NCBI GenBank assembly: GCA_943788195.1
Contig: CALSPH010000001.1
Span: 59,673-123,672, forward strand
DNA from: an uncultured Bacteroidia bacterium
GTDB lineage: Bacteria > Bacteroidota > Bacteroidia > NS11-12g > UBA955
DNA length: 64,000 nucleotides
Direction of reading: 5' to 3'
Shown here: one piece after another, positions 1 through 64,000 of the stretch
Layout of the letters: every line of letters begins with the position of its first letter
How positions within the stretch are numbered: the first letter of the stretch is position 1
Notes under the pieces: generated by a model
The model's input: only the letters and a program-made list of their open reading frames with translations
What the model was told of the DNA's origin: nothing
Databases searched by the model: none
Made by a program: the position numbers and the translations under genes

Positions 1-2
1 AT

Positions 3-473
3 GTGACTTTTACTGATTTGTCCATCGGAGCTATTACATGGGATTGGGATTTTGGAGATGGAAGTAACTCAACAGATCAAAACCCAACATATACCTTTAA
101 GGATACAGGTCTATTCACTGTACGACTTGAAATCACGAATGCAAATCAATGTAAAAATGATACCCAATTAATGGTGTTTGTTGAACCAGCATTTTCTGTA
201 ACTATTCCGAATGCGTTTAGCCCCAATGGAGATGGACTTAATGATGTTTGGGGGCCCGTTGGTGTGTTACAAGGAGTTAAAGGATATGAACTGCTTATAT
301 TTAACCGTTGGGGGGAAATACTCTTTCAAACCAAAGATGTAAATGCCACATGGGATGGAACCTATATGGGTGATCTTGTTCCAGAAGGTTTTTATCAGTA
401 CAATATGCGTTATACCGATTATTTTGTGACCAAATGGATCAACAAAAGAGAATCTGTATACCTAATGAGATAA
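3..473 (+). CDS. C-terminal end of a large secreted protein carrying a T9SS type-B (gliding-motility-associated, CHU_C-like) sorting domain. The 5' end is partial and lies outside the window.
   Basis: The motif FSPNGDGLNDVW...FNRWGE...F is typical of TIGR04131-type T9SS C-terminal domains. A PKD-like segment (DFGDGS) precedes it. The ORF runs off the window start. Confidence 0.65.
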   Translation: MTFTDLSIGAITWDWDFGDGSNSTDQNPTYTFKDTGLFTVRLEITNANQCKNDTQLMVFVEPAFSVTIPNAFSPNGDGLNDVWGPVGVLQGVKGYELLIFNRWGEILFQTKDVNATWDGTYMGDLVPEGFYQYNMRYTDYFVTKWINKRESVYLMR

Positions 474-578
474 GGGTTACAGCACTTTGTGTTTTCTTAG
501 TGCAACCATTTTGGTATGGGTTTTGTCATCCCAATAATAGTAATCATTTAACTTAATAAATGCCTGTTAATTGAGCTT

Positions 579-1361
579 TTACTCGCCTAAAAAGGCTTTT
601 AATGCAGTCCAATACTCCGCCTGATCTACTTTATCAGACCATAGTGCTCTAGAACCATGCTCCCCATTTCCATTCGGTATAAATTGAACCTTGTCGCTTG
701 ACGTGATCACATCATATAACTTTTTAGTATCGGCAGATTCAGATTTCGAAGATGTTAAAAATGCTGGTTTGTTTAACCCTTTAATAGAGCTATTTACATT
801 AACTGGACTCAAGTATTCTCCGGGACTAAAAGAAAGTACGGTGTGTACATTATCGTTCTCCTTCGCAACTATTAGTACCAAACTCGAAGAATATGAGCTC
901 CCCCATAAATACACTTTTTTACTATAAGCAGCAGCAGCATAATTTACCGCTGCGATAATATCTTGTTTCGAATCATTGTAAGTGGTGCCTTTACCTGCTG
1001 CCTTGGCTCGTTTTGAGGTTTCATTAGCAACCCCATTAATTGCATTCCCAGAACGTTGATCAATTGCTATGCAATTATATCCCAGGGCATTCAGCTTTGG
1101 GGCAATCTCCTTATATTCACCTCTGCTCCAACCTGCTTGATGACATAAAACCATTACCGAAGAATCCTTGTGGATGTGATAAACGTCTGCAGTTACATCC
1201 AATAAATCGATCGAAGGAAACGCCACTGTAGCAAAATAAGCCGAATCAACCGTCATTTGTGTTTGATCGGATTGGCCCATTTTCGAATCATCCGTTTTCT
1301 TTTTACATGAAATCGTGATGATAGCAAAAATCAAAGTAAGGGGAATTAGCACTTTATTCAT
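579..1361 (-). CDS. alpha/beta-hydrolase fold lipoprotein (dienelactone-hydrolase-like)
   Basis: N-terminal signal peptide with a lipobox-like ITISC. A central hydrolase-like core reads HQAGWSRGEY...LWGSSYSSSL. Assignment is by sequence pattern only. Confidence 0.45.
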   Translation of the reverse strand: MNKVLIPLTLIFAIITISCKKKTDDSKMGQSDQTQMTVDSAYFATVAFPSIDLLDVTADVYHIHKDSSVMVLCHQAGWSRGEYKEIAPKLNALGYNCIAIDQRSGNAINGVANETSKRAKAAGKGTTYNDSKQDIIAAVNYAAAAYSKKVYLWGSSYSSSLVLIVAKENDNVHTVLSFSPGEYLSPVNVNSSIKGLNKPAFLTSSKSESADTKKLYDVITSSDKVQFIPNGNGEHGSRALWSDKVDQAEYWTALKAFLGE

Positions 1362-1426
1362 GCTTGCAATTTAGTGCATTCTTGCAGTGCAATATTTCAC
1401 AGTAATGTAACATTTAGTATGTTAAG

Positions 1427-2470
1427 CTAACCTTCTACTATCGGGTAGTACTTCTTTCGTAGCCAAAATGCAACACGAACCAAAAGTATAAGTGCAGGCA
1501 CCTCAATCAAAGGGCCAATCACTCCAACAAAAGCTTCACCAGAATTTAATCCGAAAACAGCAATTGCCACTGCAATAGCCAACTCAAAATTATTGCCAGC
1601 AGCAGTAAATGCAATGGCGGCATTCCGATCATAGGGTGCACCTGCCGCCTTACTCACAAAAAAGCCAATTAAGAACATGACTATAAAATAAATAATTAAG
1701 GGAACAGCGATTAAGGCAACATCAAAAGGGATCTCAACAATCATTTCACCTTTTAATGAGAACATAAAAACAATGGTGAATAATAATGCGATTAAAGTAA
1801 GCGGAGAAATCCTCGTGATAAAGACATTTTGATACCATTCAATCCCTTTCATTTTAACTAAAATCAAACGACTGAGAATGCCTAGTAAAAACGGAATACC
1901 TAGATAGATCGCAACGCTCTCTGCAACTAAACGAATAGAAACATCGACAATACTCCCTTCGAAACCAAAATATGGGGGTAAAACAGTGATAAATAACCAT
2001 GCATAAAAACTATATGCAAATACCTGGAAAACACTATTTAAGGCCACTAAACCTGCTCCATATTCCGCACTTCCCTCTGCTAAATCATTCCAAACCAAGA
2101 CCATTGCTATACACCGTGCTAGACCAATTAAAATTAAACCGGCCATATAATGAGGATGCCCTTGTAAAAACAGAATAGCCAATACAAACATCAGCACTGG
2201 ACCAATAACCCAATTGAGTACCAGCGAAATGGACAGCACTTTTACATTCTTAAACACCTTTGGTAAAAGTTTATAGTTTACTTTAGCTAATGGAGGGTAC
2301 ATCATTAATATTAAGCCAATTGCCAAAGGTATATTTGTTGTACCGGCATTGTTATTATTTAGAATTTTCGGTAATTCTGGAAAAATATTCCCCAGTAAAA
2401 CTCCAATAATCATGGCAATAAATATCCACCAAGTGAGATGTTTATCTAAAAAATTAAGCTTTTTTTTCAT
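1427..2470 (-). CDS. acr3: arsenite efflux transporter of the ACR3 family
   Basis: A 347-aa polytopic membrane protein whose N-terminus ([27 protein letters not shown]) and overall layout match the ACR3/ArsB-type arsenical resistance permease. It is the last gene of the ars operon. Confidence 0.8.
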
Positions 2471-3098
2471 GGGTTAATAAAGAAAATATATAAAACAATT
2501 CGTTGGCAATTTCCATAGATTTATTAAAATACACTTGGTATTCATCATTCGTACCATCCGAGAATTTTGGATCTTCAAATGTAAGTGAAATTCGTTCTAA
2601 GGCTGAAGGAATAAAAGGGCAATTTTGGTCTGCATCTGAACATGTCATAACCGAGACAAAATTGTTTTTGGGATTCATATTGGAATCATAGCGTTTAGAA
2701 CTAAGTTCCAATAATTGGTCATCCAATTTAACTAAATACGACTTATTTGCCTCTTGCCCCTGTGCTTGAATATCCAATCCAGCTTCTTGCAATGTTGAAA
2801 CTATACTTGGATATACAGCTGTTTGTTCTGTACCACCAGAGTAAACTGAAATATTCAACTTATTATAAAAATATGCAGCAACAAACGCCCAAGTTTCAGC
2901 CAAGATACTTCGTCTGGAATTATGGGTGCAAATGAATACAAGATCAAGTTGCTTATGCTCAACATACCATTTATTTAGACTTTGAATGATTTCATCCAAG
3001 TGCTTTTTGCGCCCTGCTTCAATGCGTTGATCATCCAATGCATTAATATATTGAATTAACGTGGGACTCATATTAGCAGCAACCCGACCCTGGTTCAC
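2454..3098 (-). CDS. arsC: arsenate reductase of the low-molecular-weight phosphatase family (thioredoxin-coupled ArsC type), carrying an N-terminal extension
   Basis: The CX5R P-loop CTHNSRRS matches the LMW-PTP/ArsC catalytic motif. It sits between arsR and ACR3 and overlaps ACR3 by 17 nt. Confidence 0.7.
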
Positions 3099-3543
3099 AA
3101 CATGAAACGGTGGCCTTTTTCAAGTCCCCTAATTTAACTTTCACCTTGTCTGTTATGCCACAGGCATCTGAAGCCAAACAAGCGGTTTGCTTGTTAGACA
3201 AGACAAGTTTACCCTCTTTAAATTGCAAGGCATATTTACCGATGGTATCGGCCTGATATTCAACCTCGATTTCATGATCCCCAATTTGAAGTTTATCTTC
3301 AGTAAGCTGAATGATTTGCAACAATTTATCTGGCTTAAGTCGATGATGAAAATCGATGGATTGCCATAATTGCATACTCACCACTTCTTCACTTCGAATT
3401 GTGCCTCCACAATCGATATAATCCTTTCTAACCTTACCAATTTCGGTAACATGAAAATGAGCGGGTACCGAAGACCCATCGGGTAAATAAAAATTTATCT
3501 GTTCCAAAAAAGGAATTGCTTTTTTTAATTCTGAGAGTTTCAT
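3073..3543 (-). CDS. ars-operon-associated Cys-rich protein of unknown function; the C-terminal CCEPGSGCC cluster may bind metal or arsenic
   Basis: A 156-aa ORF between arsR and arsC. Its C-terminus carries Cys pairs ([10 protein letters not shown]) and internal CGG and C..C motifs. The family cannot be assigned without a search. Confidence 0.4.
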   Translation of the reverse strand: MKLSELKKAIPFLEQINFYLPDGSSVPAHFHVTEIGKVRKDYIDCGGTIRSEEVVSMQLWQSIDFHHRLKPDKLLQIIQLTEDKLQIGDHEIEVEYQADTIGKYALQFKEGKLVLSNKQTACLASDACGITDKVKVKLGDLKKATVSCCEPGSGCC

Positions 3544-3552
3544 AATTCTATT

Positions 3553-3885
3553 TTAACAACAATTTTTTAATCCAATAATATCTTTTTTCATAAAAGAGTT
3601 AATCATTTTGCGTGCACGCTTCCAGTGCATCTTATCAATGCAATAACAAATGCTATTACCGTTTATACTGCCCTTTATTAATCCTGCATTTCTCAATTCT
3701 TTCAAGTGCTGAGAAACCGTAGGTTGCGCAAGGCCAACTTCTTGAGTAATATCTCCACAAATACATGAATCAACATTCATCAAATATTCTAATATGGCAA
3801 CTCTCGCAGGATTACCCAACACTTTAAATAAAATTGAAATTTCATTTTGTGTGTTTGAAAATATTTCAGTTTTAGTAATTCCCAT
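3553..3885 (-). CDS. arsR: ArsR/SmtB-family metalloregulator
   Basis: Winged-HTH sequence NPARVAILEYL...CICGDITQEVGLAQPTVSQHLKELRNAGLI, with a metal-binding CxC just ahead of the recognition helix. The likely ATG is at 3885; the track's longer start at 3900 is a TTG. Confidence 0.85.
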   Translation of the reverse strand: MGITKTEIFSNTQNEISILFKVLGNPARVAILEYLMNVDSCICGDITQEVGLAQPTVSQHLKELRNAGLIKGSINGNSICYCIDKMHWKRARKMINSFMKKDIIGLKNCC

Positions 3886-3909
3886 ATTGTAATATTGCAA
3901 TATTACAAT
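3886..3909. promoter_or_regulatory. A 24-bp perfect palindrome ATTGTAATATTGCAATATTACAAT that abuts the arsR start. It is a candidate ArsR operator in the arsR/PPOX divergent promoter region.
   Basis: The inverted repeat is read directly from the sequence. ArsR/SmtB repressors bind dyad operators that overlap their own promoters. Confidence 0.5.
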
Positions 3910-3968
3910 ATAGTTTTATAAATTTCATCTTTTATAATTAATTAATTTTTCCAACTTAGATTTGAAGC

Positions 3969-4523
3969 ATGGGTGGTAAAAGCGCAATTCTATCAGATCA
4001 TCATATTTCTTTTATAAAAGATCAAAACATTTTTTTTGTTGGAACCGCAGCCACGAAAGGTACCGTTAATGTATCACCTAAAGGCTTAGATACACTCCGT
4101 ATCGTTTCAAATAAAAAAATTATATGGTTAAATTTAACCGGAAGTGGGAATGAAACCGCGGCACATTTAATGCAAAACAACAGAATGACGCTTATGTTCT
4201 GAGCCTTCGAAGGCGCTCCAATGATACTTAGAGCCTATGGAAAAGCCAACATATTTCACCCCCGCGATGCTGAATTTGAAAATTTAATCAGCCAATTTCC
4301 AGAAATTCCGGGCTCAAGGCAGATTATTGAATTGAATATTGAGTTAGTGCAAACCTCATGTGGTTTTGCAGTTCCATTAATGGACTTCAAATCAGAACGT
4401 CAGACACTTCAAGATTGGAGCCTGAAAAAAGGCGCACAAGGAGTTCTTGATTATCAACAAGAAAAAAACACCCTTAGCTTAGATGGATTTGAGACTGGCT
4501 TAAATACAACATCCAACATCTAG
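3969..4523 (+). pseudogene. pyridoxamine 5'-phosphate oxidase (PPOX/general-stress-protein-26-like) family gene, interrupted by an in-frame TGA at 4200-4202
   Basis: ORFs 3969-4202 and 4221-4523 share one reading frame and are separated only by TGA. Together (77+1+100 aa) they equal a normal ~178-aa PPOX-family protein. Confidence 0.55.
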
Positions 4524-4548
4524 GCAACCCAGTACCGACTGCCTTCAA

Positions 4549-5673
4549 TTATTTTACTGAATAAATCCCGATGCGGTCCAGTAGCTGGAAGAAATAGGCC
4601 TTCATCACCTCTCCATCTTCATCATTATCCCGTGGATTCATACTTTTATATTCAATGGATCCATCTGCACTTTTTTTGAATGTGGCATAAAACATAAATG
4701 TTTCGCTTGCCACTTCAGTATCCAATCTCATTCTACCAAACTTAGTGGTATAAAACCGCATGGAGTCTTCACTTAAGGGTTCTACAAAATAATTCCCATC
4801 ACCAAACCATGCCATGGTTTCCAGTGCTTCGCAATCATATCGTTCCATTTGATCCAAATTCCGCGCAAAGCTGATCCAATGTATGGGAATATCATTTCTG
4901 AGATAAGAATACTCCGCCACATGTAATGAATCCTTGTCATAGGCAATACCAGACCATAAGATTGCATTTAAAATGGTAGGTGTGCTATTTAATTCTGTAA
5001 AACTTTTGCCTTGTTCTACCAATGTATTTTTAAATTTTTGATGAACGCCAAACTTTAACCCAAAAGTCAATAGCATGTAAGTTGAACTCAAAATCCAAGC
5101 TATTTTGAACCATTTTTTCCTTTTATCAGATCCGCGTCTGTAACACATCATAAGGATAAGGAGAACCAAGAATGGCAAAGTATATAATGGATCAATTACT
5201 GAAACATTGTTAAATGCCACTTGATATTTCGTAAACGGAAGAAACAAACGCGTGCCATAGGTTGTCCCACAATCCAAAAGCGCATGAGTAAACAATCCTA
5301 AAAACCAGAACAAATACCACTTTTTCCAACCCATATTAGCTCGGTCCATGGTTTGCGTTATGCGCAACCATGGGTATGCATATACCCTTTGTCTAAAATT
5401 TAAACGCTTTAGATATCCTCTATTTTTAGCTACTAAAATACTTAGCCAGGCTAAAGGAAACGCTGCCAAAATATGGGTAAACATACTATGAGAATATGCC
5501 CGATGGATTTGCAGTTGCCTAATTTGATCTGAAGAGCCCCAAGTGGCCAAAACATCCAAATCAGGCAGTGTTCCTGCGATTGCACCTAATAATAATGCCC
5601 AATTCCCTAGTTTTCTTCCCGCAACAGCCTCGCCAACCGCGGCACCCAGAACAATTTGAGTTAATGAATCCAT
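4549..5673 (-). CDS. membrane-bound metal-dependent hydrolase (YdjM/DUF457-like) with a C-terminal extension
   Basis: The N-terminus MDSLTQIVLGAAVGEAVAGRKLG...LPDLDV is typical of the LexA-regulon YdjM-type inner-membrane hydrolase family. The C-terminal ~200 aa has no assigned family. Confidence 0.5.
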   Translation of the reverse strand: MDSLTQIVLGAAVGEAVAGRKLGNWALLLGAIAGTLPDLDVLATWGSSDQIRQLQIHRAYSHSMFTHILAAFPLAWLSILVAKNRGYLKRLNFRQRVYAYPWLRITQTMDRANMGWKKWYLFWFLGLFTHALLDCGTTYGTRLFLPFTKYQVAFNNVSVIDPLYTLPFLVLLILMMCYRRGSDKRKKWFKIAWILSSTYMLLTFGLKFGVHQKFKNTLVEQGKSFTELNSTPTILNAILWSGIAYDKDSLHVAEYSYLRNDIPIHWISFARNLDQMERYDCEALETMAWFGDGNYFVEPLSEDSMRFYTTKFGRMRLDTEVASETFMFYATFKKSADGSIEYKSMNPRDNDEDGEVMKAYFFQLLDRIGIYSVK

Positions 5674-5821
5674 TTAAGGGCGCAAAGTTATCCGCTAAAT
5701 GTAAAAAACATCGCAAATTATCTATATATCGACAAGTCATTTGGAAACCACTATTAACACTCCTCCAAATGCTAAGTAAATAAGAAAATATGAAGCTATA
5801 TTTGCCGCACAATTAATCACA

Positions 5822-6808
5822 ATGAAAGTAGCTGTTGTAGGAGCCACCGGAATGGTTGGCACAAAGATATTGCAAGTACTCGCAGAACGGAATTTTCCAA
5901 TCAGCGAATTGGTGCCGGTTGCCTCGGAAAGATCCATAGGTAAGACGATTAATTATCAGGGCAAAGAATACAAAATTGTATCCATGCAAACGGCCATTGA
6001 CGCCAAATGCGATTTGGCCCTGTTTTCGGCTGGAGGAGAAACAAGTTTAGCTTGGGCGCCTAAATTTGCAGAATCAGGTTGCCGTGTTATTGACAATTCC
6101 TCCGCTTGGCGAATGGACACAAATACTCCATTGGTTGTTCCTGAAATTAACGCTGGATCCATTGGTGCAGATAATTATATTATTGCCAATCCAAATTGCA
6201 GCACCATTCAAATGGTATTAGCTCTTGCCCCATTGCATAAAGAATATCAAGTCAATCGAGTAGTTGTTTCAACGTATCAATCTATCACAGGAACTGGTGT
6301 AGCAGCGGTTACACAAATGGAAAACGAACGAAAGGGTATTGATGGAGAAATGGCCTATCCCCATCGCATTGATATGAACATTCTACCACATATTGATGTT
6401 TTTATGGACAATGGATACACCAAAGAGGAAATGAAAATGACCCTTGAAACCAAGAAAATTTTAGATCCAAATATTAAAGTAACCGCAACTGCTGTTCGAG
6501 TTCCTACTGTTGGCGGACACTCAGAAAGTTGCAATATTACCTTTGAGCGCGATTTTGATCTTGCCCGGGTTAAAACGCTTTTATCTCAAACCGATGGGAT
6601 TGTATTGGAAGATGATATCCAAAACAACGTATACCCCATGCCGATTAACTCGCATGAACGCGATGAAGTATTTGTAGGACGAATACGTAGAGATGAAAGT
6701 GCAGAAAACACACTTAACATGTGGATTGTCTCAGACAACCTCAGAAAAGGAGCCGCAACCAATGCGGTTCAAATCGCAGAATACTTAGTAAAAGAAGAAC
6801 TTGTATAA
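5822..6808 (+). CDS. asd: aspartate-semialdehyde dehydrogenase
   Basis: MKVAVVGATGMVGTKILQVLAERNFP NAD-binding N-terminus, an active-site Cys region (NPNCSTI), and a length of 328 aa. Confidence 0.9.
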   Translation: MKVAVVGATGMVGTKILQVLAERNFPISELVPVASERSIGKTINYQGKEYKIVSMQTAIDAKCDLALFSAGGETSLAWAPKFAESGCRVIDNSSAWRMDTNTPLVVPEINAGSIGADNYIIANPNCSTIQMVLALAPLHKEYQVNRVVVSTYQSITGTGVAAVTQMENERKGIDGEMAYPHRIDMNILPHIDVFMDNGYTKEEMKMTLETKKILDPNIKVTATAVRVPTVGGHSESCNITFERDFDLARVKTLLSQTDGIVLEDDIQNNVYPMPINSHERDEVFVGRIRRDESAENTLNMWIVSDNLRKGAATNAVQIAEYLVKEELV

Positions 6809-6810
6809 TT

Positions 6811-7890
6811 ATGCTTCACAACCTTAAAATTAAAGAAATAAAAAGAGAAACAGCCGATGCGGTTTGTATCTATTTAGAAATACCAGAGCACTTAAAATCC
6901 GATTTTGCTTATATCCCTGGCCAATACTTAACGCTTGAAACCAGCATTAACGGAGAAGACGTTCGTAGAGCATATAGTTTATGCACCTCACCCTACACCG
7001 ATGAGGTACCGGCCGTTGCTATTAAGCAAGTTGAAGGAGGCAGAATGTCAACCTACTTGAATACACAAGCCAAAGTAGGAGATTATATTGACGTTATGGC
7101 TCCCAACGGGAAATTTATTGCTGAGATTAACCCAAGTGCCCAAAAGCACTATGTATTGTTTGGAGGAGGAAGCGGAATAACCCCTTTGCGATCTATTTTA
7201 AAATCTGTTTTAACTCAAGAACCCAATAGCAGGGTCACATTAATTTACGCAAATCGCAACCCGGAATCTGTAATTTTCAATGATGACATCAATGCATGGG
7301 CTGAGAATTATAGCACACGTTTCAAGGTATTTCATAGTTATGACGAAGCTCCAATTGGTTGGTTTGGGTTGAAGGGATATTTAGACAATGACAAAATCAC
7401 CCAAATTCTCAATAATCGAATTGAAGGCTCTTATTTGGATTGTGAATATTTTATTTGCGGCCCATCTCTGATGATGGATGTGGTTAAAAAAGGACTACAA
7501 AAAAATGGGGTCAATACATCACAAATACATACTGAATATTTTACTGCACCAACTTCAGAGAGCGAATCTGTGGAGGTTGCTGTTGCGGATGATTCAGTGG
7601 ACGAAAATTTTACAGGACAAGGAAAAATAACGATTCATGTCTACGGCAAAACACATGAAGTTGAATGTGATGAACACACTACAATTTTGGATGCCGCTAA
7701 TCAAGAAGGATTGCAGGCACCTTACAGCTGCACGATTGGCGTATGCACTACCTGCCGGGCAAAAGTCCTCAAAGGAAAAACTCATATGGATGAACGTGAA
7801 GGACTAAGCGATGCTGAAGTGGACGAGGGATATATACTCACTTGCCAAGCTCATATTCGTAGCAGTGAGGTAGAAGTGATTTACGAATAA
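6811..7890 (+). CDS. ferredoxin-NADP-reductase-like oxidoreductase with a C-terminal plant-type 2Fe-2S ferredoxin domain (PaaE/PaaK-like architecture)
   Basis: An FAD-binding RxYS motif (RRAYSL) and an NAD-binding GGGSGITP lie in the N-terminal part. The C-terminal Cys cluster CTIGVCTTCRAK...C is a 2Fe-2S signature. I set the start at the ATG at 6811; the track's 6721 start overlaps asd. Confidence 0.7.
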   Translation: MLHNLKIKEIKRETADAVCIYLEIPEHLKSDFAYIPGQYLTLETSINGEDVRRAYSLCTSPYTDEVPAVAIKQVEGGRMSTYLNTQAKVGDYIDVMAPNGKFIAEINPSAQKHYVLFGGGSGITPLRSILKSVLTQEPNSRVTLIYANRNPESVIFNDDINAWAENYSTRFKVFHSYDEAPIGWFGLKGYLDNDKITQILNNRIEGSYLDCEYFICGPSLMMDVVKKGLQKNGVNTSQIHTEYFTAPTSESESVEVAVADDSVDENFTGQGKITIHVYGKTHEVECDEHTTILDAANQEGLQAPYSCTIGVCTTCRAKVLKGKTHMDEREGLSDAEVDEGYILTCQAHIRSSEVEVIYE

Positions 7891-7964
7891 ATCTTCATAG
7901 ACATTGCTTATTTGGAGAAAGACAGCTGTTCTATTCGTGCCTATAAATTAGCTAATTAAAGAAT

Positions 7965-8921
7965 ATGAAAGCTCAAGAAAAAGCAAAAGATTTTCAAATC
8001 TTAGGTCACACCATAAAACCGGGTAAAAGTTTACAGGCAAATTTAGATATTGCGAAACTGCATACACGCACCAAGATTGAAGTTCCTATTATTATTGAAC
8101 ATGGCAAATTCAAAGGCCCTGTGATTTTAATTACTGGAGGAATTCATGGAGATGAAATCAATGGGATTGAAATTGTACGTCAATTTATTCGGTACAAATT
8201 CAACAAACCAAGCCATGGCACCATCATATGTATCCCAGTAGTGAATATTTTTGGGTTCTTAAATCTGGAACGACAATTTCCAGATGGAAGAGATTTAAAC
8301 CGAATGTTTCCTGGTAATTTAAGAGGCTCACTCGCAAGTCAATTTGCCTTTCATCTTATGCAAACCATTGTGCCATTTGCTGATTATTGCATAGATTTCC
8401 ATACAGGTGGTGCAGAACGTTTCAATGCACCACAGATTAGAATAAATGCAGATGATAAAGAAACCTTAGAGCTAGCTAAAATATTTAACGCCCCATTTAT
8501 TTTTAAATCTAAAAATAGGGAGAAATCCTTTAGAGATTCTGCCATTAAAATGGGTAAAAAAGTTCTTCTTTTTGAAGGAGGCAAATCCTTGAATATTGAT
8601 GAAGACATTACTCAACAGGGCGTAACGGGTATTTTAAATGTATTGGACCATTTAAATGTTAGAGAACTTAAAGACTCGGTCCAAACATCATCCGTTATAA
8701 TAGAAACTTCTAAATGGGTTAGAGCATCCTGCTCTGGCATGTTTAGAACACAAGCAATATTGGGGAAGTATTACAAAAAAGGAGATGAATTGGGTAGTAT
8801 ATCAGACCCATTTGGCAAATTCGAACGAAAGGTAAAAGCGCCCAATGATGGATACGTATTTTGCGTCAATCAAACCCCTATTGTAAATAAAGGAGACGCA
8901 ATTCTTCATATTACGCTTTAA
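7965..8921 (+). CDS. succinylglutamate desuccinylase/aspartoacylase-family zinc hydrolase
   Basis: ITGGIHGDEINGIEIV and DFHTGG motifs are characteristic of the AstE/AspA family. Confidence 0.65.
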   Translation: MKAQEKAKDFQILGHTIKPGKSLQANLDIAKLHTRTKIEVPIIIEHGKFKGPVILITGGIHGDEINGIEIVRQFIRYKFNKPSHGTIICIPVVNIFGFLNLERQFPDGRDLNRMFPGNLRGSLASQFAFHLMQTIVPFADYCIDFHTGGAERFNAPQIRINADDKETLELAKIFNAPFIFKSKNREKSFRDSAIKMGKKVLLFEGGKSLNIDEDITQQGVTGILNVLDHLNVRELKDSVQTSSVIIETSKWVRASCSGMFRTQAILGKYYKKGDELGSISDPFGKFERKVKAPNDGYVFCVNQTPIVNKGDAILHITL

Positions 8922-8967
8922 TATTTTCAGCAATCACGTTTTTTTCAACCATCAAAAAAGCAAAAAG

Positions 8968-9825
8968 TCACCCTTCATATTCATACCGTAATTCATAATT
9001 ATTGCTGTTTTCTCCTGTGCCAAAAACAGCATCATAATTCCCTACCTTAAGTCCCTTTTCAATCTCTAGTCGCCCTTGATCATTATAAACCCAAACACTC
9101 GCTCTTTGCAGGTTTCCACTTTGATCGCGTTCCTCTAACTGGACCAGGTTTTTATTGGAATCGTAGGCATAATTCACTGTGCTTACAACATCGTTTTTAT
9201 TGTAGTTGCTGTACTCCTCTTTGGTTAAAAGATCGTTCTCAAAGGTGAGTTGTGTTGCACCGTAAAACTCATCATCCGGTCCATATTCCTCAGCCTTCAC
9301 CAATCTGTTTTTCGCATCGAAAAACTCAATCAGTTTTCCATTCATCCCATTCTCCTCATCAAAAACTTCGGTTATGCTTTGGGTTTTGTCTTTATTGAAG
9401 ACTTTAATACTTTTTTGAAGCAGCTTATTTGACCCATCCTTGACCTCAACTATATGACCATTTTCCGTAGTTTCCACCTGCCGATATTCGATTACCTCAC
9501 CATCTTCTAAAATGGTCTGCAAATACCCTTTGTCGTGTTCTTGAAACTTCGTTTCAGAATACAACTCACCTTGAATAAAATGCTGTTCTTCCTTTATTTC
9601 ATCATTGGCTTGATAGGTAAATGTTCTTTTTTCTATCTCCTGATCATCAAGAATCTGCGACTCTGCAACCAACCGATTTTCTAGATCATATTCCATTCGT
9701 TTGTCAGCAACCTCATCACTTTCATGATCTCTAACAAAAATAACATTCCCTTTTTCATCTCTAATTTCTTCTGTTCGAAGCTTTGACGAATCACCAACTA
9801 CACGGTAAATTTTAACTTTTAGCAT
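8968..9825 (-). CDS. acidic, Glu-rich cytoplasmic protein containing YD/RHS-like repeat motifs
   Basis: No signal peptide. Repeated Y(D/N)xxxxL(V) motifs (EYDLENRLV, YDSNKNLV, YNDQGRL) resemble YD repeats. This rests on pattern recognition only. Confidence 0.3.
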   Translation of the reverse strand: MLKVKIYRVVGDSSKLRTEEIRDEKGNVIFVRDHESDEVADKRMEYDLENRLVAESQILDDQEIEKRTFTYQANDEIKEEQHFIQGELYSETKFQEHDKGYLQTILEDGEVIEYRQVETTENGHIVEVKDGSNKLLQKSIKVFNKDKTQSITEVFDEENGMNGKLIEFFDAKNRLVKAEEYGPDDEFYGATQLTFENDLLTKEEYSNYNKNDVVSTVNYAYDSNKNLVQLEERDQSGNLQRASVWVYNDQGRLEIEKGLKVGNYDAVFGTGENSNNYELRYEYEG

Positions 9826-9892
9826 AAACTATTGCGAAAGTAATCATCTCAAGGAATGAGAAAAAGTGTTTTGAAACAAAAATGAAACTGGG

Positions 9893-10111
9893 TTACAAAT
9901 CCCAAACGCGCGTTCTAGCTTCGCGGTGGTATTTTCTAACATTCATCCAAAAAAGCAGTATGAGATAAATAAAAATCGGGCTGCCCAAGGTGAGAAATGA
10001 AGTATAAATGAAATAAAGTCGAATGCGCTGTGAAGAAACATTTAATTTCTCTGCAACTCGCTGGCAAACACCATACAGACTAGAATTCAATATCCATTTA
10101 TTCATTGGCAC
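9893..10111 (-). CDS. small membrane protein with a PspC domain
   Basis: LYGVCQRVAEKLNVSSQRIRLYFIYTSFLTLGSPIFIYLILLF follows the PspC-domain pattern (GVCgGlA...vRl.fv). It is 72 aa. Confidence 0.45.
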   Translation of the reverse strand: MPMNKWILNSSLYGVCQRVAEKLNVSSQRIRLYFIYTSFLTLGSPIFIYLILLFWMNVRKYHREARTRVWDL

Positions 10112-10214
10112 AAAGTTAAAGAATAGATGTTAAAACAAAAAAGCGGAAGTTATTTAACGAAAAAACATTGTTTATGTAGCTTTTGGGTTTCATCTTTGTT
10201 TTGCATAAAACCAC

Positions 10215-12617
10215 ATGATTAAGAAAATCATACAAAAATTTGGCACTGCGCCTGTATTCTTTACAGCGATATCGACTATTCTTGGTGCGGTAATGTTCCT
10301 TCGTTTTGGATATGCCGTGGGTGCAGTTGGCTTACAAGGAACGATTGCCATTATTATTATTGGCCATTTGGTTACCATTCCAACAGCAATGGCCATTGCA
10401 GAAATTTCTACGAATCAAAAGGTTGAAGGAGGAGGAGAGTATTATATCATATCCCGTTCCTTCGGATTGGTAATCGGCTCTACCATTGGCCTTGCACTAT
10501 ATTTATCTCAAGCCATTAGCATCGCTTTTTATGTGATGGCATTTGCAGAGGCTTTCACCCCTTTATTCAGCTGGATAATAGCCAGTTACAACCTCCCCGA
10601 CTGGCTAAAACTTGTATTAGAAACCAAACAAACTGTGGGTATACCTGCATTATTACTTTTAACATTCATTATGTTAAGTAAAGGGGCAGATCTGGGTGTC
10701 AAAACTTTGTATTACGTAGTGGCTATTTTAGGTATTTCACTTATTGCATTTTTCGTAGGTAATGGTGAATATATCACCCACCCGGCAGAAAATGGAAATG
10801 TGGCACAAACTGAATTAATGATTCAGGAATCAGATCAACTTAATTCCATTACCTCCGATACAAGCTTCTTAAAAAATCGTTTGCCTGATTCTATCCCCAT
10901 GCAGATTATTGATAGAAAAAAGCTGAGTAAAGTGGAAGTATCTGAGGCTAAAAACCCCACTCCTACAGCCCCATTAGCCATTGGATTCTTTACCATTTTT
11001 GCAATCATATTTCCAGCTTTTACTGGAATGACTGCTGGGGTTGGTCTTTCGGGTGATCTTAAGGACCCGGGCAAATCAATACCCAACGGAACTCTAATGG
11101 CTACAGTTGGGGGCATGATCATCTATATCTTCTTGGCCATAAAACTATCTGGTTCAGCCTCTCCTGCAGCTTTGGCTGATAAGAGCAACTTAATCATGGC
11201 GGATATAGCATGGCAAGGGTGGTGGCTCATTCCATTAGGTATGGCTGCTGCAACGATTTCATCTGCGTTGGGCTCTATTATGGTTGCCCCAAGAACGCTT
11301 CAAGCCATTGCAAAAGATCGCATATTTCCAGCGCGCCCAATGAATTTCTGGATTGCAAAAGGTACAGGCAAAAACAAGGAGCCATTCAACGCTTCGATTA
11401 TTACTGTTGCGATTGCGGCTGTGTTCATTTTAATGGGTGCGATTGATAGCGTTGCAGAAATTATTTCCATGTTTTTTATGGTAACCTATGGGTCTTTATG
11501 TCTCATTTCATTTTTAAATCATTTTGCAGCGGACCCCGCATATCGACCACGTTTTACGTCAAGATGGTACCTATCCTTGTTTGGAGCTATTGCATGTTTT
11601 GGGTTAATGTTTTTTATGAATCCTGCTTATGCTGCAATGGCCATTGGGCTGATGGTTGGCCTGTATTTCTTTATTAGTTATTACAATAGCGACAAGAAAT
11701 CAATAGCGGCCATATTCCAAGGGGTGATTTTCCAATTCAATAGAGGGTTGCATATTTTCTTGCAGAAGGCAGACAAGGAACAATTGAGAAGTTGGCGCCC
11801 AGCTGCCATAGCAATTTCAGAAGCTACTTTCCAACGATTGGGCCTTTTTGAACTAATTAAATGGACTTCACAGAAGTATGGTTTTGGAACATATATTCAT
11901 CATATCAATGGGTATATCTCAAAAAAATCTACTCAAGAAGCTTCAGAAATAAAGAATAAACTGATTGATATTACTGGAGCCAGTAAAAGTAAAGTATATG
12001 TAGATGCTATTATCAATAGTTCTTTTACAAGCTCCTTAGCTCAAGTTTTACAAATGCCTAGCATCGCAGGTATATCCAACAATTTGATCATGATGGAATA
12101 CGCCAGTAATGACAAGGAAAAACTGGGCCAAATAACTGAGAACTTGAGCCTGATCCGTTCCATGAAACACGATACAGTGATCTTAAAGAATAGTGAACGC
12201 GGTTTCGGGATTAAGCGCGAAATACATATTTGGATCACCGAATCGGATTTTGAAAATGCAAATCTGATGATTCTTCTCAGTTATATTATTTCAGGACATC
12301 GCGATTGGAAAGATTCAGAAATTAAGATTTTTGCCTGTTTCACGGATGATCATGCAGAAGAAGAAACCAATAAGTTGTTTAATTTGATGAAAACAGGCCA
12401 GCTGCCTATTTCACCCAATAATATAAAAGTGGTATCGCTGTCGGATGGACTCGCTCAGTATGAACTGATTCAAAAAGAATCTCGATTTGCTGATTTAAAT
12501 GTTGTTGGAATGCGCTACGAGCAAATCAAACATGAAGGAGCAAGTTTCTTTGAAAACTTCAATGAATTAGGAAACATCATTTTCGTAAATTCACTGGAAG
12601 AAAAATACATCAAGTAA
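10215..12617 (+). CDS. APC-superfamily transporter with a large C-terminal cytoplasmic domain (SLC12 cation-chloride-cotransporter-like, annotated as an amino acid permease)
   Basis: 800 aa in total. There are 12 predicted N-terminal TM helices bearing APC-type motifs, followed by a ~300-aa soluble C-terminal domain. Confidence 0.65.
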   Translation: MIKKIIQKFGTAPVFFTAISTILGAVMFLRFGYAVGAVGLQGTIAIIIIGHLVTIPTAMAIAEISTNQKVEGGGEYYIISRSFGLVIGSTIGLALYLSQAISIAFYVMAFAEAFTPLFSWIIASYNLPDWLKLVLETKQTVGIPALLLLTFIMLSKGADLGVKTLYYVVAILGISLIAFFVGNGEYITHPAENGNVAQTELMIQESDQLNSITSDTSFLKNRLPDSIPMQIIDRKKLSKVEVSEAKNPTPTAPLAIGFFTIFAIIFPAFTGMTAGVGLSGDLKDPGKSIPNGTLMATVGGMIIYIFLAIKLSGSASPAALADKSNLIMADIAWQGWWLIPLGMAAATISSALGSIMVAPRTLQAIAKDRIFPARPMNFWIAKGTGKNKEPFNASIITVAIAAVFILMGAIDSVAEIISMFFMVTYGSLCLISFLNHFAADPAYRPRFTSRWYLSLFGAIACFGLMFFMNPAYAAMAIGLMVGLYFFISYYNSDKKSIAAIFQGVIFQFNRGLHIFLQKADKEQLRSWRPAAIAISEATFQRLGLFELIKWTSQKYGFGTYIHHINGYISKKSTQEASEIKNKLIDITGASKSKVYVDAIINSSFTSSLAQVLQMPSIAGISNNLIMMEYASNDKEKLGQITENLSLIRSMKHDTVILKNSERGFGIKREIHIWITESDFENANLMILLSYIISGHRDWKDSEIKIFACFTDDHAEEETNKLFNLMKTGQLPISPNNIKVVSLSDGLAQYELIQKESRFADLNVVGMRYEQIKHEGASFFENFNELGNIIFVNSLEEKYIK

Positions 12618-13954
12618 TGATTAAACAAATTATTGCACGCCTTAAGGAGGCTTTTGATCTTCGCAGAGACAAAGACTTTCTTCATCGGATTGTAGAGACC
12701 ATCGAATCGGGGATTCAATTTAGAGGGGTTAACCTGTATATCCTCATTTTTGCTATCCTAATTTGTTCTTTGGGACTGGACATAAACTCCACAGCAGTTA
12801 TCATTGGCGCTATGCTTATTTCACCCTTGATGGGGCCAATTATTGGCTTGGGTTTCGCATTGGGAACTACCAATTGGGATCTGCTATTAAATGCGGGTAG
12901 AAATTACCTTATTGCTACCGCTTTAGCATTAACTACATCTACTCTCTATTTCCTCCTTTCACCCCTAGATTTAGAGCAAAGTGAGTTGCTCATGCGCACC
13001 CAACCCAGTATTTATGATGTTTTGATTGCTTTCTTTGGAGGGTTTGCTGGAATTATGGCTACTTCCTCTAAACTAAAAGGCAATGTTATTCCAGGTGTGG
13101 CCATTGCTACTGCACTTATGCCACCCTTGTGCACTGCAGGTTTTGGCCTTGCAGAAATGAATACCACCTATCTTTTTGGGGCATTATATCTGTATATCAT
13201 CAACACCGTTTTTATTGGAATGGCTACATTTCTTGCATGTCGTTTGCTAAGAATTCCTGTGAAACAAACTGAGCCTGAAAACATTAACAAGGCAAAAAAA
13301 ATTGCCGGTACCATAGCGCTTGTGACATTCTTGCCCGCAGTATATTTAGGCTTTAATTTATTGCAAAAAACACGTTTTAACAATAATGCAAAATCATTCA
13401 TTGAGCAAGCTTGTGTCTTAGAAGATAATTATCTCTTTTCCAGTAAGGTAGATTTTGACCACAAAACTATAGAATTGGTTTATGGAGGCGGTGATATTTC
13501 GGACTCAACCGTTCAAATGATTCTATCCAAAAAAGATCAATTCAATCTACAAAAAGCAAATATTCAAATCATAGAATCCTTCTCGAAACCCATTACAGAT
13601 ATCAAAGAAGGACTGCAAAGTGTCTATATGCAAATGGATGAAAAAGACATTCGCATTCAGCAATTAAAACAAGACTTTGATACCTTAAAGTTTCAATTGC
13701 AAGTGCTCCAAACACAAAGCGAACTGACTAACAAGTTTGATCAAATTATAACTGCTACGATTAAGAACAATGCCCAGGACAGTATACATCTGGAACTTAT
13801 CTTAAAACAAACCCTTACCAAAACGCGCAGAGGCAGAAAAATAAGCCCAGGAACACTGAATGGTACAGACAGTAATCTAATCATTCTTTTCGTACAAAAT
13901 AGACTTAACACAAAACATGTTTTGCTCGAAATAAATAATCTTAAAAAGGACTAA
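12617..13954 (+). CDS. DUF389-family membrane protein with a C-terminal coiled-coil
   Basis: The N-terminal hydrophobic domain matches the TIGR00341/DUF389 pattern (ISPLMGPIIGLGFALG). Its start overlaps the upstream stop in an ATGA, which implies translational coupling. Confidence 0.55.
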   Translation: MIKQIIARLKEAFDLRRDKDFLHRIVETIESGIQFRGVNLYILIFAILICSLGLDINSTAVIIGAMLISPLMGPIIGLGFALGTTNWDLLLNAGRNYLIATALALTTSTLYFLLSPLDLEQSELLMRTQPSIYDVLIAFFGGFAGIMATSSKLKGNVIPGVAIATALMPPLCTAGFGLAEMNTTYLFGALYLYIINTVFIGMATFLACRLLRIPVKQTEPENINKAKKIAGTIALVTFLPAVYLGFNLLQKTRFNNNAKSFIEQACVLEDNYLFSSKVDFDHKTIELVYGGGDISDSTVQMILSKKDQFNLQKANIQIIESFSKPITDIKEGLQSVYMQMDEKDIRIQQLKQDFDTLKFQLQVLQTQSELTNKFDQIITATIKNNAQDSIHLELILKQTLTKTRRGRKISPGTLNGTDSNLIILFVQNRLNTKHVLLEINNLKKD

Positions 13955-14042
13955 TCATTATTGAATTTGAATTGTTTATTTATTACTCAAAAAATAGTAG
14001 GTTTGAGCAAGGACAGTAATAAACTATAAATAACTGATAATC

Positions 14043-16922
14043 ATGCAATTAAATATTAATCAGCAAGAAAAATTTGCCAACAGACATCTGGGTTATGGCG
14101 AATCTGACAAAGAAGCAATGCTTCAGGCTTCTGGTTTTAGCTCAATGGACGAGCTAATTGACAAAACTATTCCAAGTTCAATCCGTTTGAAACAACCGAT
14201 GGATTTGAGTACGGCAATACCTGAACAAGAGTTTTTACGCAACCTGAAAAAAATAGCCAGCAAGAATAAAGTATACAAATCGTATATCGGTATGGGCTAT
14301 TTCGATACCTATGTCCCCAATGTTATTTTGAGGAATATTATGGAAAATCCAGGATGGTATACACAATATACGCCTTACCAAGCCGAGATTGCCCAAGGTA
14401 GATTAGAAGCATTGCTCAACTTCCAAACCATGGTCATGGATCTTACCGGGATGGAATTAGCCAATGCAAGTCTTTTGGATGAAGGAACTGCAGCCGCTGA
14501 GGCTATGGGTATGTTTAAAGCACTGAATAAAAAAGGCGATAAACCAAAATTCTTTGTTGATGAAGAAGTGTATCCACAAACCAAAGAAGTAATCGAAACA
14601 AGAGCAGCTCCAATGCAAATTGAGCTGGTATATGGTGTTTTTAATGAAACCACATTAGATGACTCATTCTTTGGTGCTTTGGTGCAATATCCAAATGAAA
14701 AAGGAGCCATATCGGATTATCGTTCATTTACAGAAAGTGCAACTGAGCTAAATATACCTGTATGCGCTGTAGCAGATTTACTTTCCTTAAGCTTAATAAC
14801 CCCTCCAGGAGAATGGGGTGCTTCAACGGTTGTTGGAACCACACAACGTTTTGGTGTTCCTATGGGATACGGTGGACCCCATGCGGCCTATTTTGCAACT
14901 AAAGATGAGTACAAAAGAAATATCCCAGGAAGAATTATTGGGGTAAGTATCGATCGACATGGCAACCGTGCCCTTAGAATGGCCTTACAAACCAGAGAAC
15001 AGCATATTAGAAGACAAAGTGCCACAAGTAATATTTGTACTGCTCAGGTGCTGTTGGCAATTATGGCTGGCATGTATGGTGTTTATCATGGACCAGATGG
15101 GATTAAAGGTATTGCAAGCCGAATTCACAGTCAAGCTTCTGTTTTTGAAACTGCAGTTAAATCGATGGGGTATGAACAACTGAATGAAAGTTATTTTGAC
15201 ACCTTGTACATTAAAGCTCCCAACGCCACTCAACTAAAACAACTTTGTGAAGCAAATGAAGTTAATCTTCGCTTTTTTGACAATGATTGTGTTGGCGTTG
15301 CTTTTGATGAAACTAAAACCGTGGAAGACCTTCAACAATTGGTTGATATTTTTGCAGAAGCTGCAGGCAAATCAACTGTAAAAGTTAAAAGTAGCATGGC
15401 TACTTCTCGCATTTCAAAATCATTGGAACGGAATAGCAACTATATGTTCCATCCTGTATTTAATTCCTATCAATCTGAGCATGAAATGCTCAGGTACATC
15501 AAGCGATTGGAGAGTAAGGATCTTTCCCTTTGTCATAGCATGATTTCATTAGGGAGTTGCACCATGAAATTGAACGCAACCGCAGAAATGATCCCAGTTA
15601 CTTGGCCAGAATTCAATGGTATTCACCCATTTGCTCCTCAAAATCAAGTGGTAGGATATAATGAGATATTATCCGATTTAGAAAACGATTTGGCCGTAAT
15701 TACTGGATTTCATGGTACAAGCCTTCAACCCAATGCTGGTGCACAGGGTGAGTATACTGGTTTGTTAACTATAAAAGCATATTTAGAAGATAAGGGTGAA
15801 GGGCATCGTCACATTGCTTTAATTCCATCATCCGCACACGGAACCAACCCTGCCAGTGCAGTGATGGCTGGAATGAAAGTAGTGGTTACTAAATGTGATG
15901 AGAAAGGAAATATTGATGTTACCGATCTTAAAGAAAAGGCAGAATTGCATAAAGACAATTTAGCTTGCCTTATGGTAACCTATCCGTCAACCCATGGTGT
16001 TTTTGAAACTGCTATTAAAGAGATCACCCAGCTCATTCACGATAATGGAGGACAAGTCTATATGGATGGTGCAAACATGAATGCCCAAGTGGGCTTAACC
16101 AATCCAGGTATGATTGGTGCAGATGTATGTCACTTGAACTTGCACAAAACATTCTGTATACCGCATGGTGGTGGTGGACCAGGAATGGGACCTATCTGCG
16201 TTGCAGAGCATTTAACGCCATTCTTACCGAACCACGGAATCGTTCCTGTTTCGGGAGAGAAGGGAATTACTGCTGTTTCTGCAGCACCATATGGAAGTGC
16301 CAGTATCCTATTGATATCCTATGCATATATTAAAATGATGGGTGTGAATGGACTTACCGATGCCACTAAATATGCCATTCTGAATGCCAACTATATTAAA
16401 TCAAGACTCGAAGGAGAATACGATGTGTTATACACAGGAGAACATGGAAACTGCGCACATGAAATGATTCTGGACACACGTGAGTTTAAAAAGACCGCGC
16501 AGGTTGAAGCCGAAGATATCGCCAAACGTCTGATGGATTACGGATATCATGCTCCCACCCTTTCTTTTCCGGTTGCAGGCACCTTGATGATCGAGCCTAC
16601 GGAAAGTGAGAGCAAAGAAGAATTGGATCGATTTTGTGATACCATGTTGAGTATTCGACAAGAAATTCGTGCGATTGAAAATGGTACCATGAGCCAAGAG
16701 GATAATGTATTGGTAAATGCACCACACACCGCAGCAGAAGTAGTGAATGACGCATGGAGTCATGCCTATGGAAGAGAGGAAGCCGCTTATCCACTTTCTT
16801 GGGTGCATGAACGCAAATTCTGGCCATCGGTAGGCCGTGTGAACAGCACCTATGGAGATCGTAATCTCATCTGTGCCTGCCTTCCTATGGAAGCCTATGA
16901 AGAAGAAGCAGCCACTTCATAG
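14043..16922 (+). CDS. gcvP: glycine dehydrogenase (decarboxylating), the glycine cleavage system P protein
   Basis: 959 aa. Full-length similarity to GcvP, including the PLP-lysine region ([19 protein letters not shown]). Confidence 0.95.
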
Positions 16923-16993
16923 TTTCTTCCTCTAGCCGTCCATCTTCCCATATCATTTAGGGTATGGCTTTATTTTTGCATTTATGAAACCCT

Positions 16994-17992
16994 ATGGTAA
17001 AAAACCTTACTATTCTTGTTCTTTTTGCCCTGTTATCTGCTTGTTCAATCAACAACTATCCCAAAGCCAAGGAGATCACAAAAATCACGGTTAAATTAGA
17101 TTCTACGCAGGGTTGTAATTTTGGAAGTTTAGTACGTGTTAATTTTATCGCGGAAACCACTAATAAAAATGTTTTTGCCGTAAATAATCAAATTGAATTT
17201 AGGGATTCTACCATCTATTACTATCCCAATAGTATCAATCTACATATCAATCTAAATCCATTAACCCATAGTGATTCGGTTATACATGTGGTATATCGGC
17301 ATGTGGATGCTGAAACTTGGGACAGCTTCCCGCTGAAATTAGATTACAACGAAAACATCTATTTCAATCTAAATGGAAAAAATGCTTCAGACAATCCCAA
17401 AACCAAGGAATCCTTTTTGTCTGCATTAGTTAATTTAAGTGCTGGAAGCGATGGTTATAATGGTAAAAAAGGATTAAATGCGCAAAGTGCCAAAATATTT
17501 ATTTGGAAGGATACGGTTTCAGAAGTGTATAGCATATACATAAATTATTTAGATTCGAGCGGATATCGTTTCTATGCAAGTACCGCTCCTATCCCTTTAC
17601 TCATAGAAGCCAATGGTGGAAATGGAGAAGATGGCCAAAATGGGCGCAATGGGAGACGTGGGTCAAGCGGAGGAAGAGATGGTATGGGCAGGGCTGGAGG
17701 CGATGGTGGTGACGGTGGAGATGGCGGTGATGGCGGTGAAGGAGGAACTATTCTGGTATACATTCATCCCAATGCCGGTGCATTCAAAGATAAAATCAAC
17801 GCCTTCTCAAAAGGTGGAGCACCAGGCAAGGCTGGCAGAGCTGGAAGTGGCGGGCTGGGAGGTTCGGGTTCCATCAATGGGGTTGACGGTATTGATGGAA
17901 TGAATGGTTTTGAGGGCTACAAGGGATATGAGGGCCCAGACCCTTACATCGTAATAGATGAATTTGACATCAACTCCATTTTGGGATTTTAA
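16994..17992 (+). CDS. lipoprotein carrying a Gly-rich, collagen-like (GGDGGD)n and GxGxG tract
   Basis: Lipobox LLSAC. The low-complexity stretch GRRGSSGGRDGMGRAGGDGGDGGDGGDGGEGG is encoded by a 9-bp tandem repeat at ~17695-17745. Confidence 0.5.
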   Translation: MVKNLTILVLFALLSACSINNYPKAKEITKITVKLDSTQGCNFGSLVRVNFIAETTNKNVFAVNNQIEFRDSTIYYYPNSINLHINLNPLTHSDSVIHVVYRHVDAETWDSFPLKLDYNENIYFNLNGKNASDNPKTKESFLSALVNLSAGSDGYNGKKGLNAQSAKIFIWKDTVSEVYSIYINYLDSSGYRFYASTAPIPLLIEANGGNGEDGQNGRNGRRGSSGGRDGMGRAGGDGGDGGDGGDGGEGGTILVYIHPNAGAFKDKINAFSKGGAPGKAGRAGSGGLGGSGSINGVDGIDGMNGFEGYKGYEGPDPYIVIDEFDINSILGF

Positions 17993-18034
17993 ATAAATTA
18001 TTGAAAAGTATATCTTTGGATTAAAGTAAACCCC

Positions 18035-18475
18035 ATGAGATTCAACGGAGAAGTGATTATTAATAGGCCTAAAGAGTTAGTAGCAAAGCTTTTTGTAGAC
18101 CCAAAATATATGGGCGAATACCAAGATGGGTTTTTAAGAAAAGAGTTGGAAAGTGGCAAGCCAAATCAAAAAGGAGCCGTATCTAAAATTTACTATCAGT
18201 ATGGAAAAAGAGAAATGGAACTCACCGAGACCATAACTTCCAGTAATCTTCCCGACACAATCGAAGCGTTTTACCATCACATGCATATGGACAATACCAT
18301 GCGTTGTATTTTTACCTCTATTGGTGAGCATAGTACACGATATGAATACGAGTTTGAATATACTGAAGTAAGGGGTTTCATAGCCAAGATGATGATGCGG
18401 TTTGCTCCGGGTATGTTCAAAAAACCAGCTGCAAAATGGATGAATCAATTTAAGGCATTTGTAGAAAAACAATAA
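18035..18475 (+). CDS. small soluble protein, possibly of the SRPBCC/polyketide-cyclase-like fold
   Basis: 146 aa with neither signal peptide nor TM helix. The fold is a weak guess from sequence pattern. Confidence 0.3.
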   Translation: MRFNGEVIINRPKELVAKLFVDPKYMGEYQDGFLRKELESGKPNQKGAVSKIYYQYGKREMELTETITSSNLPDTIEAFYHHMHMDNTMRCIFTSIGEHSTRYEYEFEYTEVRGFIAKMMMRFAPGMFKKPAAKWMNQFKAFVEKQ

Positions 18476-18513
18476 TGGACTTTCAAGAAAAAAACACCAC
18501 GTTATGATGCATC

Positions 18514-18801
18514 GTGGTGCTTTGTCTTGTGATTGAGCGCAAAGGAAAATCAGTGGCCTTTACTTCGGCAAATGGGCATATGTTTTCGCTGTTAAATAAA
18601 GACGGTGAACTTGGGGTTCGATTTTATAAAGAGATTCAAGAAAAGTATTTCGAAACTTATAACACCCTTTATCTCATGTCGCACGGAGCCAAAATGAAGG
18701 GGTATATCTTAATCACGGAGGACATGTTTACCGACATGGACCTGCTGGTGAACTTGCTCAAAGAAGGTCACCACTATGTGATGAGTTTGGATCCTAAGTA
18801 G
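18514..18801 (+). CDS. hypothetical small protein
   Basis: An ORF of 95 aa at most. The start is uncertain and no family could be assigned. Confidence 0.2.
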   Translation: MVLCLVIERKGKSVAFTSANGHMFSLLNKDGELGVRFYKEIQEKYFETYNTLYLMSHGAKMKGYILITEDMFTDMDLLVNLLKEGHHYVMSLDPK

Positions 18802-18847
18802 TTCCTCTTTAAAGTACACATACTTTAGCTCATATATTATTCCTGCC

Positions 18848-20338
18848 ATGGCTAATGCATTAATGGAAAAAATTATGTTTTTTTGCGAAACCATTTTAAT
18901 ATTTGAAATGACCTCAAATAGAGCCAAAAAGCATCAAAGCTATTTCGACAATCTTGCAAAAGGGTTGAGAAAATACCGCAAACCCAGAAATTATTACTGG
19001 AACGACATTGTAAAGTACTGTAACTTCTACATCGCTCCAGAAGATACCCTACTAGAAATTGGCTGTGCCAATGGTGATGCACTATCAAAAATTCATGGCT
19101 CCCGTAAAACTGGGATAGATTTTAGCCAAAAAATGATTGATGAGGCAAAAGCCAATCATCCTGATATGCATTTTCATTGCATGGATGCACATGATTTAAC
19201 CTTAGATCAAACATTTGATGTTATTCTGTTATCCAATGTGGTAGGGCTATTTGACGATGTGCAAGTAGTTTTTGAGCAATTGAAAAAAGTGAGTCATGCT
19301 AAAACAAGAATTATTGTAAACTACTATAGCCACTTATGGGAGCCTTTCTTAAAATTGGGTGAATTCATCGGGATTAAAAAGCGAACTCCACAGCAGAACT
19401 GGCTTAGCAGTAAAGACATCGAAAACCTTTTAGAATTGGCAGGTTTGGAAAGTTTTAGGAGCACCCGTAGAATGTTAATCCCATTTAACATCCCCATTAT
19501 ATCTTGGTTCTTTAATAAATACATTGCAAAACTGCCCCTTATCAATCACTTCTGCATTAATGATTTTGTAAATGCACGTGTGGTTCAAAATGTAAACGAA
19601 GATGTGAGTCAAAAATATTCTACCACTGTAGTTATTCCAGCACGGAATGAAAGTGGCAACATAGAAGATGCCATTCTGCGTTTACCTAAATTTGGGAAAC
19701 ATGTAGAAATCATCTTTGTAGAAGGGAATAGCACCGATGATACTTGGGATAAAATACAGGAGATTCAAGCAAAGTATAAAGACACACACGACATAAAAGT
19801 TTGCCAGCAACCTGGCAAGGGTAAAGGGGATGCGGTGCGCAAAGGATATGGTATTGCAACTGGAGACATATTGATGATTTTGGACGCAGACCTTACCGTT
19901 CCACCTGAAGATATTCCTAAATTTTACGATGCCATTGCCAGTGGTAAAGCTGAATTTATCAATGGAACACGTTTGGTTTACCCCATGGATAAAAAAGCCA
20001 TGCGCTTTTTGAATATGATAGGGAATCACTTCTTTTCGAAAGTATTTAGCTGGTTACTAGAGCAGCGTATTAAAGATACCCTATGTGGAACCAAGGTAAT
20101 GTTTAGAGAAGATTATAATCGCTTAGCGGCCAATCGCCATTTCTTTGGCGAGTTTGATCCTTTTGGTGATTACGATTTGCTTTTTGGAGCATACAAACTC
20201 AATTTAAAAATCTTAGACTTACCCATACGTTACCGTGAAAGAACCTATGGAGACACAAACATCTCGCGATTTAGACATGGACTTTTATTGCTAAGAATGT
20301 GCTCTTTTGCCGCTGGTAAGATTAAGTTTGTGGGATAA
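18848..20338 (+). CDS. bifunctional class-I SAM-dependent methyltransferase and family-2 glycosyltransferase (polyprenyl-phosphate sugar synthase-like, DPM1/ArnC/GtrB type)
   Basis: N-terminal motif I LEIGCANGD of a methyltransferase. The C-terminus carries VVIPARNE...ILDADLTVPPEDI, a GT2 DxD region. Confidence 0.65.
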   Translation: MANALMEKIMFFCETILIFEMTSNRAKKHQSYFDNLAKGLRKYRKPRNYYWNDIVKYCNFYIAPEDTLLEIGCANGDALSKIHGSRKTGIDFSQKMIDEAKANHPDMHFHCMDAHDLTLDQTFDVILLSNVVGLFDDVQVVFEQLKKVSHAKTRIIVNYYSHLWEPFLKLGEFIGIKKRTPQQNWLSSKDIENLLELAGLESFRSTRRMLIPFNIPIISWFFNKYIAKLPLINHFCINDFVNARVVQNVNEDVSQKYSTTVVIPARNESGNIEDAILRLPKFGKHVEIIFVEGNSTDDTWDKIQEIQAKYKDTHDIKVCQQPGKGKGDAVRKGYGIATGDILMILDADLTVPPEDIPKFYDAIASGKAEFINGTRLVYPMDKKAMRFLNMIGNHFFSKVFSWLLEQRIKDTLCGTKVMFREDYNRLAANRHFFGEFDPFGDYDLLFGAYKLNLKILDLPIRYRERTYGDTNISRFRHGLLLLRMCSFAAGKIKFVG

Positions 20339-20347
20339 TTATTCTAG

Positions 20348-21598
20348 ATGCTTCAAAAATTAGGCAATAATAAATTCGCATTTTATGGGTTCTTCTTGCT
20401 GATTTGGGTATTCATTCAACTCATCAGCGGAAATTTATTATGCAGCTTTAACCCTGCCTGTAAAACCGCAGATGCGTTTTCATACACCGAAAGTGCCTAT
20501 GCTATATTGAATGGTGGATACCCTTGGTTTCGAGCAGTGGGATATCCTATGCTCTTGGCCCCTTTCCTATCTTTTCTCAGTGAGAATGCAGTAATCGGCT
20601 TATTTACCTTATTTCAAACGATCTTATGGCTATTGAGTATCCGTTTAATTTATAATACTCTGAAAAACTGGGGAGCGGGCAATCATTTATCTCTTTTGGG
20701 ATCGTTTCTTTTCGGAACTTCTATTAGTGCACTACTAACCACCAATCACCTGCTCACGGAAACCGGTTACAATTTCCTGATGTTGCTCAGTTTGTATTTT
20801 TTATCCCATTGGCTCAAGGATAAAAACTACAAATATGCAGGCTGGATTTTCATCACATTAGTAGTTTCTGCATTGATTCGACCGCTTGGGTTAAACTTCT
20901 TTTATGCATCCATTATCATTTTGGCTATCGGTTTATATCGAGGTAATTTCAAATTAATCCCATATTTCGGCTTAGCACTTATTTTACTAGGAAGCCATCT
21001 GTTCATGATGAAAAAACATCATAACACCACCCAAATTTGCATGAGCAAAAACCATGCATTGTATCACTATCTCAATATGAAAGTGAGCCACTATCCAAAT
21101 ATGAATGCCAGCTCATATGTACATGAATTTTTTGACTTGAGTGCTCAGTTGGATGACTCAATTGGTGAGCAAAAATTCTTTTATTCCTATCGAGATAGCA
21201 TCTATTCCAGAAGGAACAAAGCAATATTTACAACATCCAAGTACGCTACACTCAAAACCATGTATGTGAATTTTAAGGATGAGATCTGGACAGGTTATAG
21301 CAATCACCGACAGGCAAATCTTTGGGTTTACACGGTTACCAAATGGCAGCATTTACTCGTTTTCATTTCCCTGGTGTTTAGTTCTTTCCTATTTGTTATC
21401 AGAATTATACGCAACCAAATGTCTTGGCCCTTGCGCATTTGGCTGGCAATTTCACTATTCATTTGCACATACATCAGTTTAGGAAGCAGCCTTGTTTTTT
21501 GGTATGGTGATCGTTTACACCTTCCTTTGTATCCCTTGGTAATTATGATAACCATACTTTTAATAGCTAACCCGAAAACCAAACAAATTGAGCAATAA
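20348..21598 (+). CDS. polytopic membrane protein, a candidate GT-C-like (ArnT/PMT/GtrC-type) lipid-linked sugar transferase
   Basis: 416 aa with ~10 predicted TM segments. It lies immediately downstream of the GT2 fusion, as in Gtr/Arn modules. This is an inference. Confidence 0.35.
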
Positions 21599-23135
21599 AA
21601 AAACGGTAGCGATAATTGGTGGCGGACCCGCAGGGTTAACTGCAGCGTATGAGTTATTAAAACATACTGATTTTCACCCTATAATTATTGAGAAAAGCGA
21701 TTATCTAGGTGGAATATCACGCACAGTGCAATACAAGGGAAATCGAATTGATATTGGAGGACACCGTTTTTTTTCTAAATCGGATCGGGTAATGAACTGG
21801 TGGCTGGATATTCTGCCTGTTGAAAAAACAGAAGCAAATGAAATAAACATCTCGTATCAAAATAAATCGCGAAAGATAACAACGGGTGGCGCTATTGAAA
21901 ACCCAGACGAAGTAATGCTGGTTCGCAAACGCAAATCACGTATATATTTTAAGCGTAGTTTTTTCGATTATCCCATCACCCTATCGTTGGATACGATTAA
22001 GAAACTTGGTCTATTTCATACCATGAAAATAGGAATTTCTTATGTATGGATTAGTTTATTCCCCATTAAAAAGGAAGAAAATCTAGAGCAGTTTTTTATC
22101 AATCGCTTTGGTAAGGTGTTGTATAAAACCTTCTTTAAATCATATACTGAGAAAGTTTGGGGAGTTAAATGCACCGATATCAGTGCAGACTGGGGTGCAC
22201 AGCGTATCAAAGGGCTTTCAATCACTAAATCCATCGTTCACTTTATCAAAAAAACCTTCGGGAAATCAAAACAGGATATCAGTCAGAAAGGAACAGAAAC
22301 CTCATTGATTGAATACTTCTTGTATCCCAAGTTTGGTCCGGGGCAAATGTGGGAAGTGGTAGGTAGAAAAATCCAAGCGCAAGGTGGTAAAATTCTTATG
22401 CAGTCTGAAGTGGTCCATATCCACAACAATCCAGAAAATCAAATTGAGCACATCAAGTATAAAACCAGTGAGGGTAAACTAGTAGAAATAAGTGTGGATT
22501 ATTTAATCTCCACAATGCCCATTAAAGATTTGATTTCTGATTTACAAATTCCTGCTCCTGAAACGGTTGAGGCGGTAAGCGCTGAGTTAATGTATCGCGA
22601 CTTCATTACTGTGGGTGTTTTATTGAAAAAACTTAAAACCGGTCCTTTGGAAGATAACTGGATTTATGTGCAAGAGCCGGATGTGAAAGTAGGCCGATTG
22701 CAAATTTTCAATAACTGGAGTCCTTATCTAGTAAAAGACCCCAGTAAAACGTGGATTGGAATGGAATATTTCTGTTTTGAGGGAGACGAAATTTGGGAGA
22801 TGACTGAAGAGCAGATGAAACACTTTGCGATTGATGAGTTGGTAAAAATGAACTTAATAGACCCAGAAGATGCGCTGGATTCTGTGGTCATTAAAATGCC
22901 TAAAACCTATCCAGCCTACTTTGGGGTATATGATCAATTTGATACGGTTGAAAGCTACCTGAAGGAAATCAACAATCTTTACCCTGTGGGCCGTAACGGG
23001 ATGCACAAATACAACAATCAGGATCACAGTATGTTAACTGCCATGGCAGCGGTTGAGCATATTACAACCGGCAAAGGAAGCAAAGCGGATATCTGGGATA
23101 TCAATACCGAGCAAGAATATCACGAAGAAAAATAA
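21588..23135 (+). CDS. NAD(P)/FAD-dependent oxidoreductase (amine-oxidase/UDP-galactopyranose-mutase/CrtI-like Rossmann fold)
   Basis: N-terminal dinucleotide-binding [17 protein letters not shown]...[14 protein letters not shown]. Confidence 0.6.
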
Positions 23136-23140
23136 CTTTC

Positions 23141-23866
23141 TTACAACTGATACCGCACCCCTAAAACAGGGTACAGTGCTTTATTTCTAAAGCGATCATT
23201 ATTGAAGGTTAATTTACGATCTGTGGTATACTCTGAAAAAACGAACGACACTCCTGGCCGCAAACTCCACCGATTATTCAAACGATAGTTTAAGGTAAAC
23301 TCTGAATTTAAACTTCCCCAATCATAATCCCCGGTCAATAACAAATTGAGCGGAGTCACTTTGGCGGTTTCAGTTGTTATAGGTTGTCCTTGACTGAACG
23401 CATTAAAACTTCCCGATTGTGCTCCTCCAAAAGTAAAACCGACTGCATCAATATTAAACTCAAGCATAAATTTATGACTAATTTGATAACCCAGATAAAT
23501 TGCCAAATTGATTGAATTGGTATTGCTGTTAGTTAAGAATAAGGTATCTAATTTATCTTCATTCTGTTTCTTGAAAAAATTGCCTTCAGATACTTTCCCT
23601 GGTGCGGTAACAAATGCTTTGTTCTGAGCCCCATTTGAAGTAAAACGCAAACCATACCCCACAAAAAAGTGTTCCGACTTGATAAACTGAACTTGCGCCA
23701 ATTTCTGCCAAGAAAGTGCAACTGCACCAGCCTGTTGAAATGAACTAGCAAAGGCTAAATCCAAACTGGTGCTTTTTTCTTTGGTATGTGTTTTTTTTAA
23801 GTAAGTAGCACTTGCACCTTGCACTATAAGAAGCCCTAAAATAAAGACCAATAGTTTCTTTATCAT
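23141..23866 (-). CDS. outer-membrane beta-barrel protein (porin/OmpA-like barrel family)
   Basis: A signal peptide, an alternating amphipathic beta-strand pattern, and a C-terminal aromatic-x-aromatic tail (RYQL). Confidence 0.45.
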   Translation of the reverse strand: MIKKLLVFILGLLIVQGASATYLKKTHTKEKSTSLDLAFASSFQQAGAVALSWQKLAQVQFIKSEHFFVGYGLRFTSNGAQNKAFVTAPGKVSEGNFFKKQNEDKLDTLFLTNSNTNSINLAIYLGYQISHKFMLEFNIDAVGFTFGGAQSGSFNAFSQGQPITTETAKVTPLNLLLTGDYDWGSLNSEFTLNYRLNNRWSLRPGVSFVFSEYTTDRKLTFNNDRFRNKALYPVLGVRYQL

Positions 23867-23943
23867 TTTTCAAAACTACCGATTTTTTAAGTTCTCTTAC
23901 TAATCGAGCCATAAAACGAAAAAAAATCCGTTGATTTGAAAGA

Positions 23944-24552
23944 GTGAAACTACCCTCCAAAATACTGGAAGATGCCGTTGAGAAACTATCTATTTTTCCG
24001 GGTGTTGGTAAAAGATCGGCATTGCGCATGGTTATTCACCTGCTTCAACAGCCCGATGAAAATGTTTTTGCCATTGGCAATGCCTTAAATCGCTTGAAAG
24101 AGGAAATTACAATGTGTCATAAATGCCACAACATCGCAGAGGCCAAGCTTTGTGACATTTGCCTAAACCCAAGCAGAGATGACACCTTGCTTTGTGTGGT
24201 AGAAAACTTTACTGATATATTAGCCATAGAATCTACAGGGCAATACAAAGGTCTATACCACGTTCTAGGAGGACTAATCTCTCCAATGGACGGCATAACT
24301 GCAGAAGAATTGAATGTACAAAGCCTTTTTGATCGCATGAAAATTGAACCCATACGAGAAATTATTTTTGCATTAAGTGCAACGATGGAAGGAGATACAA
24401 GCGCTTTCTATATCCGAAGAAAAATGTTGGATGCAGAACATGTTGTTTTCAGTCAAATTAGCAGAGGTGTTAGCCTAGGCACAGAACTTGAATATGCAGA
24501 TGAGGCCACTTTAGCCAATAGTATAGTTAACCGGACCCTTTTTAGTAAATAG
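23944..24552 (+). CDS. recR: recombination protein RecR
   Basis: An N-terminal HhH (LPGVGKRSALRM), a C4 zinc finger (CHKCHNIAEAKLCDIC) and a Toprim region. Confidence 0.85.
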   Translation: MKLPSKILEDAVEKLSIFPGVGKRSALRMVIHLLQQPDENVFAIGNALNRLKEEITMCHKCHNIAEAKLCDICLNPSRDDTLLCVVENFTDILAIESTGQYKGLYHVLGGLISPMDGITAEELNVQSLFDRMKIEPIREIIFALSATMEGDTSAFYIRRKMLDAEHVVFSQISRGVSLGTELEYADEATLANSIVNRTLFSK

Positions 24553-24555
24553 ATA

Positions 24556-26514
24556 TTGACTCCGTCCATTGACATATCGATCATAATTGTAAACTACAAT
24601 GTTAAGTACTTTTTAGAGCAATGTTTGGGTTCCATCTATGCAAAAAAAACCGATTTAAAACTCGAAGTTATTGTGGTTGATAATAACTCAGTGGATGGTT
24701 CAGTTCAATTGATAAAATCAAAATTTCCGCAAGTTAAATGCATTGCAAACACTGAAAATGTGGGCTTCTCAAAAGCAAATAACCAAGCCATGGGAATTGC
24801 TTTAGGCAAGTATCAACTCATACTAAACCCAGATACCGTTCTAGAGCAAAACACTTTGCCATTATGCTTTGAATATATGGAGCAAAACCCAACTGCAGGG
24901 GCCTTGGGTGTGCGCATGATTGATGGGAATGGCACATTTTTACCAGAATCTAAACGCGGGTTGCCAACCCCCGCAGTTGCATTCTACAAAATGGCTTTAC
25001 TTAATAAATTATTTCCTAAGTCACAAACATTTGGTCGATACCATGCGGGCTACCTTGCTGAAGACGAAATCAATGAAGTTGATGTCTTGTCTGGAGCTTT
25101 TATGTTTATCCGTACAGCAGTTTTGGACAAAATTGGGTTCTTTGATGAAACCTATTTTATGTATGGAGAAGATATTGATTTGTCTTACCGCATAACCAAA
25201 GCAGGGTACAACAATATCTACTTCCCAAAAAGTACGATCATTCATTATAAGGGAGAAAGCACTAAAAGAAAAACGGTCAATTATGTGCGCACTTTTTATA
25301 ACGCTATGATCATTTTTGCGCAAACCCATTATACCGGGACCAATCAAAAATGGATGGTTTATTTCTTGCAATTTGCCATATGGGCACGTGCAGGGGTTGC
25401 CTTAATACAACGTTTATTAGAAAAGGTTTGGGCTCCCTTGCTTGACATTGTTGTGCTCTATAGTGGGTTCTACTTTCTGGCAAAATATTGGGAAGTCTAC
25501 AATCGGTTTGTGCAGTATTATTCAGATGAGTACTACTTTGGACATTTACCCTTATATGTTATTCTACTTCTAATCATAGTAAAATTGAGCGGAGGTTACA
25601 GTTTCCCGTATAAACTTTATCGCTCTCAAAGAGGAATCATTCTTGGATCATTAATACTAATAGCCATTTATGGACTACTTACAAAGGATATGCAATTTAG
25701 CCGTGCCATTGTATTACTAGGCTCACTATGGAGTTTAATTGGCATTTCGATATCGCGTTATCTGATTAATTATTTCAAAACAGGTGCTTGGGAATTTAAC
25801 CCAGAGAAAAATCAGCGGATTGCGATAATGGCCCAGGAAAGCGAATACAATCGTGTGGTGCAGTTATTTGAAAAAGTAGGCAAAGAGGGCAAGGTGATTG
25901 GAAATATTTCACCCGATCATAATAAAGAAGGCGACTTATTAGGAAGTGCTGAGCAGCTCAAGGACATCATTTCAATCTATCGTATTAATGAATTAATTTT
26001 TTGTGCCAAAGATTTACCCTCCGAAAAAATCATCAAGTGGATGAGTGATCTTTCCAATGAAGACATTAAGTATAAAATAGTTCCTGCAGAAAGTGAATTC
26101 ATCGTAGGAAGTCATTCCAAGAACGCTCAGGGCGAATTGTTTTCAATTGATATTCAAATGCTGATAGGGAAAGAGGAAAATCGCCTTAAGAAACGACTTC
26201 TAGATTTTTTATTTGGCTTATTATTATTGATTCTTTTGCCTTTGAGCTTGATTAAACCTAAAAAAATAGGTACTAAAATAGCCAATGCATTTGCATTAAT
26301 CTGGGGGAGCAAAACCTTAATTTCATATGTGCCCGCACCAGACATTAAGAAACTACCCCCACTGAAACAAGGCCTTCTCTTCCCTGCAAGTAAAGTAAAT
26401 GCTAGTTCAAATAGTGCAACCATTAATCGCGTTAATTTTTTATATGCCAAAGATTATACTCCAGGTATCGATTTGGAACTATTCATCAAGAATCTAAAAA
26501 AACTTACTTACTAA
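24556..26514 (+). CDS. family-2 glycosyltransferase with a C-terminal membrane region
   Basis: IIIVNYN...VDNNSVDGS...LNPDTV motifs mark a GT2_A fold. Hydrophobic segments follow at 270-400 aa and again near the C-terminus. Confidence 0.65.
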   Translation: MTPSIDISIIIVNYNVKYFLEQCLGSIYAKKTDLKLEVIVVDNNSVDGSVQLIKSKFPQVKCIANTENVGFSKANNQAMGIALGKYQLILNPDTVLEQNTLPLCFEYMEQNPTAGALGVRMIDGNGTFLPESKRGLPTPAVAFYKMALLNKLFPKSQTFGRYHAGYLAEDEINEVDVLSGAFMFIRTAVLDKIGFFDETYFMYGEDIDLSYRITKAGYNNIYFPKSTIIHYKGESTKRKTVNYVRTFYNAMIIFAQTHYTGTNQKWMVYFLQFAIWARAGVALIQRLLEKVWAPLLDIVVLYSGFYFLAKYWEVYNRFVQYYSDEYYFGHLPLYVILLLIIVKLSGGYSFPYKLYRSQRGIILGSLILIAIYGLLTKDMQFSRAIVLLGSLWSLIGISISRYLINYFKTGAWEFNPEKNQRIAIMAQESEYNRVVQLFEKVGKEGKVIGNISPDHNKEGDLLGSAEQLKDIISIYRINELIFCAKDLPSEKIIKWMSDLSNEDIKYKIVPAESEFIVGSHSKNAQGELFSIDIQMLIGKEENRLKKRLLDFLFGLLLLILLPLSLIKPKKIGTKIANAFALIWGSKTLISYVPAPDIKKLPPLKQGLLFPASKVNASSNSATINRVNFLYAKDYTPGIDLELFIKNLKKLTY

Positions 26515-26534
26515 TTTTTTCTTATTATTGTCTA

Positions 26535-28423
26535 TGCGTAAAAACCCGTATCCCGTAGAACGGGACTTTAAAAGTTTGCACCATTTTTTTATTAATGCTG
26601 CAACACAAATCCATAATCCAGAGAAAGCCTATATGTGGCGGAAGGTCGATGGGAAATACCAATCAATTAGCTATGGTGAAGTTTTACAATCCATTAACTG
26701 TTTAGCCGCCTGGTTTATTGAAAAAGGATTACAACACGGAGACAAAGTTGCTATATGCTTAGAGAACTGCCCTGAATACATTATGGTAGATCAAGCTTTA
26801 ATTAAAATAGGCTGTGCAAATGCTTCCATTTATCCAACCCTATCGCCCGATGAAACTGCCTATATTATTAATGACTCAGCCAGTAAAATAATTCTACTGG
26901 GAAGTCCATTCCTTTTTAAGAAATTTAAAAAGATTCAAGAGCAATGCAAAGGAATTGAACAGGTGATTTTACGCTTTGATTATCAGGATAATGAACCCAA
27001 TTGTATTAATATTCAAAATGCTATTAAAGAAGGTGAAGCTTTGTTGGATAAGCACATGGCAACCATCGAAGAACGATTTGCCAAAGTGGGCCCGGATGAT
27101 CTAGCAACTTTGATTTATACTTCAGGAACCACTGGCGTTCCTAAGGGGGTTATGCTCACCCATTGGAATTTTGGAAGCAACTGTTTTGATGCATTGGAAT
27201 TGTGTCCAGCCATTAATTCATCGGATCGTTTTTTATCCTTTTTACCCTTGAGTCATGTATACGAGCGAATGGCCACATACTATTTGGGAACCTATATTGG
27301 AGGCGAGGTTGCCTTTGCCGAAAGCATTGAAAAAGTAGCCCAAAATGTAAAAGAAATGCAACCCACCATTTTAGCTTGTGTACCCCGATTACTTGAACGA
27401 ATAGAAGAAAAAGTAAGAAAAACCGCAGCGGGTGGTTCACCAATCAAAGCGAAAATATTCAACTGGGCATTTAAAGTGGGTGAAAAATACCGTATCAAAA
27501 AATCAGCACAAAAGAACATCGGACCATTGTTAAAATTGCAGCATAGCATTGCCCATAAATTGGTTTTTAGTAAAATACATGAAAGCTTAGGTGGAAAAAT
27601 GAGACTATTTGTAAGTGGTGGAGCTGCATTACCAAAGCATGTTGGAGAGTTTTATGGCAATATTGGTTTGCGGGTTCAGGAAGGATATGGACTTACCGAA
27701 ACCAGTCCATTCGTGACAGTAAATGAATATCACCATCAAATATATGGTTCTGCTGGAAGAGTGGGACCAAGACAAACCGTAGCAATTCAAAACGCAGATA
27801 CCAAAGAGTTTATAACGCAACAAACCTATCAAAGCTATGACCCCAATTTTAGCTCAGAAGAAGGTGAAATATTGGTTAAAGGCCCGAACATTATGATTGG
27901 GTACTATAACAAGCCTGAGGCCACCGCAGAGGTTTTTGACGAAGATGATTGGTTCCATACCGGTGATGTAGGTAAATTCCACAGAGGATATCTGCACATT
28001 ACAGACCGTATAAAAAACATGTTCGTGAATTCTTTGGGTAAAAACATTTACCCCACTCCAGTTGAAAATACATATTTGAAAAGCGACCGTATTGAACAAT
28101 TATTTCTAATTGGTGATAAACGCGAATACATTACTGCCATTATCGTTCCCAATGAAGATCAGCTTATAACTGATTTAGAGGTAAGCAAATCCTTTTTTAA
28201 GGAAGAAGCGCTTATGGTTGATGATGAAAATGTGCGCAAATGGATGAATGAAGATGTAAAAAAATACGGTCTGAAATTAGCGAAATTTGAACGTATTAAA
28301 GATTTTGTAATTAAGCGTATACCATTCTCCGTTGAAGAAAATGAGATTACTCCTACCCTAAAACCCAAAAGAAAAAATATTGAAGCTAAGTATGGGGATT
28401 TTATTGAGGGCATGTATAGTTAA
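26535..28423 (+). CDS. long-chain fatty-acid-CoA ligase (AMP-forming acyl-CoA synthetase)
   Basis: AMP-binding signature LIYTSGTTGVPKGVMLTH, GYGLTE, and a C-terminal motif III. The likely ATG is at 26535; the track's start is a TTG. Confidence 0.8.
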
Positions 28424-28491
28424 CACTAACTAGAATAAGGTATTACATATGTTTGTTAAAAAAAACAATGGGCTTACCTTTGCGGTAGCTT

Positions 28492-29556
28492 GTGATAGCC
28501 TATATTAATTACATATACATTGCATTATTTGCAATAGCTAGTTCGTTGATTTATATCAGAATAGCGCGCTGGCTCAATATTACTGATCAACCTATTGGCC
28601 GCAGTAGCCACACGGCAAGTACGATAACCGGTCTGGGTATTATATTTCCTTTATGCGTATTATTTGCAAGTTTAATCGTAAAAACCACCCCCCCCATTGG
28701 CCCATTTTTTCTCATTGGATTATTTGCCTTAGGGATCATTTCTTTTATTGATGACGTCTTATTTGTTAAGCATTCTGTTCGGTTTGTTTTTCAGATTTTT
28801 GCGCTCATCCTCATGATCATTGAATTGCCCATGGGCGACAACTTGGTAAGTTTGATTCCAATTTATGCGGCTACTATAGTATTTGGCATTGGGGTTATCA
28901 ATGCATACAACTTTATGGATGGCATCAATGGAATGCTCGGGTTGAATCTCCTAGCCACTTTAATCTGTCTTTTTATAATTAACGATGTGCTACCGGCCAA
29001 TGGAGAAGATGGATTGCATTTCATTGATTCCCGCATTCTTTTTAGTGTTATTGCCGCAGATGTGGTGTTTTTATTTTATAATTTTCGTAAGAAGGCAAAG
29101 TCCTTTGCAGGTGACGTTGGTGCCATATGCATCGGATTTATTGTCCTTAGCTTAGTGTATCAATTGATTGTAACGACACAGAATTATTCTTATCTACTTC
29201 TATTCATTGTATTCGGCATTGATGCAGGAGTTACTGTATTTTATAAGATTATTTTGAGAGAGAATATATTCGTTCCCCATCGTGATTTTCTCTTTAAGAA
29301 ATTGGTGCATATCGCTAAAATGAAGCATTTGCATGTGAGCTCACTTTATGCTTTGGTTCAACTATTAATTGGCCTTACTACTGTTCTGTTTTTCAGAAAT
29401 ATTCCTAAAACAAGTCAGATTGCTGTTTTGTTTACTGCTATAATAGGACTTATTGCGGTTTATATTTTTTACAGAAATAAACTTACTAAAAAACGGCACG
29501 AAAAGCCCATCAATCGAAATGGTACATTAAAAACTACCTATAAAAAGATTTCTTAA
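28492..29556 (+). CDS. family-4 glycosyltransferase (MraY/WecA/WbpL-like polyprenyl-phosphate N-acetylhexosamine-1-phosphate transferase)
   Basis: The NAYNFMDGINGM motif, a polytopic membrane layout and a GTG start. Confidence 0.7.
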   Translation: MIAYINYIYIALFAIASSLIYIRIARWLNITDQPIGRSSHTASTITGLGIIFPLCVLFASLIVKTTPPIGPFFLIGLFALGIISFIDDVLFVKHSVRFVFQIFALILMIIELPMGDNLVSLIPIYAATIVFGIGVINAYNFMDGINGMLGLNLLATLICLFIINDVLPANGEDGLHFIDSRILFSVIAADVVFLFYNFRKKAKSFAGDVGAICIGFIVLSLVYQLIVTTQNYSYLLLFIVFGIDAGVTVFYKIILRENIFVPHRDFLFKKLVHIAKMKHLHVSSLYALVQLLIGLTTVLFFRNIPKTSQIAVLFTAIIGLIAVYIFYRNKLTKKRHEKPINRNGTLKTTYKKIS

Positions 29557-29693
29557 AAATCGCCTTTTTCAAGCAATATTTGTGGCTGCAATCTATTGTT
29601 ATTGGGTGCATATAATTTGAATTATTAAATAGAATTAAAGCTTGCAAAAAATCACATTCATTTTTGCATTTGATTACGTATTTTTGCCCACCT

Positions 29694-30954
29694 ATGTCAT
29701 ACCTATTTACATCCGAGTCTGTTTCAGAAGGGCACCCAGATAAAGTTTCAGATCAAATAAGTGATGCACTGATTGATCATTTTCTCGCTTTTGATAAAGA
29801 AAGCAAGGTAGCCTGCGAAACGTTAGTGACTACCGGTCAAGTTGTACTAGCTGGTGAAGTAAAGTCTAAAGCGTATTTAGATGTTCAAAATATTGCCAGA
29901 GAAGTAATCAATCGAATTGGTTATACTAAATCTGAGTACATGTTTGAAGGAAATTCTTGTGGGGTTCTTTCTGCTATCCATGAGCAAAGTCCCGATATTA
30001 ATCAAGGCGTTGACAAGAAGAAAAAAGAAGAGCAAGGTGCCGGAGACCAAGGTATGATGTTTGGTTATGCTACCAATGAGACGGAAAATTTTATGCCTTT
30101 GGCGCTTGATCTCTCCCATAGACTGCTAAAAGAACTTGCTGTTCTGCGCAGAGAAGGCAAGAAAATTAAATACCTAAGACCTGATGCGAAAAGTCAGGTA
30201 ACGCTAGAATATGACGATGACAATAATCCAATTCGAATTGATGCAATTGTTATTTCAACTCAACATGATGATTTTGATACTGAGCCAAAAATGTTGGCCA
30301 AAATCAAGAAGGACATGGTTGAAATTCTTATCCCTCGGGTTAAGAAACAATTGCCAAAACGTATCCAAAATTTATTCAATGCGGATATAAAATACCACAT
30401 TAACCCTACCGGCAAATTTGTAATTGGTGGACCGCATGGAGATACTGGACTTACTGGAAGAAAGATCATTGTAGACACATACGGAGGTAAAGGAGCGCAT
30501 GGTGGTGGTGCCTTTAGTGGGAAAGACCCTAGTAAAGTCCGATCGAAGCGCAGCATATGCCACACGCCATATAGCAAAAAACTTAGTCGCAGCTGGTTTG
30601 TGCAAAGAAGTATTGGTTCAGGTGAGTTATGCAATTGGTGTTGCTGAACCTACCAGTATAAATGTAGATACGTACGGCACAGCAAATGTGGATATGACCG
30701 ACGGTGAAATTGGGAAAAAGGTTAAGGAATTATTTGATATGCGTCCGTACTTTATTGAAAAACGCTTAAAGTTAAGAACTCCAATGTACTCTGAAACTGC
30801 GGCTTATGGCCATATGGGACGTGTAAACGAAACGGTAACCAAAGAATTTGAAAGCCCAGAAGGCAAGAAGGTTAAACTTCAAGTTGAACTCTTTACGTGG
30901 GAAAAATTAGACTACGTCATTAAAGTAAAAAAAGCGTTTAAGCTTAAGGGGTAA
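29694..30954 (+). CDS. metK: S-adenosylmethionine synthetase, interrupted in this sequence by an apparent +1 insertion near 30538-30541
   Basis: [24 protein letters not shown]...[38 protein letters not shown] matches MetK. After GKDPSKV the conserved continuation DRSAAYAARHIAKN... appears in the +1 frame (ORF 30499-30954). The GTCC there is consistent with one extra C. Confidence 0.85.
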
Positions 30955-32329
30955 AAACACCCAATTCCCATTTGATGATTTGGAAACTATCTATTTTGCA
31001 ATAGCTCCCACCTTGTATAGTTTTACTAAATAACTTCTGGTTATCATTAAAGTCCAGTTCTGAAACAATAACATGCTTTGAATTTGCTTGCCAATACGCT
31101 CTGTTCTCAAAAAATTCTTTCCATGCTGTATGACTTGGGTTAGTAAGACCAAAGCTTAAACTTGGCCCCCAAGGACCTATTAAATGCATATCAGGGGATA
31201 CATTCAACTTTATGGATTCCCTTGCAGAAATCATATCAAAACTACGTTGATTCAATAGCTGACAATAACTAAATAAAGGAATTAGAATAAAAAGAATCCC
31301 TACCAGTATAGGAAGCCATGATTTAAGCTTTGCCTGTTTCAAAAGCAGGTGAACCCCATATACATGAAACAACATCACCAACCCAAAAAACACGTACAAG
31401 TAGCGCTGAGGTAAATAAATATACAAAAGTTTATGCCCTTCTATGAAGAGCAAGCCTAACAGAACAATTAGTATCCATTTGCTCTTGCGTTCAAATTTTT
31501 TCCAATTCATGCCCATGCCAGCAATCATAAGTATGGTTGTAACACTTAAAAAAACATTAAATGGTGTTTCCCATAAATGCATGCCATTCACCTTCATTCT
31601 AAACATCCAGTGACCCCATTCTTGCATTTTTCCCGATTTGGCAAAAGCAAGGATATAATTATACTCCGCTCTGAAAATCAATCCCAACAAACCCAAAATA
31701 AGCAATGGGGCAGCACTCAACAGCAATCTATACCCCTTTGAATGCTTAATTCCAATCCATGCCAAATAAGGGATTATTAACAAACCCAAATAGACATATT
31801 GAATTTTACATCCTATGGCTAATCCGAGAAAAAATAAGCCCCAATATTGCTGTTTGGTGTTGGTATGAAAAACAAATCGTAAACTGAGGAGTAAGAATCC
31901 AAACACATAACATTCTGCCATTGCCAAATGGCTGTGTCCAAAGAAATTAACTTGAAGCGATATCATCAAGCATAGCAGCATCGGCAGCAGCATATTCTTC
32001 CCAAAATCAGCCAACCAAGTGCTTAAAACTCCTCCTAGAAACAGAACAGTAATTAACCGAATCAACCACAAGCGATTAAAGGCGATAAAGGGTGCCATTA
32101 ATAAATTATAGAAGGGGGTTTTTAAAAACCCATCTGATTCAAAAACTTCAAAACCTGCACCTTTAAACCAGTTGCTTATTTGAAATAAATACAGCCCCTC
32201 GTCTGTAAATGCACCTCTGCTACTATCAAGCATAATGCTAGGGTCCGAGCGTAAAAAAGGAATATGAGCAACTAACCATAATACCAAAAATATAACATGG
32301 TAGCGTGTTTCCTTTCTCTTTAGCGACAT
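30944..32329 (-). CDS. polytopic membrane protein (GT-C/ArnT-like or other envelope glycosyl/lipid transferase)
   Basis: 461 aa with more than 10 TM helices and a hydrophilic C-terminal domain. No specific family was recognised. Confidence 0.35.
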   Translation of the reverse strand: MSLKRKETRYHVIFLVLWLVAHIPFLRSDPSIMLDSSRGAFTDEGLYLFQISNWFKGAGFEVFESDGFLKTPFYNLLMAPFIAFNRLWLIRLITVLFLGGVLSTWLADFGKNMLLPMLLCLMISLQVNFFGHSHLAMAECYVFGFLLLSLRFVFHTNTKQQYWGLFFLGLAIGCKIQYVYLGLLIIPYLAWIGIKHSKGYRLLLSAAPLLILGLLGLIFRAEYNYILAFAKSGKMQEWGHWMFRMKVNGMHLWETPFNVFLSVTTILMIAGMGMNWKKFERKSKWILIVLLGLLFIEGHKLLYIYLPQRYLYVFFGLVMLFHVYGVHLLLKQAKLKSWLPILVGILFILIPLFSYCQLLNQRSFDMISARESIKLNVSPDMHLIGPWGPSLSFGLTNPSHTAWKEFFENRAYWQANSKHVIVSELDFNDNQKLFSKTIQGGSYCKIDSFQIIKWELGVFTP

Positions 32330-32411
32330 CGGTATTGCAAAGTACTCATTTATCCAATTAAGTTGAATAAATAATTCTTACTTTTGTGTTTTAACTTTCA
32401 AACAATAAACT

Positions 32412-34253
32412 ATGTGCGGAATTGTCGCTTACATTGGCCAACAAGAGGCCTACCCAATTATCATCAACGGCCTGAAGAGGTTAGAATATAGAGGATATGA
32501 CAGTGCAGGAATTGCATTGATGAATAACGGGATGAAGGTATATAAAACCAAAGGGAAAGTATCTGACTTGGAAGCCGTTTGCGAAGGACAAGATATTGTC
32601 GCTAATCTGGGAATGGGTCATACACGCTGGGCAACACATGGCGAACCCAATGATAATAACGCGCATCCACACCTTTCTCAATCCGGCAATTTATCAGTAA
32701 TTCACAATGGGATTATTGAAAATTATGCCACCATTAAAGAAGCGCTGGTTAAACGTGGGCATTCCTTCAGCAGTGACACGGATACGGAAGTATTGGTTCA
32801 TTTAATAGAAGACATTCAAGAAAGCGAAAATGTTGCTATCGATGTTGCAGTGCGAATGGCTTTAAGTCAAGTAGTTGGGGCATATGCCATCGTCATATTG
32901 GTTCAAAATGAACCTACAAAAATGATCGGAGCACGTAAAGGCAGTCCTATGGTTGTTGGGATTGGCAAAGACAAAAAAGAATTCTTCATAGCAAGTGATG
33001 CCACCCCATTTTTAGAGTATACCCGCGATGTAATTTACCTTAATGATAATGAAGTGGTGGTATTAAAGGATGATGATTTTGAAATAACCACCATTGATAA
33101 CGTTAAGAAGACGCCTTTCATTGAAAAGTTAGAAATCAATTTAGAGCAAATAGAAAAAGGAGGGTATGAACATTTCATGCTCAAAGAAATCTACGAACAA
33201 CCTAAATCAATTTTTGATTCAATTCGTGGTAGAATGGATATTCCAAGTTCAACATTTCACATGCAAAGCATCCGGGAATATGAAAACAAGCTTAAGAATG
33301 TGAACCGCTTAATTATTATTGGTTGTGGCACAAGTTGGCATGCGGGCTTGGTGGGCGAATACCTTTTCGAAGAATTTGCACGTCTTCCAGTAGAAGTTGA
33401 ATATGCATCCGAGTTTAGATATCGCAATCCAGTTATATACCCGGAAGACTTGGTTCTTGCCATTTCTCAAAGTGGAGAAACTGCAGATACCTTGGCTGCG
33501 ATGGAACTTGCTAAGTCGAAAGGTGCAACTGTATTTGGCCTCTGCAATGTAGTGGGATCATCTATTCCACGTATGAGCGATGCAGGAGCATATACCCATG
33601 CTGGACCAGAAATTGGAGTAGCTTCTACTAAAGCTTTTACAGCCCAAGTATCGGTTCTTACACTGCTTGCATTAGCAGTAGCAGAACTAAGAGGAACCAT
33701 TACCAATGAGCGATTACAAATTTATTTAAGAGAGCTGGAAGCAGTGCCTAAATTGGTGGAAAAAGCACTTAAAGCGAATGATCATATTGTTAAAATTGCT
33801 GAAGAGTTTAAAGATGCACATAATTTCCTTTATTTAGGACGTGGTGTTAGCTTTCCAGTTGCCTTAGAAGGAGCGTTGAAATTAAAAGAAATTTCATACA
33901 TTCATGCAGAAGGTTATCCTGCAGCAGAGATGAAACATGGACCCATTGCCTTGATAGATGAGAATATGCCAGTAGTTGTTATAGCACCGAGAAAAGGAAT
34001 CTATGAAAAAGTGATTAGCAATATCCAAGAGGTTAAAGCGCGAAAAGGAAGAATTATTGCAATTGTCTCAGAAGGTGACACCAAGATCAAAGAAATAGCC
34101 GATTATGTCATAGAAATACCAGAAACAGAAGAAGCCCTGAGCCCTCTAATCTCAACCATACCCTTACAGTTATTGGCTTACCACATTGCTGTAATGCGCG
34201 GCTGCAATGTAGACCAACCAAGAAATTTGGCAAAATCAGTTACAGTGGAGTAA
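32412..34253 (+). CDS. glmS: glutamine-fructose-6-phosphate aminotransferase (isomerizing)
   Basis: An MCGIVAYIG N-terminal nucleophile, two SIS domains, and a length of 613 aa. Confidence 0.95.
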   Translation: MCGIVAYIGQQEAYPIIINGLKRLEYRGYDSAGIALMNNGMKVYKTKGKVSDLEAVCEGQDIVANLGMGHTRWATHGEPNDNNAHPHLSQSGNLSVIHNGIIENYATIKEALVKRGHSFSSDTDTEVLVHLIEDIQESENVAIDVAVRMALSQVVGAYAIVILVQNEPTKMIGARKGSPMVVGIGKDKKEFFIASDATPFLEYTRDVIYLNDNEVVVLKDDDFEITTIDNVKKTPFIEKLEINLEQIEKGGYEHFMLKEIYEQPKSIFDSIRGRMDIPSSTFHMQSIREYENKLKNVNRLIIIGCGTSWHAGLVGEYLFEEFARLPVEVEYASEFRYRNPVIYPEDLVLAISQSGETADTLAAMELAKSKGATVFGLCNVVGSSIPRMSDAGAYTHAGPEIGVASTKAFTAQVSVLTLLALAVAELRGTITNERLQIYLRELEAVPKLVEKALKANDHIVKIAEEFKDAHNFLYLGRGVSFPVALEGALKLKEISYIHAEGYPAAEMKHGPIALIDENMPVVVIAPRKGIYEKVISNIQEVKARKGRIIAIVSEGDTKIKEIADYVIEIPETEEALSPLISTIPLQLLAYHIAVMRGCNVDQPRNLAKSVTVE

Positions 34254-34318
34254 GGTTATGGGATAAGAAATGTAACTCCGGACTCATATTAGTATATTTC
34301 TCTGTATCAATAACTTCT

Positions 34319-34636
34319 ACAAAACTATGGGAATCCAATTATTCGGATTACCAACAGTATTTGTACGACAGAATTAAGGGTTTTATTGAGAATTCTGTAA
34401 CCCCTATTGGTTATCGTCGTATTTCAAAAATCTTCAATGATGAGGGGTTAAAAACACCTCGTGGTACTTCATTCACAAACTCCAAAGTACATTCTATGTA
34501 CAAAAAGGGGTTGATTCGGGAAGAAAGAATGAATCGTGAAGATATAGTTGAGGTATCTCCTGTTACTATTGAATTGATAATACACCCAATTTTAGGTAGG
34601 ATACGTCGTAGTCCCTATGAGAAGAGATTTACCTAA
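34319..34636 (+). pseudogene. remnant of a large serine recombinase/resolvase (internal 'recombinase' domain fragment only)
   Basis: YQQYLYDRIKGFIENSVTPIGYRRISKIFNDEGLKTPRGTSFTNSKVHSMYKKGL matches the ...IA.xLNexGixTPRG..W..stV..IL segment of serine recombinases. There is no catalytic N-terminal domain, and the open frame begins inside the glmS 3' end. Confidence 0.5.
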
Positions 34637-35312
34637 AAACTCTAACCACCTTCAACCACTTCAATACTCGTTTGAACATCTCTCAGAAAATAAATTGAGA
34701 AATACTGTGATATTTTAGTCGTTTAATGTTTCAGAACCATATTTATAGATAACCTAAGTGTTCCAATCATAGGGTTCAAACACTTTTACCCCTTTATCCA
34801 ACAACTCACATCGGGGAGGGAAAGGATTAGGGAGAAGTCGGTTAGTAATCTGTAGGATTGAAATAATATCCGAACATAACGGATGAGGTTTCACCGATAG
34901 GGTTAAAAATGGTTATGGTATAAGATAGATATGGGGGATTCAAACTGACTGGTCTAATCGAAATCTATAACTGAAGAATGAGTTCATTCATTAACAGATA
35001 CTCAAATCTGTAAGGGGTTTGGTGTATCTAATTGATAACAGGTTATTAAATAATAACTGGAATGTTGAGGATTCACACTACGTATGAATCACTCAACGAT
35101 GAGATGATTCTGATGAAATCAGAACCACTCATCATAGGATGTTTAAATACTGAAAGATAAAGGAGTTAATATGAAACAAACACAAGAACAATTACATAAT
35201 GAACTAATGGATAAACTTAGTGAGTTGTATACCGTCAGCAAAAAGTGCACTAATTAGGTTAATTATTTAATATAGAGGTTTTAATAAATTTATAACCTTA
35301 AAAGAAATCTAA

Positions 35313-35660
35313 ATGACGAACAAAAAAAGCACAAGTTCATTAATCAGTGACTTAAAACGAAAGACAAGAAAGAAGTATTCATCAGAAGAAAAGATCCGCA
35401 TTATTATCCAAGGCATTCGGGGAGAGGACTCCATAGCGGAGTTATGCAGAAAAGAAGGCATAAGCCAGACCAACTATTACAAATGGAGTAAGGACTTCAT
35501 GGAAGCAGGAAAACGCAGATTAGCAGGCGATACAATGCGTGAGGCTAATACTTCTGAAGTTCAAGAGCTCAAAGGAGAGAACCATTGCTTGAAGGAGCTT
35601 GTAGCTGAACTCTCCTTAGAGGTGAGAACTTTGAAAAAAAACGTAAATGGAGACGACTAG
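35313..35660 (+). CDS. IS3-family transposase OrfA (HTH/leucine-zipper DNA-binding part)
   Basis: 115 aa and basic, with an HTH (IAELCRKEGISQTNYYKWSKDF) and a coiled-coil tail. Confidence 0.8.
   Translation: MTNKKSTSSLISDLKRKTRKKYSSEEKIRIIIQGIRGEDSIAELCRKEGISQTNYYKWSKDFMEAGKRRLAGDTMREANTSEVQELKGENHCLKELVAELSLEVRTLKKNVNGDD
35636..35642 (+). promoter_or_regulatory. programmed -1 ribosomal frameshift heptamer A_AAA_AAC at the orfA/orfB overlap
   Basis: The heptamer is correctly phased X_XXY_YYZ in the orfA frame. orfB (35675-36649) lies in the -1 frame. Translation after the slip reads ...KKRKWRRLVKKKYMHYSQ into OrfB. Confidence 0.6.
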
Positions 35661-35674
35661 TAAAGAAGAAGTAT

Positions 35675-36649
35675 ATGCATTACAGTCAGCAAGAAAAATA
35701 CGAGTTGATTCAACTTGTAGAACAATCCGATTTAGGGGTTATCCGAACCTTAAGGGAACTCAAAATTAATAAAACTACCTTCTACAACTGGTACAGCGCT
35801 TACAGCAAACAGGGCTATGAAGGTCTTGCGCGCAAGCCCAGTAAAAGACAAGGTTCATGGAACAGGATTAATGAATTAGACCGTGATAAGGTAGTTGAGA
35901 TAGCCTTAGAGAAGCCAGAACTGTCTCCTAGAGAAGTCGCTTGGTACATTACTGATACCTATAGCTATTATATCAGTGAGTCGAGTGTATATCGTATCCT
36001 AAAAAGCAATGGACTTATCTCCGTTCCATCTTTTAGAATAATGAGTGCCTCAGACAGTTTTCATGATAAAACAACACAGGTCAATCAAATGTGGCAGACT
36101 GACTTCACTTACTTCAAAATCTATGGTTGGGGGTGGTATTACCTCTCAACAGTACTGGACGATTACTCTAGGTTTATTGTTAACTGGAAGTTGTGCTCAA
36201 CCATGAAGGCAGAAGATGTTAAGAATACCTTGGATGAGGCAATATTGGCTACCGAAGTACCTGAGAGTAACAGACCTAGGCTTTTATCAGATAACGGATC
36301 TTGTTATATATCCCATGAGCTTGCAGCGTACCTTCAAGTAAAAAAGATGAAACATGTTAGAGGTAGACCCTTGCATCCTCAGACCCAAGGCAAAATAGAG
36401 CGTTATCACAGATCCATGAAAAATGTGGTAAAACTAGACAACTATTTTAGTCCTGAACAACTGGAAAGAAAACTAAAAGAGTTTGTGGAGTATTACAACT
36501 ATAAACGATACCATGAATCCTTACAAAACCTAACGCCTGCTGAGGTCTATTATGGAAAAGGGCAACTCAAACTCAAACAAAGAAATCAAACCAAAATCAA
36601 AACATTAAAAGCTAGAAAAAAACAGTATCATAAATTTAACCTAAATTAG
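35675..36649 (+). CDS. IS3-family transposase OrfB (DDE/RNase-H-like integrase catalytic domain)
   Basis: WQTDFTYF...LSDNGSCYIS...YHESLQNLTPAEVY shows D, D(35)E spacing and the conserved K/R typical of the rve integrase core. Confidence 0.85.
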   Translation: MHYSQQEKYELIQLVEQSDLGVIRTLRELKINKTTFYNWYSAYSKQGYEGLARKPSKRQGSWNRINELDRDKVVEIALEKPELSPREVAWYITDTYSYYISESSVYRILKSNGLISVPSFRIMSASDSFHDKTTQVNQMWQTDFTYFKIYGWGWYYLSTVLDDYSRFIVNWKLCSTMKAEDVKNTLDEAILATEVPESNRPRLLSDNGSCYISHELAAYLQVKKMKHVRGRPLHPQTQGKIERYHRSMKNVVKLDNYFSPEQLERKLKEFVEYYNYKRYHESLQNLTPAEVYYGKGQLKLKQRNQTKIKTLKARKKQYHKFNLN

Positions 36650-36768
36650 CACCAACTCTATCTTACGTTTTTAACTCAAAAGTGCAAATTTCGCTGAAGA
36701 CATACACAGAACCCGAGTTTGAGTTTATAAGTAGAAATTATATATTTACAAAGTTAATTCGAACAAAA

Positions 36769-37246
36769 ATGAAAAACTTAATAATTTTTTCTTTATTCGT
36801 CCTATCAAGTTGTGGCAATAAAATAGATAACAATCAGGCTCAATCGACTGAAGTAAAAAAACTATAGTCAACCACTATTACAGAATGAATACTTAGGAAA
36901 CTATCACGGAATTCAGCCAAGTTACATTATGAAAAATCAATATGGTGACGACATGATAATTGGCGGTCAAAAGGTTTCAGTTCCTTCCATTGATTTTAAG
37001 TTTCTACTAAAAGAGGATGGCATTGCTGGTTTGCAACAAACAAACCTTGATGATATTAGCAGAGTTTATTATAATGGCACTCTAAAAATACTTAATGAAG
37101 ATGTCAATTCAGTATCTGTGGAATGCTCGCTAAGCGATGGTGAATATTCTAAACCTAAATACACTTTAAAAATAAATAAATCAGATAAAACTGCTGTTTG
37201 CAAGGGAGCAAATGAACCTGAATTCAGCATAAAGAAACAACACTAA
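36769..37246 (+). pseudogene. small lipoprotein split by a frameshift inside an A7 homopolymer (36854-36860)
   Basis: The signal and lipobox MKNLIIFSLFVLSSCG ends at a stop at 36865-36867. The ORF 36929-37246 stays open upstream to 36857 in another frame. Removing one A joins them into a single ~159-aa lipoprotein. Confidence 0.45.
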
Positions 37247-37261
37247 AAACTGACGCAAATA

Positions 37262-38633
37262 ATGAAAAAAGTAATATCAAATATAAGTTTCATAATAATT
37301 GTTATAATTTTAGGTGCAACATTAAATGGTTGTAATAATCGAGAGACTAATCATCCTTTTAAATCAAAGGAAAATAAAGACCTTTTAAATCTCCCCAGCA
37401 TCACCTCAGAGCATCCCCTTTTTCAGCTTAGGATTGACTCTCTTATAAATATTAAAAGTGACACGGGTGTAATAAGCTTTAAATCCGAACTTAACTTTTT
37501 CCAAAGTGGATTCCCTCTCTACTCTCTTGACACAACAAATACACTTGAAGGGCTTTCGCGTATATACGTTTATGAGGATAACAGACTTGACTCTATAATC
37601 ATTCATCACAAATCTGGTAAAGTATTTGAAAACGTACTATATGCTTCTCAAAAATTAATAGTTACAACAGTTGGCAGTCCTCAGGGGTATGTTTTTGAAC
37701 CAGAAACCGAAGAGTATTCTTATATTCATTCTGTAGAATTTTGCTTACAACACATTGATAAAAATCTCAATTTGTCAACGGAAATATTTATCACAGATAA
37801 ATATTTTGATGGTGACAGACAAAATCCTTATTCTAACAAAGATTATTTATTTAATAACCTACCTGAATTCAATGATTTAGAGCAATTAACAAATATTGAT
37901 AATTCTAAAATTATTGATTATGCAGCAAATCATGGGGGGGGAATATTTCTATGATAGAGAATCTAATTCATATAAAAAACAACCATATAATATCAGAAAT
38001 CTTGTGCTCGAAAAAGCTACAGACAGTGTTCTCGTATTTAGAACATTAGATTATAATTACCTGACGGGGGAAGATTTCAGGAAAAGAAAAAACATATCGA
38101 TGGAATTTGCATGGAATGCATCTGCACCTGCTTGGATTGAGAGGTTCCCAGAAGATATAAGTACTACAGATATTATATTAGAATATCCTCAAGGGGCCAG
38201 CAATATGGAAGCTTACGAAAATCAACATATAAAAAAAACTGAAACTGAAATAGATTTAACAGTAGATGTAAAAGTTTATCAATCAAGTATTATAGATAGA
38301 TATAAATCTTGGATTAGTTGGAAAGAAAGAGAAAGAGAAAGAGAAAAAAGACGACAAGAAATAAACGATAATAGTAATAACTCAAATAAGTCTTCAACGA
38401 GTAACAACATAGATGGACGGTATTCTTATGAAGACCAGACTTCTACATATAGATTAACAGTTTCAAATGGAAGATGGAGTTACAGTACAGCTATAAAAAT
38501 ATCTGGAGTCGCTCAAACAGATTATTCTTCAGGAACAGAACGAAATGGAGTGTTATACAAGGGAGGAGCAAGTGTAGGAAACGTAAATGGAAATTGCGCT
38601 CAAGTAGGAAGTAGTCCACAGATGTGTAAGTAA
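37262..38633 (+). pseudogene. lipoprotein of ~457 aa split into 230-aa and 245-aa ORFs at a G8 homopolymer (37934-37941)
   Basis: The N-terminal part carries signal and lipobox LGATLNGC. The frames switch exactly at the poly-G run. The C-terminal part contains a KEREREREKRRQE tract encoded by (GAAAGA)n and an Asn/Ser-rich region. Confidence 0.45.
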
Positions 38634-38836
38634 AAAAAACATATCCCCAAGAAGGCATTAGAATTACTCTTAAAACTATCTGAATTTGCTTTACCTAAGC
38701 TCAGAGCTATAGAGGTTAATAATGAGTCAGAGGAGGCTAAGCATACCTCATTAGATATTAATATAATTGATACTGGGGTGCCTTTTGCGAGTTGTGAGGC
38801 GGATGTGGTTGATTAACCTTCCATTTATTAGCATCT

Positions 38837-39920
38837 TTATATTTTAAGCACCCTAAAGTGCTGTTTAAATTCATCTCCGATGCTGATGAAATACATTCCA
38901 TCTGGCAGACCTTTTAGATTTATTTCTGTGTCTTCTCCTTCAATCACATCAGACAATACTTCTACTCCTGCGCTAGTGTATATTGTAATGTTTTGTCGTA
39001 TTAAGTTAGTTGATGCTTTAATACGTATTCTACTTGTAGTAGGATTGGGATAAATCGTAAACTCAATATTAGGATACTTATAAATACTGGCACTATTACT
39101 TGTATCCACCAATGTCGGCATCCAAGTCAAGCCAATACTATCACCCCACAGATATTCAGCTAATTCAGGATGGTCAATAAAAGGATTGCGGTTGTGCTGG
39201 TAAAAGCTATCGATGATGTTATTCCTATTACGTTCCCAGTTGCTAACTGTATCAATCCTATTCCAATGAAGGAGAGTGATTTAAGCGAGCTTGTAAGGGA
39301 CTTTGGTCAGCATTATTAAGTAATGTATTAGTCAACTCTAAATCAGGCTCAGAGCCTTCTCCTTCGTATCTGACAGCCATATAAAATATCATTCTAGCTA
39401 CATCTCCTTTGACTGCGTCAGGTGGTTCAAATGTCCATAAATCAGCATCACGTTTAGACCCTGTATTAAAGCCATTATCTATTACATCTACACAAGTAAT
39501 GCAAGTGTCAAAATTTCTATTATTCCTTGTGGAGTTGACACTAACATCGCAAGGTCTTAGGTGATGTACATCTGTTCCTGCACCATTGCTTGTACCAAAG
39601 TCTCCTCTAGATTTTGCCCAAACGTGTTCCCGACTCCAGCCAGCAGCACTGTTGTATTCTTGTGCAGCATCTACACTTCTCCCTGAATATAGTAGGATTA
39701 CATTATTTGCATTTGCTGTATCTCTATCCGTATGCTTTAGTATGTCCCACACATCTGTCGATGATGAGGTATAAGGGAACTCTGTATGATTTTTGATTAT
39801 TTGGTTCAGTTCATACTTCAATGAATCATCAGACTTTTTATGAGCAGATAGATAGTAAGTACTGTCCTGTGCAGAAAGCAGGTTTGAGATAAGGAGTAAA
39901 GCGAATACAATAAATTTCAA
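38837..39920 (-). pseudogene. secreted endonuclease I-family DNase with a T9SS type-A C-terminal sorting domain, disrupted by a frameshift near 39283-39310
   Basis: The upstream ORF (39258-39920) has a signal peptide and EndA/NucM motifs (EHVWAKSRG, DVHHLRPCDVSVNSTRNNRNFD, MIFYMAVRYEG). The domain continues in another frame (TLLHWNRIDTVSNWERNRNNIIDSFYQHNRNPFIDHPELAEYLWG) and runs into a Por_Secre_tail CTD that ends VLKI. Confidence 0.65.
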
Positions 39921-40015
39921 GATGTAAATATATTATTAAATCTATTCTATTACCAATTGACTAGCTGACTAAACGAATTTAAACCCTAAAAGATTACACT
40001 AATATCCAAAGATGG

Positions 40016-40540
40016 GTGTTTAAATTTTCACCATTTGTGGAATCAAACATGAACAAACGGAAGAATGTAGTTGGTAATAGTTGGAGAATGGACGAGACCT
40101 ACATCAAGGTAGCAGGTAAGGACAGATACTTATATCGAGCTGTAGATAAGCAAGGAAATACGGTTGACTTCCTGCTAACTAAACGGAGAATGAAGGGGTC
40201 AGCACAGAAGTTTCTGAACAAAGCCATAGGCAACAATGGAAAACCAAGACTGATCAATATTGATAAAAGTGGAGCAAATACACAGGCCATACGTATTGTG
40301 AATCAATATAGCTTGACCTTCAAGAAAATCAGAATCAGGCGAGTTAAGTATTTAAACAATATTGTTGAGCAAGACCATCGGACGATTAAACGACGGATAG
40401 CAATAACTACAGGATTCAAGGAGTTCGAATCCGCTCAAAGAACACTAGCAGGAATAGAAATCATAAACATCATTAGAAAGAATCAAATAGTAAATCCGAG
40501 GAGAAGTTGGTTTGCAACCTTTAAGTCTTTGGCTGCTTAA
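40016..40540 (+). pseudogene. IS6-family (IS26-like) transposase remnant; the N-terminal ~60 aa are missing
   Basis: WRMDETYIKVAGKDRYLYRAVDKQGNTVDFLLTKRR...INIDKSGANTQA...EQDHRTIKRR aligns with the IS6/IS26 Tnp DDE core. No IS6 inverted repeats were identified. Confidence 0.65.
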
Positions 40541-40947
40541 TGAAATGATAAATCAGCTACTTTTGGAAACCAATGGGATTAATGCGACAGAACCAAAAAA
40601 CTTTCCTTTGTGTGAAATTAAAATCCATTGCAGACAAGTATCAAACAAAGTTAACTAGACCAGCTTTTTTTAATAAAGACTTTAACTTAAAGTGGTGATG
40701 CGCCAAGTTCCTCGAAATCTTCACGTTTAATCGAATTGATAATGGATAAATCATTTACTTTTAGTAAAACTGACCTAACTCCATTGCCGTTTTTATTGTT
40801 GATGGTAAAATACAATTTGAGTTTAGATTTGGTTTGTTTGATTTTCTCTGGAGGTAATTTTGTATACCGTCAGCAAAAAGTGCACTAATTAGGTTAATTA
40901 TTTAATATAGAGGTTTTAATAAATTTATAACCTTAAAAGAAATCTAA

Positions 40948-41295
40948 ATGACGAACAAAAAAAGCACAAGTTCATTAATCAGTGACTTAAAACGAAAGAC
41001 AAGAAAGAAGTATTCATCAGAAGAAAAGATCCGCATTATTATCCAAGGCATTCGGGGAGAGGACTCCATAGCGGAGTTATGCAGAAAAGAAGGCATAAGC
41101 CAGACCAACTATTACAAATGGAGTAAGGACTTCATGGAAGCAGGAAAACGCAGATTAGCAGGCGATACAATGCGTGAGGCTAATACTTCTGAAGTTCAAG
41201 AGCTCAAAGGAGAGAACCATTGCTTGAAGGAGCTTGTAGCTGAACTCTCCTTAGAGGTGAGAACTTTGAAAAAAAACGTAAATGGAGACGACTAG
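40948..41295 (+). CDS. IS3-family transposase OrfA (copy 2)
   Basis: Identical to the 35313-35660 protein. Confidence 0.8.
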   Translation: MTNKKSTSSLISDLKRKTRKKYSSEEKIRIIIQGIRGEDSIAELCRKEGISQTNYYKWSKDFMEAGKRRLAGDTMREANTSEVQELKGENHCLKELVAELSLEVRTLKKNVNGDD

Positions 41296-41309
41296 TAAAG
41301 AAGAAGTAT

Positions 41310-42284
41310 ATGCATTACAGTCAGCAAGAAAAATACGAGTTGATTCAACTTGTAGAACAATCCGATTTAGGGGTTATCCGAACCTTAAGGGAACTCAAAA
41401 TTAATAAAACTACCTTCTACAACTGGTACAGCGCTTACAGCAAACAGGGCTATGAAGGTCTTGCGCGCAAGCCCAGTAAAAGACAAGGTTCATGGAACAG
41501 GATTAATGAATTAGACCGTGATAAGGTAGTTGAGATAGCCTTAGAGAAGCCAGAACTGTCTCCTAGAGAAGTCGCTTGGTACATTACTGATACCTATAGC
41601 TATTATATCAGTGAGTCGAGTGTATATCGTATCCTAAAAAGCAATGGACTTATCTCCGTTCCATCTTTTAGAATAATGAGTGCCTCAGACAGTTTTCATG
41701 ATAAAACAACACAGGTCAATCAAATGTGGCAGACTGACTTCACTTACTTCAAAATCTATGGTTGGGGGTGGTATTACCTCTCAACAGTACTGGACGATTA
41801 CTCTAGGTTTATTGTTAACTGGAAGTTGTGCTCAACCATGAAGGCAGAAGATGTTAAGAATACCTTGGATGAGGCAATATTGGCTACCGAAGTACCTGAG
41901 AGTAACAGACCTAGGCTTTTATCAGATAACGGATCTTGTTATATATCCCATGAGCTTGCAGCGTACCTTCAAGTAAAAAAGATGAAACATGTTAGAGGTA
42001 GACCCTTGCATCCTCAGACCCAAGGCAAAATAGAGCGTTATCACAGATCCATGAAAAATGTGGTAAAACTAGACAACTATTTTAGTCCTGAACAACTGGA
42101 AAGAAAACTAAAAGAGTTTGTGGAGTATTACAACTATAAACGATACCATGAATCCTTACAAAACCTAACGCCTGCTGAGGTCTATTATGGAAAAGGGCAA
42201 CTCAAACTCAAACAAAGAAATCAAACCAAAATCAAAACATTAAAAGCTAGAAAAAAACAGTATCATAAATTTAACCTAAATTAG
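41310..42284 (+). CDS. IS3-family transposase OrfB (copy 2)
   Basis: Identical to the 35675-36649 protein. Confidence 0.85.
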   Translation: MHYSQQEKYELIQLVEQSDLGVIRTLRELKINKTTFYNWYSAYSKQGYEGLARKPSKRQGSWNRINELDRDKVVEIALEKPELSPREVAWYITDTYSYYISESSVYRILKSNGLISVPSFRIMSASDSFHDKTTQVNQMWQTDFTYFKIYGWGWYYLSTVLDDYSRFIVNWKLCSTMKAEDVKNTLDEAILATEVPESNRPRLLSDNGSCYISHELAAYLQVKKMKHVRGRPLHPQTQGKIERYHRSMKNVVKLDNYFSPEQLERKLKEFVEYYNYKRYHESLQNLTPAEVYYGKGQLKLKQRNQTKIKTLKARKKQYHKFNLN

Positions 42285-42342
42285 CACCAACTCTATCTTA
42301 CGTTTTTAACTCAAAAGTGCAAATTTCGCTGAAGACATACAC

Positions 42343-42819
42343 TCTGGTGATCAAAATGATTATGTTGCTGTTTCCATGGAACACTGGGGGACGAATTTAA
42401 ATCGTTATATCAACAAAAAAACTACCATCGGCTTAGCTATAGAGTCTGTTGAAGACAGTACCAAAATGAACATTAAGGTTTTTGTACGCGGGAATGGGTT
42501 TGACAACTCTAAATCCTATAAATTGACCGTTTATATTATTGAGGACAATATTAGTACAGACAATCAAGTTGGAAAACCAGCAGGTTTCAAACATCAAATG
42601 GTGTTAAGAGGCAGTCTTACCAATGCGATTGGGGACGACATTAAGTTAAAAGAAAATGTGACCTTGGAAAAGGAATACTCGTTTAGTTTAAGCGGTTCCT
42701 TTGTTGTAGACAACCTAAAAATATTGGCCTTTGTAAATACAGTTGGTGGAACAACATCTGATCGATTAATTCATAACGCACAACAAGTAAAGGCAGGTAA
42801 AACAGCTAATTGGGATTAA
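42343..42819 (+). pseudogene. C-terminal portion of an Omp28-related outer-membrane lipoprotein, truncated at its 5' end by IS3 copy 2
   Basis: The reading frame is open right from the IS boundary (SGDQNDYVAVSMEHWG...). LTVYIIEDNI...HQMVLRG resembles the Omp28 family. No signal peptide or start remains. Confidence 0.4.
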
Positions 42820-43469
42820 TTCTTTTCTAGAATCCGATATAACAATTCGGTCATTATTACGCTAAAGATGGTTAAAGCTAGCATGATTAGCCACTCTCTA
42901 GAAACTTGTTGAAATGCCAAACCGTCAATCGCTTTTTTACTGGAAGCTAAACCCACAATTAATATGGGTATTATCACCGGCAAGCTAATTACAGGTATAA
43001 TAAGAAAAGCACTTCCTACACTTTTTACTAAGGCAGACATTAAAGTAAATGTACTCGACAAACCTAAACCAGCAATAACCACTGTAATTAGATAAAGCAC
43101 ACTGCTACCTTCAAATCCATTGATTAACACATTAAAAAATAGCCAAATTAACACAGTAATTAGCACCATTAGGCCAAAATTATAAATCAATCTTGCTCGG
43201 ATAATTACTTGACTTGGTATGAGTTGAGCATAATAATTTTGCAGCCCTGGGGATTCTGAAATAAAGCCTTTTGTAATGGCATTTAAGGATGAGAAAACTA
43301 AAATAATCCAGAACAAACTATTCTGAATAGCCAGGTTCATTGCGGGAATCGCCAGATACACAATAAATGTAGCGGTTAGAATCTGAATCAAGATTCCAGC
43401 GAACGTAAATTTGTTCCGCCATTCCAACGTTAAATCCTTTTTAATTACGGTGATAATTTGTTTCAGCAA
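42816..43469 (-). CDS. ABC-2/CcmB-like six-TM permease (heme-exporter-B-like)
   Basis: 217 aa and very hydrophobic. The N-terminus MLKQIITVIKKDLTLEWRNK resembles CcmB-family permeases. Confidence 0.4.
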   Translation of the reverse strand: MLKQIITVIKKDLTLEWRNKFTFAGILIQILTATFIVYLAIPAMNLAIQNSLFWIILVFSSLNAITKGFISESPGLQNYYAQLIPSQVIIRARLIYNFGLMVLITVLIWLFFNVLINGFEGSSVLYLITVVIAGLGLSSTFTLMSALVKSVGSAFLIIPVISLPVIIPILIVGLASSKKAIDGLAFQQVSREWLIMLALTIFSVIMTELLYRILEKN

Positions 43470-43521
43470 AATGCAATTTAATGTATCTTCGCAAAGGTAT
43501 ATATATTATAAGTGAAAATAC

Positions 43522-43995
43522 ATGTTAGACAATTTAACACAGCTTAATCAAGAAGAAAAAGATTTACTAATTGCTGCTCCAACCTTTGTAGCAGCATTAA
43601 TTGGAGGTGCCGATGGCAATTTCACAGATGATGAAATTGAACGTGCGGCTGAAGTAATTCATATCAAAACATTTTCAGAAAAACATGAACATGTACGGGA
43701 AATTTATGAGTTATTGGACCATTCTCAAACGGAACAAGACTTAGTAAGTTTGATGGTTTCTCTGCCTAAAACTGCGAAAGAGAGAAATCTTTACCTTTCC
43801 ACTGAATTAGAACAGTTAAATGGGATACTGCCTAAGCTCAACTATTCCTTTAGCATAAGATACTACAAAAGCTTGCGTCAAATTGCCCATTTAGTGGCCA
43901 ATGCAGATGGCGGATTTTGGGGTATGGGTGCTATGCATGAAGCCGAACGAGTTTTTGTAAAGCTTCCTATGTTGATTGAACCCAAAAAAGACTAA
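43522..43995 (+). CDS. hypothetical protein with two TerB-like ADG...E.ER half-repeats
   Basis: The internal duplication AALIGGADGNFTDDEIERAAEV / AHLVANADGGFWGMGAMHEAERVF is seen directly in the sequence. Confidence 0.3.
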   Translation: MLDNLTQLNQEEKDLLIAAPTFVAALIGGADGNFTDDEIERAAEVIHIKTFSEKHEHVREIYELLDHSQTEQDLVSLMVSLPKTAKERNLYLSTELEQLNGILPKLNYSFSIRYYKSLRQIAHLVANADGGFWGMGAMHEAERVFVKLPMLIEPKKD

Positions 43996-43998
43996 AGT

Positions 43999-45489
43999 AT
44001 GTTTTCAAAAGTTTTAATAGCCAATCGTGGTGAAATTGCAATACGGGTAATCCGTACCTGCCGTGATATGGGCATTAAAACCGTAGCCATTTTTTCTACT
44101 GCTGACCGCAAAGCACTGCATGTAACTATGGCTGATGAAGCCTATTGCGTTGGTGGACCTGCTTCTGCTGATTCATATTTGCAAATGGACAAAATCATTG
44201 CCCTGTGTAAACAGACAGGCGCTGAGGCTGTGCACCCAGGGTATGGTTTTCTATCGGAAAATGCTGTTTTTGCAAATAAACTCAAAGATCAACAAATTAC
44301 ATTAATAGGCCCTTCTGCAGAAAGCATGCAAGTTATGGGAAGCAAGCTAGCTGCAAAGGATGCGGTAGCTTCTTATAACGTGCCAATGGTTCCTGGTGTC
44401 AATAAAGCAATTGATGATATAGAGCATGCTAAACAGACAGCCATTGATATTGGATTTCCAATACTAATTAAAGCATCAGCTGGTGGCGGTGGCAAAGGAA
44501 TGCGTCTCGTAGAAAAAGTTGAGGAATTTGAGAATGCCATGAAAATGGCCCAAAGTGAAGCAATCTCTAGTTTTGGAGATGGAGCCGTTTTCGTTGAGAA
44601 GTTTGTGACCAAGCCTCGGCATATCGAAATTCAAGTTATGGCAGATAACCATGGCAATGTGGTTCACCTGTTTGAACGGGAATGTAGCATTCAAAGAAGA
44701 CATCAAAAACTGGTGGAGGAAGCACCTAGTGCTGTCCTTACTCCTGAACTCAGAGCACAAATGGGTGCATCTGCGGTGAGTGTAGCCAAGGCATGTAATT
44801 ATAGTGGAGCGGGTACGGTAGAATTTTTACTGGATGCCGATCTGAATTTCTACTTCCTTGAAATGAATACACGTCTGCAGGTAGAACATCCTGTAACAGA
44901 ATTAATCACAGGTGTGGATTTGGTACGCGAACAATTAAATGTTGCCGCAGGGAATCCGCTTTCCTTTAGTCAAGAAGATTTAAAAATTACTGGACATAGC
45001 ATCGAGTTGCGGGTTTGTGCAGAAGATCCCTACAATAATTTCTTACCCGATATTGGTAAACTTACACGATATCAAATACCAAAAGGAAACGGTGTTAGAG
45101 TAGATGATTGTGTTGAAGAAGGAATGGAAATTCCCATCTACTATGACAATATGATTGCCAAATTAGTAGTGCATGGGAAGGATAGAAAAGAGGCCATTGC
45201 TCGTTTGAAAAGAGCTATTTCTGAATACCATATTCAAGGCATCAAAACCACCTTACATTTTGGCACTTTTGTGATGAATCATGAGGCATTCATTTCTGGT
45301 AACTTTGATACGGGTTTTATCGGTAAATATTTTACGGGTTCAGCAGAAGATAAACTAAATAAAAGCGAGCAGATAGCTGCTTCAGTTGCTGCTTTGACCG
45401 CTTTAAAATCCCATAAAGGAGTGAGTAATGTTGATCCAAGTAGCAATTCTGAAGGTCAGAATGCCTGGTTAAAAAACCGCAGGGCATAA
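43999..45489 (+). CDS. accC: acetyl-CoA carboxylase biotin carboxylase subunit
   Basis: MFSKVLIANRGEIAIRVIRTCRDMGIKTVAI plus an ATP-grasp domain, 496 aa. Confidence 0.9.
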   Translation: MFSKVLIANRGEIAIRVIRTCRDMGIKTVAIFSTADRKALHVTMADEAYCVGGPASADSYLQMDKIIALCKQTGAEAVHPGYGFLSENAVFANKLKDQQITLIGPSAESMQVMGSKLAAKDAVASYNVPMVPGVNKAIDDIEHAKQTAIDIGFPILIKASAGGGGKGMRLVEKVEEFENAMKMAQSEAISSFGDGAVFVEKFVTKPRHIEIQVMADNHGNVVHLFERECSIQRRHQKLVEEAPSAVLTPELRAQMGASAVSVAKACNYSGAGTVEFLLDADLNFYFLEMNTRLQVEHPVTELITGVDLVREQLNVAAGNPLSFSQEDLKITGHSIELRVCAEDPYNNFLPDIGKLTRYQIPKGNGVRVDDCVEEGMEIPIYYDNMIAKLVVHGKDRKEAIARLKRAISEYHIQGIKTTLHFGTFVMNHEAFISGNFDTGFIGKYFTGSAEDKLNKSEQIAASVAALTALKSHKGVSNVDPSSNSEGQNAWLKNRRA

Positions 45490-45492
45490 AAA

Positions 45493-45520
45493 AGGTCCCG
45501 GACTTAAAAAGCACCGGGAC
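45493..45520 (+). terminator. GC-rich hairpin GGTCCCGG-N12-CCGGGACC immediately 3' of accC
   Basis: A perfect 8-bp stem is seen in the sequence. It lacks a clear U-tract, so terminator function is inferred. Confidence 0.4.
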
Positions 45521-45629
45521 CAATAACCAAATTAAACAATGAAAAAACTACCTAATTAGATAATCTTTGATACTTAGACGTTTCAAACGCCAAAAAAGTC
45601 TTTAAATTTGTCATATTATTCACATAAAA

Positions 45630-46628
45630 ATGAAAGGGCATTATAATCAACTACTTGCATTCCTGTTTTTTTTAGCAATACTGATTGGCCCAGGATACAA
45701 TACCTATGTGCACTATGATTTTAGTCACACAACCATCGATACCAAAGCTTATTTAAATGTTGCCAATGGCAATTTAAAAGAAGCAACAATTACACATCGC
45801 TATCGGGTGATCGTTCCCTTTATTTCGAAAGTAGTTAGCTATCCCATTGAAAAAATATACCAAAAGCTTTGGCCACATCGAGCAGAAAGTACATGGCCTT
45901 TGCAATTGGCATTTTTCTTGGTGAACTCGCTCATACTCGCTTTGGCCATGTTGTTACTTTATCATTGGCTAAACAATTTGAAATTAGGTCCAAAAAAATG
46001 GATAGCACTACTTGCATGTGTTGCAGTTTTCTCAGGCCGATGGTACAATTATATGGCTGGCTTGCCTTTAACGGACAGTATGTACGTGTTGCTTATTATA
46101 ACCACTTGTATCGCTATTCAGCGGCAATCTTGGGCATGGACTCTCTTTTGCATCTTTCTGGGCCCTTGGGCTAAAGAAAGCTATTTGTTTGTTGCACCCT
46201 TGCTTTTCTTTTTTGGACCCATGAAATGGAAACAAATCCCCTTTTGGATTACCAGTGGACTGCTTGTTTTTGGAGCCCGTTATGCCATTGATCAGCACAT
46301 AGGAATAGAAGCCACCAAAAGTATATCTGAATATTCGGGGCACTTCAATGATATTGTTTATACATTCAAAAAACTGGCTTCGGTAAGAGGCTTGGGTGAA
46401 TTATTCACCGTTTTAGGCATATTTACTTTTATGGTGATTTGGGTTTTCTGGAAAAAAGAAATGCGGAAATTGATACCTGGATATGTACTCTGGTTATTGC
46501 CCATTTTCCTCTTCCATGCTTTTCTAAGTGGCGAGGCTGCCCGCATGTTGGCATTTGCTACTCCGCTTTGGGCCTTGTGTTTGTTTTTAGGTTTTGGTGC
46601 CTTGAGTAAACGGTTGAAGATTTATTAG
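45630..46628 (+). CDS. polytopic membrane protein of unknown function
   Basis: 332 aa with ~9 predicted TM helices and no recognisable motif. Confidence 0.35.
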   Translation: MKGHYNQLLAFLFFLAILIGPGYNTYVHYDFSHTTIDTKAYLNVANGNLKEATITHRYRVIVPFISKVVSYPIEKIYQKLWPHRAESTWPLQLAFFLVNSLILALAMLLLYHWLNNLKLGPKKWIALLACVAVFSGRWYNYMAGLPLTDSMYVLLIITTCIAIQRQSWAWTLFCIFLGPWAKESYLFVAPLLFFFGPMKWKQIPFWITSGLLVFGARYAIDQHIGIEATKSISEYSGHFNDIVYTFKKLASVRGLGELFTVLGIFTFMVIWVFWKKEMRKLIPGYVLWLLPIFLFHAFLSGEAARMLAFATPLWALCLFLGFGALSKRLKIY

Positions 46629-46752
46629 GCTTCGACTCCGCTCAGCCTGACTCTCCTTTTGAACATGACTCACCGCTGGTATTTGAATAGCCCGCAGTAT
46701 AGATTTATTGTTCCAAAATCAAGATGCAGTCATAGTGAGCGGAGTCGAAGCC
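46628..46752. repeat. 17-bp perfect inverted repeat (GGCTTCGACTCCGCTCA / TGAGCGGAGTCGAAGCC) bracketing a 91-bp spacer between convergent genes
   Basis: Read directly from the sequence. It could be a long-stem bidirectional terminator or a MITE/REP-like element. Confidence 0.5.
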
Positions 46753-46772
46753 CGAGTGAGCGAATGTACCCT

Positions 46773-47537
46773 CTAAATCTCCCCCTCAAAAACAAATTCG
46801 GCTGGGCCAATTAATTGAATATCAGTATAACCAACTGATCCAGCATAATTGAACTTCACTTGCAAATCACCTCCAACCGCTTCCACTTCTTTTACAAAGC
46901 TGCCGTCTCCTTCGTTTAATATTTGATGATGACTTATGGCTGCAGCAGTCACTCCAGTTCCACAACTCAAGGTTTCGTCCTCTACCCCACGCTCATAGGT
47001 GCGTATTTTCAACCCTTTATCCTTTAATTCAATGAAATTCACATTAATTCCATCTTGCTTGTACGGTTCATTATATCTTACTTCTTGTGCATCTCCTACC
47101 AAATCTATTTCTTTTATGTCAGAAACTTGTTTTACATAATGCGGTGAACCTGTGTCTAAAACAAAAGCCTCTTGGTCTCTAGCTATATCCATAACTGGAT
47201 TCATTCCTAAACTGACCCTTCCGTCAGGATGAACTCTTGCTTCATGTTCACCATCAATGGCAATAAAGCGTGTGTCAATATCTATAATTCCTAAGTGTTT
47301 GGCAAAGGCAACAATGCATCTACCGCCATTACCACACATGCTGCTGATATTTCCATCGCTATTGTAATAAACCATCTCAAAATCATACCCTGCTTTATTT
47401 TGAAGCAACATTAAACCATCCGCACCTATTCCAAACCTTCGATCACACAATTGTGCTACATTGCCTTGAAAATTCAATGCGCGATTATCAATCAATATGA
47501 AATCATTCCCGGTTCCTTGATATTTAAAAAATTGCAT
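46773..47537 (-). CDS. dapF: diaminopimelate epimerase
   Basis: MQFFKYQGTGNDFILIDNR N-terminus and catalytic Cys regions (CGNGGRC, SCGTG). Confidence 0.9.
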   Translation of the reverse strand: MQFFKYQGTGNDFILIDNRALNFQGNVAQLCDRRFGIGADGLMLLQNKAGYDFEMVYYNSDGNISSMCGNGGRCIVAFAKHLGIIDIDTRFIAIDGEHEARVHPDGRVSLGMNPVMDIARDQEAFVLDTGSPHYVKQVSDIKEIDLVGDAQEVRYNEPYKQDGINVNFIELKDKGLKIRTYERGVEDETLSCGTGVTAAAISHHQILNEGDGSFVKEVEAVGGDLQVKFNYAGSVGYTDIQLIGPAEFVFEGEI

Positions 47538-48676
47538 TATTGGCTTAATGTACTAATTAGATTCTGATCCGTTAATTTATTGAATCGCAAATATTGTGTG
47601 GTTGGAATCATCTTATAATAATCTGTCCCATTTTTTAAGTAAAGCACATTTTGATATTTAAGCAAAGTGCTTTTGGTTTCTTTTAAACCATACACAATGA
47701 TCTTTTTTAAACGCTCGTCATAGTTATACCCCTTATAGTTTAGTGGCGATTTATAATACTCCACTGATATCCTTTCTGCTTTCTCTTGTTTCGAAACTGA
47801 GTCCCTTAATTCAACCCTAAGTTTTTCTTTGTTTGCCTTCACCGCACTATCTACAGGCGCTAAATCAGCTGAGGTGGCAACATTATCTACACTTCGCGAT
47901 TTGGCCCTTACTTTCTTGACTTCAGCTTTGTCTAAACTTACATTGCTCTGTGTACTTATGGGAGCCATTTTCACATAATCCAGTTGCTTGATTTGCACCG
48001 TTTCTTTTGATAGAAGCCGATCTTTAGCTATGGTGACTTCATCTAAATCATCTTCCGCATCAAACCTTCTGTTTTCATCCTCATTCATTTCAGGTTTAGC
48101 AGCATTACTATTTGCATCGCCTGCCGATTCCAAATCATGTTTAAAATCAAATGTTTCTTCCGCATCATCAGCCACCTCCAATGCCTTACTTTCTAATGTC
48201 GGGACTAAACTGTCTGGAGGAATTTCACGGAGTTCGTCATTTGCGTATTCCTTGGTTTTATCCCGTTCCGAATTCAGTTTATTGCGATCCTCAATTTCAG
48301 CTGGTGCGTTATTTTTAGAATCTTCCAACTCACTATCCTGCTTTGCCAATTGATTGGAAGGATTATTCATGCGATACGTTGCCAAAAGAACCACCAGGAA
48401 TCCAAGGGTAACAATTGCTGCACTGGCAATGGTAAATTTCCGCCCCCAGGTATTGTTCCCAATAAAAGTATCTTGCCGTTGCTGTGCTAGTATTGCTCTA
48501 AATCGCGCTTCTTTTTCCGAAGTAATGCCTTCGGTAATCAATTGGTGCAATTCGAACTCACTTGCCAAGGTTTCATCCGTTGCCAAGGCAGATTCAAAAA
48601 GCAATCGCTCTTCTGAATCCATTGTACCCCTAATATAGGCGTCAAACTTCTCTATTTCCTCTCTACTTGCTTTCAT
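47537..48676 (-). CDS. putative anti-sigma factor, a single-pass membrane protein paired with the upstream ECF sigma
   Basis: Its stop overlaps the sigma-factor start. It has one TM helix (IASAAIVTLGFLVVLLATY) at ~80-100 aa and an acidic, low-complexity periplasmic region. Confidence 0.4.
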   Translation of the reverse strand: MKASREEIEKFDAYIRGTMDSEERLLFESALATDETLASEFELHQLITEGITSEKEARFRAILAQQRQDTFIGNNTWGRKFTIASAAIVTLGFLVVLLATYRMNNPSNQLAKQDSELEDSKNNAPAEIEDRNKLNSERDKTKEYANDELREIPPDSLVPTLESKALEVADDAEETFDFKHDLESAGDANSNAAKPEMNEDENRRFDAEDDLDEVTIAKDRLLSKETVQIKQLDYVKMAPISTQSNVSLDKAEVKKVRAKSRSVDNVATSADLAPVDSAVKANKEKLRVELRDSVSKQEKAERISVEYYKSPLNYKGYNYDERLKKIIVYGLKETKSTLLKYQNVLYLKNGTDYYKMIPTTQYLRFNKLTDQNLISTLSQ

Positions 48677-49248
48677 CCCTTAAAGTCTGATTCTGTATAA
48701 CGCTCATAAAAAATGACTTTGAGCTTTTTTAAACATTGGTACTTTTTTGCTTTTACCACATCTGGATTTGAAAAATCCATCCGTTCGGCAATGCTTATAT
48801 TATCCATTTGCTCAAAATAAAATAGTCCCAAAAGTTCTTTGCATGTGTCTCCTATTTCATTCAATAAGTTTCGCACTACATTCAGGTCCATTTGGCGTGA
48901 TGTATTTTGCTCTACACTTGCGCTGGCAAATTGCAATGTTTCATCATCCACCGTATCCACCTTTTTATTCTTCCGTATTTTTTTAAGCCAAAGATTTTTA
49001 ACAATAGCCATAAAGTATGTGGTCAATTTAGACTTGAGTACAAAATCACTTTTGCTCACATTCTTCCAAACAGCAATGACACCATCCTGCAACATATCGT
49101 CCACATCTTGCAATGATCCACTATTATCTATGACATATTTTCGTACCATACTGTAATTTTGTCGGTATAAATATTTCAGGGCTTCTTCATTTCCTTGTCG
49201 TATCAAATCCAGAACTTCTTCGTCTGATTTATTTTGCCAAAGCCACAT
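48673..49248 (-). CDS. ECF-subfamily RNA polymerase sigma-70 factor
   Basis: Region 2 (ALKYLYRQNYSMVRKYV...DGVIAVWKN) and a region-4 HTH (ISIAERMDFSNPDVVKAKKYQCLKKL). Confidence 0.8.
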   Translation of the reverse strand: MWLWQNKSDEEVLDLIRQGNEEALKYLYRQNYSMVRKYVIDNSGSLQDVDDMLQDGVIAVWKNVSKSDFVLKSKLTTYFMAIVKNLWLKKIRKNKKVDTVDDETLQFASASVEQNTSRQMDLNVVRNLLNEIGDTCKELLGLFYFEQMDNISIAERMDFSNPDVVKAKKYQCLKKLKVIFYERYTESDFKG

Positions 49249-49392
49249 TATATTTTACAGATGGTTAATACTACTTAATCGAGAAAGGTAAACGCCACAC
49301 AATCAAAACTACCTAACTTCGTTACAAAGGTATGCATTTTGCATGGCTTAGATAAAAGACAATACAAGAAGAAAATTATATAGATTAAGATT

Positions 49393-50871
49393 ATGAAACA
49401 ATTTAAGAAGTACATCGTATTAGGATTAATAGCTGTAGCAGGAGGATTTGTTGCGCTCACATTAAACAATTGGATGAATGGTAAAAAAGGAGATACGTTT
49501 GAAGCGAAGCAAGCCAGTCATTTTAAATTTGCCAGTAGTGCAGAAAACGGACTTGAAAAACCCATTTTTGATTTTACCAAAGTAGCCGAAGTGGCCAACC
49601 CAGCTGTGGTACATATTCGTGTAAGAATAGAGAATCAGGCAAGCAAGCAACCCATGGAAGGAGCTGATATGTTTGAGTTCTTTAAAGACCATGGATTTAA
49701 CTTTGAAATGCCCAAACAGGGACCACGTGAAGGCTCGGGTAGTGGTGTAATTATTGCCCAAGACGGTTATATTATTACCAACAATCATGTGATTAATGGT
49801 GCTTCCAAAATAGATGTGGTGCTCAATGATAAACGTAGTTATGTTGCAGAACTAATTGGAGCAGATCCAAGCACAGACTTGGCATTACTAAAAATAAATG
49901 AAAACAGTCTCCCTTTTCTTTCATTCGGCAATTCAGATAATGTAAAAGTGGGCGAATGGGTAGTAGCTGTAGGTAACCCTTTTAACTTAACCAGCACAGT
50001 TACAGCGGGAATTGTAAGTGCCAAAGGAAGGAATATCGATTTGCTGCGTAGCAGTGGTAACCAATATGCTATAGAAAATTTTATACAAACCGATGCGGCC
50101 ATTAATCCTGGAAACAGCGGTGGGGCATTAGTGAATGCGCAAGGAGAATTAATCGGAATTAATACCGCAATCGCTTCTCAAACTGGAAGCTATGCAGGTT
50201 ATGGGTTTGCTGTACCTGTAAATATTGCCAAAAAAATCATGGATGATTTACTGAAATACGGACAGGTGCAACGCGCAGTTTTAGGGATTCAAATTCAAGA
50301 AATGACTGCTGCACTTGCAGAAGAAAAAGGATTTAAAGACCTGAAAGGGGTCTATATACCAGGTGTGTTGGAGAAAAGTGCTGCAGGTAAAGCGGGCTTA
50401 AAGAAAGGTGATATTATTCTTAAAATTAATGGAAAAGAGACCAACTCTCCAAGTGTCTTGCAAGAAATGATTGGCAAAATGCATCCTGGTGACAAAGTGA
50501 GCATTACATATCGTAGAGAGGGTTCTGTAAAAAGCACAGAAGCTACCTTATTAAACAAAGAAGGAAACCAAAAAATGGAAATTGCAGATAAAACAAGCTC
50601 TGGATTTTCAGCAGCAGGAATCACCTTTGAATCAGTAAGTCCTGATGTGCTTAAAAAGCTTGGATTGAAATATGGTGCTCAAATTTCCAAAGTAGAGGGT
50701 GCAAACAAAAAAATGCTTTCAGAAGGGTTCATTGTTACCCATATCAATAAACAACCGGTATACTCTGCAAGCAGTGCAAGCAAAATGTTAAAAGCCGCAA
50801 AAGGGGGAGTACTGCTTGAAGGCAAAAATGCAGATGGTTCTGACAATGTGGTTGGGATTAAAGTGAAGTAA
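49393..50871 (+). CDS. htrA: Do/DegP/DegQ-family periplasmic serine endoprotease with two PDZ domains
   Basis: A trypsin-like core (GSGVIIAQDGYIITNNHV, GNSGGALVN) is followed by PDZ regions, 492 aa. Confidence 0.85.
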   Translation: MKQFKKYIVLGLIAVAGGFVALTLNNWMNGKKGDTFEAKQASHFKFASSAENGLEKPIFDFTKVAEVANPAVVHIRVRIENQASKQPMEGADMFEFFKDHGFNFEMPKQGPREGSGSGVIIAQDGYIITNNHVINGASKIDVVLNDKRSYVAELIGADPSTDLALLKINENSLPFLSFGNSDNVKVGEWVVAVGNPFNLTSTVTAGIVSAKGRNIDLLRSSGNQYAIENFIQTDAAINPGNSGGALVNAQGELIGINTAIASQTGSYAGYGFAVPVNIAKKIMDDLLKYGQVQRAVLGIQIQEMTAALAEEKGFKDLKGVYIPGVLEKSAAGKAGLKKGDIILKINGKETNSPSVLQEMIGKMHPGDKVSITYRREGSVKSTEATLLNKEGNQKMEIADKTSSGFSAAGITFESVSPDVLKKLGLKYGAQISKVEGANKKMLSEGFIVTHINKQPVYSASSASKMLKAAKGGVLLEGKNADGSDNVVGIKVK

Positions 50872-50992
50872 TTTATATCAAAGTAAATGACCTCAGGCTT
50901 TCGAGTATTTATGGAAGTGCTGGAGCGCTAGGTATAAAACACCTATTTCACCCTAATTCAGTTACAAACAATTTTCGTAACTTTGTTTCACG

Positions 50993-51430
50993 ATGAATCA
51001 AGAGAGAGGTTTAGACGAGTTTAGCGTTTGTATACTTGAATCAAAAAGTCCAATTCTGGTTGAGGATTGTATCGCCATCAAACTAGACGGAGCATCCATT
51101 TCAACCATTCAAGAATTGCATGACGGACTTAAAGGTCCACTAAAATTTCCAGGTGATTACGCACACAGTTTAGATGCATTGTTTGATGTGCTAATTGATC
51201 TCGCTTGGCTAAACCGAAGACCCGTTCATTTAATAATAAACAATTTTGATTACCTGCTTGAGGCAGAATCTGCAGAACGAAAAATCCAAGGAATACTAAC
51301 CTTAATTGATGCTGGGAGAACATGGCTGCAATTAACCCAACAATCTGAGCTATTTCAAATCTCTGTAAAACAAAGCAATCATATTAAACCGATGCTTGAG
51401 ACCTGCGAAGTGCCGTATGTTACGATTTAG
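50993..51430 (+). CDS. barstar-like ribonuclease-inhibitor (immunity) protein
   Basis: LDGASISTIQELHDGLKGPLKFPGDYAHSLDALFDVLIDLAW follows the barstar pattern (LDG..I.s...lh..L...L.fP.YYG.NLDAL.DcL). No adjacent nuclease gene is present. Confidence 0.5.
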   Translation: MNQERGLDEFSVCILESKSPILVEDCIAIKLDGASISTIQELHDGLKGPLKFPGDYAHSLDALFDVLIDLAWLNRRPVHLIINNFDYLLEAESAERKIQGILTLIDAGRTWLQLTQQSELFQISVKQSNHIKPMLETCEVPYVTI

Positions 51431-53849
51431 AGTCGTCTTCCTCTTCGCCCATATCAATCTTTATTACTGCATCACTTAACTCTTTTCTAGGATTCAAGCC
51501 TTTTTCAAAAGCAATAATCATTGCTGGTAAAACAAATAAGTTAGAGAACATCGCCACCAACAAGGTTAACCCTGTTAACAAACCCAAGGCTACGGTTCCT
51601 TGAAAATTACTAAAGGCAAAGATGATGAAACCAAAAAACAATACAACGGATGTATAAATCATACTTTGCCCCATTTCCTTCAAGCAATCACTGGTAACCT
51701 TGACCACAGAATCGGAGCTCTGCTTAAGCATGTACCTAAACTTGGCCAAAAAATGAATGGTGTCATCCACCGCAATACCAAATGCAATACTAAAGACTAA
51801 AATTGTAGATGGCTTTAAAGGAACCCCAAAATGCCCCATAAAACCAATGGTTAATATCATCGGTATGATATTGGGCACCAATGAAATAAACACCATTTTC
51901 CAAGAGGTAAATAAAGCCCCCATGATAATGGCAATTAAGGTAAAAGCGAGTAGCATACTCTGAATCAGGCTACTCACTAAGTAATCATTCCCCTTTAAGA
52001 ATATCATAGAAGTACCTGTAACATAGGTATCATACTCGCTTTTCGGGAAAATCTCCGTTATAATACTTTGTTGCCCTTTCTTTTGTCGATTTGGAGCCAC
52101 TTCACCGAGCAATTTGTTCATTTCAATACTACCGATATCTTTCATTTGAAAAGAAAGTCGTGCCTTGCTGAAATCTTCATTCACTAAGGAACTGAAATAA
52201 GCAGAGGAGTTCGAATCTTGTGAACCCAGATAATCAGCAATATTGGCGTAATCGAGGTCTTGCACAGGCAATCGATAGTACTTCTTATCCCCATTATTAT
52301 AAGCCTGGTTGGCAAAGCTAACAGCATTTACAATACTTAATCCTTTGGATAGCTCTTCTCTACTTCCCAGTTTCTTTTGAAGTAATCGGAGTTTATTGAG
52401 TGTTTTTGGATCCTTAATCCCATCAGGCTCGTGGGTGTCAACGATTACCTCAAAAGGCATTACTCCTGTCATGTGTTCTTGAAAGAACATCAAATCTTGG
52501 TAAACCTGTTGTTTTTTGGGGATATCATCGACCATATATACTAATGATTTCAGCTTAATGCCACCCCAAGCCGCAAAAACAATAAGCACAAATGTGAAAA
52601 AGAATATTCTTCTTGGATGATTGAATACCGTTCGATGAATTGCATTTACCGACCACTTAACATACTTATTCTCAAGATGTTTAGTATGCTTAACTTTCGG
52701 ATTGGGCAGGTAACTGAATACAATCGGAACAATGGTTAAGGTTAAAATAAACACACACATGATACTCAGAAAAGTCACCAAACCAAATTGACGCAACATT
52801 TCAGTACGCGTAAGTGCAAAAACCCCAAACCCAATAGCAGTGGTAAGGTTCGTTAAAAAGGTTGCAGAACCTACCTTATTCATCACACGGTGCAATGCTA
52901 AGAACTTCTTGCCTGTATGCTTTAATTCTTCATGATATCGATTAATAAAATAAATGCAATTGGGAATTCCGATCACAATCATCAATGGTGGGATTAATGC
53001 TGAGATAATGGACATCTTATAATCCAGCAGTCCCATCCATCCCATGCTCCAAATAACACTTACGACAACCATCAACAATGGAATAATAATATTTGGTGCT
53101 GCTCTAAAGAAGAGCAATAATAATAGGGCGGTAACAATGGCTGCTAGGATAATGAATAGCTTTAACTCATTTTTAACCAAAGTGCTGTATACATGACGCA
53201 CAAAGGGCAAGCCACTATAATGCATCTCAACACCACTCTCCTTGGCATACGCATCATAATACATTTTGACACTATCAATCAGCTCAATTCGCCTGATATT
53301 ATCCAAATAACTCTTATTTATGACCACTGCTGAAATGGCAATGTCCTTATTTTCTAGATAAATCAAATCCTTATAAAAAGGCCGATTTACTATGGTATTT
53401 CTTATCTCTTCCGCTTCTTTATCCGACCCAACTTTACCATCAACAATTGATTTAATTGTGAATCGGCCAATGGAATCATCTTTGATTATATCTATAGCTG
53501 AAGGAATACCAATTATTCCCTGTATGCCTTGTATGGATTTTACCTTATTGGTGGTTTCTATATACCGATTTAAGCCATCCTTAGTAAACAGGTCTTTCTG
53601 TGTAAACCCAACAATTAGTTTATTCCCATCTTCTCCAAATTCATTAAGAAATCGTTCATATCGGATGAAATCAGCATCGTCTTTTGGAACCAGTTTTTGA
53701 TTGTCATAGGCAATGCGTACACCCATCGCTTGCCACAACATGAATATGGTTAATATTCCAATGGTAATAATTACAGTAAGTCGTTGCCGAATAATAAATG
53801 AGGCAATGTTGCTGATAATTGAAGAATGTGGTGTTTTGCCCGCTTTCAT
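51420..53849 (-). CDS. RND-superfamily MMPL/HpnN-like exporter
   Basis: 809 aa. Two six-TM bundles are each preceded by a large periplasmic loop, giving SSD-like topology. Confidence 0.6.
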   Translation of the reverse strand: MKAGKTPHSSIISNIASFIIRQRLTVIITIGILTIFMLWQAMGVRIAYDNQKLVPKDDADFIRYERFLNEFGEDGNKLIVGFTQKDLFTKDGLNRYIETTNKVKSIQGIQGIIGIPSAIDIIKDDSIGRFTIKSIVDGKVGSDKEAEEIRNTIVNRPFYKDLIYLENKDIAISAVVINKSYLDNIRRIELIDSVKMYYDAYAKESGVEMHYSGLPFVRHVYSTLVKNELKLFIILAAIVTALLLLLFFRAAPNIIIPLLMVVVSVIWSMGWMGLLDYKMSIISALIPPLMIVIGIPNCIYFINRYHEELKHTGKKFLALHRVMNKVGSATFLTNLTTAIGFGVFALTRTEMLRQFGLVTFLSIMCVFILTLTIVPIVFSYLPNPKVKHTKHLENKYVKWSVNAIHRTVFNHPRRIFFFTFVLIVFAAWGGIKLKSLVYMVDDIPKKQQVYQDLMFFQEHMTGVMPFEVIVDTHEPDGIKDPKTLNKLRLLQKKLGSREELSKGLSIVNAVSFANQAYNNGDKKYYRLPVQDLDYANIADYLGSQDSNSSAYFSSLVNEDFSKARLSFQMKDIGSIEMNKLLGEVAPNRQKKGQQSIITEIFPKSEYDTYVTGTSMIFLKGNDYLVSSLIQSMLLAFTLIAIIMGALFTSWKMVFISLVPNIIPMILTIGFMGHFGVPLKPSTILVFSIAFGIAVDDTIHFLAKFRYMLKQSSDSVVKVTSDCLKEMGQSMIYTSVVLFFGFIIFAFSNFQGTVALGLLTGLTLLVAMFSNLFVLPAMIIAFEKGLNPRKELSDAVIKIDMGEEEDDSKS

Positions 53850-53855
53850 TTAATT

Positions 53856-56693
53856 TTAGATAACCACATTAATAATTCTCCCTTTCACAAATATAAACTT
53901 ACGCACCGCTTTATCACCAACCCACTCTATTACTTTTTCATTAGCCATTACTTTGGCTTCAACATCTTGTTGATCAGCGTTTAAGTCAAAGGTCATTTTC
54001 GCTCGAACTTTGCCGTTAATACTAATGGGATATTCATAAGCGCTTTCCTTTAAATACTTCTCTTCCATTTTAGGCCATGCTGCATTCGTTATGCTGCTAT
54101 TATTCCCTGAAAGCTGCCACAATTCTTCAGTTATATGAGGAGCATATGGCGATATTAGTATAATTAACTGTTGTAATATTTCCTTGTTGGTGCATTTTAA
54201 GTCGGATAACTCATTTACACAAACCATGAATGCTGATACAGATGTATTGAATGAAAAATGTTCGATATCGGCTGTTGCCTTCTTAATCAATTTATGTAAA
54301 GCCTTCAATTCTTTGTCGGTAGCATCATTATCAGATAGAGAAAAAGTCTCCTCCTCACCTTGATGAAAAAGTCTCCATAATTTACGTAAGAACCGGATAA
54401 CTCCTTCAATTCCCTGCGTATTCCATGGTTTAGGTTCTTCTAATGGCCCTAAAAACATTTCATACAAACGAAGGGTATCCGCACCATATTCCTTGCAAAT
54501 ATCATCCGGATTAACCACATTGTGCCAGCGTTTAGACATTTTCTCCACTTCACAATCGCACATTAAGGATCCGTTTTCCAACACATATTCATTTGATCCA
54601 AATTCCTTTGGTCGCCACTTTTTTAGGCCCTCTATATCCACTTCATTGCCGTTTACTAAGGCAATATCAACGTGCAAAGCCGTTAAATCTTCGTATTTAT
54701 CCTTAAGCCCAGCACTAACAATTTTGTTATCTCCCTTAGTTCGATAAACGATACTTGATGTACCCTGTATCATACCTTGATTAATCAGTTGTTTGGCTGG
54801 CTCGTTATAACTAAGATATCCTAAATCGAATAATACTTTAGTCCAAAAACGACAATACAGCAGATGACCGGTGGCATGTTCACTTCCTCCAAAGTATAAA
54901 TCAACCTGGCCCCAATATTTTAAACTTTCTTCCGAAGCAAATTCAGTCAAATTATTTGGGTCCATATACCGAAAGAAATACCACGATGAACCTGCCCAGC
55001 CAGGCATGGTACTTGTTTCTATAAACCCTCCATTGCCTTTTTCATCATCTTGAGGTTGGCAAATGCCCTTTTCGGGTACATAATACCAAGATGTTGCTCT
55101 GGCCAATGGTGGATCGCCCTTTTCCGTTGGCTTGAATAAATCAATATCAGGTAATACTAAAGGTAGATGTTTTTCTGAAATAGGATAAGCTACTCCATTA
55201 TTATAGTAGATAGGAATAGGCTCACCCCAATATCTTTGCCTACCAAAAGCAGCATCACGTAATCGAAAATTAACCTTCCGTTTACCTACGCTATTTTCTT
55301 CTACCCATTTAATGGCTTCTTTTACACCTTCTTTCACTTCCAGCCCATTCAAAAAATGCGAATTGCAAATTTTCCCAGTTTTCGCCTCAAAGGCTTGTTC
55401 TGAAATGTCTGCACCTTCAATAACCGGTTTAATCTCAATTGAAAAGTGTTTAGCAAAAGCATAATCTCTACTGTCATGCGCAGGTACACTCATTACTGCC
55501 CCGGTTCCATACCCCACTAAAACATAGTCGCCTACCCAAATTGGAATTTCTACATTGGTAACTGGATGAATAACATAGGCCCCTGTAAAGACCCCCGATA
55601 CTTTATCCACTTCTGCCATGCGCTCTCGCTCACTTCTATTTTTGGAAACACGCACATACTCACTAACGTCCTCCTTTTGCTCAGCTGTTGTAATGATATT
55701 CACCAAATCATGCTCCGGTGCTAATGTTAAAAACGTAACGCCAAACAAAGTGTCTGGCCGTGTTGTAAACACTTCTATATGTTGAGATGGTTGACCTTTT
55801 ACCCCAAAGAACACAGAACATCCTTGACTTTTGCCAATCCAGTTTTTCTGACTCTCTTTCAGGCTATCACGCCAATTCAACGTTTCTAAATCTTTTAATA
55901 AACGATTGGAATAGTTTGTGATTCGCATGCTCCATTGTTTCATTCGCTTGCGTTCAACTGGATAACCGCCTCGTTCGGAAAATCCATCCTTCACTTCATC
56001 ATTGGCCAAAACAGTTCCCAGATCTGGGCACCAATTCACAAATGCTTCACCTAAATATGCCAAACGAAAGTTCATCAGCATTTTTAGTCGCTTTTCTTCA
56101 CTGAAATTCTTCCATTGCTCAGCGGAAAATGCGGGCAACTCTTCCTCAATTTCTCCTGTCAGGATATCACAGTCCATCCCACTAAAACCTTCTTTTTGAA
56201 GAATAGCAATTAACTTATCTATGTGTTCAGCCTTATTTGTTCGTGGATTATACCATGAATTAAATAACTTTAGAAAAATCCATTGGGTCCATTTATAGTA
56301 TCCTGGATCGCTTGTTTGTACTTCCCTACTCCAATCAAAAGCAAAGCCAATTCGATTTAATTGTTCTTTATATCTTTTAATATTAATTTCAGTGGTTTGC
56401 TTGGGATGTTGTCCAGTTTGGATAGCATACTGCTCAGCCGGCAATCCAAATGAGTCAAAGCCCATCGGGTGCAGTACATTGAACCCTTTTAATTTTTTAA
56501 ATCGAGCTACAATATCCGAAGCGATATATCCCAATGGATGGCCTACATGCAGACCCGCACCGCTGGGATAAGGAAACATATCCAAGACATAATATTTTGG
56601 TTTATCAGATGGGAATTCTGCTTTATAAACTTCCTTTTCTGCCCAAATCTTTTGCCACTTTTCCTCTATTTCCTGTGCTTGATATTTACTCAT
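53856..56693 (-). CDS. leuS: leucine-tRNA ligase
   Basis: HIGH motif (HVGHPLGY), a CP1 editing domain and KMSKS (EKMSKRWHNV), 945 aa. Confidence 0.95.
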   Translation of the reverse strand: MSKYQAQEIEEKWQKIWAEKEVYKAEFPSDKPKYYVLDMFPYPSGAGLHVGHPLGYIASDIVARFKKLKGFNVLHPMGFDSFGLPAEQYAIQTGQHPKQTTEINIKRYKEQLNRIGFAFDWSREVQTSDPGYYKWTQWIFLKLFNSWYNPRTNKAEHIDKLIAILQKEGFSGMDCDILTGEIEEELPAFSAEQWKNFSEEKRLKMLMNFRLAYLGEAFVNWCPDLGTVLANDEVKDGFSERGGYPVERKRMKQWSMRITNYSNRLLKDLETLNWRDSLKESQKNWIGKSQGCSVFFGVKGQPSQHIEVFTTRPDTLFGVTFLTLAPEHDLVNIITTAEQKEDVSEYVRVSKNRSERERMAEVDKVSGVFTGAYVIHPVTNVEIPIWVGDYVLVGYGTGAVMSVPAHDSRDYAFAKHFSIEIKPVIEGADISEQAFEAKTGKICNSHFLNGLEVKEGVKEAIKWVEENSVGKRKVNFRLRDAAFGRQRYWGEPIPIYYNNGVAYPISEKHLPLVLPDIDLFKPTEKGDPPLARATSWYYVPEKGICQPQDDEKGNGGFIETSTMPGWAGSSWYFFRYMDPNNLTEFASEESLKYWGQVDLYFGGSEHATGHLLYCRFWTKVLFDLGYLSYNEPAKQLINQGMIQGTSSIVYRTKGDNKIVSAGLKDKYEDLTALHVDIALVNGNEVDIEGLKKWRPKEFGSNEYVLENGSLMCDCEVEKMSKRWHNVVNPDDICKEYGADTLRLYEMFLGPLEEPKPWNTQGIEGVIRFLRKLWRLFHQGEEETFSLSDNDATDKELKALHKLIKKATADIEHFSFNTSVSAFMVCVNELSDLKCTNKEILQQLIILISPYAPHITEELWQLSGNNSSITNAAWPKMEEKYLKESAYEYPISINGKVRAKMTFDLNADQQDVEAKVMANEKVIEWVGDKAVRKFIFVKGRIINVVI

Positions 56694-56827
56694 GAATAAG
56701 CTCGCGAAGTTAGTGATATAATGGTTAATTATAAATTTTCAATGATTAATATCCCTTCATACGTTTGGATGAATAATCACCGTTCCTAAATTCCCACTAG
56801 AGATTTTACCTATGTCCATTTACCTTT

Positions 56828-59197
56828 ATGCTCATCATGGTATTAAAACAGCATATGAAGAAAGCTCTTAAAGATTTAAGTCTCGATCCAAGATACTATC
56901 AAATTGGTTTTCAAGGCATTTTCTTGGCGTTTGGAATAGCCATCTTAGGTTGGCAAACTGAATGGCAACGGGTGGGCGTTTACTTAGTGGTATGTCTAGT
57001 GACACAACTGCTCGTAAATATTTATACCAAGCAAAGCTTACACAGTTTAAAAAGTGCATTCATAACTGCTTTGGGCCTTGGACTACTTTTAAATACGTGT
57101 AACTTATGGATTGCAGCGCTTGCCGCTGTCATTGCTATAACTAGTAAATCACTGATACGGTTTAATGGTAAACACATCTTTAATCCTGGCAATTTGGGTA
57201 TCATGGCAGTGGTGCTACTCACCAATCAAGCATGGATTTCTCCAGGACAATGGGGCAGTCATTCACTTTTCCCGATTGGTATCATAGGAGCTGGTCTCAT
57301 TATCTTAAGCAAAGTAAAGCGGGTTGAAACGGGTTTTGTGTTCTATGGTGTTTTAATTGGGCTGGAGCTTATTCGTCAACATTTCTATCTGGGATGGCCG
57401 CTTGATTTTTGGTGGCATCGTGTGAGCAATGGCTCCATATTGGTTTATGCCCTATTTATGATTACTGATCCCAAAACTACACCTAGTCATCGAACTGCAC
57501 GTATGACATGGGCAGCTATTCTTGCCCTCTTTACTTTCATGCTTGGTTGCGGGATGCAATTATATGCTGCCCCCATTTATGCCTTATTATTTATTAGCCC
57601 ATTTACTCCGTTGTTTGATCGTATTTGGAAAGCCAAGAAATACAATTGGACGGTTGGAGACACGATTAACGCAGCAAAAGAAAAAATAAAAACAAAACAT
57701 ATTATGAGAAAAGAAATGATTAAACCTCTGCTATTGCTATTGGCAATGCTGGTTGTAGGCTCGCAAATGAGTGCCTTTTGCGGCTTCTATGTGGCCAAAG
57801 CCAGTGCGAGTATTTTTAACAAAAAAAGTCAAGTGATTTTAGTTCATGATGGGGATCGAACCACCATTACTATGCAAAACAATTTTAAAGGAAGCCTTAA
57901 AGAATTTGCCATGGTGATACCTGTACCGGTTGTACTCAAAAAAGATGATATCACTATTAAGGAGAATTCACTTTTTGCTAACCTTGACGCATATTCAGCA
58001 CCACGCTTAGTCGAATACCACGATCGCAACCCTTGCTATCAACCTGTATACCGGGGCAATCGGATAATGGCGGAAAATGCATCGGTTCAAATGCTCAAAG
58101 GAAAGAACCTCGATTATGTCAAGAAAGTGGAGCGTAAAGTGAAAATTGAAGCCAAGTACAGCATTGATGAATATGATATTATCATTCTCTCTGCTAAGGA
58201 AAGTTGGGCATTGGAAGCATGGCTTAGAATGAATGGATATAGTTTGCCTGAAAATGCAAAGGAAGTTTTAACTCCATATATCAAAGATAAAATGAAATTC
58301 TTCGCAGTAAAGATAAATCTAGAAAAAGCGAAGAACCTTCCCAAAGGAACATTGCGTCCTATTCAAATCAAATTTAAGAGTGATAAGTTTATGTTGCCTA
58401 TCCGGCTTGGAATGGCCAATGCCAATGGTGAAGACCAAGATTTAATCATCTATGCGTTTACACGCACTGGAAGAGTAGAAACTGCCAATTACCGAACGGT
58501 GGAAATGCCTACTGCGCGTAAAATTCCCACATTCATTAAGCAAGATTATGGCAACTTCTATAAAGAAATGTTTGATCGAAAATATCGAAATGAAGGAAGA
58601 AATGCAGTTTTTTTGGAATACGCATGGAATGTTTCACCCACATGGGGTGTCAAATGTGATCCATGTGTAGGTACGCCACCAGTTGTAAAAGATTTATCAG
58701 ATGCAGGTGTTCATTGGGTAGACCCCGATGCCAACTACAGTTTTGGCAGAACGGCAGTGAATGTATTTTTCACACGTATGCATGTAAGATACAGCCGCGA
58801 TCGTTTTCCTAGCGACCTAACCTTTATTGAAACCCCAAATAAAAAACATTATCAAGTAAGGCAAATCATCACTAATCCAGCCAGAGGAACATTTGATTGT
58901 GATCAAGGATTGGCTTACCTAAAGAAATTAAAAAACAGACGAATTGTGGAGCTGCATGAAATGGAGGCCCTTACGGGTCGAAATTCTGAGGAATACCCTT
59001 ACTATGTGGAATTGGGTTCTGGCAAAAAGAAACCCATTGCAAAACAGCAAAACAATCCGATTCAGGAAAATGTCCTACCTGTTGGCATTGGAAATAATGG
59101 GCAACCTCCATTTTGGCTACTCCCCTTTAGCATTATCAGCATCATATTGCTCATGCAATTGATTAAATGGGCTTCACGTAAACACTTAAAAATATGA
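56828..59197 (+). CDS. fusion protein: an N-terminal RnfD/NqrB-like polytopic membrane domain (~290 aa) joined in frame to a secreted Cys/His-rich module of unknown function (paralog A, starting at about 57704)
   Basis: GKHIFNPGNLGIMAVVLL and FMITDPKTTPSHRTARMTWAAILA parallel the RnfD FNPAMIGYVVLL and FFILTDPVT...R motifs. The module then begins with its own signal-like segment MRKEMIKPLLLLLAMLVVGSQMSAFCGFYVAKA and ends in a C-terminal TM anchor. Confidence 0.45.
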   Translation: MLIMVLKQHMKKALKDLSLDPRYYQIGFQGIFLAFGIAILGWQTEWQRVGVYLVVCLVTQLLVNIYTKQSLHSLKSAFITALGLGLLLNTCNLWIAALAAVIAITSKSLIRFNGKHIFNPGNLGIMAVVLLTNQAWISPGQWGSHSLFPIGIIGAGLIILSKVKRVETGFVFYGVLIGLELIRQHFYLGWPLDFWWHRVSNGSILVYALFMITDPKTTPSHRTARMTWAAILALFTFMLGCGMQLYAAPIYALLFISPFTPLFDRIWKAKKYNWTVGDTINAAKEKIKTKHIMRKEMIKPLLLLLAMLVVGSQMSAFCGFYVAKASASIFNKKSQVILVHDGDRTTITMQNNFKGSLKEFAMVIPVPVVLKKDDITIKENSLFANLDAYSAPRLVEYHDRNPCYQPVYRGNRIMAENASVQMLKGKNLDYVKKVERKVKIEAKYSIDEYDIIILSAKESWALEAWLRMNGYSLPENAKEVLTPYIKDKMKFFAVKINLEKAKNLPKGTLRPIQIKFKSDKFMLPIRLGMANANGEDQDLIIYAFTRTGRVETANYRTVEMPTARKIPTFIKQDYGNFYKEMFDRKYRNEGRNAVFLEYAWNVSPTWGVKCDPCVGTPPVVKDLSDAGVHWVDPDANYSFGRTAVNVFFTRMHVRYSRDRFPSDLTFIETPNKKHYQVRQIITNPARGTFDCDQGLAYLKKLKNRRIVELHEMEALTGRNSEEYPYYVELGSGKKKPIAKQQNNPIQENVLPVGIGNNGQPPFWLLPFSIISIILLMQLIKWASRKHLKI

Positions 59198-60693
59198 AAA
59201 ACAAGATCTATAAATTAACCTTAACATGTGTTGGCTTAGTCTATTTAGCCACCCAATCTTTTGCCTTTTGTGGCTTCTATGTCGCAAAAGCCGGGGCTAA
59301 CATTTTCAACAAGAAAAGCCAAGTAATCTTGGTTCATGATGGCGATCGAACAACCATCACCATGCAAAATGATTTTAAGGGCGACTTAAAAGAATTTGCC
59401 ATGGTTATTCCTGTACCCGTGGTGCTCAAAAGAGACGATATAACCATAAAAGAGAATTCCCTCTTCGATAATTTGGATGCGTATTCCTCACCACGGTTGG
59501 TGGAATACCATGATCGAAATCCATGTTATCGACCGCGGTATGATAATTATTCCAGATCAGTAGATAAGGTAATGCTTATGTCCAGCATGGAGGTTGAGGA
59601 TGATATCGCATTTGATGAAGTAAGAAAAAAAGTGAAAATTGAGGCAAAATATAGCATCGATGAATATGATATCATTATACTTTCTGCCAAAGAAAGTTGG
59701 GCTCTTGAGGCTTGGCTAAAGCAAAACGGATACAGTTTACCAGAAAACGCCAAGGAAGTTTTGACGCCTTACATCAAAGATAAAATGAAATTCTTTGCAG
59801 TTAAGATTAACTTAGAAAAAGCGAAGAATCTTGCAAAAGGGAAATTGCGTCCCATTCAGATCAAATTTAAAAGTGATAAGTTTATGTTGCCTATTCGCCT
59901 TGGAATGGCCAATGCTAATGGCGAAGACCAAGATTTAATTATCTATGCGTTTACACGTACCGGTAGAGTAGAAACGGCCAATTACAGAACGGTTGAAATG
60001 CCAACTGCTCGCAAAATTCCCACATTCATTAAGCAAGACTATGGCAATTTCTATAAAGAAATGTTCGATCGAAAATATCGAAACGAAGGTAGAAATGCGG
60101 TGTTCTTGGAATATGCTTGGAACGTTTCACCCACTTGGAATGGCATTAAATGTGACCCATGTGTAGGAACTCCCCCTGTTGTTACCGATTTATCCAATGC
60201 AGGAATTCATTGGGTAGACCCAAATGAGGATTATAGTTTTGGACGCACAAAAGTAGAAGTATTTTTTACCCGATTACACGTGCGTTATAGCAGGAGCCGG
60301 TTCCCCAGTGATTTAACCTTTATTGAGACCCCCAATAAAATGAATTATCAAGTAAGGCAAATCATCACCAACCCTGCAAGTGGAACCTTCGATTGTGATA
60401 AAGGGTTAGCTTATTTAAAGAAACTAAAAAATAGACGCATTGTAGAGCTACATGAAATGGAGGCTCTAACTGGAAGAAATTCTGAAGAATACCCTTACTA
60501 TGTAGAATTGGGTTCTGGCAAGAAGAAACCCATTGTTAGGCAGCAAAATAATTCTAATAATAAGCAAGAAAATGCAATTCCCATCAGTACAATAGGGAAT
60601 CAAAAGCCGCCTCCCTTTTGGATACTACCTCTTTGTGTTTTGGGATTAATACTTGTATTACAGATTCCCAAATGGATTACCTCCAAGAGTTAA
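59194..60693 (+). CDS. paralog B of the secreted, membrane-anchored Cys/His-rich module (unknown function)
   Basis: About 80-85% aa identity to residues ~297-789 of the upstream ORF. Shared motifs are AFCGFYVAKAxANIFNKKSQVILVHDGDRTTITMQN, YHDRNPCY and CDPCVGTPPVV. It has an N-terminal signal and a C-terminal TM, and its ATGA overlaps the upstream stop. Confidence 0.45.
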   Translation: MKNKIYKLTLTCVGLVYLATQSFAFCGFYVAKAGANIFNKKSQVILVHDGDRTTITMQNDFKGDLKEFAMVIPVPVVLKRDDITIKENSLFDNLDAYSSPRLVEYHDRNPCYRPRYDNYSRSVDKVMLMSSMEVEDDIAFDEVRKKVKIEAKYSIDEYDIIILSAKESWALEAWLKQNGYSLPENAKEVLTPYIKDKMKFFAVKINLEKAKNLAKGKLRPIQIKFKSDKFMLPIRLGMANANGEDQDLIIYAFTRTGRVETANYRTVEMPTARKIPTFIKQDYGNFYKEMFDRKYRNEGRNAVFLEYAWNVSPTWNGIKCDPCVGTPPVVTDLSNAGIHWVDPNEDYSFGRTKVEVFFTRLHVRYSRSRFPSDLTFIETPNKMNYQVRQIITNPASGTFDCDKGLAYLKKLKNRRIVELHEMEALTGRNSEEYPYYVELGSGKKKPIVRQQNNSNNKQENAIPISTIGNQKPPPFWILPLCVLGLILVLQIPKWITSKS

Positions 60694-60731
60694 TCAAGTT
60701 ATACAATCCATAAGCTAAGAAGCATTTAATT

Positions 60732-60768
60732 AAAAAACTCCACCCAAATTAATCAGGTGGAGTTTTTT
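60732..60768 (+). terminator. rho-independent terminator (AAAAAACTCCACC-N11-GGTGGAGTTTTTT)
   Basis: A 7-bp GC stem extended by an A/T run, followed by T6, after the tandem paralog pair. Confidence 0.6.
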
Positions 60769-60814
60769 AATGCGAAGGATTTGCAACAGTATGATCGTCT
60801 AAGAAATAAACACT

Positions 60815-61642
60815 ATGAAAACCTACATAAAAGCCGCCTTGCTCAGTTCGCTTATCTTTTTTGTTGCAATCAGTTCATGTAAAAAAGAAGTTGAATCAAA
60901 TGAAGACACAACGAAAAACACAACTGAATTACATGGCGCATTCGATGCTTTCGATTCAGATAACTTCACCATTTATAAGCAGGGCACTGAGTATGTCCTA
61001 GAAACCAAGGGTTTACCAAATCATACTTCTCCATATTGGTCCAATACAACTGCACGATCTTCAACTGGCCCGATGGGAGGTACATTAACAACTCCTGCAG
61101 CGACTCAAAACCATTCTTTGTTTGTAGAACCAACCACCACTTCACACAGTAATATGGCACCTGGCAACATTGACGATTTTAATGGGTCATATACCCTTAG
61201 GGTACCAGTTAGTCCCAGTAAAGCGAGTAGCACAAGTTCCACAGGTCTTGGGGCAATAGGTTTTGCAATAAGCGGATCAGTAATTTACAATGATGAGGAA
61301 GGGCCCAATGTGCCTTTAGACAATGCAATAGGTTCATTGGATTACACCGGAGCACATACGGGTCCACAAAGTTATCATTACCACCTTGAACCAAAAGCAT
61401 GGTCCAATGATGATGAGAAATTAATCGGAATTATATCAGATGGATTCTTCTTATACGGCAGAAAATGCAATTCAACGGGCACCTACCCAACTGACTTAGA
61501 CGCTTCAGGAGGGCACACTTCAACCACACAACATGTAGGTTCAAGCGAATATCATTATCATATACAAAACGACCTATATTTGAACAAATATTACATCCTT
61601 TTTCCAGGAGATTATCAAGGAGCGCCCAATTCAATACAATAG
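60815..61642 (+). CDS. YHYH-motif lipoprotein
   Basis: Lipobox ISSCKKE and two YHYH motifs (SYHYHLEP, EYHYHIQND) of the YHYH-protein family. Confidence 0.5.
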   Translation: MKTYIKAALLSSLIFFVAISSCKKEVESNEDTTKNTTELHGAFDAFDSDNFTIYKQGTEYVLETKGLPNHTSPYWSNTTARSSTGPMGGTLTTPAATQNHSLFVEPTTTSHSNMAPGNIDDFNGSYTLRVPVSPSKASSTSSTGLGAIGFAISGSVIYNDEEGPNVPLDNAIGSLDYTGAHTGPQSYHYHLEPKAWSNDDEKLIGIISDGFFLYGRKCNSTGTYPTDLDASGGHTSTTQHVGSSEYHYHIQNDLYLNKYYILFPGDYQGAPNSIQ

Positions 61643-61650
61643 AGCAGATT

Positions 61651-61932
61651 ATGAAAAACACAACTATTTATATTTTGGGATTAAGCTTAGCCCTAATTTC
61701 ATGTTCGGGCAACGCTCAAAACCCCAAAACAGATCCTCCCAAAAGACCAAGTGTAGAACAGATATTTAAGGACTTAGATACAAACAAGGACGGTAAAATT
61801 TCCAAAACAGAAGCGAAAGGACCATTAAAAGATGATTTCGCCAAAATCGATTTGAATAAGGATGGATATATTACTAAAGCAGAGTTGAAAAAAGCACCTA
61901 AACCGAAAGGACCTAAACCTCCTCATAAATAA
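61651..61932 (+). CDS. secreted EF-hand calcium-binding protein
   Basis: A signal and lipobox (LISCSG) plus two canonical EF-hand loops (DTNKDGKISKTE, DLNKDGYITKAE). Confidence 0.65.
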   Translation: MKNTTIYILGLSLALISCSGNAQNPKTDPPKRPSVEQIFKDLDTNKDGKISKTEAKGPLKDDFAKIDLNKDGYITKAELKKAPKPKGPKPPHK

Positions 61933-62519
61933 TGCGGAGAATACTGTTACTACTTCTGCTATTTTTGTTTGTGGTTGCTAGTTGCAACAACGCTGGCAGC
62001 ACATTGGATATCTCAAGTCAAAATGTAATTCATGATGATTCACTTGTTCTAAATACATCCAATGGAACATTTACTTACCGTGGGGGGTTGTATACAGGCC
62101 AATCGATTTCGCACAATTCCTCGGGTTCCATTTCTCGAACTATCGATTATAAATTCGGTAAAAAGAATGGGTGTTTAACGATGTTTTATCCCAATGGGGC
62201 AATTTCATATCAGGCCAATTATCTCAATGGAAAACTAGATGGGGCTATAGCAAGTTGGTGGAAAAATGGAAATAAACGGTCTGAAAGCTTTTATAGGGAA
62301 GGAAAAGTACACGGTGTTCAAAAGCAATGGTATTCGAGTGGTGAACTATTTAAAGTACTCCGATTTAATGAAGGCATAGAGAATGGATTGCAAACGGCCT
62401 GGAGAAAAAATGGTACGATTTACACCAATTATGAGGCAAAAAACGGCCGCATTTTTGGATTAAAAAAAGCAACACTTTGTTATACCTTAGAAGATGAAGA
62501 AATTCAATTTAGTAATTAG
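61932..62519 (+). CDS. lipoprotein with MORN/YwqK-like repeats
   Basis: Lipobox VVASCNN and a repeated YxNGxxxxxxxYxxGKxxG pattern. Confidence 0.45.
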   Translation: MRRILLLLLLFLFVVASCNNAGSTLDISSQNVIHDDSLVLNTSNGTFTYRGGLYTGQSISHNSSGSISRTIDYKFGKKNGCLTMFYPNGAISYQANYLNGKLDGAIASWWKNGNKRSESFYREGKVHGVQKQWYSSGELFKVLRFNEGIENGLQTAWRKNGTIYTNYEAKNGRIFGLKKATLCYTLEDEEIQFSN

Positions 62520-63156
62520 TATTTGCAGCCTGCTTTTTGCGCATTGCACAACAGACCAACCAAGCAGCAGAGTGGAACAACTCCCCTACTACAAAGATGC
62601 AAGTTTCACACCACATTGGATCAGTGATTTGCCTGATAGTGTTGCCACATTTCATAAAATACCTTCATTTCAACTCGTCAACCAACATGGCCAGAATATA
62701 TCGAATGAAGTAGTTTCAGGGAAAATTTATGTGGCAGACTTTTTCTTCACTACTTGTCCGGGCATTTGCCCAAAAATGACACTCAATATGAAAATATTAC
62801 AAGAAGAGTTCAGACAAGACTCCACTATTTTACTCCTTTCTCATTCCGTTACACCAGAAATTGACTCAGTAGCCCAATTAGCCAAGTACGCAAAAAAGCA
62901 TGGCATCAATTCGCCGAATTGGCATTTACTTACAGGAAATAGAAAAGAAATATACAATTTGGGCAGAAATACTTATTTCATCGAAGAAGACTTAGGTGTG
63001 GAAAAGACAGATGAAGATTTTCTTCATACCGAAAATTTTGTCCTTATCGATCAGCAAGGGCACATTAGAGGCATTTTTAACGGTCTTAACAAGACATCTA
63101 TCGCCCAGCTTATTGCAGATATTTACACCTTAAAAAAGGGCAATTCAGCACAATAA
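62494..63156 (+). CDS. SCO1/SenC-family thioredoxin-like copper chaperone
   Basis: CPGICP motif (FFFTTCPGICPKM) and a downstream conserved His (LSHSVTPEIDS). Confidence 0.75.
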   Translation: MKKFNLVISICSLLFAHCTTDQPSSRVEQLPYYKDASFTPHWISDLPDSVATFHKIPSFQLVNQHGQNISNEVVSGKIYVADFFFTTCPGICPKMTLNMKILQEEFRQDSTILLLSHSVTPEIDSVAQLAKYAKKHGINSPNWHLLTGNRKEIYNLGRNTYFIEEDLGVEKTDEDFLHTENFVLIDQQGHIRGIFNGLNKTSIAQLIADIYTLKKGNSAQ

Positions 63157-63193
63157 AGAAGAAAAAGATACCTTTGACCAAGCATTATAAAAT

Positions 63194-63724
63194 TTGCAAA
63201 AGAAAGAGGAATTTATAACGATCTATGAGAGCCATAAGGATTTAGTCTATAATGTTTGTCTCAACTATTTACAAAATAAAGAAGAGGCTGAGGAGGTCTT
63301 TCAAGATGTTTTTCTGAAAGTACATGCCAAGCTGAATGATTTCAACCAACAATCTTCTTATAAAACATGGATATATCGAATCTGTATTAATAAGTGTATT
63401 GATTACTTACGTGCTAAGAATAGGAAAAAACGTTTCGCATTCTTACAAAGCTTGAGTAATAGCAAATTGGAAATCCACTCTAACTTCAGTCATCCTGGCG
63501 TTTTGATGGAAGACAAAGAATCTATGCGCATTTTGTTTGGCCACATTAACAGTTTACCCGAAAAGCAAAAAACTGCCATAGTTTTAAAGAGTATAGAAGG
63601 ATTAAGTCAAAAAGAAATTGCTCAAATACTGACTACTACAGAAAAAGCCGTTGAATCCCTTTTATCACGGGCAAGGAAAAAACTAAAAGAAAAAATTGAA
63701 TCATCGAAGGATGATAAAGAATAA
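63194..63724 (+). CDS. ECF-subfamily RNA polymerase sigma-70 factor
   Basis: Region 2 (VFQDVFLKVHAKL...YKTWIYRICINKCIDYLR) and region 4 (LSQKEIAQILTTTEKAVESLLSRARKKL). Confidence 0.8.
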   Translation: MQKKEEFITIYESHKDLVYNVCLNYLQNKEEAEEVFQDVFLKVHAKLNDFNQQSSYKTWIYRICINKCIDYLRAKNRKKRFAFLQSLSNSKLEIHSNFSHPGVLMEDKESMRILFGHINSLPEKQKTAIVLKSIEGLSQKEIAQILTTTEKAVESLLSRARKKLKEKIESSKDDKE

Positions 63725-63998
63725 AACGTCTAAGACTATGAACAACGACACATTGGAACCATTAAACAAAATAAAGCGAATCCCTGCACCAGGTTATTTA
63801 TTAACTCGAATCGAAGGAGCATTAGAAGAAGTGCAATTGTTGATCCCTAAACGATTGATTTTTGTATATGCAGCCATCTTTTTTGTTTTCCTTTCTTTAC
63901 AAATTGGTGTGTTTTCTAATTCTCAGAATAACACAGATATTGAATCGTACGCAAATTCATTAGGTATAAATTCTAGTATTACCCTTTATCATGATTAA
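63696..63998 (+). CDS. possible anti-sigma factor (single TM), partial at the window end
   Basis: It overlaps the sigma-factor 3' end and has one hydrophobic helix (LIFVYAAIFFVFLSLQIGVF). The ORF continues beyond the window. Confidence 0.3.
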   Translation: MNHRRMIKNKTSKTMNNDTLEPLNKIKRIPAPGYLLTRIEGALEEVQLLIPKRLIFVYAAIFFVFLSLQIGVFSNSQNNTDIESYANSLGINSSITLYHD

Positions 63999-64000
63999 AA

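What the first reader, a model, noticed from the sequence alone, without database searches (positions are those of the whole stretch)
34254..42375. Accessory island inserted immediately 3' of glmS (attTn7-type hotspot) and made of decayed mobile elements
The housekeeping gene glmS ends at 34253. The next ~8.1 kb contains no core functions. A serine-recombinase fragment's open frame begins inside the glmS stop region. A 590-bp structured non-coding stretch follows. Then come two identical IS3 copies, an IS6 transposase remnant, a truncated Omp28-like gene and frameshifted cargo. Core-like genes resume only at ~42.8 kb. The glmS 3' end is the classical insertion site of Tn7-like transposons and other integrative elements, and this layout is what a repeatedly hit, partly eroded hotspot looks like.
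Basis: partly seen in the sequence, partly recalled or inferred. Interest (0 to 1): 0.7.

Follow-up and report, generated by a model that had tools for sequence, protein, structure and literature searches.

The report
Serine-recombinase island hotspot behind glmS
The 8 kb after glmS is a real, strain-variable island, but it was built by large serine recombinase elements that cross over inside the last codons of glmS (not by Tn7), and the "recombinase fragment" beside glmS looks like the detached tail of a recombinase gene that is whole only when the element is excised.

Summary
The described features are all present. glmS ends at 34253. An open frame runs out of its stop region, followed by 588 nt without ORFs. 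Then come two 100% identical 1483-bp IS3 copies, an IS6 remnant, a truncated Omp28 gene and frameshifted cargo.

About 20 metagenome contigs encoding the identical GlmS show at least four layouts. All diverge exactly at the glmS stop codon, so the hotspot is real. No empty site was seen.

The machinery is not Tn7. Three lineages of large serine recombinase (LSR) elements share the core ACAGTGGAGTA(A/G), which is the last codons of glmS. The window keeps only the left junction of one such element; IS3 events removed its LSR end.

The ORF after glmS is a conserved helix-turn-helix module. It is under purifying selection, yet usually has no start codon. In unintegrated junctions it follows the LSR gene. 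In two lineages it is in frame (650–672 aa fusions). In the window's lineage it is in the -1 frame, behind an invariant G_GGA_AAG or C_CCA_AAG heptamer and a stop codon.

My inference is that the LSR gene spans attP and integration severs its tail. This resembles SSV-type or Mx8 integrases, but in a serine recombinase and with a probable -1 frameshift.

The parts
32412..34253 (+). glmS (613 aa). Its last codons form the bacterial half of the attachment site.
   Evidence: Pfam SIS and GATase domains. The identical protein is found on 19 contigs with different downstream content.
34240..34253 (.). att core TTACAGTGGAGTAA (codons T-V-E-stop). This is the attL crossover region and the true left edge of the island.
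   Evidence: All layouts diverge here. The same core is repeated at the far end of complete elements: L003 21591, L188 ~10900, and L138, L158 and L181. The stop codon is TAA or TAG depending on which element is inserted.
34253..34636 (+). 'Module': a 127-codon open frame, -1 relative to glmS, with no ATG/GTG/TTG before 34361. It is an RD-like helix-turn-helix domain. I interpret it as the severed distal part of an LSR-C reading frame.
   Evidence: - 473 homologues of 90-217 aa, none with a Pfam domain.
- Frame open in 59/59 unique sequences; codon-position diversity 0.168/0.114/0.374; 50 of 71 have no start codon.
- AF2 model pLDDT 79.6; best fold matches are HTH domains, including SPbeta and Bxb1 integrase.
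- L107 shows the same module (100% aa) directly behind an LSR-C 3' end and the core.
34637..35170 (.). Non-coding spacer of the element. The first ~90 nt are conserved with L021/L022; the rest is unique and contains two strong hairpins at about 35053-35146.
   Evidence: blastn/tblastx; fold z -2.5 and -3.4; no Rfam family.
35171..35224 (+). First 18 codons of an 'orf86'-family gene. In intact elements this gene precedes an HTH_17 (excisionase-like) gene. Here it is cut by IS3.
   Evidence: Match to L022 1723-1983. HTH_17 Pfam hit for the next gene in L022.
35225..36707 (+). IS3-family insertion sequence, copy 1 (orfA 35313-35660; orfB 35675-36649 in the -1 frame).
   Evidence: Exact extent; HTH_Tnp_1 and rve domains; A_AAA_AAA slippery run and imperfect terminal inverted repeats; no target duplication.
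36708..40015 (.). Cargo. Lipoprotein-like ORFs (36682-38633, + strand) and an endonuclease I gene with a T9SS sorting tail (38837-39920, - strand). Both are split by single-base frameshifts, most of them in homopolymer runs.
   Evidence: Pfam Endonuclease_1 and Por_Secre_tail. These genes are intact (158, 456 and 360 aa) in L008. Indel list.
40016..40540 (+). IS6-family transposase remnant, truncated at the N-terminus.
   Evidence: PF13610 DDE_Tnp_IS240, E 1e-41, covering residues 21-156 of 174.
40860..42342 (+). IS3 copy 2, identical to copy 1. Its right end abuts an internal position of omp28.
   Evidence: Relative to layout D (L019), 1505 bp directly right of this copy are missing: a small resolvase, a second module, the attR core and the 5' end of omp28.
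42343..42819 (+). 3' part of omp28 (residues ~115-272; ORF called from 42376). Conserved chromosome resumes here.
   Evidence: Pfam Omp28. The full-length 272-aa gene is present in L003 and L013-L015. tblastn.

Best explanation
**The hotspot.** The last codons of glmS (core ACAGTGGAGTA[A/G]) are the chromosomal attachment site for a family of integrative islands in marine Bacteroidota. These islands are moved by large serine recombinases (LSRs). Three LSR lineages use this site:
- **A and B:** the LSR gene abuts glmS on the opposite strand.
- **C:** a small 'module' ORF abuts glmS, and the LSR lies at the far end on the glmS strand.

Each element supplies its own copy of the last codon(s) and stop codon, so glmS stays intact.

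**The window.** It holds the left junction (attL, module, and the start of orf86) of a C-type element. The rest of that element, including its small resolvase, LSR-C and attR, was lost through IS3 insertions, IS3-IS3 recombination and an IS3-adjacent 1.5-kb deletion. That deletion also removed the 5' end of omp28. What remains is IS3-flanked cargo. This much is shown by comparison.

**The module (inferred).**
- The module is not a separate gene. It is the distal part of the LSR reading frame, which spans attP.
- In A/B elements it is in the same frame as the LSR.
- In C elements it would be reached by a programmed -1 ribosomal frameshift at G_GGA_AAG or C_CCA_AAG, placed 0-2 codons before the LSR stop.
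- Integration cuts the frame at the core. The long form, LSR plus an extra helix-turn-helix domain, can therefore be made only from the excised element. In the chromosome the module is silent.
- I think this most likely ties the make-up of the recombinase, and hence its site preference or directionality, to the integration state.
For: **Hotspot**
- Identical GlmS occurs on contigs with at least four layouts, all breaking at 34252-34256.
- LSR-A (556 aa) and LSR-B (570 aa) both read into the antisense of the glmS end. Both are bona fide LSRs, as is LSR-C.
- The core is directly repeated at both ends of complete elements: L003, L025 and L188. L188 is the cultured Muricauda sp. MAR_2010_75, with a 9.6-kb element between glmS and a TonB receptor gene.
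- About 60 of 80 metagenome loci have the module directly after glmS, in many species.
- I predicted that LSR-C lies at the far end on the + strand. This was confirmed in L108, L138, L158, L181 and L188.

**Erosion**
- The window equals L019 minus 1505 bp next to IS3 copy 2.
- There is no LSR anywhere in the 64-kb window.

**Split ORF**
- The module is under purifying selection, yet 50 of 71 copies lack a start codon.
- LSR-B homologues fall into two length classes, ~553-570 aa and ~650-672 aa. P0121 (658 aa, 98% identical) is LSR-B plus the module.
- LSR-C proteins are almost uniformly 617-627 aa and end in xGK or LPK.
- The heptamer is invariant at the nucleotide level in 15 distinct sequences. 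When the amino acids change to LPK, it switches from G_GGA_AAG to C_CCA_AAG.
- GTG, GGA and AAG are only 15%, 39% and 31% of their codon families in these genes.
- Heptamer-to-core spacing is exactly 60 nt in 14 of 15 sequences. The -1 frame is open over that stretch in 13 of those 14; in the 15th (L119) a 2-nt deletion puts the equivalent reading into the 0 frame, so its -1 frame is open but reads other sequence. The 0 frame stops within 0-2 codons in 13 of 15.
- In four attP-type junctions the -1 frame runs on through the whole module, 124-147 codons. One is L107, which has the window's own module.
- In L188 the LSR -1 frame at attR and the module frame at attL are in the same register relative to the core.
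Against: - No empty glmS-omp28 site was found in this population; attB is inferred from L003 attL and attR.
- No close relative exists in the species-level genome set; the best GlmS match is 73%.
- Frameshifting is inferred from sequence only. No convincing downstream RNA structure was found: no covariation and hairpin z of -1 to -2.
- Heptamer conservation could partly reflect a conserved C-terminal GK motif.
- attP-type junctions could come from tandem arrays rather than from excised circles.
- The ~660-aa A/B fusions sit on short short-read contigs. There, a 268-350-bp inverted repeat cannot be phased, so their orientation may be an assembly choice.
- The function of the module is unknown.
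Confidence: 0.72

Rival explanations
1. This is a Tn7-like (attTn7) hotspot. TnsD-type targeting of the glmS 3' end places transposons just downstream of glmS, and the present content is what is left of such transposons.
For: The location directly behind glmS matches the classical Tn7 site (established knowledge). The island is made of mobile-element debris.
Against: - No TnsA/B/C/D/TniQ-type genes appear in the window or in any of about 25 sibling layouts.
- Junctions lie inside the stop-codon region, and the core is repeated directly at both ends. That is a site-specific recombination signature, not a 5-bp target duplication ~23 bp downstream.
- LSR genes sit at the junctions.
Confidence: 0.03
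2. The hotspot and LSR integration are as in the best explanation, but the module is an independent small gene, for example a directionality factor or regulator placed next to attP. It would be translated on its own from a non-canonical start, or by re-initiation after glmS or LSR termination, not as part of the LSR.
For: - The family members called by gene finders are 90-217 aa.
- A/R-type modules at attR often have their own ATG.
- A/B elements carry a separate 'LSR C-terminus plus module' ORF of 180-215 aa with a start codon.
- A downstream stimulatory RNA structure is not demonstrable.
Against: - 70% of C-type modules have no ATG/GTG/TTG.
- The module is in the same -1 register behind both glmS and LSR-C.
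- There is an invariant slippery heptamer with a compensating G_GGA_AAG to C_CCA_AAG change, a fixed 60-nt spacing and an open -1 frame.
- A/B lineages encode direct in-frame fusions.
Confidence: 0.2
3. There is no site-specific element here. The island is an IS3 composite transposon (IS3-cargo-IS3) that happened to land between glmS and omp28, and the ORF after glmS is a chance open frame.
For: Two identical direct IS3 copies flank the cargo. Neither the pair nor either copy has target duplications, so this cannot be excluded for the cargo segment alone.
Against: - The 970 bp between glmS and IS3 copy 1 is homologous to the left end of LSR elements in many species. It is 87% identical at nucleotide level in L021/L022, and 100% at amino-acid level in L106/L107.
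- Other strains carry LSR genes at exactly this junction.
- The open frame is conserved and selected.
Confidence: 0.04

Closest known systems
SCC elements (SCCmec) integrated by Ccr large serine recombinases at the 3' end of rlmH/orfX in staphylococci
   Same: - LSR-driven islands inserted within the last codons of a conserved housekeeping gene without inactivating it.
- A short core repeated at each junction.
- Tandem arrays.
- Recombinase-less remnants.
- Mosaic cargo (own knowledge of SCC; features here).
   Different: - Different phylum, target gene (glmS) and LSR lineages.
- The LSR sits at the very edge of the element.
- Its reading frame appears to continue across the att core into a module.
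- A small resolvase is a constant companion.
Tn7 / attTn7 (TnsD-directed insertion downstream of glmS)
   Same: The same logic of exploiting the highly conserved glmS 3' end as a safe landing site. The same gene.
   Different: - Tn7 uses a DDE transposase system (TnsABC+D), inserts about 23 bp past the stop codon and makes a 5-bp duplication (own knowledge).
- Here there are no tns genes.
- Crossover is inside the last codons, with a core of 11 nt or more repeated directly.
SSV-type 'suicidal' tyrosine integrases of archaea and the Mx8 IntP integrase
   Same: attP lies within the integrase reading frame, so integration splits or re-tails the integrase gene (PMC7253208 abstract; PMC6070905). 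Here too the frame is cut at the core and would be rebuilt on excision.
   Different: - Those are tyrosine recombinases; this is a serine recombinase.
- Only an accessory C-terminal HTH module is detached here, and the catalytic and known DNA-binding domains stay intact.
- In lineage C the join needs a -1 frameshift.
Programmed -1 frameshifting at X_XXY_YYZ heptamers (IS3-family orfAB, dnaX)
   Same: A canonical heptamer (G_GGA_AAG or C_CCA_AAG) lies next to a 0-frame stop. It would give a short product and a C-terminally extended product from one gene. The IS3 in this very window uses A_AAA_AAA.
   Different: - Not reported for LSRs in the library searched (0 papers).
- The extension lies across a recombination site, so it exists only in one DNA state.
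- No convincing stimulatory structure was found.
Serine integrase with a recombination directionality factor, including engineered integrase-RDF fusions (PMC5737554, listed)
   Same: A C-terminally attached extra protein part could change which att pairs the integrase recombines.
   Different: The fusion here would be natural and dependent on DNA state. Nothing shows that the module is an RDF. Separate HTH_17/orf86 genes are also candidate excision factors.

Membership tests
Large-serine-recombinase integrative element | Encodes an LSR (Resolvase catalytic domain + Recombinase domain + zinc ribbon/coiled coil) | tested here: not met
   No LSR anywhere in the 64-kb window (tblastn). It is met in sibling layouts and homologous elements: LSR-A, LSR-B and LSR-C have PF00239 + PF07508 (± PF13408). 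The window therefore holds a remnant, not a complete member.
Large-serine-recombinase integrative element | Short identical core at both junctions (attL/attR), with the target gene reconstituted | tested here: inconclusive
   The window keeps only attL (34240-34253). attR was deleted with 1505 bp next to IS3 copy 2. Both junctions are present in L003, L025, L188, L138, L158 and L181.
Large-serine-recombinase integrative element | Presence/absence or content polymorphism at the site, with an observable empty attB and excised attP | tested here: inconclusive
   Content polymorphism is clear. attP-type junctions were found (L107, L108, L112, L137, L180). An empty attB was not found in this population.
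Large-serine-recombinase integrative element | The recombinase catalyses attP x attB recombination at a central dinucleotide | not testable with these tools
   Needs biochemistry or in vivo assays.
Tn7-like transposon at attTn7 | tnsA/B/C plus tnsD/tniQ genes | tested here: not met
   No such Pfam families among the window ORFs or in the called genes of sibling loci.
Tn7-like transposon at attTn7 | Insertion about 23 bp downstream of the glmS stop, with a 5-bp target duplication | tested here: not met
   Divergence starts at or inside the stop codon. The repeated sequence is the core of 11 nt or more, ACAGTGGAGTA.
IS3 family | DDE (rve) transposase made from orfA/orfB by a -1 frameshift; terminal inverted repeats ending TG...CA | tested here: met
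   HTH_Tnp_1 and rve domains. orfB is in the -1 frame with A_AAA_AAA in the overlap. Ends are TGTATAC.../...GACATACA.
IS3 family | 3-5-bp target-site duplication flanking each copy | tested here: not met
   No matching flanks for either copy or for the pair. This is consistent with IS-mediated deletion or recombination.
IS6 family | Complete DDE_Tnp_IS240 transposase (~230-250 aa) with terminal inverted repeats | tested here: not met
   Only 174 aa. The DDE domain is present but the N-terminal part is missing. Ends were not searched.
Programmed -1 ribosomal frameshift site | X_XXY_YYZ heptamer in the 0 frame, with an open -1 frame downstream | tested here: met
   This feature lies in related loci, not in the window. 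G_GGA_AAG or C_CCA_AAG occurs in 15/15 sequences. The -1 frame is open up to the core in 14 of 15, counting L119, whose 2-nt deletion puts the equivalent reading in the 0 frame. It is open through the whole module in 4/4 attP-type sequences.
Programmed -1 ribosomal frameshift site | Downstream stimulatory RNA structure | tested here: inconclusive
   There are weak hairpins in 7/10 (z -1 to -2) and no covariation. The adjacent 0-frame stop may serve instead.
Programmed -1 ribosomal frameshift site | A frameshifted protein product is made | not testable with these tools
   Needs a reporter assay, proteomics or ribosome profiling.
SSV-type / Mx8-type integrase with attP inside its ORF | Tyrosine recombinase fold | tested here: not met
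   The recombinases here are serine recombinases. The system works like that family in one respect but is not a member.

The most novel reading that the evidence does not exclude
In a widespread family of glmS-targeting islands, the large serine recombinase gene spans its own attP. An extra C-terminal DNA-binding module is attached only when the element is excised. It is attached directly in two lineages and by a conserved -1 ribosomal frameshift in the third. Integration detaches and silences the module. This would be a DNA-state-dependent switch of recombinase composition, not described for serine recombinases. In the A/B lineages a 268-350-bp inverted repeat flanking the LSR body could additionally re-attach the module by inversion while the element is integrated.
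Probability: 0.5. Interest if true: 0.8.

Novelty: new variant of a known kind. Interest (0 to 1): 0.6.

Why it matters
- **A second machinery at glmS.** The glmS 3' end, known as the Tn7 landing pad, is also a major attachment site for serine-recombinase islands in marine Bacteroidota. This includes at least one cultured strain. The islands often carry defence or surface-protein cargo.
- **A possible new control principle.** If the split-frame reading is right, serine integrases have a way to control what the enzyme is made of that depends on whether the element is integrated. That is relevant to the open problem of directionality control.
- **Practical interest.** These integrases recognise a very conserved target sequence, which may be useful for genome-engineering applications.
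- **An annotation problem.** It would also explain a large family of 'hypothetical' start-less ORFs that gene callers mis-annotate next to glmS.

Tried and rejected
- **Group II intron.** I considered that 34637-35224 plus the ATG at 35171 was the 5' part of a group II intron with a truncated maturase. I rejected this because there was no Rfam hit even at E≤10. The short ORF is instead the start of an 86-aa gene that precedes an HTH_17 gene in intact elements.
- **Decayed small resolvase.** I checked whether the 588-nt stretch was a decayed small resolvase on the minus strand. tblastx found no similarity.
- **tRNA or tmRNA target.** None is present in the window.
- **GC contrast as evidence of foreign origin.** It is not informative.
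- **Empty site.** I searched for it among the exact-protein contigs. I also compared right-flank sequences against all fetched loci. None was found.
- **Close relatives.** A GlmS scan of species-level genomes gave a best match of only 73% identity. It was therefore useless for an empty-site comparison, although it showed short LSR scars behind glmS in a few species.
- **Module as a normal C-terminal domain of all LSRs.** This was rejected for lineage C, where protein lengths are fixed at 617-627 aa.
- **Frameshift-stimulating hairpin.** The evidence was not convincing. The conserved GGGGT(A/T)A(G/C)AAT motif after the heptamer may be a DNA motif instead.
- **GlmS-module fusion by frameshifting.** There is no slippery site in the shared core (reading).
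- **AlphaFold database fold search.** That library was unavailable.

Full report
**1. Observation**

- glmS (613 aa, SIS and GATase domains) ends at 34253.
- The frame of the 91-aa ORF 34361-34636 is open back through the glmS stop. Window 34253-34636 translates without a stop, and has a weak sub-threshold hit to Pfam Recombinase PF07508.
- 34637-35224 has no ORF of 50 aa or more, no Rfam family and no tRNA. It folds only modestly better than shuffles, with z = -2.5 and -3.4.
- Two IS3-family copies, 35225-36707 and 40860-42342, are 1483 bp and 100% identical. They have an A_AAA_AAA frameshift site and TGTAT... ends but no target duplications.
- Between the two copies lie lipoprotein-like ORFs, an endonuclease I gene with a T9SS tail, and an N-terminally truncated IS6 transposase.
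- omp28 is present only from about residue 115 of 272.
- The cargo frameshifts relative to a sibling contig are single-base insertions, three of the four in homopolymer runs, and may be long-read errors.
- GC content does not set the island apart.

**2. The site is polymorphic, and the break is at the stop codon**

The exact GlmS protein occurs on 19 metagenome contigs, and the exact CcmB protein from the far side on more than 20. Four layouts appear.
- **Layout A (L001, L002):** glmS, then a 556-aa large serine recombinase (LSR-A) on the opposite strand, a 57-aa ORF, then truncated omp28.
- **Layout B (L003, L004, L007, L013-L015):** glmS, then a different 570-aa LSR (LSR-B) on the opposite strand, two small resolvases, IS3 copies, cargo, and full-length omp28.
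- **Layout C (the window, L005, L006, L008, L016, L018, L020).**
- **Layout D (L019):** the window's cargo joined through IS3 to the right end of layout B.

Similarity between layouts stops at window 34252-34256. Even the stop codon differs by layout: TAA in A and C, TAG in B. The crossover is therefore inside the last codons, and each element brings its own end of glmS. No contig with glmS directly followed by omp28 was seen. The empty site is inferred from the L003 junctions as ...CAGTTACAGTGGA(G/A)TAATTTTTGCACATAG...ATG(omp28).

**3. What integrates here**

- LSR-A and LSR-B both run into the antisense of the glmS end...TVPST|LLHSN* and ...AAYSTVTDF|AKFLGW....
- In L003 the core TTACAGTGGA recurs as a direct repeat 60 nt upstream of omp28.
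- L025, from another species, shows the same with TTACTGTGGA(A/G)TAG.
- The ORF after glmS in the window has homologues at the far end of layout B, on the minus strand next to the core. It also has one at an internal site in L003, where it is fused in frame to a copy of the last ~78 codons of LSR-B.
- A profile of these three 'modules' finds 473 proteins of 90-217 aa, all unannotated.
- A metagenome scan returned 80 loci of the window's type. In about 60 of them the module directly follows glmS on the same strand, in hosts whose GlmS is only 59-81% identical to the window's.
- I predicted that in this third lineage (C) the recombinase must lie at the far end, on the glmS strand and reading outward. 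This is what L108, L138, L158 and L181 show: glmS | module | orf86 | HTH_17 | cargo | small resolvase | LSR-C | core | host flank.
- The cultured Muricauda sp. MAR_2010_75 (L188) shows the same arrangement.
- All three LSRs have the Resolvase plus Recombinase (± zinc ribbon) architecture.
- No Tn7-type genes occur in any layout.
- In the paper library, no hit linked serine recombinases with glmS as an integration site.

**4. How the window's island got its present form**

- Window 34256-34726 is 87% identical in nucleotide sequence to the left end of a C-type element in another species (L021/L022).
- The ATG at 35171 starts a homologue of the 86-aa gene that follows the module there. IS3 copy 1 cuts it after 18 codons.
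- On the right, the window equals L019 except that 1505 bp immediately right of IS3 copy 2 are missing. The missing segment holds a small resolvase, an A-type module, the attR core and the first ~330 nt of omp28. This is an IS3-adjacent deletion.
- The same IS3 sits at shared positions with different partners in layouts B and D, so IS3 copies have served as recombination substrates.
- There is no LSR in the 64-kb window.
- The island is therefore a C-type left end and an A-type right end (now deleted), joined through IS3-flanked cargo.

**5. The module**

*It is coding, but usually has no start codon.*
- In 59 distinct C-type sequences the module frame is open in all, and both other frames carry stops in all.
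- Diversity at codon positions 1, 2 and 3 is 0.168, 0.114 and 0.374.
- Yet 50 of 71 copies, the window's included, have no ATG, GTG or TTG between the preceding in-frame stop and the conserved Trp.

*Its fold is a DNA-binding domain.*
- An AlphaFold model (pLDDT 79.6) shows a beta-hairpin, a three-helix HTH and further strands.
- The best fold matches are generic HTH domains, including the recombinase domain of the SPbeta and Bxb1 integrases.

*In lineages A and B it is in frame with the LSR across the core.*
- LSR-B homologues fall into two length classes, ~553-570 aa (ending in antisense glmS) and ~650-672 aa.
- P0121 (658 aa, 98% identical) is LSR-B residues 1-553 followed by the module.

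*In lineage C it sits in the -1 frame behind a slippery heptamer.*
- The proteins are almost uniformly 617-627 aa and end in ...VGK, LGK(E), EGK, TGK or LPK.
- At the DNA level the last codons are GTG/TTG GGA AAG or CTC CCA AAG in 15 of 15 distinct sequences. These give the canonical slippery heptamers G_GGA_AAG and C_CCA_AAG.
- These codons are minority choices in these genes: 15%, 39% and 31%.
- The 0 frame stops within 0-2 codons in 13 of 15 sequences.
- The distance from the heptamer to the end of the core is exactly 60 nt in 14 of 15.
- The -1 frame is open over that stretch in 13 of those 14. In the 15th (L119) a 2-nt deletion moves the equivalent reading into the 0 frame.
- In the four junctions where LSR-C, core and module are contiguous, the -1 frame continues through the whole module, 124-147 codons. 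One is L107, whose module is 100% identical in protein to the window's.
- In Muricauda the -1 frame of the LSR at attR (...NSYRGV) and the module frame at attL (GYGGIEKSV...) have the same register relative to the core. Excision would therefore rebuild one frame.

*What is not shown.*
- A stimulatory RNA structure was not demonstrable.
- No paper in the library links LSRs and programmed frameshifting.

**6. Mechanism proposed**

*Shown:*
- site-specific LSR elements use the glmS end;
- the order LSR - core - module is conserved;
- integration separates the LSR from the module.

*Inferred:*
- The LSR reading frame spans attP.
- A long LSR-module form is made only from the unintegrated element, by read-on in A/B and by a -1 frameshift in C.
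- In the chromosome the module is untranslated.

The effect of the extra HTH on site choice or directionality is unknown. It could be an integration-specific DNA-binding domain or a built-in directionality factor. I put about 0.9 on the hotspot and LSR part, about 0.85 on the erosion history, and about 0.5-0.6 on the split-frame and frameshift part.

**7. Comparison with known systems**

- **SCC elements:** the island biology is closest to SCC elements integrated by Ccr LSRs in the end of rlmH.
- **Tn7:** the choice of glmS parallels Tn7, but the machinery and the exact site differ.
- **SSV-type and Mx8 integrases:** an integrase frame that spans attP and is cut by integration is known for SSV-type 'suicidal' integrases and for Mx8 IntP. 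Both are tyrosine recombinases.
- **Heptamer-plus-stop arrangement:** it resembles IS3 orfAB or dnaX.

The finding is thus a new variant of known kinds, not a new category.

**8. Caveats**

- attP-type junctions may derive from tandem arrays rather than circles. L108 and L180 look like arrays.
- The long A/B forms are on short contigs, where a 268-350-bp inverted repeat cannot be phased by short reads. The long-read-like contigs all show the short form.
- The window's own lineage has no close genome in the species-level set.

Noticed in passing
L003 11822-12089 vs 13481-13748; L024 8346-8608 vs 9998-10260; L025 6372-6723 vs 9946-10297; L186; L187: In A/B-type elements the body of the LSR gene is flanked by an inverted copy of its own last 268-350 bp, followed by a second core and a second module.
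- The two copies are 97-100% identical within a genome.
- They are about 87% identical between genomes, which points to concerted evolution.
- Assemblies show both orientations of the LSR body: a 570-aa form reading into glmS, and a 658-aa LSR-module fusion.
- Short reads cannot phase the repeat.
- The layout fits a circle with two inverted attP regions, like the 2-micron plasmid, integrated through one of them.
   Followed up: partly
window 36855, 37934, 38632, 39278: The frameshifts that split the cargo genes are single-base insertions, three of them in A or G runs, relative to sibling contig L008, where the genes are intact. The sibling contigs have Flye-style names, so these may be long-read homopolymer errors rather than decay.
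   Followed up: partly
L106 727-1107, L107 129-509 (JGI marine metagenomes): The module is 100% identical in protein to the window's, but sits behind a glmS that is only ~64-67% identical. This implies recent transfer of the same element between distant hosts.
   Followed up: no
L165 10001-11140; L106 727-2260; L023 10064-11483: These are miniature derivatives of 1-1.5 kb. They keep only the module at the glmS side and the last codons of LSR-C plus the core at the other side. There are also arrays with two modules in tandem. Both suggest non-autonomous remnants, perhaps mobilised in trans, and serial integration.
   Followed up: no
L003 14064-14687 and 20629-21270; L024 10581-11204; L025 10638-11255 and 13846-14475; L108 3627-4247; L188 3612-4217: A small (~200-213 aa) resolvase/invertase-type serine recombinase accompanies the LSR in nearly every element. 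In A/B types its 3' end overlaps the 3' end of a module by about 10 nt, in convergent orientation. Its role is unknown; it might be multimer resolution or inversion.
   Followed up: no
L024 12884-20543; L025 8310-9945; L003 15057-15512: The cargo of sibling elements is enriched in defence or addiction genes. L024 has an N6/N4 methyltransferase with a ParB domain, an SNF2 helicase and an Eco57I-like enzyme. L025 has HipBA. L003 has a restriction endonuclease fragment.
   Followed up: no
P0113 (173 aa): One module copy is fused in frame behind an Xre-type HTH_3 protein instead of an LSR or glmS. The module can therefore be joined to other upstream frames.
   Followed up: no
L076 11843-11982, L083 11773-12048, L067 11773-11901: Species-representative genomes (Flavobacteriales UBA4466, UBA3364, Vicingaceae) carry only a short LSR-B-like C-terminal scar directly after glmS, with no recombinase. 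These look like fossils of earlier integrations.
   Followed up: no
window 35053-35146: Two adjacent perfect-stem hairpins lie just upstream of the truncated orf86 start. They account for most of the fold signal of the 588-nt stretch. They match no RNA family and were found nowhere else in the window.
   Followed up: partly

What the first reader, a model, noticed from the sequence alone, without database searches (positions are those of the whole stretch)
35226..42342. Two 100% identical, directly oriented IS3-family copies bracket a 4.15-kb segment (composite-transposon-like, or a recombination substrate)
Copies at 35226-36707 and 40861-42342 are identical over 1482 bp, which indicates recent transposition or gene conversion. 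Neither copy has a clean 3-4-bp target-site duplication, and copy 2 truncates an Omp28-like gene. That pattern is consistent with IS-mediated adjacent deletion or recombination between copies, not two simple insertions. Direct repeats of this length make the intervening 4.15 kb (lipoproteins, T9SS nuclease, IS6 remnant) prone to excision or duplication.
Basis: seen in the sequence. Interest (0 to 1): 0.55.

Follow-up and report, generated by a model that had tools for sequence, protein, structure and literature searches.

The report
Twin insertion sequences in variable island
Two identical copies of a small jumping gene (an IS3-type insertion sequence) really do bracket 4.15 kb of accessory genes in a strain-variable island of an uncultured Bacteroidia bacterium. 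Comparison with sister strains shows the copies mark deletion and exchange breakpoints, so this is ordinary, well-understood genome plasticity.

Summary
Window 35225-36707 and 40860-42342 are identical over 1483 bp. The element itself is 1481 bp (35226-36706; 40861-42341), in direct orientation around 4154 bp.

- **Family:** it is an IS3-family IS. It has orfA/orfB with a conserved A8 slippery run, a DDE triad and TGT...ACA inverted repeats. Its OrfB scores almost as well against the IS481 model.
- **Reality of the structure:** the two-copy arrangement recurs in independent assemblies, one of them contiguous across both copies.
- **Setting:** it lies in an island between glmS and omp28/ccmB that has at least four different fillings among strains with identical GlmS.
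- **Copy 2:** a sister strain (L111) has the same left junction but 1505 bp more DNA at the right end (a resolvase gene plus the omp28 5' end). The omp28 truncation is therefore a deletion starting exactly at the IS tip.
- **Copy 1:** it cuts an 86-codon gene after codon 18-19, and the rest of that gene is absent from the window.
- **Caveat on TSDs:** their absence is not diagnostic here. None of 62 insertion sites of this IS clade in more than 10 genomes shows a TSD.
- **Not found:** no evidence that the unit moved as a composite transposon, and no single-IS deletion product.

Interest is low to moderate.

The parts
32412..34253 (+). glmS (context). All island variants diverge immediately after its stop codon.
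   Evidence: Pfam GATase_6 plus two SIS domains. blastn breakpoints fall at 34252-34256 against L011, L013 and L017.
34254..35225 (+). Left arm of the island, a remnant of an integrative element. It holds a 91-aa ORF (34361-34636) with a weak Recombinase-domain hit and a non-coding stretch. It ends with the first 18-19 codons (35172-35225) of an 86-codon gene that is cut by IS copy 1.
   Evidence: Pfam Recombinase E=0.0098. Homologous stretch in L083 with an intact 86-aa ORF followed by a short ORF that looks excisionase-like by reading. tblastn finds only codons 1-19 anywhere in the window.
35226..36706 (+). IS copy 1 (1481 bp). IRL 35226-35250 and IRR 36682-36706 (18/25 match). orfA 35313-35660. 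A8 slippery run 35634-35641. orfB 35675-36649, with its frame open from 35633.
   Evidence: Pfam HTH_Tnp_1, HTH_32, rve, rve_3. NCBIfam IS3. D143/D206/E242 in OrfB.
36707..40860 (.). Bracketed 4154-bp cargo. Lipoprotein genes at 36770-37246 and 37262-38633 (both split by homopolymer frameshifts in the window). T9SS endonuclease I gene at 38837-39920 on the minus strand (split). IS6-family transposase remnant. A 263-bp spacer.
   Evidence: Pfam Endonuclease_1. Intact 158-aa, 456-aa and 360-aa (Endonuclease_1 + Por_Secre_tail) genes in L018. Frameshift positions. Lipoboxes read from the sequence.
40016..40540 (+). IS6-family transposase remnant lacking about 50 N-terminal residues. An IS6-type terminal repeat-like sequence (reverse complement GGTTCTGTCGC) ends near 40594.
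   Evidence: NCBIfam transpos_IS6, 162.6 bits, profile 50-202/202. Pfam DDE_Tnp_IS240. Terminal sequence by inspection.
40861..42341 (+). IS copy 2 (1481 bp), identical to copy 1. orfA 40948-41295, orfB 41310-42284. Its right tip is a deletion junction.
   Evidence: Comparison with L111.
42342..42819 (+). 3' part of omp28. The first 341 nt of the gene and its upstream region are missing. An ORF from an internal ATG runs 42376-42819.
   Evidence: Pfam Omp28 31-169/171. NCBIfam 125-248/264. Window 42341 aligns to L007 5538, and the full gene is L007 5198-6016.
42816..43469 (-). ccmB (context), the right-hand core flank shared by all variants.
   Evidence: Pfam CcmB in gene tables. 99.9% identity to all variants.

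Best explanation
**What it is.** Two full-length, apparently functional copies of one 1481-bp IS3-family insertion sequence sit in direct orientation inside a strain-variable genomic island. The island lies between glmS and omp28/ccmB in an uncultured Bacteroidia species.

**How it works.**
- The transposase OrfAB would be made by -1 slippage on a conserved A8 run (inferred).
- Neither copy is a simple insertion. Each marks a rearrangement junction.
- *Shown:* the right junction of copy 2 arose by loss of exactly 1505 bp starting at the IS right tip. The lost DNA is a small serine-resolvase gene plus the omp28 5' end, and it is still present in sister strain L111.
- *Inferred:* that loss was an IS-adjacent deletion. 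It came either from an intramolecular attack by the IS end on nearby DNA, or from a second insertion followed by IS-IS recombination.
- *Shown:* copy 1 truncates an 86-codon gene of an older integrative element, and the rest of the gene is gone.
- *Shown:* left and right junctions are inherited independently among strains.
- *Inferred:* the IS copies therefore serve as portable homology through which island modules are exchanged. The present pair is also a substrate for deletion or duplication of the 4.15-kb cargo.
For: **Repeat and anatomy**
- Repeat and true ends.
- IS anatomy and family. The A8 run is conserved in all 62 clade members, including those of a MAG from a separate project.

**The structure is real**
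- L018/L108 is a 22-kb contig from another sample that spans both copies. L015, L016, L001/L110 and L002/L112 are partial but consistent.

**Four fillings of one locus in strains with identical GlmS and CcmB**
- A: L011/L012.
- B: L013/L014/L105/L107.
- C: the window and L018.
- D: L111.

**Deletion at copy 2**
- L111 1-11129 = window 53468-42341, and L111 12635-15683 = window 42341-39293. The 1505 bp between them are absent from the window.
- L111's IS has the window's left junction and variant B's right junction.
- The omp28 5' end is nowhere in the window.

**Copy 1**
- Only codons 1-19 of the orf86 homologue are present.

**The same pattern elsewhere for this IS clade**
- The L003 site lacks 4.9 kb relative to relative L102.
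- Pfam domains are cut at IS boundaries in L056, L075, L080, L036 and L025.
- Nested copies lack the rest of the target IS.

**Published precedents**
- IS150 adjacent deletions without TSD (PMC11708052).
- Insertions accompanied by one-sided deletions (PMC3281130).
Against: - The direction D to C is inferred from omp28 being intact in D. No reads or time series exist.
- A transposase-made adjacent deletion cannot be told from 'second insertion plus homologous recombination' using the final sequence.
- The origin of the two-copy layout itself is not resolved. It could be transposition of a second copy, or integration of an IS-plus-cargo circle.
- No excised or single-IS form was seen in about 20 contigs.
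- No empty site for any copy could be obtained.
- Perfect identity of the two copies may partly be a consensus-polishing artefact.
Confidence: 0.75

Rival explanations
1. **Composite transposon.** The IS-cargo-IS unit (35226-42341) transposed as one piece into this locus, using the outer IRL of copy 1 and the outer IRR of copy 2.
For: - Two intact, identical, directly oriented copies with both outer ends present.
- The cargo has lower G+C (0.31) than the core and contains an IS6 remnant.
- A homologous endonuclease gene sits next to a same-clade IS in another species, L099.
Against: - The outer flanks are not contiguous in any variant. The left flank is a truncated small gene and the right flank is the middle of omp28.
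- L111 shows copy 2 with a different right flank but the same cargo side. The right junction therefore changed after the cargo was in place.
- The unit was found only at this locus.
- There is no TSD on the outer flanks.
Confidence: 0.06
2. **Two independent simple insertions by an IS that never makes TSDs.** The gene truncations are older or unrelated events.
For: - No TSD at 62 of 62 sites of the clade.
- At most 1-2 weak candidates in 8 sites of plasmid relatives.
- A zero-TSD insertion would look exactly like this at the tips.
Against: - The flanks of each copy are not contiguous. The omp28 5' end and orf86 codons 20-86 are missing.
- L111 shows that the missing 1505 bp were still present next to the same IS copy.
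- The same non-contiguity is seen at other sites.
- As far as I know, no DDE transposase is known to join both ends without a stagger (own knowledge).
Confidence: 0.1
3. **Integration of an IS-plus-cargo circle.** A circular molecule carrying one IS and the cargo (a translocatable unit or small replicon) integrated next to a resident IS copy. Integration was by homologous recombination or cointegrate formation. This would explain direct repeats without TSDs.
For: - Direct orientation, identical copies, no TSDs.
- Junctions are inherited independently among strains B, C and D.
- The cargo contains the remains of another IS, and part of it shows 3.6% divergence between strains.
Against: - No form with a single resident IS at this position was found.
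- No circle or tandem junction was found in any contig.
- It does not by itself explain the truncation of omp28 or of orf86.
- It is compatible with the best explanation rather than exclusive of it.
Confidence: 0.2
4. **Assembly artefact.** A single IS copy was duplicated, or two strain haplotypes were mis-joined through the repeat.
For: - The window comes from assemblies that appear error-prone at homopolymers.
- Several assemblies break inside or beside the island.
- Perfect identity of the copies may reflect polishing.
Against: - The same order, glmS - left arm - IS - cargo - IS - omp28 fragment - ccmB, is contiguous in an independent sample (L018/L108, 99.1% identity over 12.3 kb).
- All four junctions recur in other samples.
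Confidence: 0.03

Closest known systems
IS3 family insertion sequences (e.g. IS150, IS911, IS2)
   Same: - Size of 1.2-1.55 kb.
- orfA (HTH_Tnp_1 plus a coiled C-terminus) and orfB (rve DDE domain) in the 0 and -1 frames, with an A-rich slippery run.
- TG...CA terminal inverted repeats.
- End-to-end match of OrfAB to NCBIfam transpos_IS3 above its cut-off.
- Relatives on plasmids are annotated 'IS3 family transposase'.
   Different: - OrfB has its own ATG and an IS481-like N-terminus (HTH_23/HTH_32). It matches the IS481 model end to end, 4-19 bits below the cut-off.
- The 3-5 bp TSD typical of the family is absent at 62/62 sites.
- No significant RNA structure downstream of the slippery run.
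IS481 family
   Same: - OrfB alone aligns to the whole transpos_IS481 model (2-284/284).
- TGT...ACA ends.
- More distant relatives show long repeats of about 8 bp: L081 CTTTTTAT and L096 CTTTTTAA. IS481-family TSDs are 4-15 bp (own knowledge).
   Different: - The score is below the curated cut-off: 205-220 against 224.
- A separate upstream orfA with a frameshift site is present, which IS481 members lack (own knowledge).
IS-adjacent deletions and insertion-with-deletion events
   Same: The deletion begins exactly at an IS tip, the IS is retained, and no TSD is left. This matches the 1505-bp loss next to copy 2.

Published cases:
- IS150 in the E. coli long-term evolution experiment (PMC11708052).
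- ISPmar2 and ISPve1 in Paracoccus (PMC3281130).
   Different: In those studies such events are a minority, about 17% for IS150. Here every evaluable copy of the clade looks like one.
Composite (compound) transposons and IS26-type pseudo-compound transposons or translocatable units
   Same: Two directly repeated identical IS copies bracket cargo. The individual copies have no TSDs, as is common for IS26 arrays (own knowledge; the IS6 review PMC7986276 was listed but not read).
   Different: - The transposase is IS3-type, not IS6-type.
- No TSD on the outer flanks.
- The unit was not seen at any other site.
- No circle junction was found.
IS copies without direct repeats in the Bacteroidota symbiont Amoebophilus asiaticus (PMC3196728)
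   Same: In a Bacteroidota genome, 83% of full-length IS copies from many families lack direct repeats.
   Different: There it was read as a sign of inactivity and age. Here the copies are nearly identical (at most 2 SNPs), have intact ORFs, and differ in position between strains.

Membership tests
IS3 family | Transposase matches the family profile above the curated threshold. | tested here: met
   OrfAB scores 229.1 bits against a cut-off of 160, covering profile 1-368/369. OrfB alone scores 182 bits.
IS3 family | Two consecutive ORFs in frames 0 and -1 with an A-rich slippery motif that gives an OrfAB fusion. | tested here: met
   orfA 35313-35660. The orfB frame is open from 35633. The A8 run at 35634-35641 is conserved in 62 clade members. 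Frameshifting itself was not tested. No significant downstream structure was found (z = -1.46).
IS3 family | DDE catalytic triad in an rve (integrase core) domain. | tested here: met
   Pfam rve E=6e-25. D143, D206 and E242, with spacings of 63 and 36.
IS3 family | Imperfect terminal inverted repeats ending 5'-TG...CA-3', and a length of 1.2-1.55 kb. | tested here: met
   TGTATACC...GACATACA, 18/25 matching, 1481 bp.
IS3 family | 3-5 bp target-site duplication. | tested here: not met
   Neither window copy has one. Across 62 unique sites there was one 3-bp match (1.4 expected by chance), none of 4-7 bp, and no cross-copy or inverted matches. This may reflect secondary rearrangement rather than the chemistry of the transposase.
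IS3 family | Copy-out-paste-in transposition through a circle with abutted ends. | not testable with these tools
   No abutted IRR-IRL junction in any held contig. Testing this needs outward PCR or reads.
IS481 family | Transposase matches the family profile above the curated threshold. | tested here: not met
   205.4 bits (OrfB) and 220.4 bits (OrfAB), against a cut-off of 224.
IS481 family | A single transposase ORF without an upstream orfA or a frameshift. | tested here: not met
   A separate orfA (HTH_Tnp_1) and a slippery run are present.
Composite transposon | Two copies of one IS, with intact outer ends, bracket the cargo. | tested here: met
Composite transposon | A TSD on the outer flanks of the whole unit, or an empty site joining those flanks. 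| tested here: not met
   The outer flanks are gtgagt and ctctgg. In other strains the flanks are not contiguous.
Composite transposon | The same unit is found at more than one genomic location, or mobility is demonstrated. | tested here: not met
   The cargo was found only at this locus in 134 held loci. Only the endonuclease gene recurs next to a same-clade IS, in L099.

The most novel reading that the evidence does not exclude
The whole IS clade may transpose in a way that does not leave target-site duplications. The clade is IS3-type with an IS481-like OrfB, and it is widespread and multi-copy in marine Bacteroidota. Its insertions would normally be coupled to loss or rearrangement of adjacent DNA. 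Possible routes are obligatory intramolecular or replicative events, uncoupled attack by the two ends, or insertion at breaks. If so, each copy is a scar of a deletion or exchange rather than a simple insertion. That would make this clade a dedicated driver of island turnover and gene loss.
Probability: 0.25. Interest if true: 0.6.

Novelty: new member of a known kind. Interest (0 to 1): 0.3.

Why it matters
For this locus the result is a clean, strain-resolved natural example of three things: an IS-adjacent deletion that truncates an outer-membrane lipoprotein gene, IS copies acting as exchange points between island modules, and an integration hot spot next to glmS. All of this is textbook biology.

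The wider point is more useful. A very common IS of marine Bacteroidota shows no TSD at any of 62 sites and usually has non-contiguous flanks.

- **Practical consequence:** TSD-based IS annotation and 'simple insertion' callers will misjudge this element.
- **Biological consequence:** if the behaviour is intrinsic to the transposase, the element would be a notable agent of gene loss in these genomes.

Tried and rejected
- **Empty sites.**
  - The AtpG neighbour of the L003 site returned only 81-93% relatives. This showed 4.9 kb missing but gave no nucleotide-level empty site.
  - A look-up across window 2.6-24 kb found no polymorphic IS.
  - The neighbour of the L009 site gave a non-syntenic relative.
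  - Two metagenome scans, for an empty variant-B site and for its right flank alone, found nothing.
- **TSDs hidden by recombination.** Left-right, right-right and left-left matches between copies are at chance level. Only part of each genome's copies was sampled.
- **Displaced TSDs.** Shared 4-6-mers within 12 nt of the tips are at chance level.
- **Target motif or IR-like target.** No positional signal and no similarity of the flanks to the IRs.
- **Contiguity by ORFs.** 11 of 56 joined flanks give an in-frame open frame, against 3-4 in the other frames. On inspection these join unrelated or truncated proteins.
- **'Res-site hunter' idea.** Serine-recombinase genes lie within 3 kb of 4-5 of 62 sites. 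This is too few, and better explained by the IS residing in mobile islands.
- **RNA and regulatory features.** No Rfam family or tRNA in the window. No excess of promoter- or terminator-like sites. No significant frameshift-stimulating fold.
- **Circle or tandem junctions.** None.
- **Deletion by microhomology between the two ATCAAAA 7-mers.** Rejected. That route would keep atatccgt next to the IS, whereas the junction is exactly at the IS tip.

Full report
**Observation.** A scan at the repeat offset of 5635 bp gives one uninterrupted identical run, 35225-36707 = 40860-42342 (1483 bp). Similarity collapses to background right outside it (the repeat finder reports the first 300 nt). I compared these two copies with nine other copies fetched from public assemblies. 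The shared sequence always starts TGTATACC and ends GACATACA. The element is therefore 1481 bp (35226-36706 and 40861-42341), and the extra T and C are chance flank matches. Both terminal repeats occur only at these positions in the window, with none expected by chance. The bracketed segment is 36707-40860 (4154 bp).

**What the element is.**
- orfA (35313-35660, 115 aa) hits HTH_Tnp_1.
- orfB (35675-36649, 324 aa) hits HTH_23/HTH_32, rve and rve_3.
- The orfB frame is open back to an A8 run (35634-35641) near the end of orfA. A -1 slip there gives a 445-aa OrfAB.
- The catalytic residues are D143, D206 and E242 of OrfB. The terminal repeats match at 18 of 25 positions.
- OrfAB matches NCBIfam transpos_IS3 end to end at 229 bits (cut-off 160). 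The IS481 model scores 220 bits, just below its cut-off of 224.
- Relatives on alphaproteobacterial plasmids (53-56% identity) are annotated 'IS3 family transposase'.
- The A8 run is conserved in every clade member examined, including those of a Urechidicola MAG from a separate project.
- No significant RNA fold follows the run.

So this is an IS3-family element at the IS3/IS481 border, with intact reading frames.

**The structure is real and sits in a hypervariable island.** I looked up the exact GlmS and CcmB proteins in public assemblies. This returned about 20 contigs of the same species from different samples. The core flanks are 99.9-100% identical. Everything between the glmS stop (34253) and omp28 differs.

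| Variant | Loci | Content between glmS and ccmB |
|---|---|---|
| A | L011, L012 | a 556-aa large serine recombinase gene, then an omp28 fragment that starts at window 42413 |
| B | L013, L014, L105, L107 | a different serine recombinase, a resolvase, a restriction-type nuclease, one IS copy nested against a truncated copy, an SH3 protein, a third IS copy, a 213-aa resolvase, full-length omp28 (272 aa) |
| C | window; L018/L108 | the arrangement of the window |
| D | L111 | cargo, IS, 213-aa resolvase, full-length omp28 (the contig ends in the cargo) |

- L018/L108 is contiguous across both IS copies in an independent 22-kb contig.
- L015, L016, L001/L110 and L002/L112 cover parts of variant C with the same junctions.
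- An assembly artefact is therefore very unlikely, although no reads could be examined.

**History of copy 2.** The IS in L111 has exactly the window's copy-2 left junction (ggaggtaattt|TGTATACC). Its right junction is that of variant B (GACATACA|atatccgtatcaaaac). L111 1-11129 aligns to window 53468-42341, and L111 12635-15683 aligns to window 42341-39293. The 1505 bp between them are missing from the window. They comprise the resolvase gene, a spacer and the first 341 nt of omp28. Nothing resembling the omp28 5' end exists elsewhere in the 64 kb.
- Full-length omp28 must be ancestral, so variant C derives from a D-like form by a deletion with one end exactly at the IS tip.
- That is the signature of an IS-adjacent deletion. 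A second insertion followed by IS-IS recombination gives the same product.
- A microhomology deletion between the two ATCAAAA heptamers near the endpoints is excluded. It would have kept atatccgt next to the IS.

**History of copy 1.**
- Its left flank ends in an ORF with a good ribosome-binding site: MKQTQEQLHNELMDKLSE, then the IS.
- A homologous region in another species (L083) shows the intact gene of 86 codons. It is followed there by a short ORF that looks excisionase-like by reading, and by a resolvase gene.
- Only codons 1-19 are present anywhere in the window. The right flank of copy 1 is instead the upstream region of a lipoprotein gene.
- Copy 1 is therefore also at a breakpoint. 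The 970 bp between glmS and copy 1 are the stump of an older integrative element.

**Exchange through the IS.** B and D share the right junction but have unrelated left flanks. C and D share the left junction but differ on the right. Left and right junctions are thus inherited independently. This is what recombination within the IS, or repeated one-sided events, would produce.

I found no single-IS product of recombination between the two window copies, no IS-cargo circle junction, and no second location of the unit. Only the endonuclease gene recurs, at 87% nucleotide identity, 35 bp from the left end of a same-clade IS in another species (L099).

**Why the missing TSDs are not diagnostic.**
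- A scan of one genome per species found more than 560 relatives, and 80 loci were kept (63-87% OrfB identity). They come from marine Bacteroidota genomes and many are multi-copy.
- Together with the same-species loci this gives 62 unique insertion sites with both ends defined.
- Exact flank matches: length 1, 15 observed (17 expected); length 2, 4 (5); length 3, 1 (1.4); lengths 4-7, none. There is one 8-bp duplication in a 71% relative, L081.
- Displaced repeats, matches between different copies, and inverted matches are all at chance level.
- There is no target motif and no resemblance of the flanks to the IS ends.
- Eight sites of the plasmid relatives give one 3-bp match and one displaced 4-bp match.

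**The flanks are usually non-contiguous as well.**
- The L003 site lacks 4.9 kb that a related genome (L102) carries between the same neighbours.
- Pfam domains are cut at the IS boundary with no continuation on the other side. Examples: FecR against a hydrolase lacking its N-terminus in L056, a GT2 cut at 108/168 in L075, serine recombinases in L025 and L080, and an AAA_15 lacking its first half in L036.
- All nested insertions lack the remainder of the target IS.

**Precedents from the literature.**
- IS150 adjacent deletions without TSDs make up about 17% of IS events in evolved E. coli lines. De novo insertions without TSDs accompany large rearrangements (PMC11708052).
- In Paracoccus trap-plasmid work, ISPmar2 (IS3 family) and ISPve1 (IS21 family) inserted with one-sided deletions (PMC3281130).
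- In the Bacteroidota symbiont Amoebophilus asiaticus, 83% of full-length IS copies lack direct repeats (PMC3196728).

**Identity of the copies.** All same-species copies differ by at most 2 SNPs. The two copies of one assembly are identical to each other (window A244/G698; L018 A244/A698). The orthologous copy differs between assemblies. This fits gene conversion, but equally fits consensus polishing of repeats. Relative to L018, the window carries one extra base in three homopolymers and one further single-base insertion. These split the cargo genes. Other assemblies show similar scattered frameshifts in core genes. 'Identical, hence recent' should therefore be read cautiously.

**Verdict.** The main interpretation, that these are breakpoints of adjacent deletion and recombination rather than two simple insertions, is supported by independent comparative evidence. 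The TSD argument is not informative for this IS, and the composite-transposon label is only descriptive.

The locus is a good natural example of known IS-driven island plasticity, so it is a new member of a known kind and of modest interest. The one less ordinary thread is the clade-wide absence of TSDs together with non-contiguous flanks. Whether that is intrinsic to the transposase remains open. I could not obtain an empty site or compare with ISfinder.

Noticed in passing
L013 11822-12089 and 13481-13748 (variant B, next to glmS): A 268-bp inverted repeat (99.3% identity) brackets the 570-aa large serine recombinase gene. One arm lies in the gene's 3' end and the other lies upstream of its start. 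This may be an invertible segment.
   Followed up: no
window 34253/34254: All four island variants diverge exactly after the glmS stop codon. In variants A and B a large serine recombinase gene ends against or overlaps the glmS 3' end. This looks like an integration hot spot for serine-recombinase elements.
   Followed up: partly
window 42350-42356; L007 4041-4047; L006 4040-4047; L003 4037-4042: Right flanks of several junctions in this species carry (T)GATCAAA(A) at +8/+9 from the IS tip. The old and the new right flank of the copy-2 deletion both have ATCAAAA at +9 to +15. The motif is absent from the 60 sites of relatives. Unexplained.
   Followed up: partly
window 36855, 37934, 38632, 39278: Relative to L018, the window has one extra base in three homopolymers (A, G, A runs) and one extra G. 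These split the 158-aa and 456-aa lipoprotein genes and the 360-aa Endonuclease_1 + Por_Secre_tail gene. They are probably long-read consensus errors rather than pseudogenes. Similar scattered frameshifts occur in core genes of other assemblies.
   Followed up: partly
window 38700-40503: The endonuclease and IS6-remnant part of the cargo differs from strain L018 by about 3.6% substitutions. The rest of the cargo and the core flanks differ by about 0.2% or less. Several assemblies break in this stretch.
   Followed up: no
L099 1432-2549 (B_MB356, OX044357.1): A homologue of the cargo's T9SS endonuclease gene (87% nucleotide identity) lies 35 bp from the left end of a same-clade IS in a different species. 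This hints that the gene and the IS travel together.
   Followed up: partly
L083 1377-4353 (AE_MB266): This region is homologous to the window's left arm. It has the intact 86-aa ORF, an 81-aa ORF that looks excisionase-like by reading, and a resolvase gene. The resolvase gene's 3' end is cut by another copy of the IS.
   Followed up: partly
L094, L096, L100 (65%-identity IS type in OX044357.1); L081: More distant relatives do show repeats. L081 has a clean 8-bp TSD, CTTTTTAT. In three of six copies of the 65% type the repeats (CTTTTTAA, CTAACA, AACAAC) are displaced 0-3 nt from the IS tips, as if a few donor-flank bases were carried along.
   Followed up: partly
IS positions 244 and 698 (window 35469, 35923 and 41104, 41558): Copies within one assembly are identical. 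The same copy differs between assemblies at these two positions. This indicates gene conversion or repeat polishing.
   Followed up: partly
L013 15524-18033 (= L006 1525-4032): A full IS copy abuts positions 1-1027 of a truncated copy in the same orientation. The rest of the truncated copy is missing. This is another right-side loss next to an IS tip.
   Followed up: partly

What the first reader, a model, noticed from the sequence alone, without database searches (positions are those of the whole stretch)
37925..37950. G8 homopolymer at the exact junction of two overlapping ORFs: possible phase-variable lipoprotein, or an indel error
ORFs 37262-37954 and 37896-38633 change frame precisely within GGGGGGGG (37934-37941). 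A 1-nt length change fuses them into a ~457-aa lipoprotein. Poly-G/C tracts of 8 or more are classical slipped-strand contingency switches for surface proteins. The downstream part also contains a (GAAAGA)n microsatellite (~38326-38360) encoding ERERERE.
Basis: seen in the sequence. Interest (0 to 1): 0.5.

Follow-up and report, generated by a model that had tools for sequence, protein, structure and literature searches.

The report
One-base assembly error splitting a lipoprotein gene
The run of eight G's that seems to cut a surface-lipoprotein gene in two is most likely a one-base over-call in a long-read metagenome assembly: twelve other assemblies of the same or related marine bacteria carry seven G's and one intact gene, so there is probably no genetic switch here.

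Summary
GGGGGGGG lies at 37934-37941, the two ORFs change frame inside it, and removing one G gives a single 456-aa predicted lipoprotein.

The phase-variation reading is not supported. All 12 distinct contigs found elsewhere, each from a different sample and spanning three lineages, carry G7 and an intact gene. Two of them differ from the window by only 1 and 4 substitutions. A 38%-identical homologue is also a single ORF and has no G tract.

The window carries other private one-base insertions:
- +C at 30539, which breaks metK, a housekeeping gene intact in 10 other assemblies.
- A6 to A7 at 36855, which breaks the upstream 158-aa gene.
- +G at 39278, which breaks the endonuclease I gene.

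Long-read-style contigs of the same population show 61 private indels in 384 kb. All 61 are insertions, and 57 of them extend a run. Short-read-style contigs show none in 176 kb. A true C8 tract at 28688 is invariant across assemblies.

Best explanation: a consensus insertion error in a strain-variable, IS3-flanked island downstream of glmS (confidence about 0.85). The rivals are a real recent frameshift in this strain (about 0.09) and true phase variation (about 0.04). Read pile-ups would decide between them. The finding is ordinary and of low interest.

The parts
37934..37941 (+). G8 homopolymer as assembled. The inferred true length is G7, read as CAT GGG GGG GAA = H-G-G-E.
   Evidence: Searches give the sequence. 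Searches show G7 in 12 distinct contigs from 12 samples and G8 only in the window.
37262..38633 (+). A single gene for a 456-aa predicted lipoprotein of unknown function. In the window it appears as two ORFs (37262-37954 and 37896-38633) because of the extra G.
   Evidence: One search shows the G7 fusion. Searches show that P0005 is identical to the G7 fusion, P0001 is nearly identical (100% in the table; V for F at one residue), P0002 is 91% and P0003 is 38% identical, and all four are single ORFs. Searches find no Pfam, NCBIfam or PDB relative.
36769..37246 (+). Upstream gene for a small (158-aa) predicted lipoprotein. In the window it is split into ORFs of 61 and 105 aa by a private A7 (A6 elsewhere) at 36855-36861.
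   Evidence: Searches show A6 in 6 distinct contigs. The gene is called as 158 aa in L001, L010 and L014.
38632..38639 (+). A8 run at and after the stop codon of the lipoprotein gene. It is A7 in six other contigs and A8 also in L015. It has no coding consequence.
38837..39920 (-). Endonuclease I gene with a T9SS C-terminal sorting domain. In the window it is split (97 + 220 aa) by a window-only extra G at 39278.
   Evidence: One search gives the Pfam hits on the two pieces. Searches show it intact at 360 aa in L010. Searches show the +G only in the window.
29664..30954 (+). metK (S-adenosylmethionine synthetase), used as an internal control. In the window it is split by a private extra C at 30539-30540 (CC versus C).
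   Evidence: One search shows the Pfam C-terminal domain divided between the two ORFs. Searches show metK intact at 429 aa, with a single C at this site, in 10 other assemblies.
35225..36707 (+). IS3-family insertion sequence, left copy. It bounds the island that holds the lipoprotein gene.
   Evidence: It is 1,483 bp and identical to the right copy.
40860..42342 (+). IS3-family insertion sequence, right copy, a direct repeat of the left one.
   Evidence: 0 mismatches in 1,483 bp.
38324..38346 (+). (AGAAAG) x 3.8 hexanucleotide repeat encoding KEREREREK. The 91%-identical lineage has one unit fewer, in frame.
28688..28695 (+). C8 tract, in frame, inside a Glycos_transf_4 gene (28492-29556). 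It serves as a control for a genuine 8-base G/C run.
   Evidence: One search shows C8 in the window and in all 9 other assemblies that cover it.

Best explanation
The eighth G is a false one-base insertion in the consensus of a long-read metagenome assembly. The real sequence is G7 and the real gene is one 456-aa lipoprotein gene. The steps are as follows.

(1) Shown: the gene lies in a 4.1-kb island between two identical IS3 copies, just downstream of glmS. Co-occurring strains of this population carry at least three different contents at this site.

(2) Inferred: because only some of the strains carry this version of the island, fewer reads supported the consensus here, so errors survived.

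(3) Shown: long-read-style contigs of this population carry sporadic, patchy one-base insertions that mostly lengthen an existing run. Short-read-style contigs carry none.

(4) Shown: the window carries five such private or nearly private insertions within about 9 kb and none in the other 43 kb that could be compared. One of the five breaks metK.

The underlying G7 tract simply encodes Gly-Gly in a variable linker of a fast-evolving surface protein.
For: - G7 is present in 12 distinct contigs from 12 samples, spanning three lineages; G8 is only in the window.
- P0005, on four contigs (L010-L013), is residue-for-residue the G7 fusion of the window's own sequence.
- L013 and L012 differ from the window by 1 substitution in 1,468 bp and 4 in 2,006 bp, yet lack the extra G.
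- The downstream frame has no further lesion, so there is no sign of an old pseudogene.
- The window's other private insertions are +C at 30539 in metK (absent in 10 other assemblies, where metK is intact at 429 aa), A6 to A7 at 36855, and +G at 39278. A7 to A8 at 38632 is shared only with L015.
- Census: 61 private indel columns in 383.8 kb of long-read-style contigs. All 61 are insertions and 57 extend a run of the same base. There are 0 in 175.7 kb of SPAdes, Logan and NCBI-MAG contigs.
- Other long contigs break the same lipoprotein gene at different places: L015 at a T5 run (37419) and L014 by insertions at 37372 and 37386.
- The island is strain-variable.
- Published background: consensus sequences of long-read assemblies keep homopolymer indels that cause frameshift errors in gene calling, especially at low coverage (PMC9262707).
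Against: - No reads were available, so the error is inferred and not seen.
- The sequencing platform of the source contig is not known. 'Long-read-style' is inferred from contig names, contig lengths (up to 0.88 Mb, and 1.79 Mb for the source contig) and resolved identical IS copies.
- Outside 30.5-39.3 kb the window is clean: 0 private indels in about 43 kb. The errors would therefore have to be local.
- From general knowledge of slippage rates, a G7 run is long enough for real slippage at a rate comparable to the total substitution rate of a 1.4-kb gene. A real recent G7 to G8 mutation is therefore not implausible on its own.
- Inside the island, L015 shows private deletions as well as insertions, so the insertions-only signature is not universal.
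Confidence: 0.85

Rival explanations
1. This is a real, recent frameshift mutation. The strain that gave the 1.79-Mb contig gained one G by replication slippage, which inactivated the lipoprotein gene. This would be part of the decay of an IS-flanked accessory island in which neighbouring genes are also broken.
For: Three consecutive island genes are broken in the window. The island is accessory and absent from other strains. The gene evolves fast, with dN/dS about 0.7 against the 91% lineage on small counts, so selection may be weak. G7 runs are slippage-prone (general knowledge). The window is otherwise free of private indels over about 43 kb.
Against: The same contig carries a private +1 insertion in metK, which is hard to accept as real in a free-living bacterium and is absent from 10 other assemblies. 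Three or four independent indels against only 1-4 substitutions in about 2 kb is the reverse of the usual ratio. One of them (39278) is not in a homopolymer. All are insertions, which matches the error signature of the long-read-style contigs. No other contig shares G8.
Confidence: 0.09
2. This is a true phase-variable (contingency) locus. The G tract switches reversibly between G7 (ON) and G8 (OFF) by slipped-strand mispairing, which varies the expression of a surface lipoprotein. The window would have captured an OFF population.
For: A G7/G8 tract lies inside the coding region of a predicted surface lipoprotein, in a flexible island. The tract is kept as GGG GGG G in lineages about 6% diverged, although GGG is the rarest Gly codon here at 70 of 421. 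One assembly differs in length.
Against: 12 of 12 other consensus sequences are G7, with no G6, G8 or G9. The 38% homologue has no Gly-Gly and no tract at that position. The only true 8-base G/C run nearby is invariant. G/C runs of 7 or more occur at about the Markov expectation, roughly 1.3 each with 1 observed each. The co-occurring private insertions in metK and in the neighbouring genes point to a technical cause. Conservation over 6% divergence needs no selection.
Confidence: 0.04
3. This is programmed recoding. The G8 would be a site of +1 ribosomal frameshifting or transcriptional slippage, so the full-length protein is made from the split gene.
For: The frames meet exactly in a homopolymer. 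The same window holds a genuine recoding-type site, an A8 in the IS3 orfA/orfB overlap.
Against: All relatives encode the protein in one frame with G7, so there is no conserved need for recoding. Nothing else at the site suggests a frameshift signal.
Confidence: 0.01

Closest known systems
Homopolymer indel errors in long-read (meta)genome assemblies that fragment gene calls (for example Sereika et al. 2022, PMC9262707)
   Same: A single-base length error in a homopolymer splits one gene into two overlapping ORFs. It is absent from short-read-style assemblies of the same population. Other genes on the same contig, including a housekeeping gene, are affected in the same way. The errors are patchy.
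   Different: The platform and coverage of this contig are unknown. Here the errors are insertions, whereas nanopore R9 errors are usually described as both insertions and deletions. The contig is otherwise very clean.
Simple-sequence contingency loci: poly-G/C tracts in surface-structure genes of Campylobacter, Neisseria and Haemophilus (my own knowledge)
   Same: A poly-G tract lies within the reading frame of a predicted surface protein, and a 1-nt change switches the frame.
   Different: Known loci show tract-length variation between and within strains, usually have tracts of 8 or more, and occur as many loci per genome. Here the tract is G7 in every other sequence, it is absent from the distant homologue, and G/C runs are not enriched.
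IS3-family programmed -1 frameshift (A-rich slippery run between orfA and orfB)
   Same: A homopolymer sits at the junction of two overlapping ORFs. A real example lies 2.3 kb upstream in this window (A8 at 35634-35641).
   Different: The IS3 site is identical in both copies, and the same 115-aa orfA and 324-aa orfB calls appear in the other assemblies that carry the element. The two frames there are a conserved feature of the family. The G8 junction is unique to one assembly.

Membership tests
Phase-variable simple-sequence contingency locus | Tract length differs among strains or populations | tested here: not met
   G7 in 12 distinct contigs from 12 samples, including an unbiased G6-G10 pattern scan of JGI metagenomes. 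G8 is only in the window. Consensus sequences cannot show minority variants.
Phase-variable simple-sequence contingency locus | The length change switches the reading frame of a functional gene between ON and OFF | tested here: met
   G7 and G10 give a 456/457-aa ORF. G8 and G9 truncate it.
Phase-variable simple-sequence contingency locus | The tract is maintained in the family, or such tracts are over-represented in the genome | tested here: not met
   There is no tract in the 38% homologue. G and C runs of 7 or more occur at about the Markov expectation. The C8 at 28688 is invariant.
Phase-variable simple-sequence contingency locus | Mixed tract lengths within one population (reads or colonies) | not testable with these tools
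   No reads are available.
Long-read assembly homopolymer or indel error | The indel is private to one assembly and absent from independent assemblies of the same population | tested here: met
Long-read assembly homopolymer or indel error | The same assembly shows further frameshifts in genes expected to be intact | tested here: met
   metK, the 158-aa gene and the endonuclease I gene are each broken by a window-private +1 insertion.
Long-read assembly homopolymer or indel error | Assemblies of the same type show the same error signature and short-read assemblies do not | tested here: met
   61 private insertions in 383.8 kb against 0 in 175.7 kb. The assembly type was inferred from contig names and lengths, not from metadata.
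Long-read assembly homopolymer or indel error | Reads do not support the consensus base | not testable with these tools
   No reads are available. The window's own record could not be retrieved.
Bacterial lipoprotein | N-terminal signal peptide ending in a lipobox cysteine | tested here: inconclusive
   MKKVISNISFIIIVIILGATLNGC was judged by eye only. The Cys is kept in the close homologues, and the distant homologue has ...FTAC. No predictor was run.

The most novel reading that the evidence does not exclude
The G7 tract is a genuine slippage-prone contingency switch in a surface lipoprotein of an uncultured, free-living marine Bacteroidia. The window's contig would have captured a population in which the OFF (G8) state was the majority. 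That would make it a simple-sequence phase-variable locus in a lineage and habitat where, as far as I know, few such switches have been described.
Probability: 0.04. Interest if true: 0.35.

Novelty: not a real feature. Interest (0 to 1): 0.07.

Why it matters
As a biological finding it matters little. The gene is an ordinary, intact, fast-evolving lipoprotein gene of unknown function in a mobile-element-rich island.

It matters more as a quality flag. The source contig is a 1.79-Mb, apparently complete, metagenome-assembled chromosome. It contains false one-base insertions that fragment at least four genes in this window, including metK. Pseudogene counts, 'split gene' calls and homopolymer-based phase-variation predictions on this genome are therefore unreliable until it is polished.

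Tried and rejected
- A scan of GTDB species-representative genomes with the fused protein found no relative. A second scan with GcvP gave only relatives of 69% identity or less, from assorted Bacteroidota, so the organism could be named no more closely than an uncultured marine Bacteroidia.
- Looking up the window's own split products to obtain the source record and sample failed.
- AlphaFold2 on a 6-sequence alignment gave mean pLDDT 33.9 and pTM 0.24. That is unusable, so no fold search was run.
- Pfam, NCBIfam and a PDB profile search found nothing for the lipoprotein. Its function stays unknown.
- Literature searches for the run, assembly and MAG accessions found no paper, so the sequencing platform could not be confirmed.
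- Programmed frameshifting was considered and rejected because every relative is in frame with G7.
- An old pseudogene was rejected because the downstream frame is 100% identical to the intact protein P0005.
- A strict 'insertions only' error signature had to be softened, because L015 also has private deletions inside the island.

Full report
**Observation**

The sequence holds GGGGGGGG at 37934-37941. ORF 37262-37954 (230 aa) and ORF 37896-38633 (245 aa) overlap across it, and the second is in the +1 frame. Removing one G or adding two gives a single ORF of 456 or 457 aa. Adding one G does not. The product starts MKKVISNISFIIIVIILGATLNGC, which reads as a lipoprotein signal peptide by eye.

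This is the only G run of 8 or more in the window. Between 0.08 and 0.29 such runs are expected.

**Are the two ORFs one gene?**

A search of 5.8 billion proteins with the G7 fusion found only three clusters, and all are full-length single proteins:
- P0001: 456 aa, listed at 100% identity.
- P0002: 458 aa, 91% identity.
- P0003: 397 aa, 38% identity, from a Bacteroidia MAG.

Cluster members include P0005, which is residue-for-residue the G7 fusion of the window's own sequence. It is found on four contigs. The distant P0003 spans both halves in one frame and has neither Gly-Gly nor a G tract at the junction. The junction lies in a variable, indel-rich linker. So this is one gene.

**Tract length elsewhere**

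Twelve distinct contigs from twelve samples (L001-L005, L008, L010-L015) all carry G7. They belong to three lineages that are 94-100% identical in DNA to the window. Three of them (L003, L004, L008) also came up in a gene-call-independent pattern scan of JGI metagenomes that would have accepted G6 to G10. L013 and L012 differ from the window by only 1 substitution in 1,468 bp and 4 in 2,006 bp, and they lack the extra G. Only the window has G8.

**Other window-private indels**

Against the same-population contigs, the window's indel differences in and around the gene are single-base insertions in the window:
- A6 to A7 at 36855. This splits the upstream 158-aa gene into ORFs of 61 and 105 aa.
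- G7 to G8 at 37934.
- A7 to A8 at 38632. This one is shared with L015.
- +G at 39278. This splits an endonuclease I / T9SS gene that is intact at 360 aa in L010.

Further upstream, metK is split in the window (29664-30647 plus 30499-30954), with the Pfam C-terminal domain divided between the pieces. The cause is a private extra C at 30539. That C is absent from 10 other assemblies, where metK is an intact 429-aa gene. A frameshifted metK in a free-living bacterium is not credible as biology, so this contig does contain false insertions.

**Error signature of the data set**

I aligned the window with 29 further loci of the same population over 4.0-34.3 kb and 43.9-64.0 kb and counted the indels private to one sequence.

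| Sequence class | kb compared | Private indel columns |
|---|---|---|
| Long-read-style contigs ('contig_N', up to 0.88 Mb) | 383.8 | 61, all insertions; 57 extend a run of the same base |
| Short-read-style contigs (SPAdes NODE_, Logan, one NCBI MAG) | 175.7 | 0 |
| Window | 54.9 | 1 (the metK insertion) |

In the long-read-style contigs the private indels are patchy: one contig holds 32. Gene calls tell the same story. Each long contig has its own set of split genes and the short-read contigs have none. The lipoprotein gene itself is broken at other positions in two other long contigs:
- L015 has T5 to T4 at 37419.
- L014 has insertions at 37372 and 37386.

There is a caveat. Inside the island, L015 shows private deletions as well as insertions. 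The assembly type was also inferred from contig names and sizes, not from metadata.

**Why errors would cluster here**

The gene sits in a 4.1-kb segment between two identical, direct 1,483-bp IS3 copies (35225-36707 and 40860-42342), just downstream of glmS. Different assemblies of the population carry at least three different contents at this site:
- a serine recombinase only;
- a recombinase plus resolvases, a restriction-endonuclease-like gene and IS3 copies;
- the lipoprotein island seen in the window.

SNP density against L010 is about 3-4% in 38.5-40.5 kb and close to zero in the flanks. I infer, but could not test, that only part of the read depth supported this island variant, which left consensus errors uncorrected. 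It is well documented that long-read consensus sequences keep homopolymer indels that fragment gene calls, especially at low coverage (PMC9262707).

**Phase variation tested**

- A length change does switch the frame, so that defining feature is met.
- No length polymorphism was found among 12 consensus sequences.
- The tract is not a family feature.
- The genuine C8 at 28688-28695, in frame in a Glycos_transf_4 gene, is C8 in all nine other assemblies.
- G and C runs of 7 or more occur about as often as a first-order Markov model predicts.
- GGG is the rarest Gly codon (70 of 421). However, keeping GGG GGG over 6% divergence needs no selection.

The gene evolves fast (dN/dS about 0.7, on small counts), as surface proteins in flexible islands often do. 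Minority variants cannot be excluded without reads.

**Verdict**

- Most likely (0.85): the G8 is an insertion-type consensus error, and the real locus is an intact G7 lipoprotein gene of unknown function.
- A real, very recent frameshift in this strain (0.09) remains possible, because G7 runs do slip and the rest of the window is clean.
- Phase variation (0.04) and programmed recoding (0.01) are unlikely.

The feature as flagged is not real biology. Its practical value is as a warning about indel errors in this otherwise contiguous genome.

Noticed in passing
window 29664-30954 (extra C at 30539-30540): metK (S-adenosylmethionine synthetase) is split into two overlapping ORFs by a window-private one-base insertion. 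It is intact at 429 aa in 10 other assemblies of the same population. This is almost certainly an assembly error.
   Followed up: yes
window 35225-36707 and 40860-42342: Two identical 1,483-bp direct copies of an IS3-family element. The orfA/orfB overlap holds TTGAAAAAAAACG (A8 at 35634-35641 and 41269-41276), with orfB in the -1 frame. This is the classical IS3 programmed -1 frameshift arrangement. The other assemblies that carry the element give the same orfA and orfB calls.
   Followed up: partly
window 34254-42375; loci L036-L043: The site downstream of glmS is a hypervariable island. Same-population assemblies carry one of three contents here: only a large serine recombinase; a recombinase plus resolvases, an RE_endonuc gene, an SH3 protein and several IS3 copies; or the IS3-flanked lipoprotein / endonuclease I island seen in the window.
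   Followed up: partly
window 38837-39920 (-), extra G at 39278: The endonuclease I gene with a T9SS C-terminal sorting domain is split in the window. It is intact at 360 aa in L010 and broken at different places in L011 and L015. This stretch also shows 3-4% SNP divergence between assemblies.
   Followed up: partly
window 36769-37246 (A7 at 36855-36861): A small 158-aa predicted lipoprotein gene directly upstream is split by a window-private A6 to A7 change. The L002-type loci carry a second copy of this gene about 1 kb downstream of the big lipoprotein gene.
   Followed up: partly
window 28688-28695: A C8 run lies in frame in a Glycos_transf_4 (WecA/MraY-like) membrane protein gene. It has the same length in all 9 other assemblies, so there is no sign of instability.
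   Followed up: yes
window 38324-38346; L002 2430-2500: The hexanucleotide repeat (AGAAAG) x 3.8 encodes KEREREREK. The 91%-identical lineage has exactly one unit fewer, in frame. This is a genuine small slippage polymorphism.
   Followed up: yes
protein P0004 (477 aa, 12 contigs); locus L014: This variant of the lipoprotein has an N-terminus (MKNLIIFSLFVLSSCGNKIDNNQAQSTEVK...) that matches the signal peptide of the upstream 158-aa gene. It looks like a natural deletion or fusion of the two neighbouring genes. It also carries a 14-residue insertion.
   Followed up: no
window 40016-40540: An IS6-family (DDE_Tnp_IS240) transposase fragment of 174 aa lies inside the island, next to the right-hand IS3 copy.
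   Followed up: no
loci L031, L032, L039 (sample name masked as xxxxxxxxxxx): One sample yields several separate contigs that cover the same genome region with different island contents. This suggests co-assembled strain variants in one sample. It may be the window's own sample, but that could not be verified.
   Followed up: no

Follow-up and report, generated by a model that had tools for sequence, protein, structure and literature searches.

An endonuclease I gene with a type IX sorting domain as exchangeable island cargo in a Bacteroidia lineage, with a frame break that is probably a consensus error

We analysed a stretch of 64,000 nucleotides of Bacteroidia DNA (hereafter the window) around a split nuclease gene at 38837-39920 on the minus strand. 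The gene is best read as an ordinary Bacteroidota secreted-nuclease gene carried as accessory cargo of an island, and the break at 39278 as a private consensus error of this assembly rather than an inactivation of the gene. We give this reading a probability of about 0.6. The original prediction had left both possibilities, a recent pseudogene or a sequencing error, open; that framing stands, and the evidence now tilts to error.

A two-domain nuclease gene split by one inserted base

In the uncorrected assembly, the nuclease gene was split on the minus strand into two ORFs in different frames, 39258-39920 (220 aa) and 38837-39130 (97 aa). Deletion of one base fused both into a 360-aa ORF. Its start codon is TTG, as it is in the intact orthologues L005, L013 and L086. 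The features of the gene are as follows.

39921..39962, minus strand: conserved 42-nt upstream segment, presumed promoter, kept in all close orthologues
38837..39920, minus strand: endonuclease I gene with a T9SS C-terminal sorting domain (CTD), 360 codons after the extra base is removed
39870..39920, minus strand: predicted Sec signal peptide, MKFIVFALLLISNLLSA followed by QD, as read from the sequence
39164..39824, minus strand: Endonuclease_1 (PF04231) catalytic domain, residues 33-252
39278, minus strand: extra base, G on the plus strand and C in minus-strand AAT[C]ACT; the frame shifts after codon 213
39258-39260, minus strand: premature stop codon that results from the frameshift
38864..39055, minus strand: type-A T9SS C-terminal sorting domain, residues 289-352 of 360, with YPNP, LPxGxYF and terminal K-I motifs

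A nucleotide alignment showed that the lesion is a single inserted base, TTAAAT-C-ACTCTC in the window against TTAAAT-ACTCTC in five intact orthologues, in a non-homopolymer context. The break had been predicted near 39283-39310; it is present in the sequence, and the inserted base itself lies 5 nt outside that range. No second lesion was found in the nuclease gene: the 147 codons downstream of the shift are open, without stops or indels. The GC content of the gene was 0.376 and that of the window 0.378, and with the two equal, composition gave no signal of foreign origin.

On the frame-corrected protein, PF04231 matched with 136.5 bits (cut-off 25, E=1.6e-39) over profile positions 4-235 of 235. 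Residues 289-352 matched both PF18962 (Por_Secre_tail; 42.7 bits, cut-off 27, E=7e-11) and TIGR04183 (39.8 bits, cut-off 23, E=3.4e-10). These matches bear out the claim of a complete EndA/NucM-type DNase domain joined to a Por-type sorting domain, and the two profiles that had been proposed as a check on the corrected translation, PF04231 and TIGR04183, both scored above cut-off, at a level that chance would not produce. The N-terminus with the signal-like MKFIVFALLLISNLLSA followed by QD was conserved among homologues and looks like a canonical Sec signal peptide. Judged from its sequence, the window gene is a member of the Endonuclease I family of the beta-beta-alpha-metal, Vvn/EndA type, with predicted nuclease activity. 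It scored 28.5 bits against the NCBIfam EndA equivalog, whose cut-off is 372, and is therefore not an EndA equivalog.

In an alignment of 41 homologues, E98-H99 (39624-39629), R105, H119-H120, R122 and N129 (39534-39536) were invariant. In Vvn, the active-site residues are Glu79-His80, an acidic residue followed by the general-base His, together with Arg99 and with Asn127, which binds metal and phosphate (PMC5758888). The phmmer alignment to 1OUP paired Vvn Asn127 with N129 (chain index +18), and we infer that E98-H99 is equivalent to Vvn Glu79-His80. No alignment from pairwise, profile or sub-sequence searches reached Glu79-His80 of Vvn, and the sub-sequence search returned only spurious ryanodine-receptor matches. 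An AF2 model built from 41 homologues had a mean pLDDT of 74.5, was weak at residues 88-131 and is of moderate confidence. The best PDB matches of its nuclease part in Foldseek were 2PU3, 2G7F, 2VND and 1OUP (E=8e-6 to 6e-4, TMt 0.43-0.57), of which 2PU3, 2G7F and 1OUP are endonuclease I structures from Vibrio, and the modelled C-terminal beta-sandwich matched the CTD of NucA, 8GLK_D (TMt 0.79). The sorting-domain region also aligned to the CTDs of 8GLJ_D and 8GLK_D.

With the premature stop, the nuclease domain is cut short by its final ~40 residues and the sorting domain is missing entirely, so if the shift is real, no secreted enzyme would be made. One way around this loss would be a functional break, in which a programmed +1 ribosomal frameshift restores the protein or the 220-aa product is a deliberate periplasmic form. 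The sole point in favour is the fully open frame downstream, together with the predicted signal peptide and E98-H99/N129 in the truncated ORF. The same truncation deletes the invariant residues W219, D223, R232, N233, N243 and N245-P246-F247, and with them the N243-R-N-P-F247 motif, and no slippery or stop-stimulated +1 site was seen by eye around 39278. The extra base occurred in none of the orthologues or sister alleles examined, and because the feature is not conserved, we consider a programmed frameshift or a functional truncation highly improbable.

An IS-bounded island at a variable site downstream of glmS

The nuclease gene lies on an island with the following elements.

34254..35224, no strand: island-specific segment to the left of IS3 copy 1; among the sister contigs, only those with the island have it
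35225..36707, plus strand: IS3-family element copy 1 (orfA 35313-35660, orfB 35675-36649)
36769..37246, plus strand: lipoprotein-like cargo gene 1 (158 aa in sister contig L086), its frame interrupted in this assembly at 36855 by an additional, private A within an A7 run
37262..38633, plus strand: cargo gene 2 (456 aa in L086), likewise interrupted, at 37934, by an additional, private G within a G8 run
38650..38828, plus strand: 3' fragment, convergent with the nuclease gene, of a small gene of ~106 aa
40004..40600, plus strand: 5'-truncated IS6-family element (DDE_Tnp_IS240, PF13610, E=1e-41)
40860..42342, plus strand: IS3-family element copy 2, with IS3-type orfA/orfB

Over their 1483 bp, the two IS3 copies show 100% identity, and they stand in direct orientation. 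The transposase ORF of the IS6 element (40016-40540) is without ~50 N-terminal residues; a full-length homologue of 223 aa is present in L011. Family searches with the small gene and cargo genes 1 and 2 gave a single weak match, to phrog_11043, and none for cargo gene 2. Rfam and tRNA scans of the window found nothing.

Sister contigs were found by exact-protein look-up of the adjacent GlmS; many came from the same population, with a core identity of ~99.9%. Among them, the locus downstream of glmS, between glmS and omp28, occurred in three haplotypes.

H1, in L079 and L080: large serine recombinase gene, without the island
H2, in the window, L083, L084 and L086: island present
H3, in L081, L082 and L085: recombinase and resolvase genes, a restriction-endonuclease-like gene and several IS3 copies

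Where the island stands in H2, L079 and L080 hold 1.84 kb of other DNA with the serine recombinase gene. The island is thus present or absent between flanks that are ~99.9% identical, which indicates that the segment is accessory, exchangeable and recently exchanged. In L086, it carries an intact 360-aa nuclease together with intact 158-aa and 456-aa neighbours. Comparison of the H2 carriers showed ~4% divergence over 38500-40500, which covers the nuclease gene and the IS6 remnant, against ~0.1-0.2% in the flanks. This difference indicates that the nuclease alleles themselves were swapped by recombination. The original prediction of horizontal acquisition on an IS-flanked island is in keeping with these results, in that presence varies by strain among the sister contigs and the segment is accessory and was exchanged recently.

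The arrangement resembles composite transposons and IS26/IS6-type pseudo-compound transposons in that 4.15 kb of cargo lies between two identical, directly oriented IS3 elements, with an IS6 remnant right beside the nuclease gene. It is unlike composite transposons in that the pair in the window is without a target-site duplication and in that the region replaced other DNA instead of being a simple insertion. No target-site duplication was found in any pairing of the IS flanks (GTGAG-IS...IS-AGAACC; GGTAATT-IS...IS-TCTGGTG). The island is a replacement in a hypervariable hotspot, not a clean transposition, and IS-mediated recombination in this hotspot fits as well as movement as a transposon unit.

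In related genomes and MAGs, the nuclease gene often lies directly beside related IS3 or IS6 elements, and several related genomes hold two copies of it. Copies or fragments of the small ~106-aa gene flank the nuclease gene on one or both sides in relatives. A circular permutation or translocatable unit had been raised by a 170-bp segment that lies downstream of the nuclease gene here and upstream of it in L001. This idea proved unnecessary, as the 170-bp segment is the 3' part of this small gene, which is multi-copy.

Homology of the nuclease gene among close orthologues begins 42 nt before the start codon (39962) and stops within ~8 nt of the stop codon. The simplest reading of these boundaries from the sequences is survivorship: in an IS-rich, rearranging neighbourhood, only those junctions would persist that spare the promoter and the full ORF. 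Different sequences meet the 42-nt 5' point. An IS3-type terminal repeat (ending in CTGACGGTATACA) abuts it in L010, L011 and L032, and in L012 a repeat of the same type lies 7 nt further in. In L001, L007 and L008, the neighbour is a truncated piece of the small 106-aa gene. The window, L005, L006, L013 and L086 hold a 'native' upstream stretch, which in the window is cut at 40003 by the IS6 remnant.

Consensus error or recent loss of function

The insertion at 39278 was absent from the five orthologues and from the sister contigs L086 and L083. In a scan of public metagenome contigs, 20 had the intact version and none the insertion. Exact look-ups of the broken 220-aa and 97-aa products gave no match, and a cluster look-up placed the 220-aa product on the 1,789,883-bp source contig only. 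An intact allele identical to that of the window was not found; the nearest protein was 96% identical and the nearest DNA 96%. Across the whole window, comparison with 5-8 sister contigs showed exactly four private indels, all of them single-base insertions (30539, 36855, 37934 and 39278). Three are the breaks described above, and the fourth lies in the core.

30539, plus strand: inserted C, private to this assembly, by which metK is split

Eight sister assemblies have an intact MetK of 429 aa, and the gene is essential in free-living bacteria. The insertion at 30539 is therefore almost certainly a consensus error, and errors of this type exist in the assembly. The nuclease gene of L083 has a different insertion, at the position equivalent to 39616, and many core genes on that contig are broken, which indicates that such breaks often arise as artefacts in this set of assemblies.

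These breaks have to be weighed against the reading that the gene is a genuine and very recent pseudogene, with all three cargo genes, the nuclease gene included, knocked out by real single-base insertions. The cargo of the island would then be dispensable in this strain, and at most a 220-aa fragment with the predicted signal peptide and the active-site strand would be made, with no enzyme secreted. We hold this reading, and what it implies for the strain, to be a serious alternative of less than even probability. Two points count against it: an essential gene is broken in the same way in the same assembly, and the searches of other public contigs did not turn up the 39278 insertion.

The pattern of substitutions also shows no decay. 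The dN/dS of the window copy in pairwise comparisons with five orthologues was 0.08-0.13, about 0.1 overall. Downstream of the shift it was 0.24-0.27, and the same segment gave 0.12-0.24 between intact orthologues. The window gene had three private substitutions relative to five other alleles, all synonymous and none downstream of the shift. The nuclease gene thus shows no sign of relaxed selection, as its dN/dS downstream of the shift is within the range of the intact orthologues, and in the population the gene is intact and under purifying selection. A real knock-out is hard to square with 147 downstream codons that hold no further stop or indel and no private substitution. The same is true of cargo gene 1, in which 4/4 private substitutions downstream of the break were third-position synonymous changes in the original frame (rough neutral expectation ~0.25^4 = 0.004). 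This indicates that the original frame was still being read while the changes accumulated.

The distribution of the insertions favours the pseudogene. The 4.15-kb island interior holds three private indels against one in ~54 kb of core (Poisson estimate ~7e-5), so a uniform error rate is insufficient and a local cause is needed. This cause could be poor or mixed read support at a strain-variable, multi-allelic locus; it could equally be a real loss of function of dispensable cargo. Two of the insertions lie in homopolymers (A7 and G8), a context also prone to real slippage, and that at 39278 lies outside any homopolymer. The island copy has private substitutions of its own, which points to a distinct lineage and not to a chimeric consensus. 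The locus is accessory, and some strains are without the island. In the orthologue of L008 (MAG CP121331), a TGG codon between the nuclease domain and the CTD has independently become a TGA stop, which indicates that the gene can be lost in related lineages.

A broader version would take the three island insertions as real and as the near-simultaneous decay of freshly exchanged cargo in one strain, with the nuclease gene as a minimal promoter-to-stop module that IS3 and IS6 reshuffle time and again, both inside a genome and from one related genome to another, and that is often present in two copies and has mosaic alleles. We regard this combined account as rather unlikely. The nuclease gene, both its neighbours on the island and metK call for read support before any of them is scored as a pseudogene in this genome; otherwise, gene decay in a small-genome lineage would be overestimated. 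The locus downstream of glmS is a tidy example of an IS-rich, hypervariable site with a secreted nuclease as exchangeable cargo; beyond annotation hygiene, the case is of little importance.

Known relatives and proposed export

A protein search returned more than 6,800 significant homologues. The two-domain layout, at ~350-362 aa, was present in most of the best 120 of these, and many were named 'endonuclease I'. The homologues listed came from Crocinitomicaceae, Flavobacteriales, Salibacteraceae and other Bacteroidota MAGs. The combination of endonuclease I with a type-A CTD is very common and already characterised in other species; endonuclease I enzymes exported by the T9SS occur widely, the structure and activity of some have been studied, and this kind of gene is already known.

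In F. johnsoniae, the SprA/PorV translocon was captured in vivo with NucA (Fjoh_4723) trapped in it, and NucA was modelled in that position (PMC10994853). Chain D of PDB entry 8GLK is deposited as 'Endonuclease I', and the profile of the window gene's family matches 8GLK_D. Like NucA, the window gene has a signal sequence, a nuclease and a type-A CTD, and its modelled CTD superposes on the translocon-bound CTD of NucA; the NucA structure covers the CTD only, and the structural comparison is one of the CTDs. Unlike NucA, the window gene comes from an apparently marine Bacteroidia lineage with a small genome (~1.8 Mb), lies on an IS-bounded island and is frame-broken in the assembly.

EndoI of Riemerella anatipestifer (AS87_RS02625) is described, in the review PMC12398890 citing Shen et al. 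2023, as an endonuclease I that the T9SS transports and that has RNase activity as well as Mg2+-dependent DNase activity. The window gene likewise encodes an endonuclease I with a T9SS sorting domain. The two differ in setting, as EndoI is described as a virulence factor of a duck pathogen, whereas the role of the window gene is probably nutrient scavenging. Vvn of V. vulnificus, the endonuclease I enzymes of V. cholerae and V. salmonicida and E. coli EndA share the PF04231 family and fold with the window gene. These proteobacterial enzymes differ from it in that they are ~210-235 aa long, periplasmic or otherwise secreted, without a T9SS CTD and only ~20-25% identical to it.

Since the architecture is known from NucA and EndoI, a mechanism can be stated by analogy. 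Sec export would carry the nuclease into the periplasm. The CTD would next be recognised by PorV and SprA of the type IX secretion system, which would pass the protein through the outer membrane, as for NucA. Outside the cell, the enzyme would cut extracellular DNA or RNA in a metal-dependent, non-specific manner, with the scavenging of nucleotides and phosphorus as its likely role. Escape from NETs, which the original prediction had listed among the possible roles, is not relevant for an apparently marine, free-living Bacteroidia lineage. No core T9SS genes were found within the 64-kb window. Indirect support for type IX machinery in the host comes from the protein that runs into the start of the window (3-473), whose counterpart in the sister contigs is a 1365-aa PKD/CHU_C protein with a type-B CTD.

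metK as an internal control

29664-30954 (+): metK (S-adenosylmethionine synthetase), extra C at 30539

A single extra base at 30539, private to the window's assembly among the contigs compared, caused metK to be read as two ORFs of 327 aa and 151 aa, and an intact 429-aa metK was found in eight contigs of the same population. The extra C is probably a consensus error, and the metK break provides an internal control that is useful for judging other 'pseudogenes' of the same genome.

The glmS-omp28 hotspot and its cargo genes

34254-42412: variable locus, glmS to truncated omp28
36769-37246 (+): cargo gene 1, private extra base at 36855 in an A7 homopolymer
37262-38633 (+): cargo gene 2, private extra base at 37934 in a G8 homopolymer
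38650-38828 (+): fragment of a small ~106-aa gene, sequence MANNTGIKYGGRQKGTPNK...ELLLKLSEFALPKLRAIEV...
8590-8910 and 13981-14301 of L008; 1306-1470 and 2616-2828 of L007: copies or fragments of the small gene in two related genomes

The glmS-omp28 locus is an integration and rearrangement hotspot directly downstream of glmS. Within one population it was present as three haplotypes, namely a serine recombinase alone, the IS3-bounded island of the window, and a recombinase together with resolvases, an RE-like gene and several IS3 copies. Neither cargo gene of the island had a family match, and the private extra base breaks both of them. Cargo gene 1 carries a lipoprotein-like signal (MKNLIIFSLFVLSSC), and 3' of its break all four private substitutions are synonymous in the original frame. 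The small ~106-aa gene, whose sole family match was a weak one to phrog_11043, is multi-copy in relatives; it adjoins excisionase-like (HTH_17) and other mobile-element-like genes, and it is found on one or both sides of the nuclease gene.

The 5' boundary and relatives of the nuclease gene

39921-39962: abutment point upstream of the nuclease gene
~9940-9958 of L010, L011 and L032; ~9950-9965 of L012: the same point in related genomes

Across genomes, unrelated sequences, either IS3-type terminal repeats or the small-gene fragment, are joined at the same point 42 nt 5' of the nuclease start codon (35 nt in L012). This common 5' junction reflects either selection trimming rearrangements to a minimal promoter-plus-ORF unit or a preferred IS target. 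In the orthologue of L008 (CP121331.1), a 2.87-Mb MAG chromosome, TGG is changed to TGA at 10772-10774, between the nuclease and sorting domains; either the gene was disrupted there independently or the MAG sequence is in error. Taken by itself, the catalytic domain (query residues ~17-258) was 53-55% identical to genes of many genomes of Fictibacillus spp. (Bacillota; L049-L068 and L073), which, unlike the window nuclease, are without the T9SS domain. The nuclease domain appears to be common to more than one phylum.

Other features of the window

A Barstar-family (PF01337) gene of 145 aa (50993-51430, +) overlaps the end of an MMPL transporter gene, and no barnase-like partner was noticed near it. 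The adjacent stretches 57772-59056 and 59262-60552 share 79% identity and lie within neighbouring genes that carry a DUF2330 annotation in sister contigs of the same population, one of them also with an NQR2/RnfD-like region; the pair is therefore a diverged tandem duplication. Compared with five sister contigs, 60839-63584 holds 15 private substitutions within 2.7 kb and the ~17 kb before 60839 holds none; 60839-63584 is probably a recombined tract.
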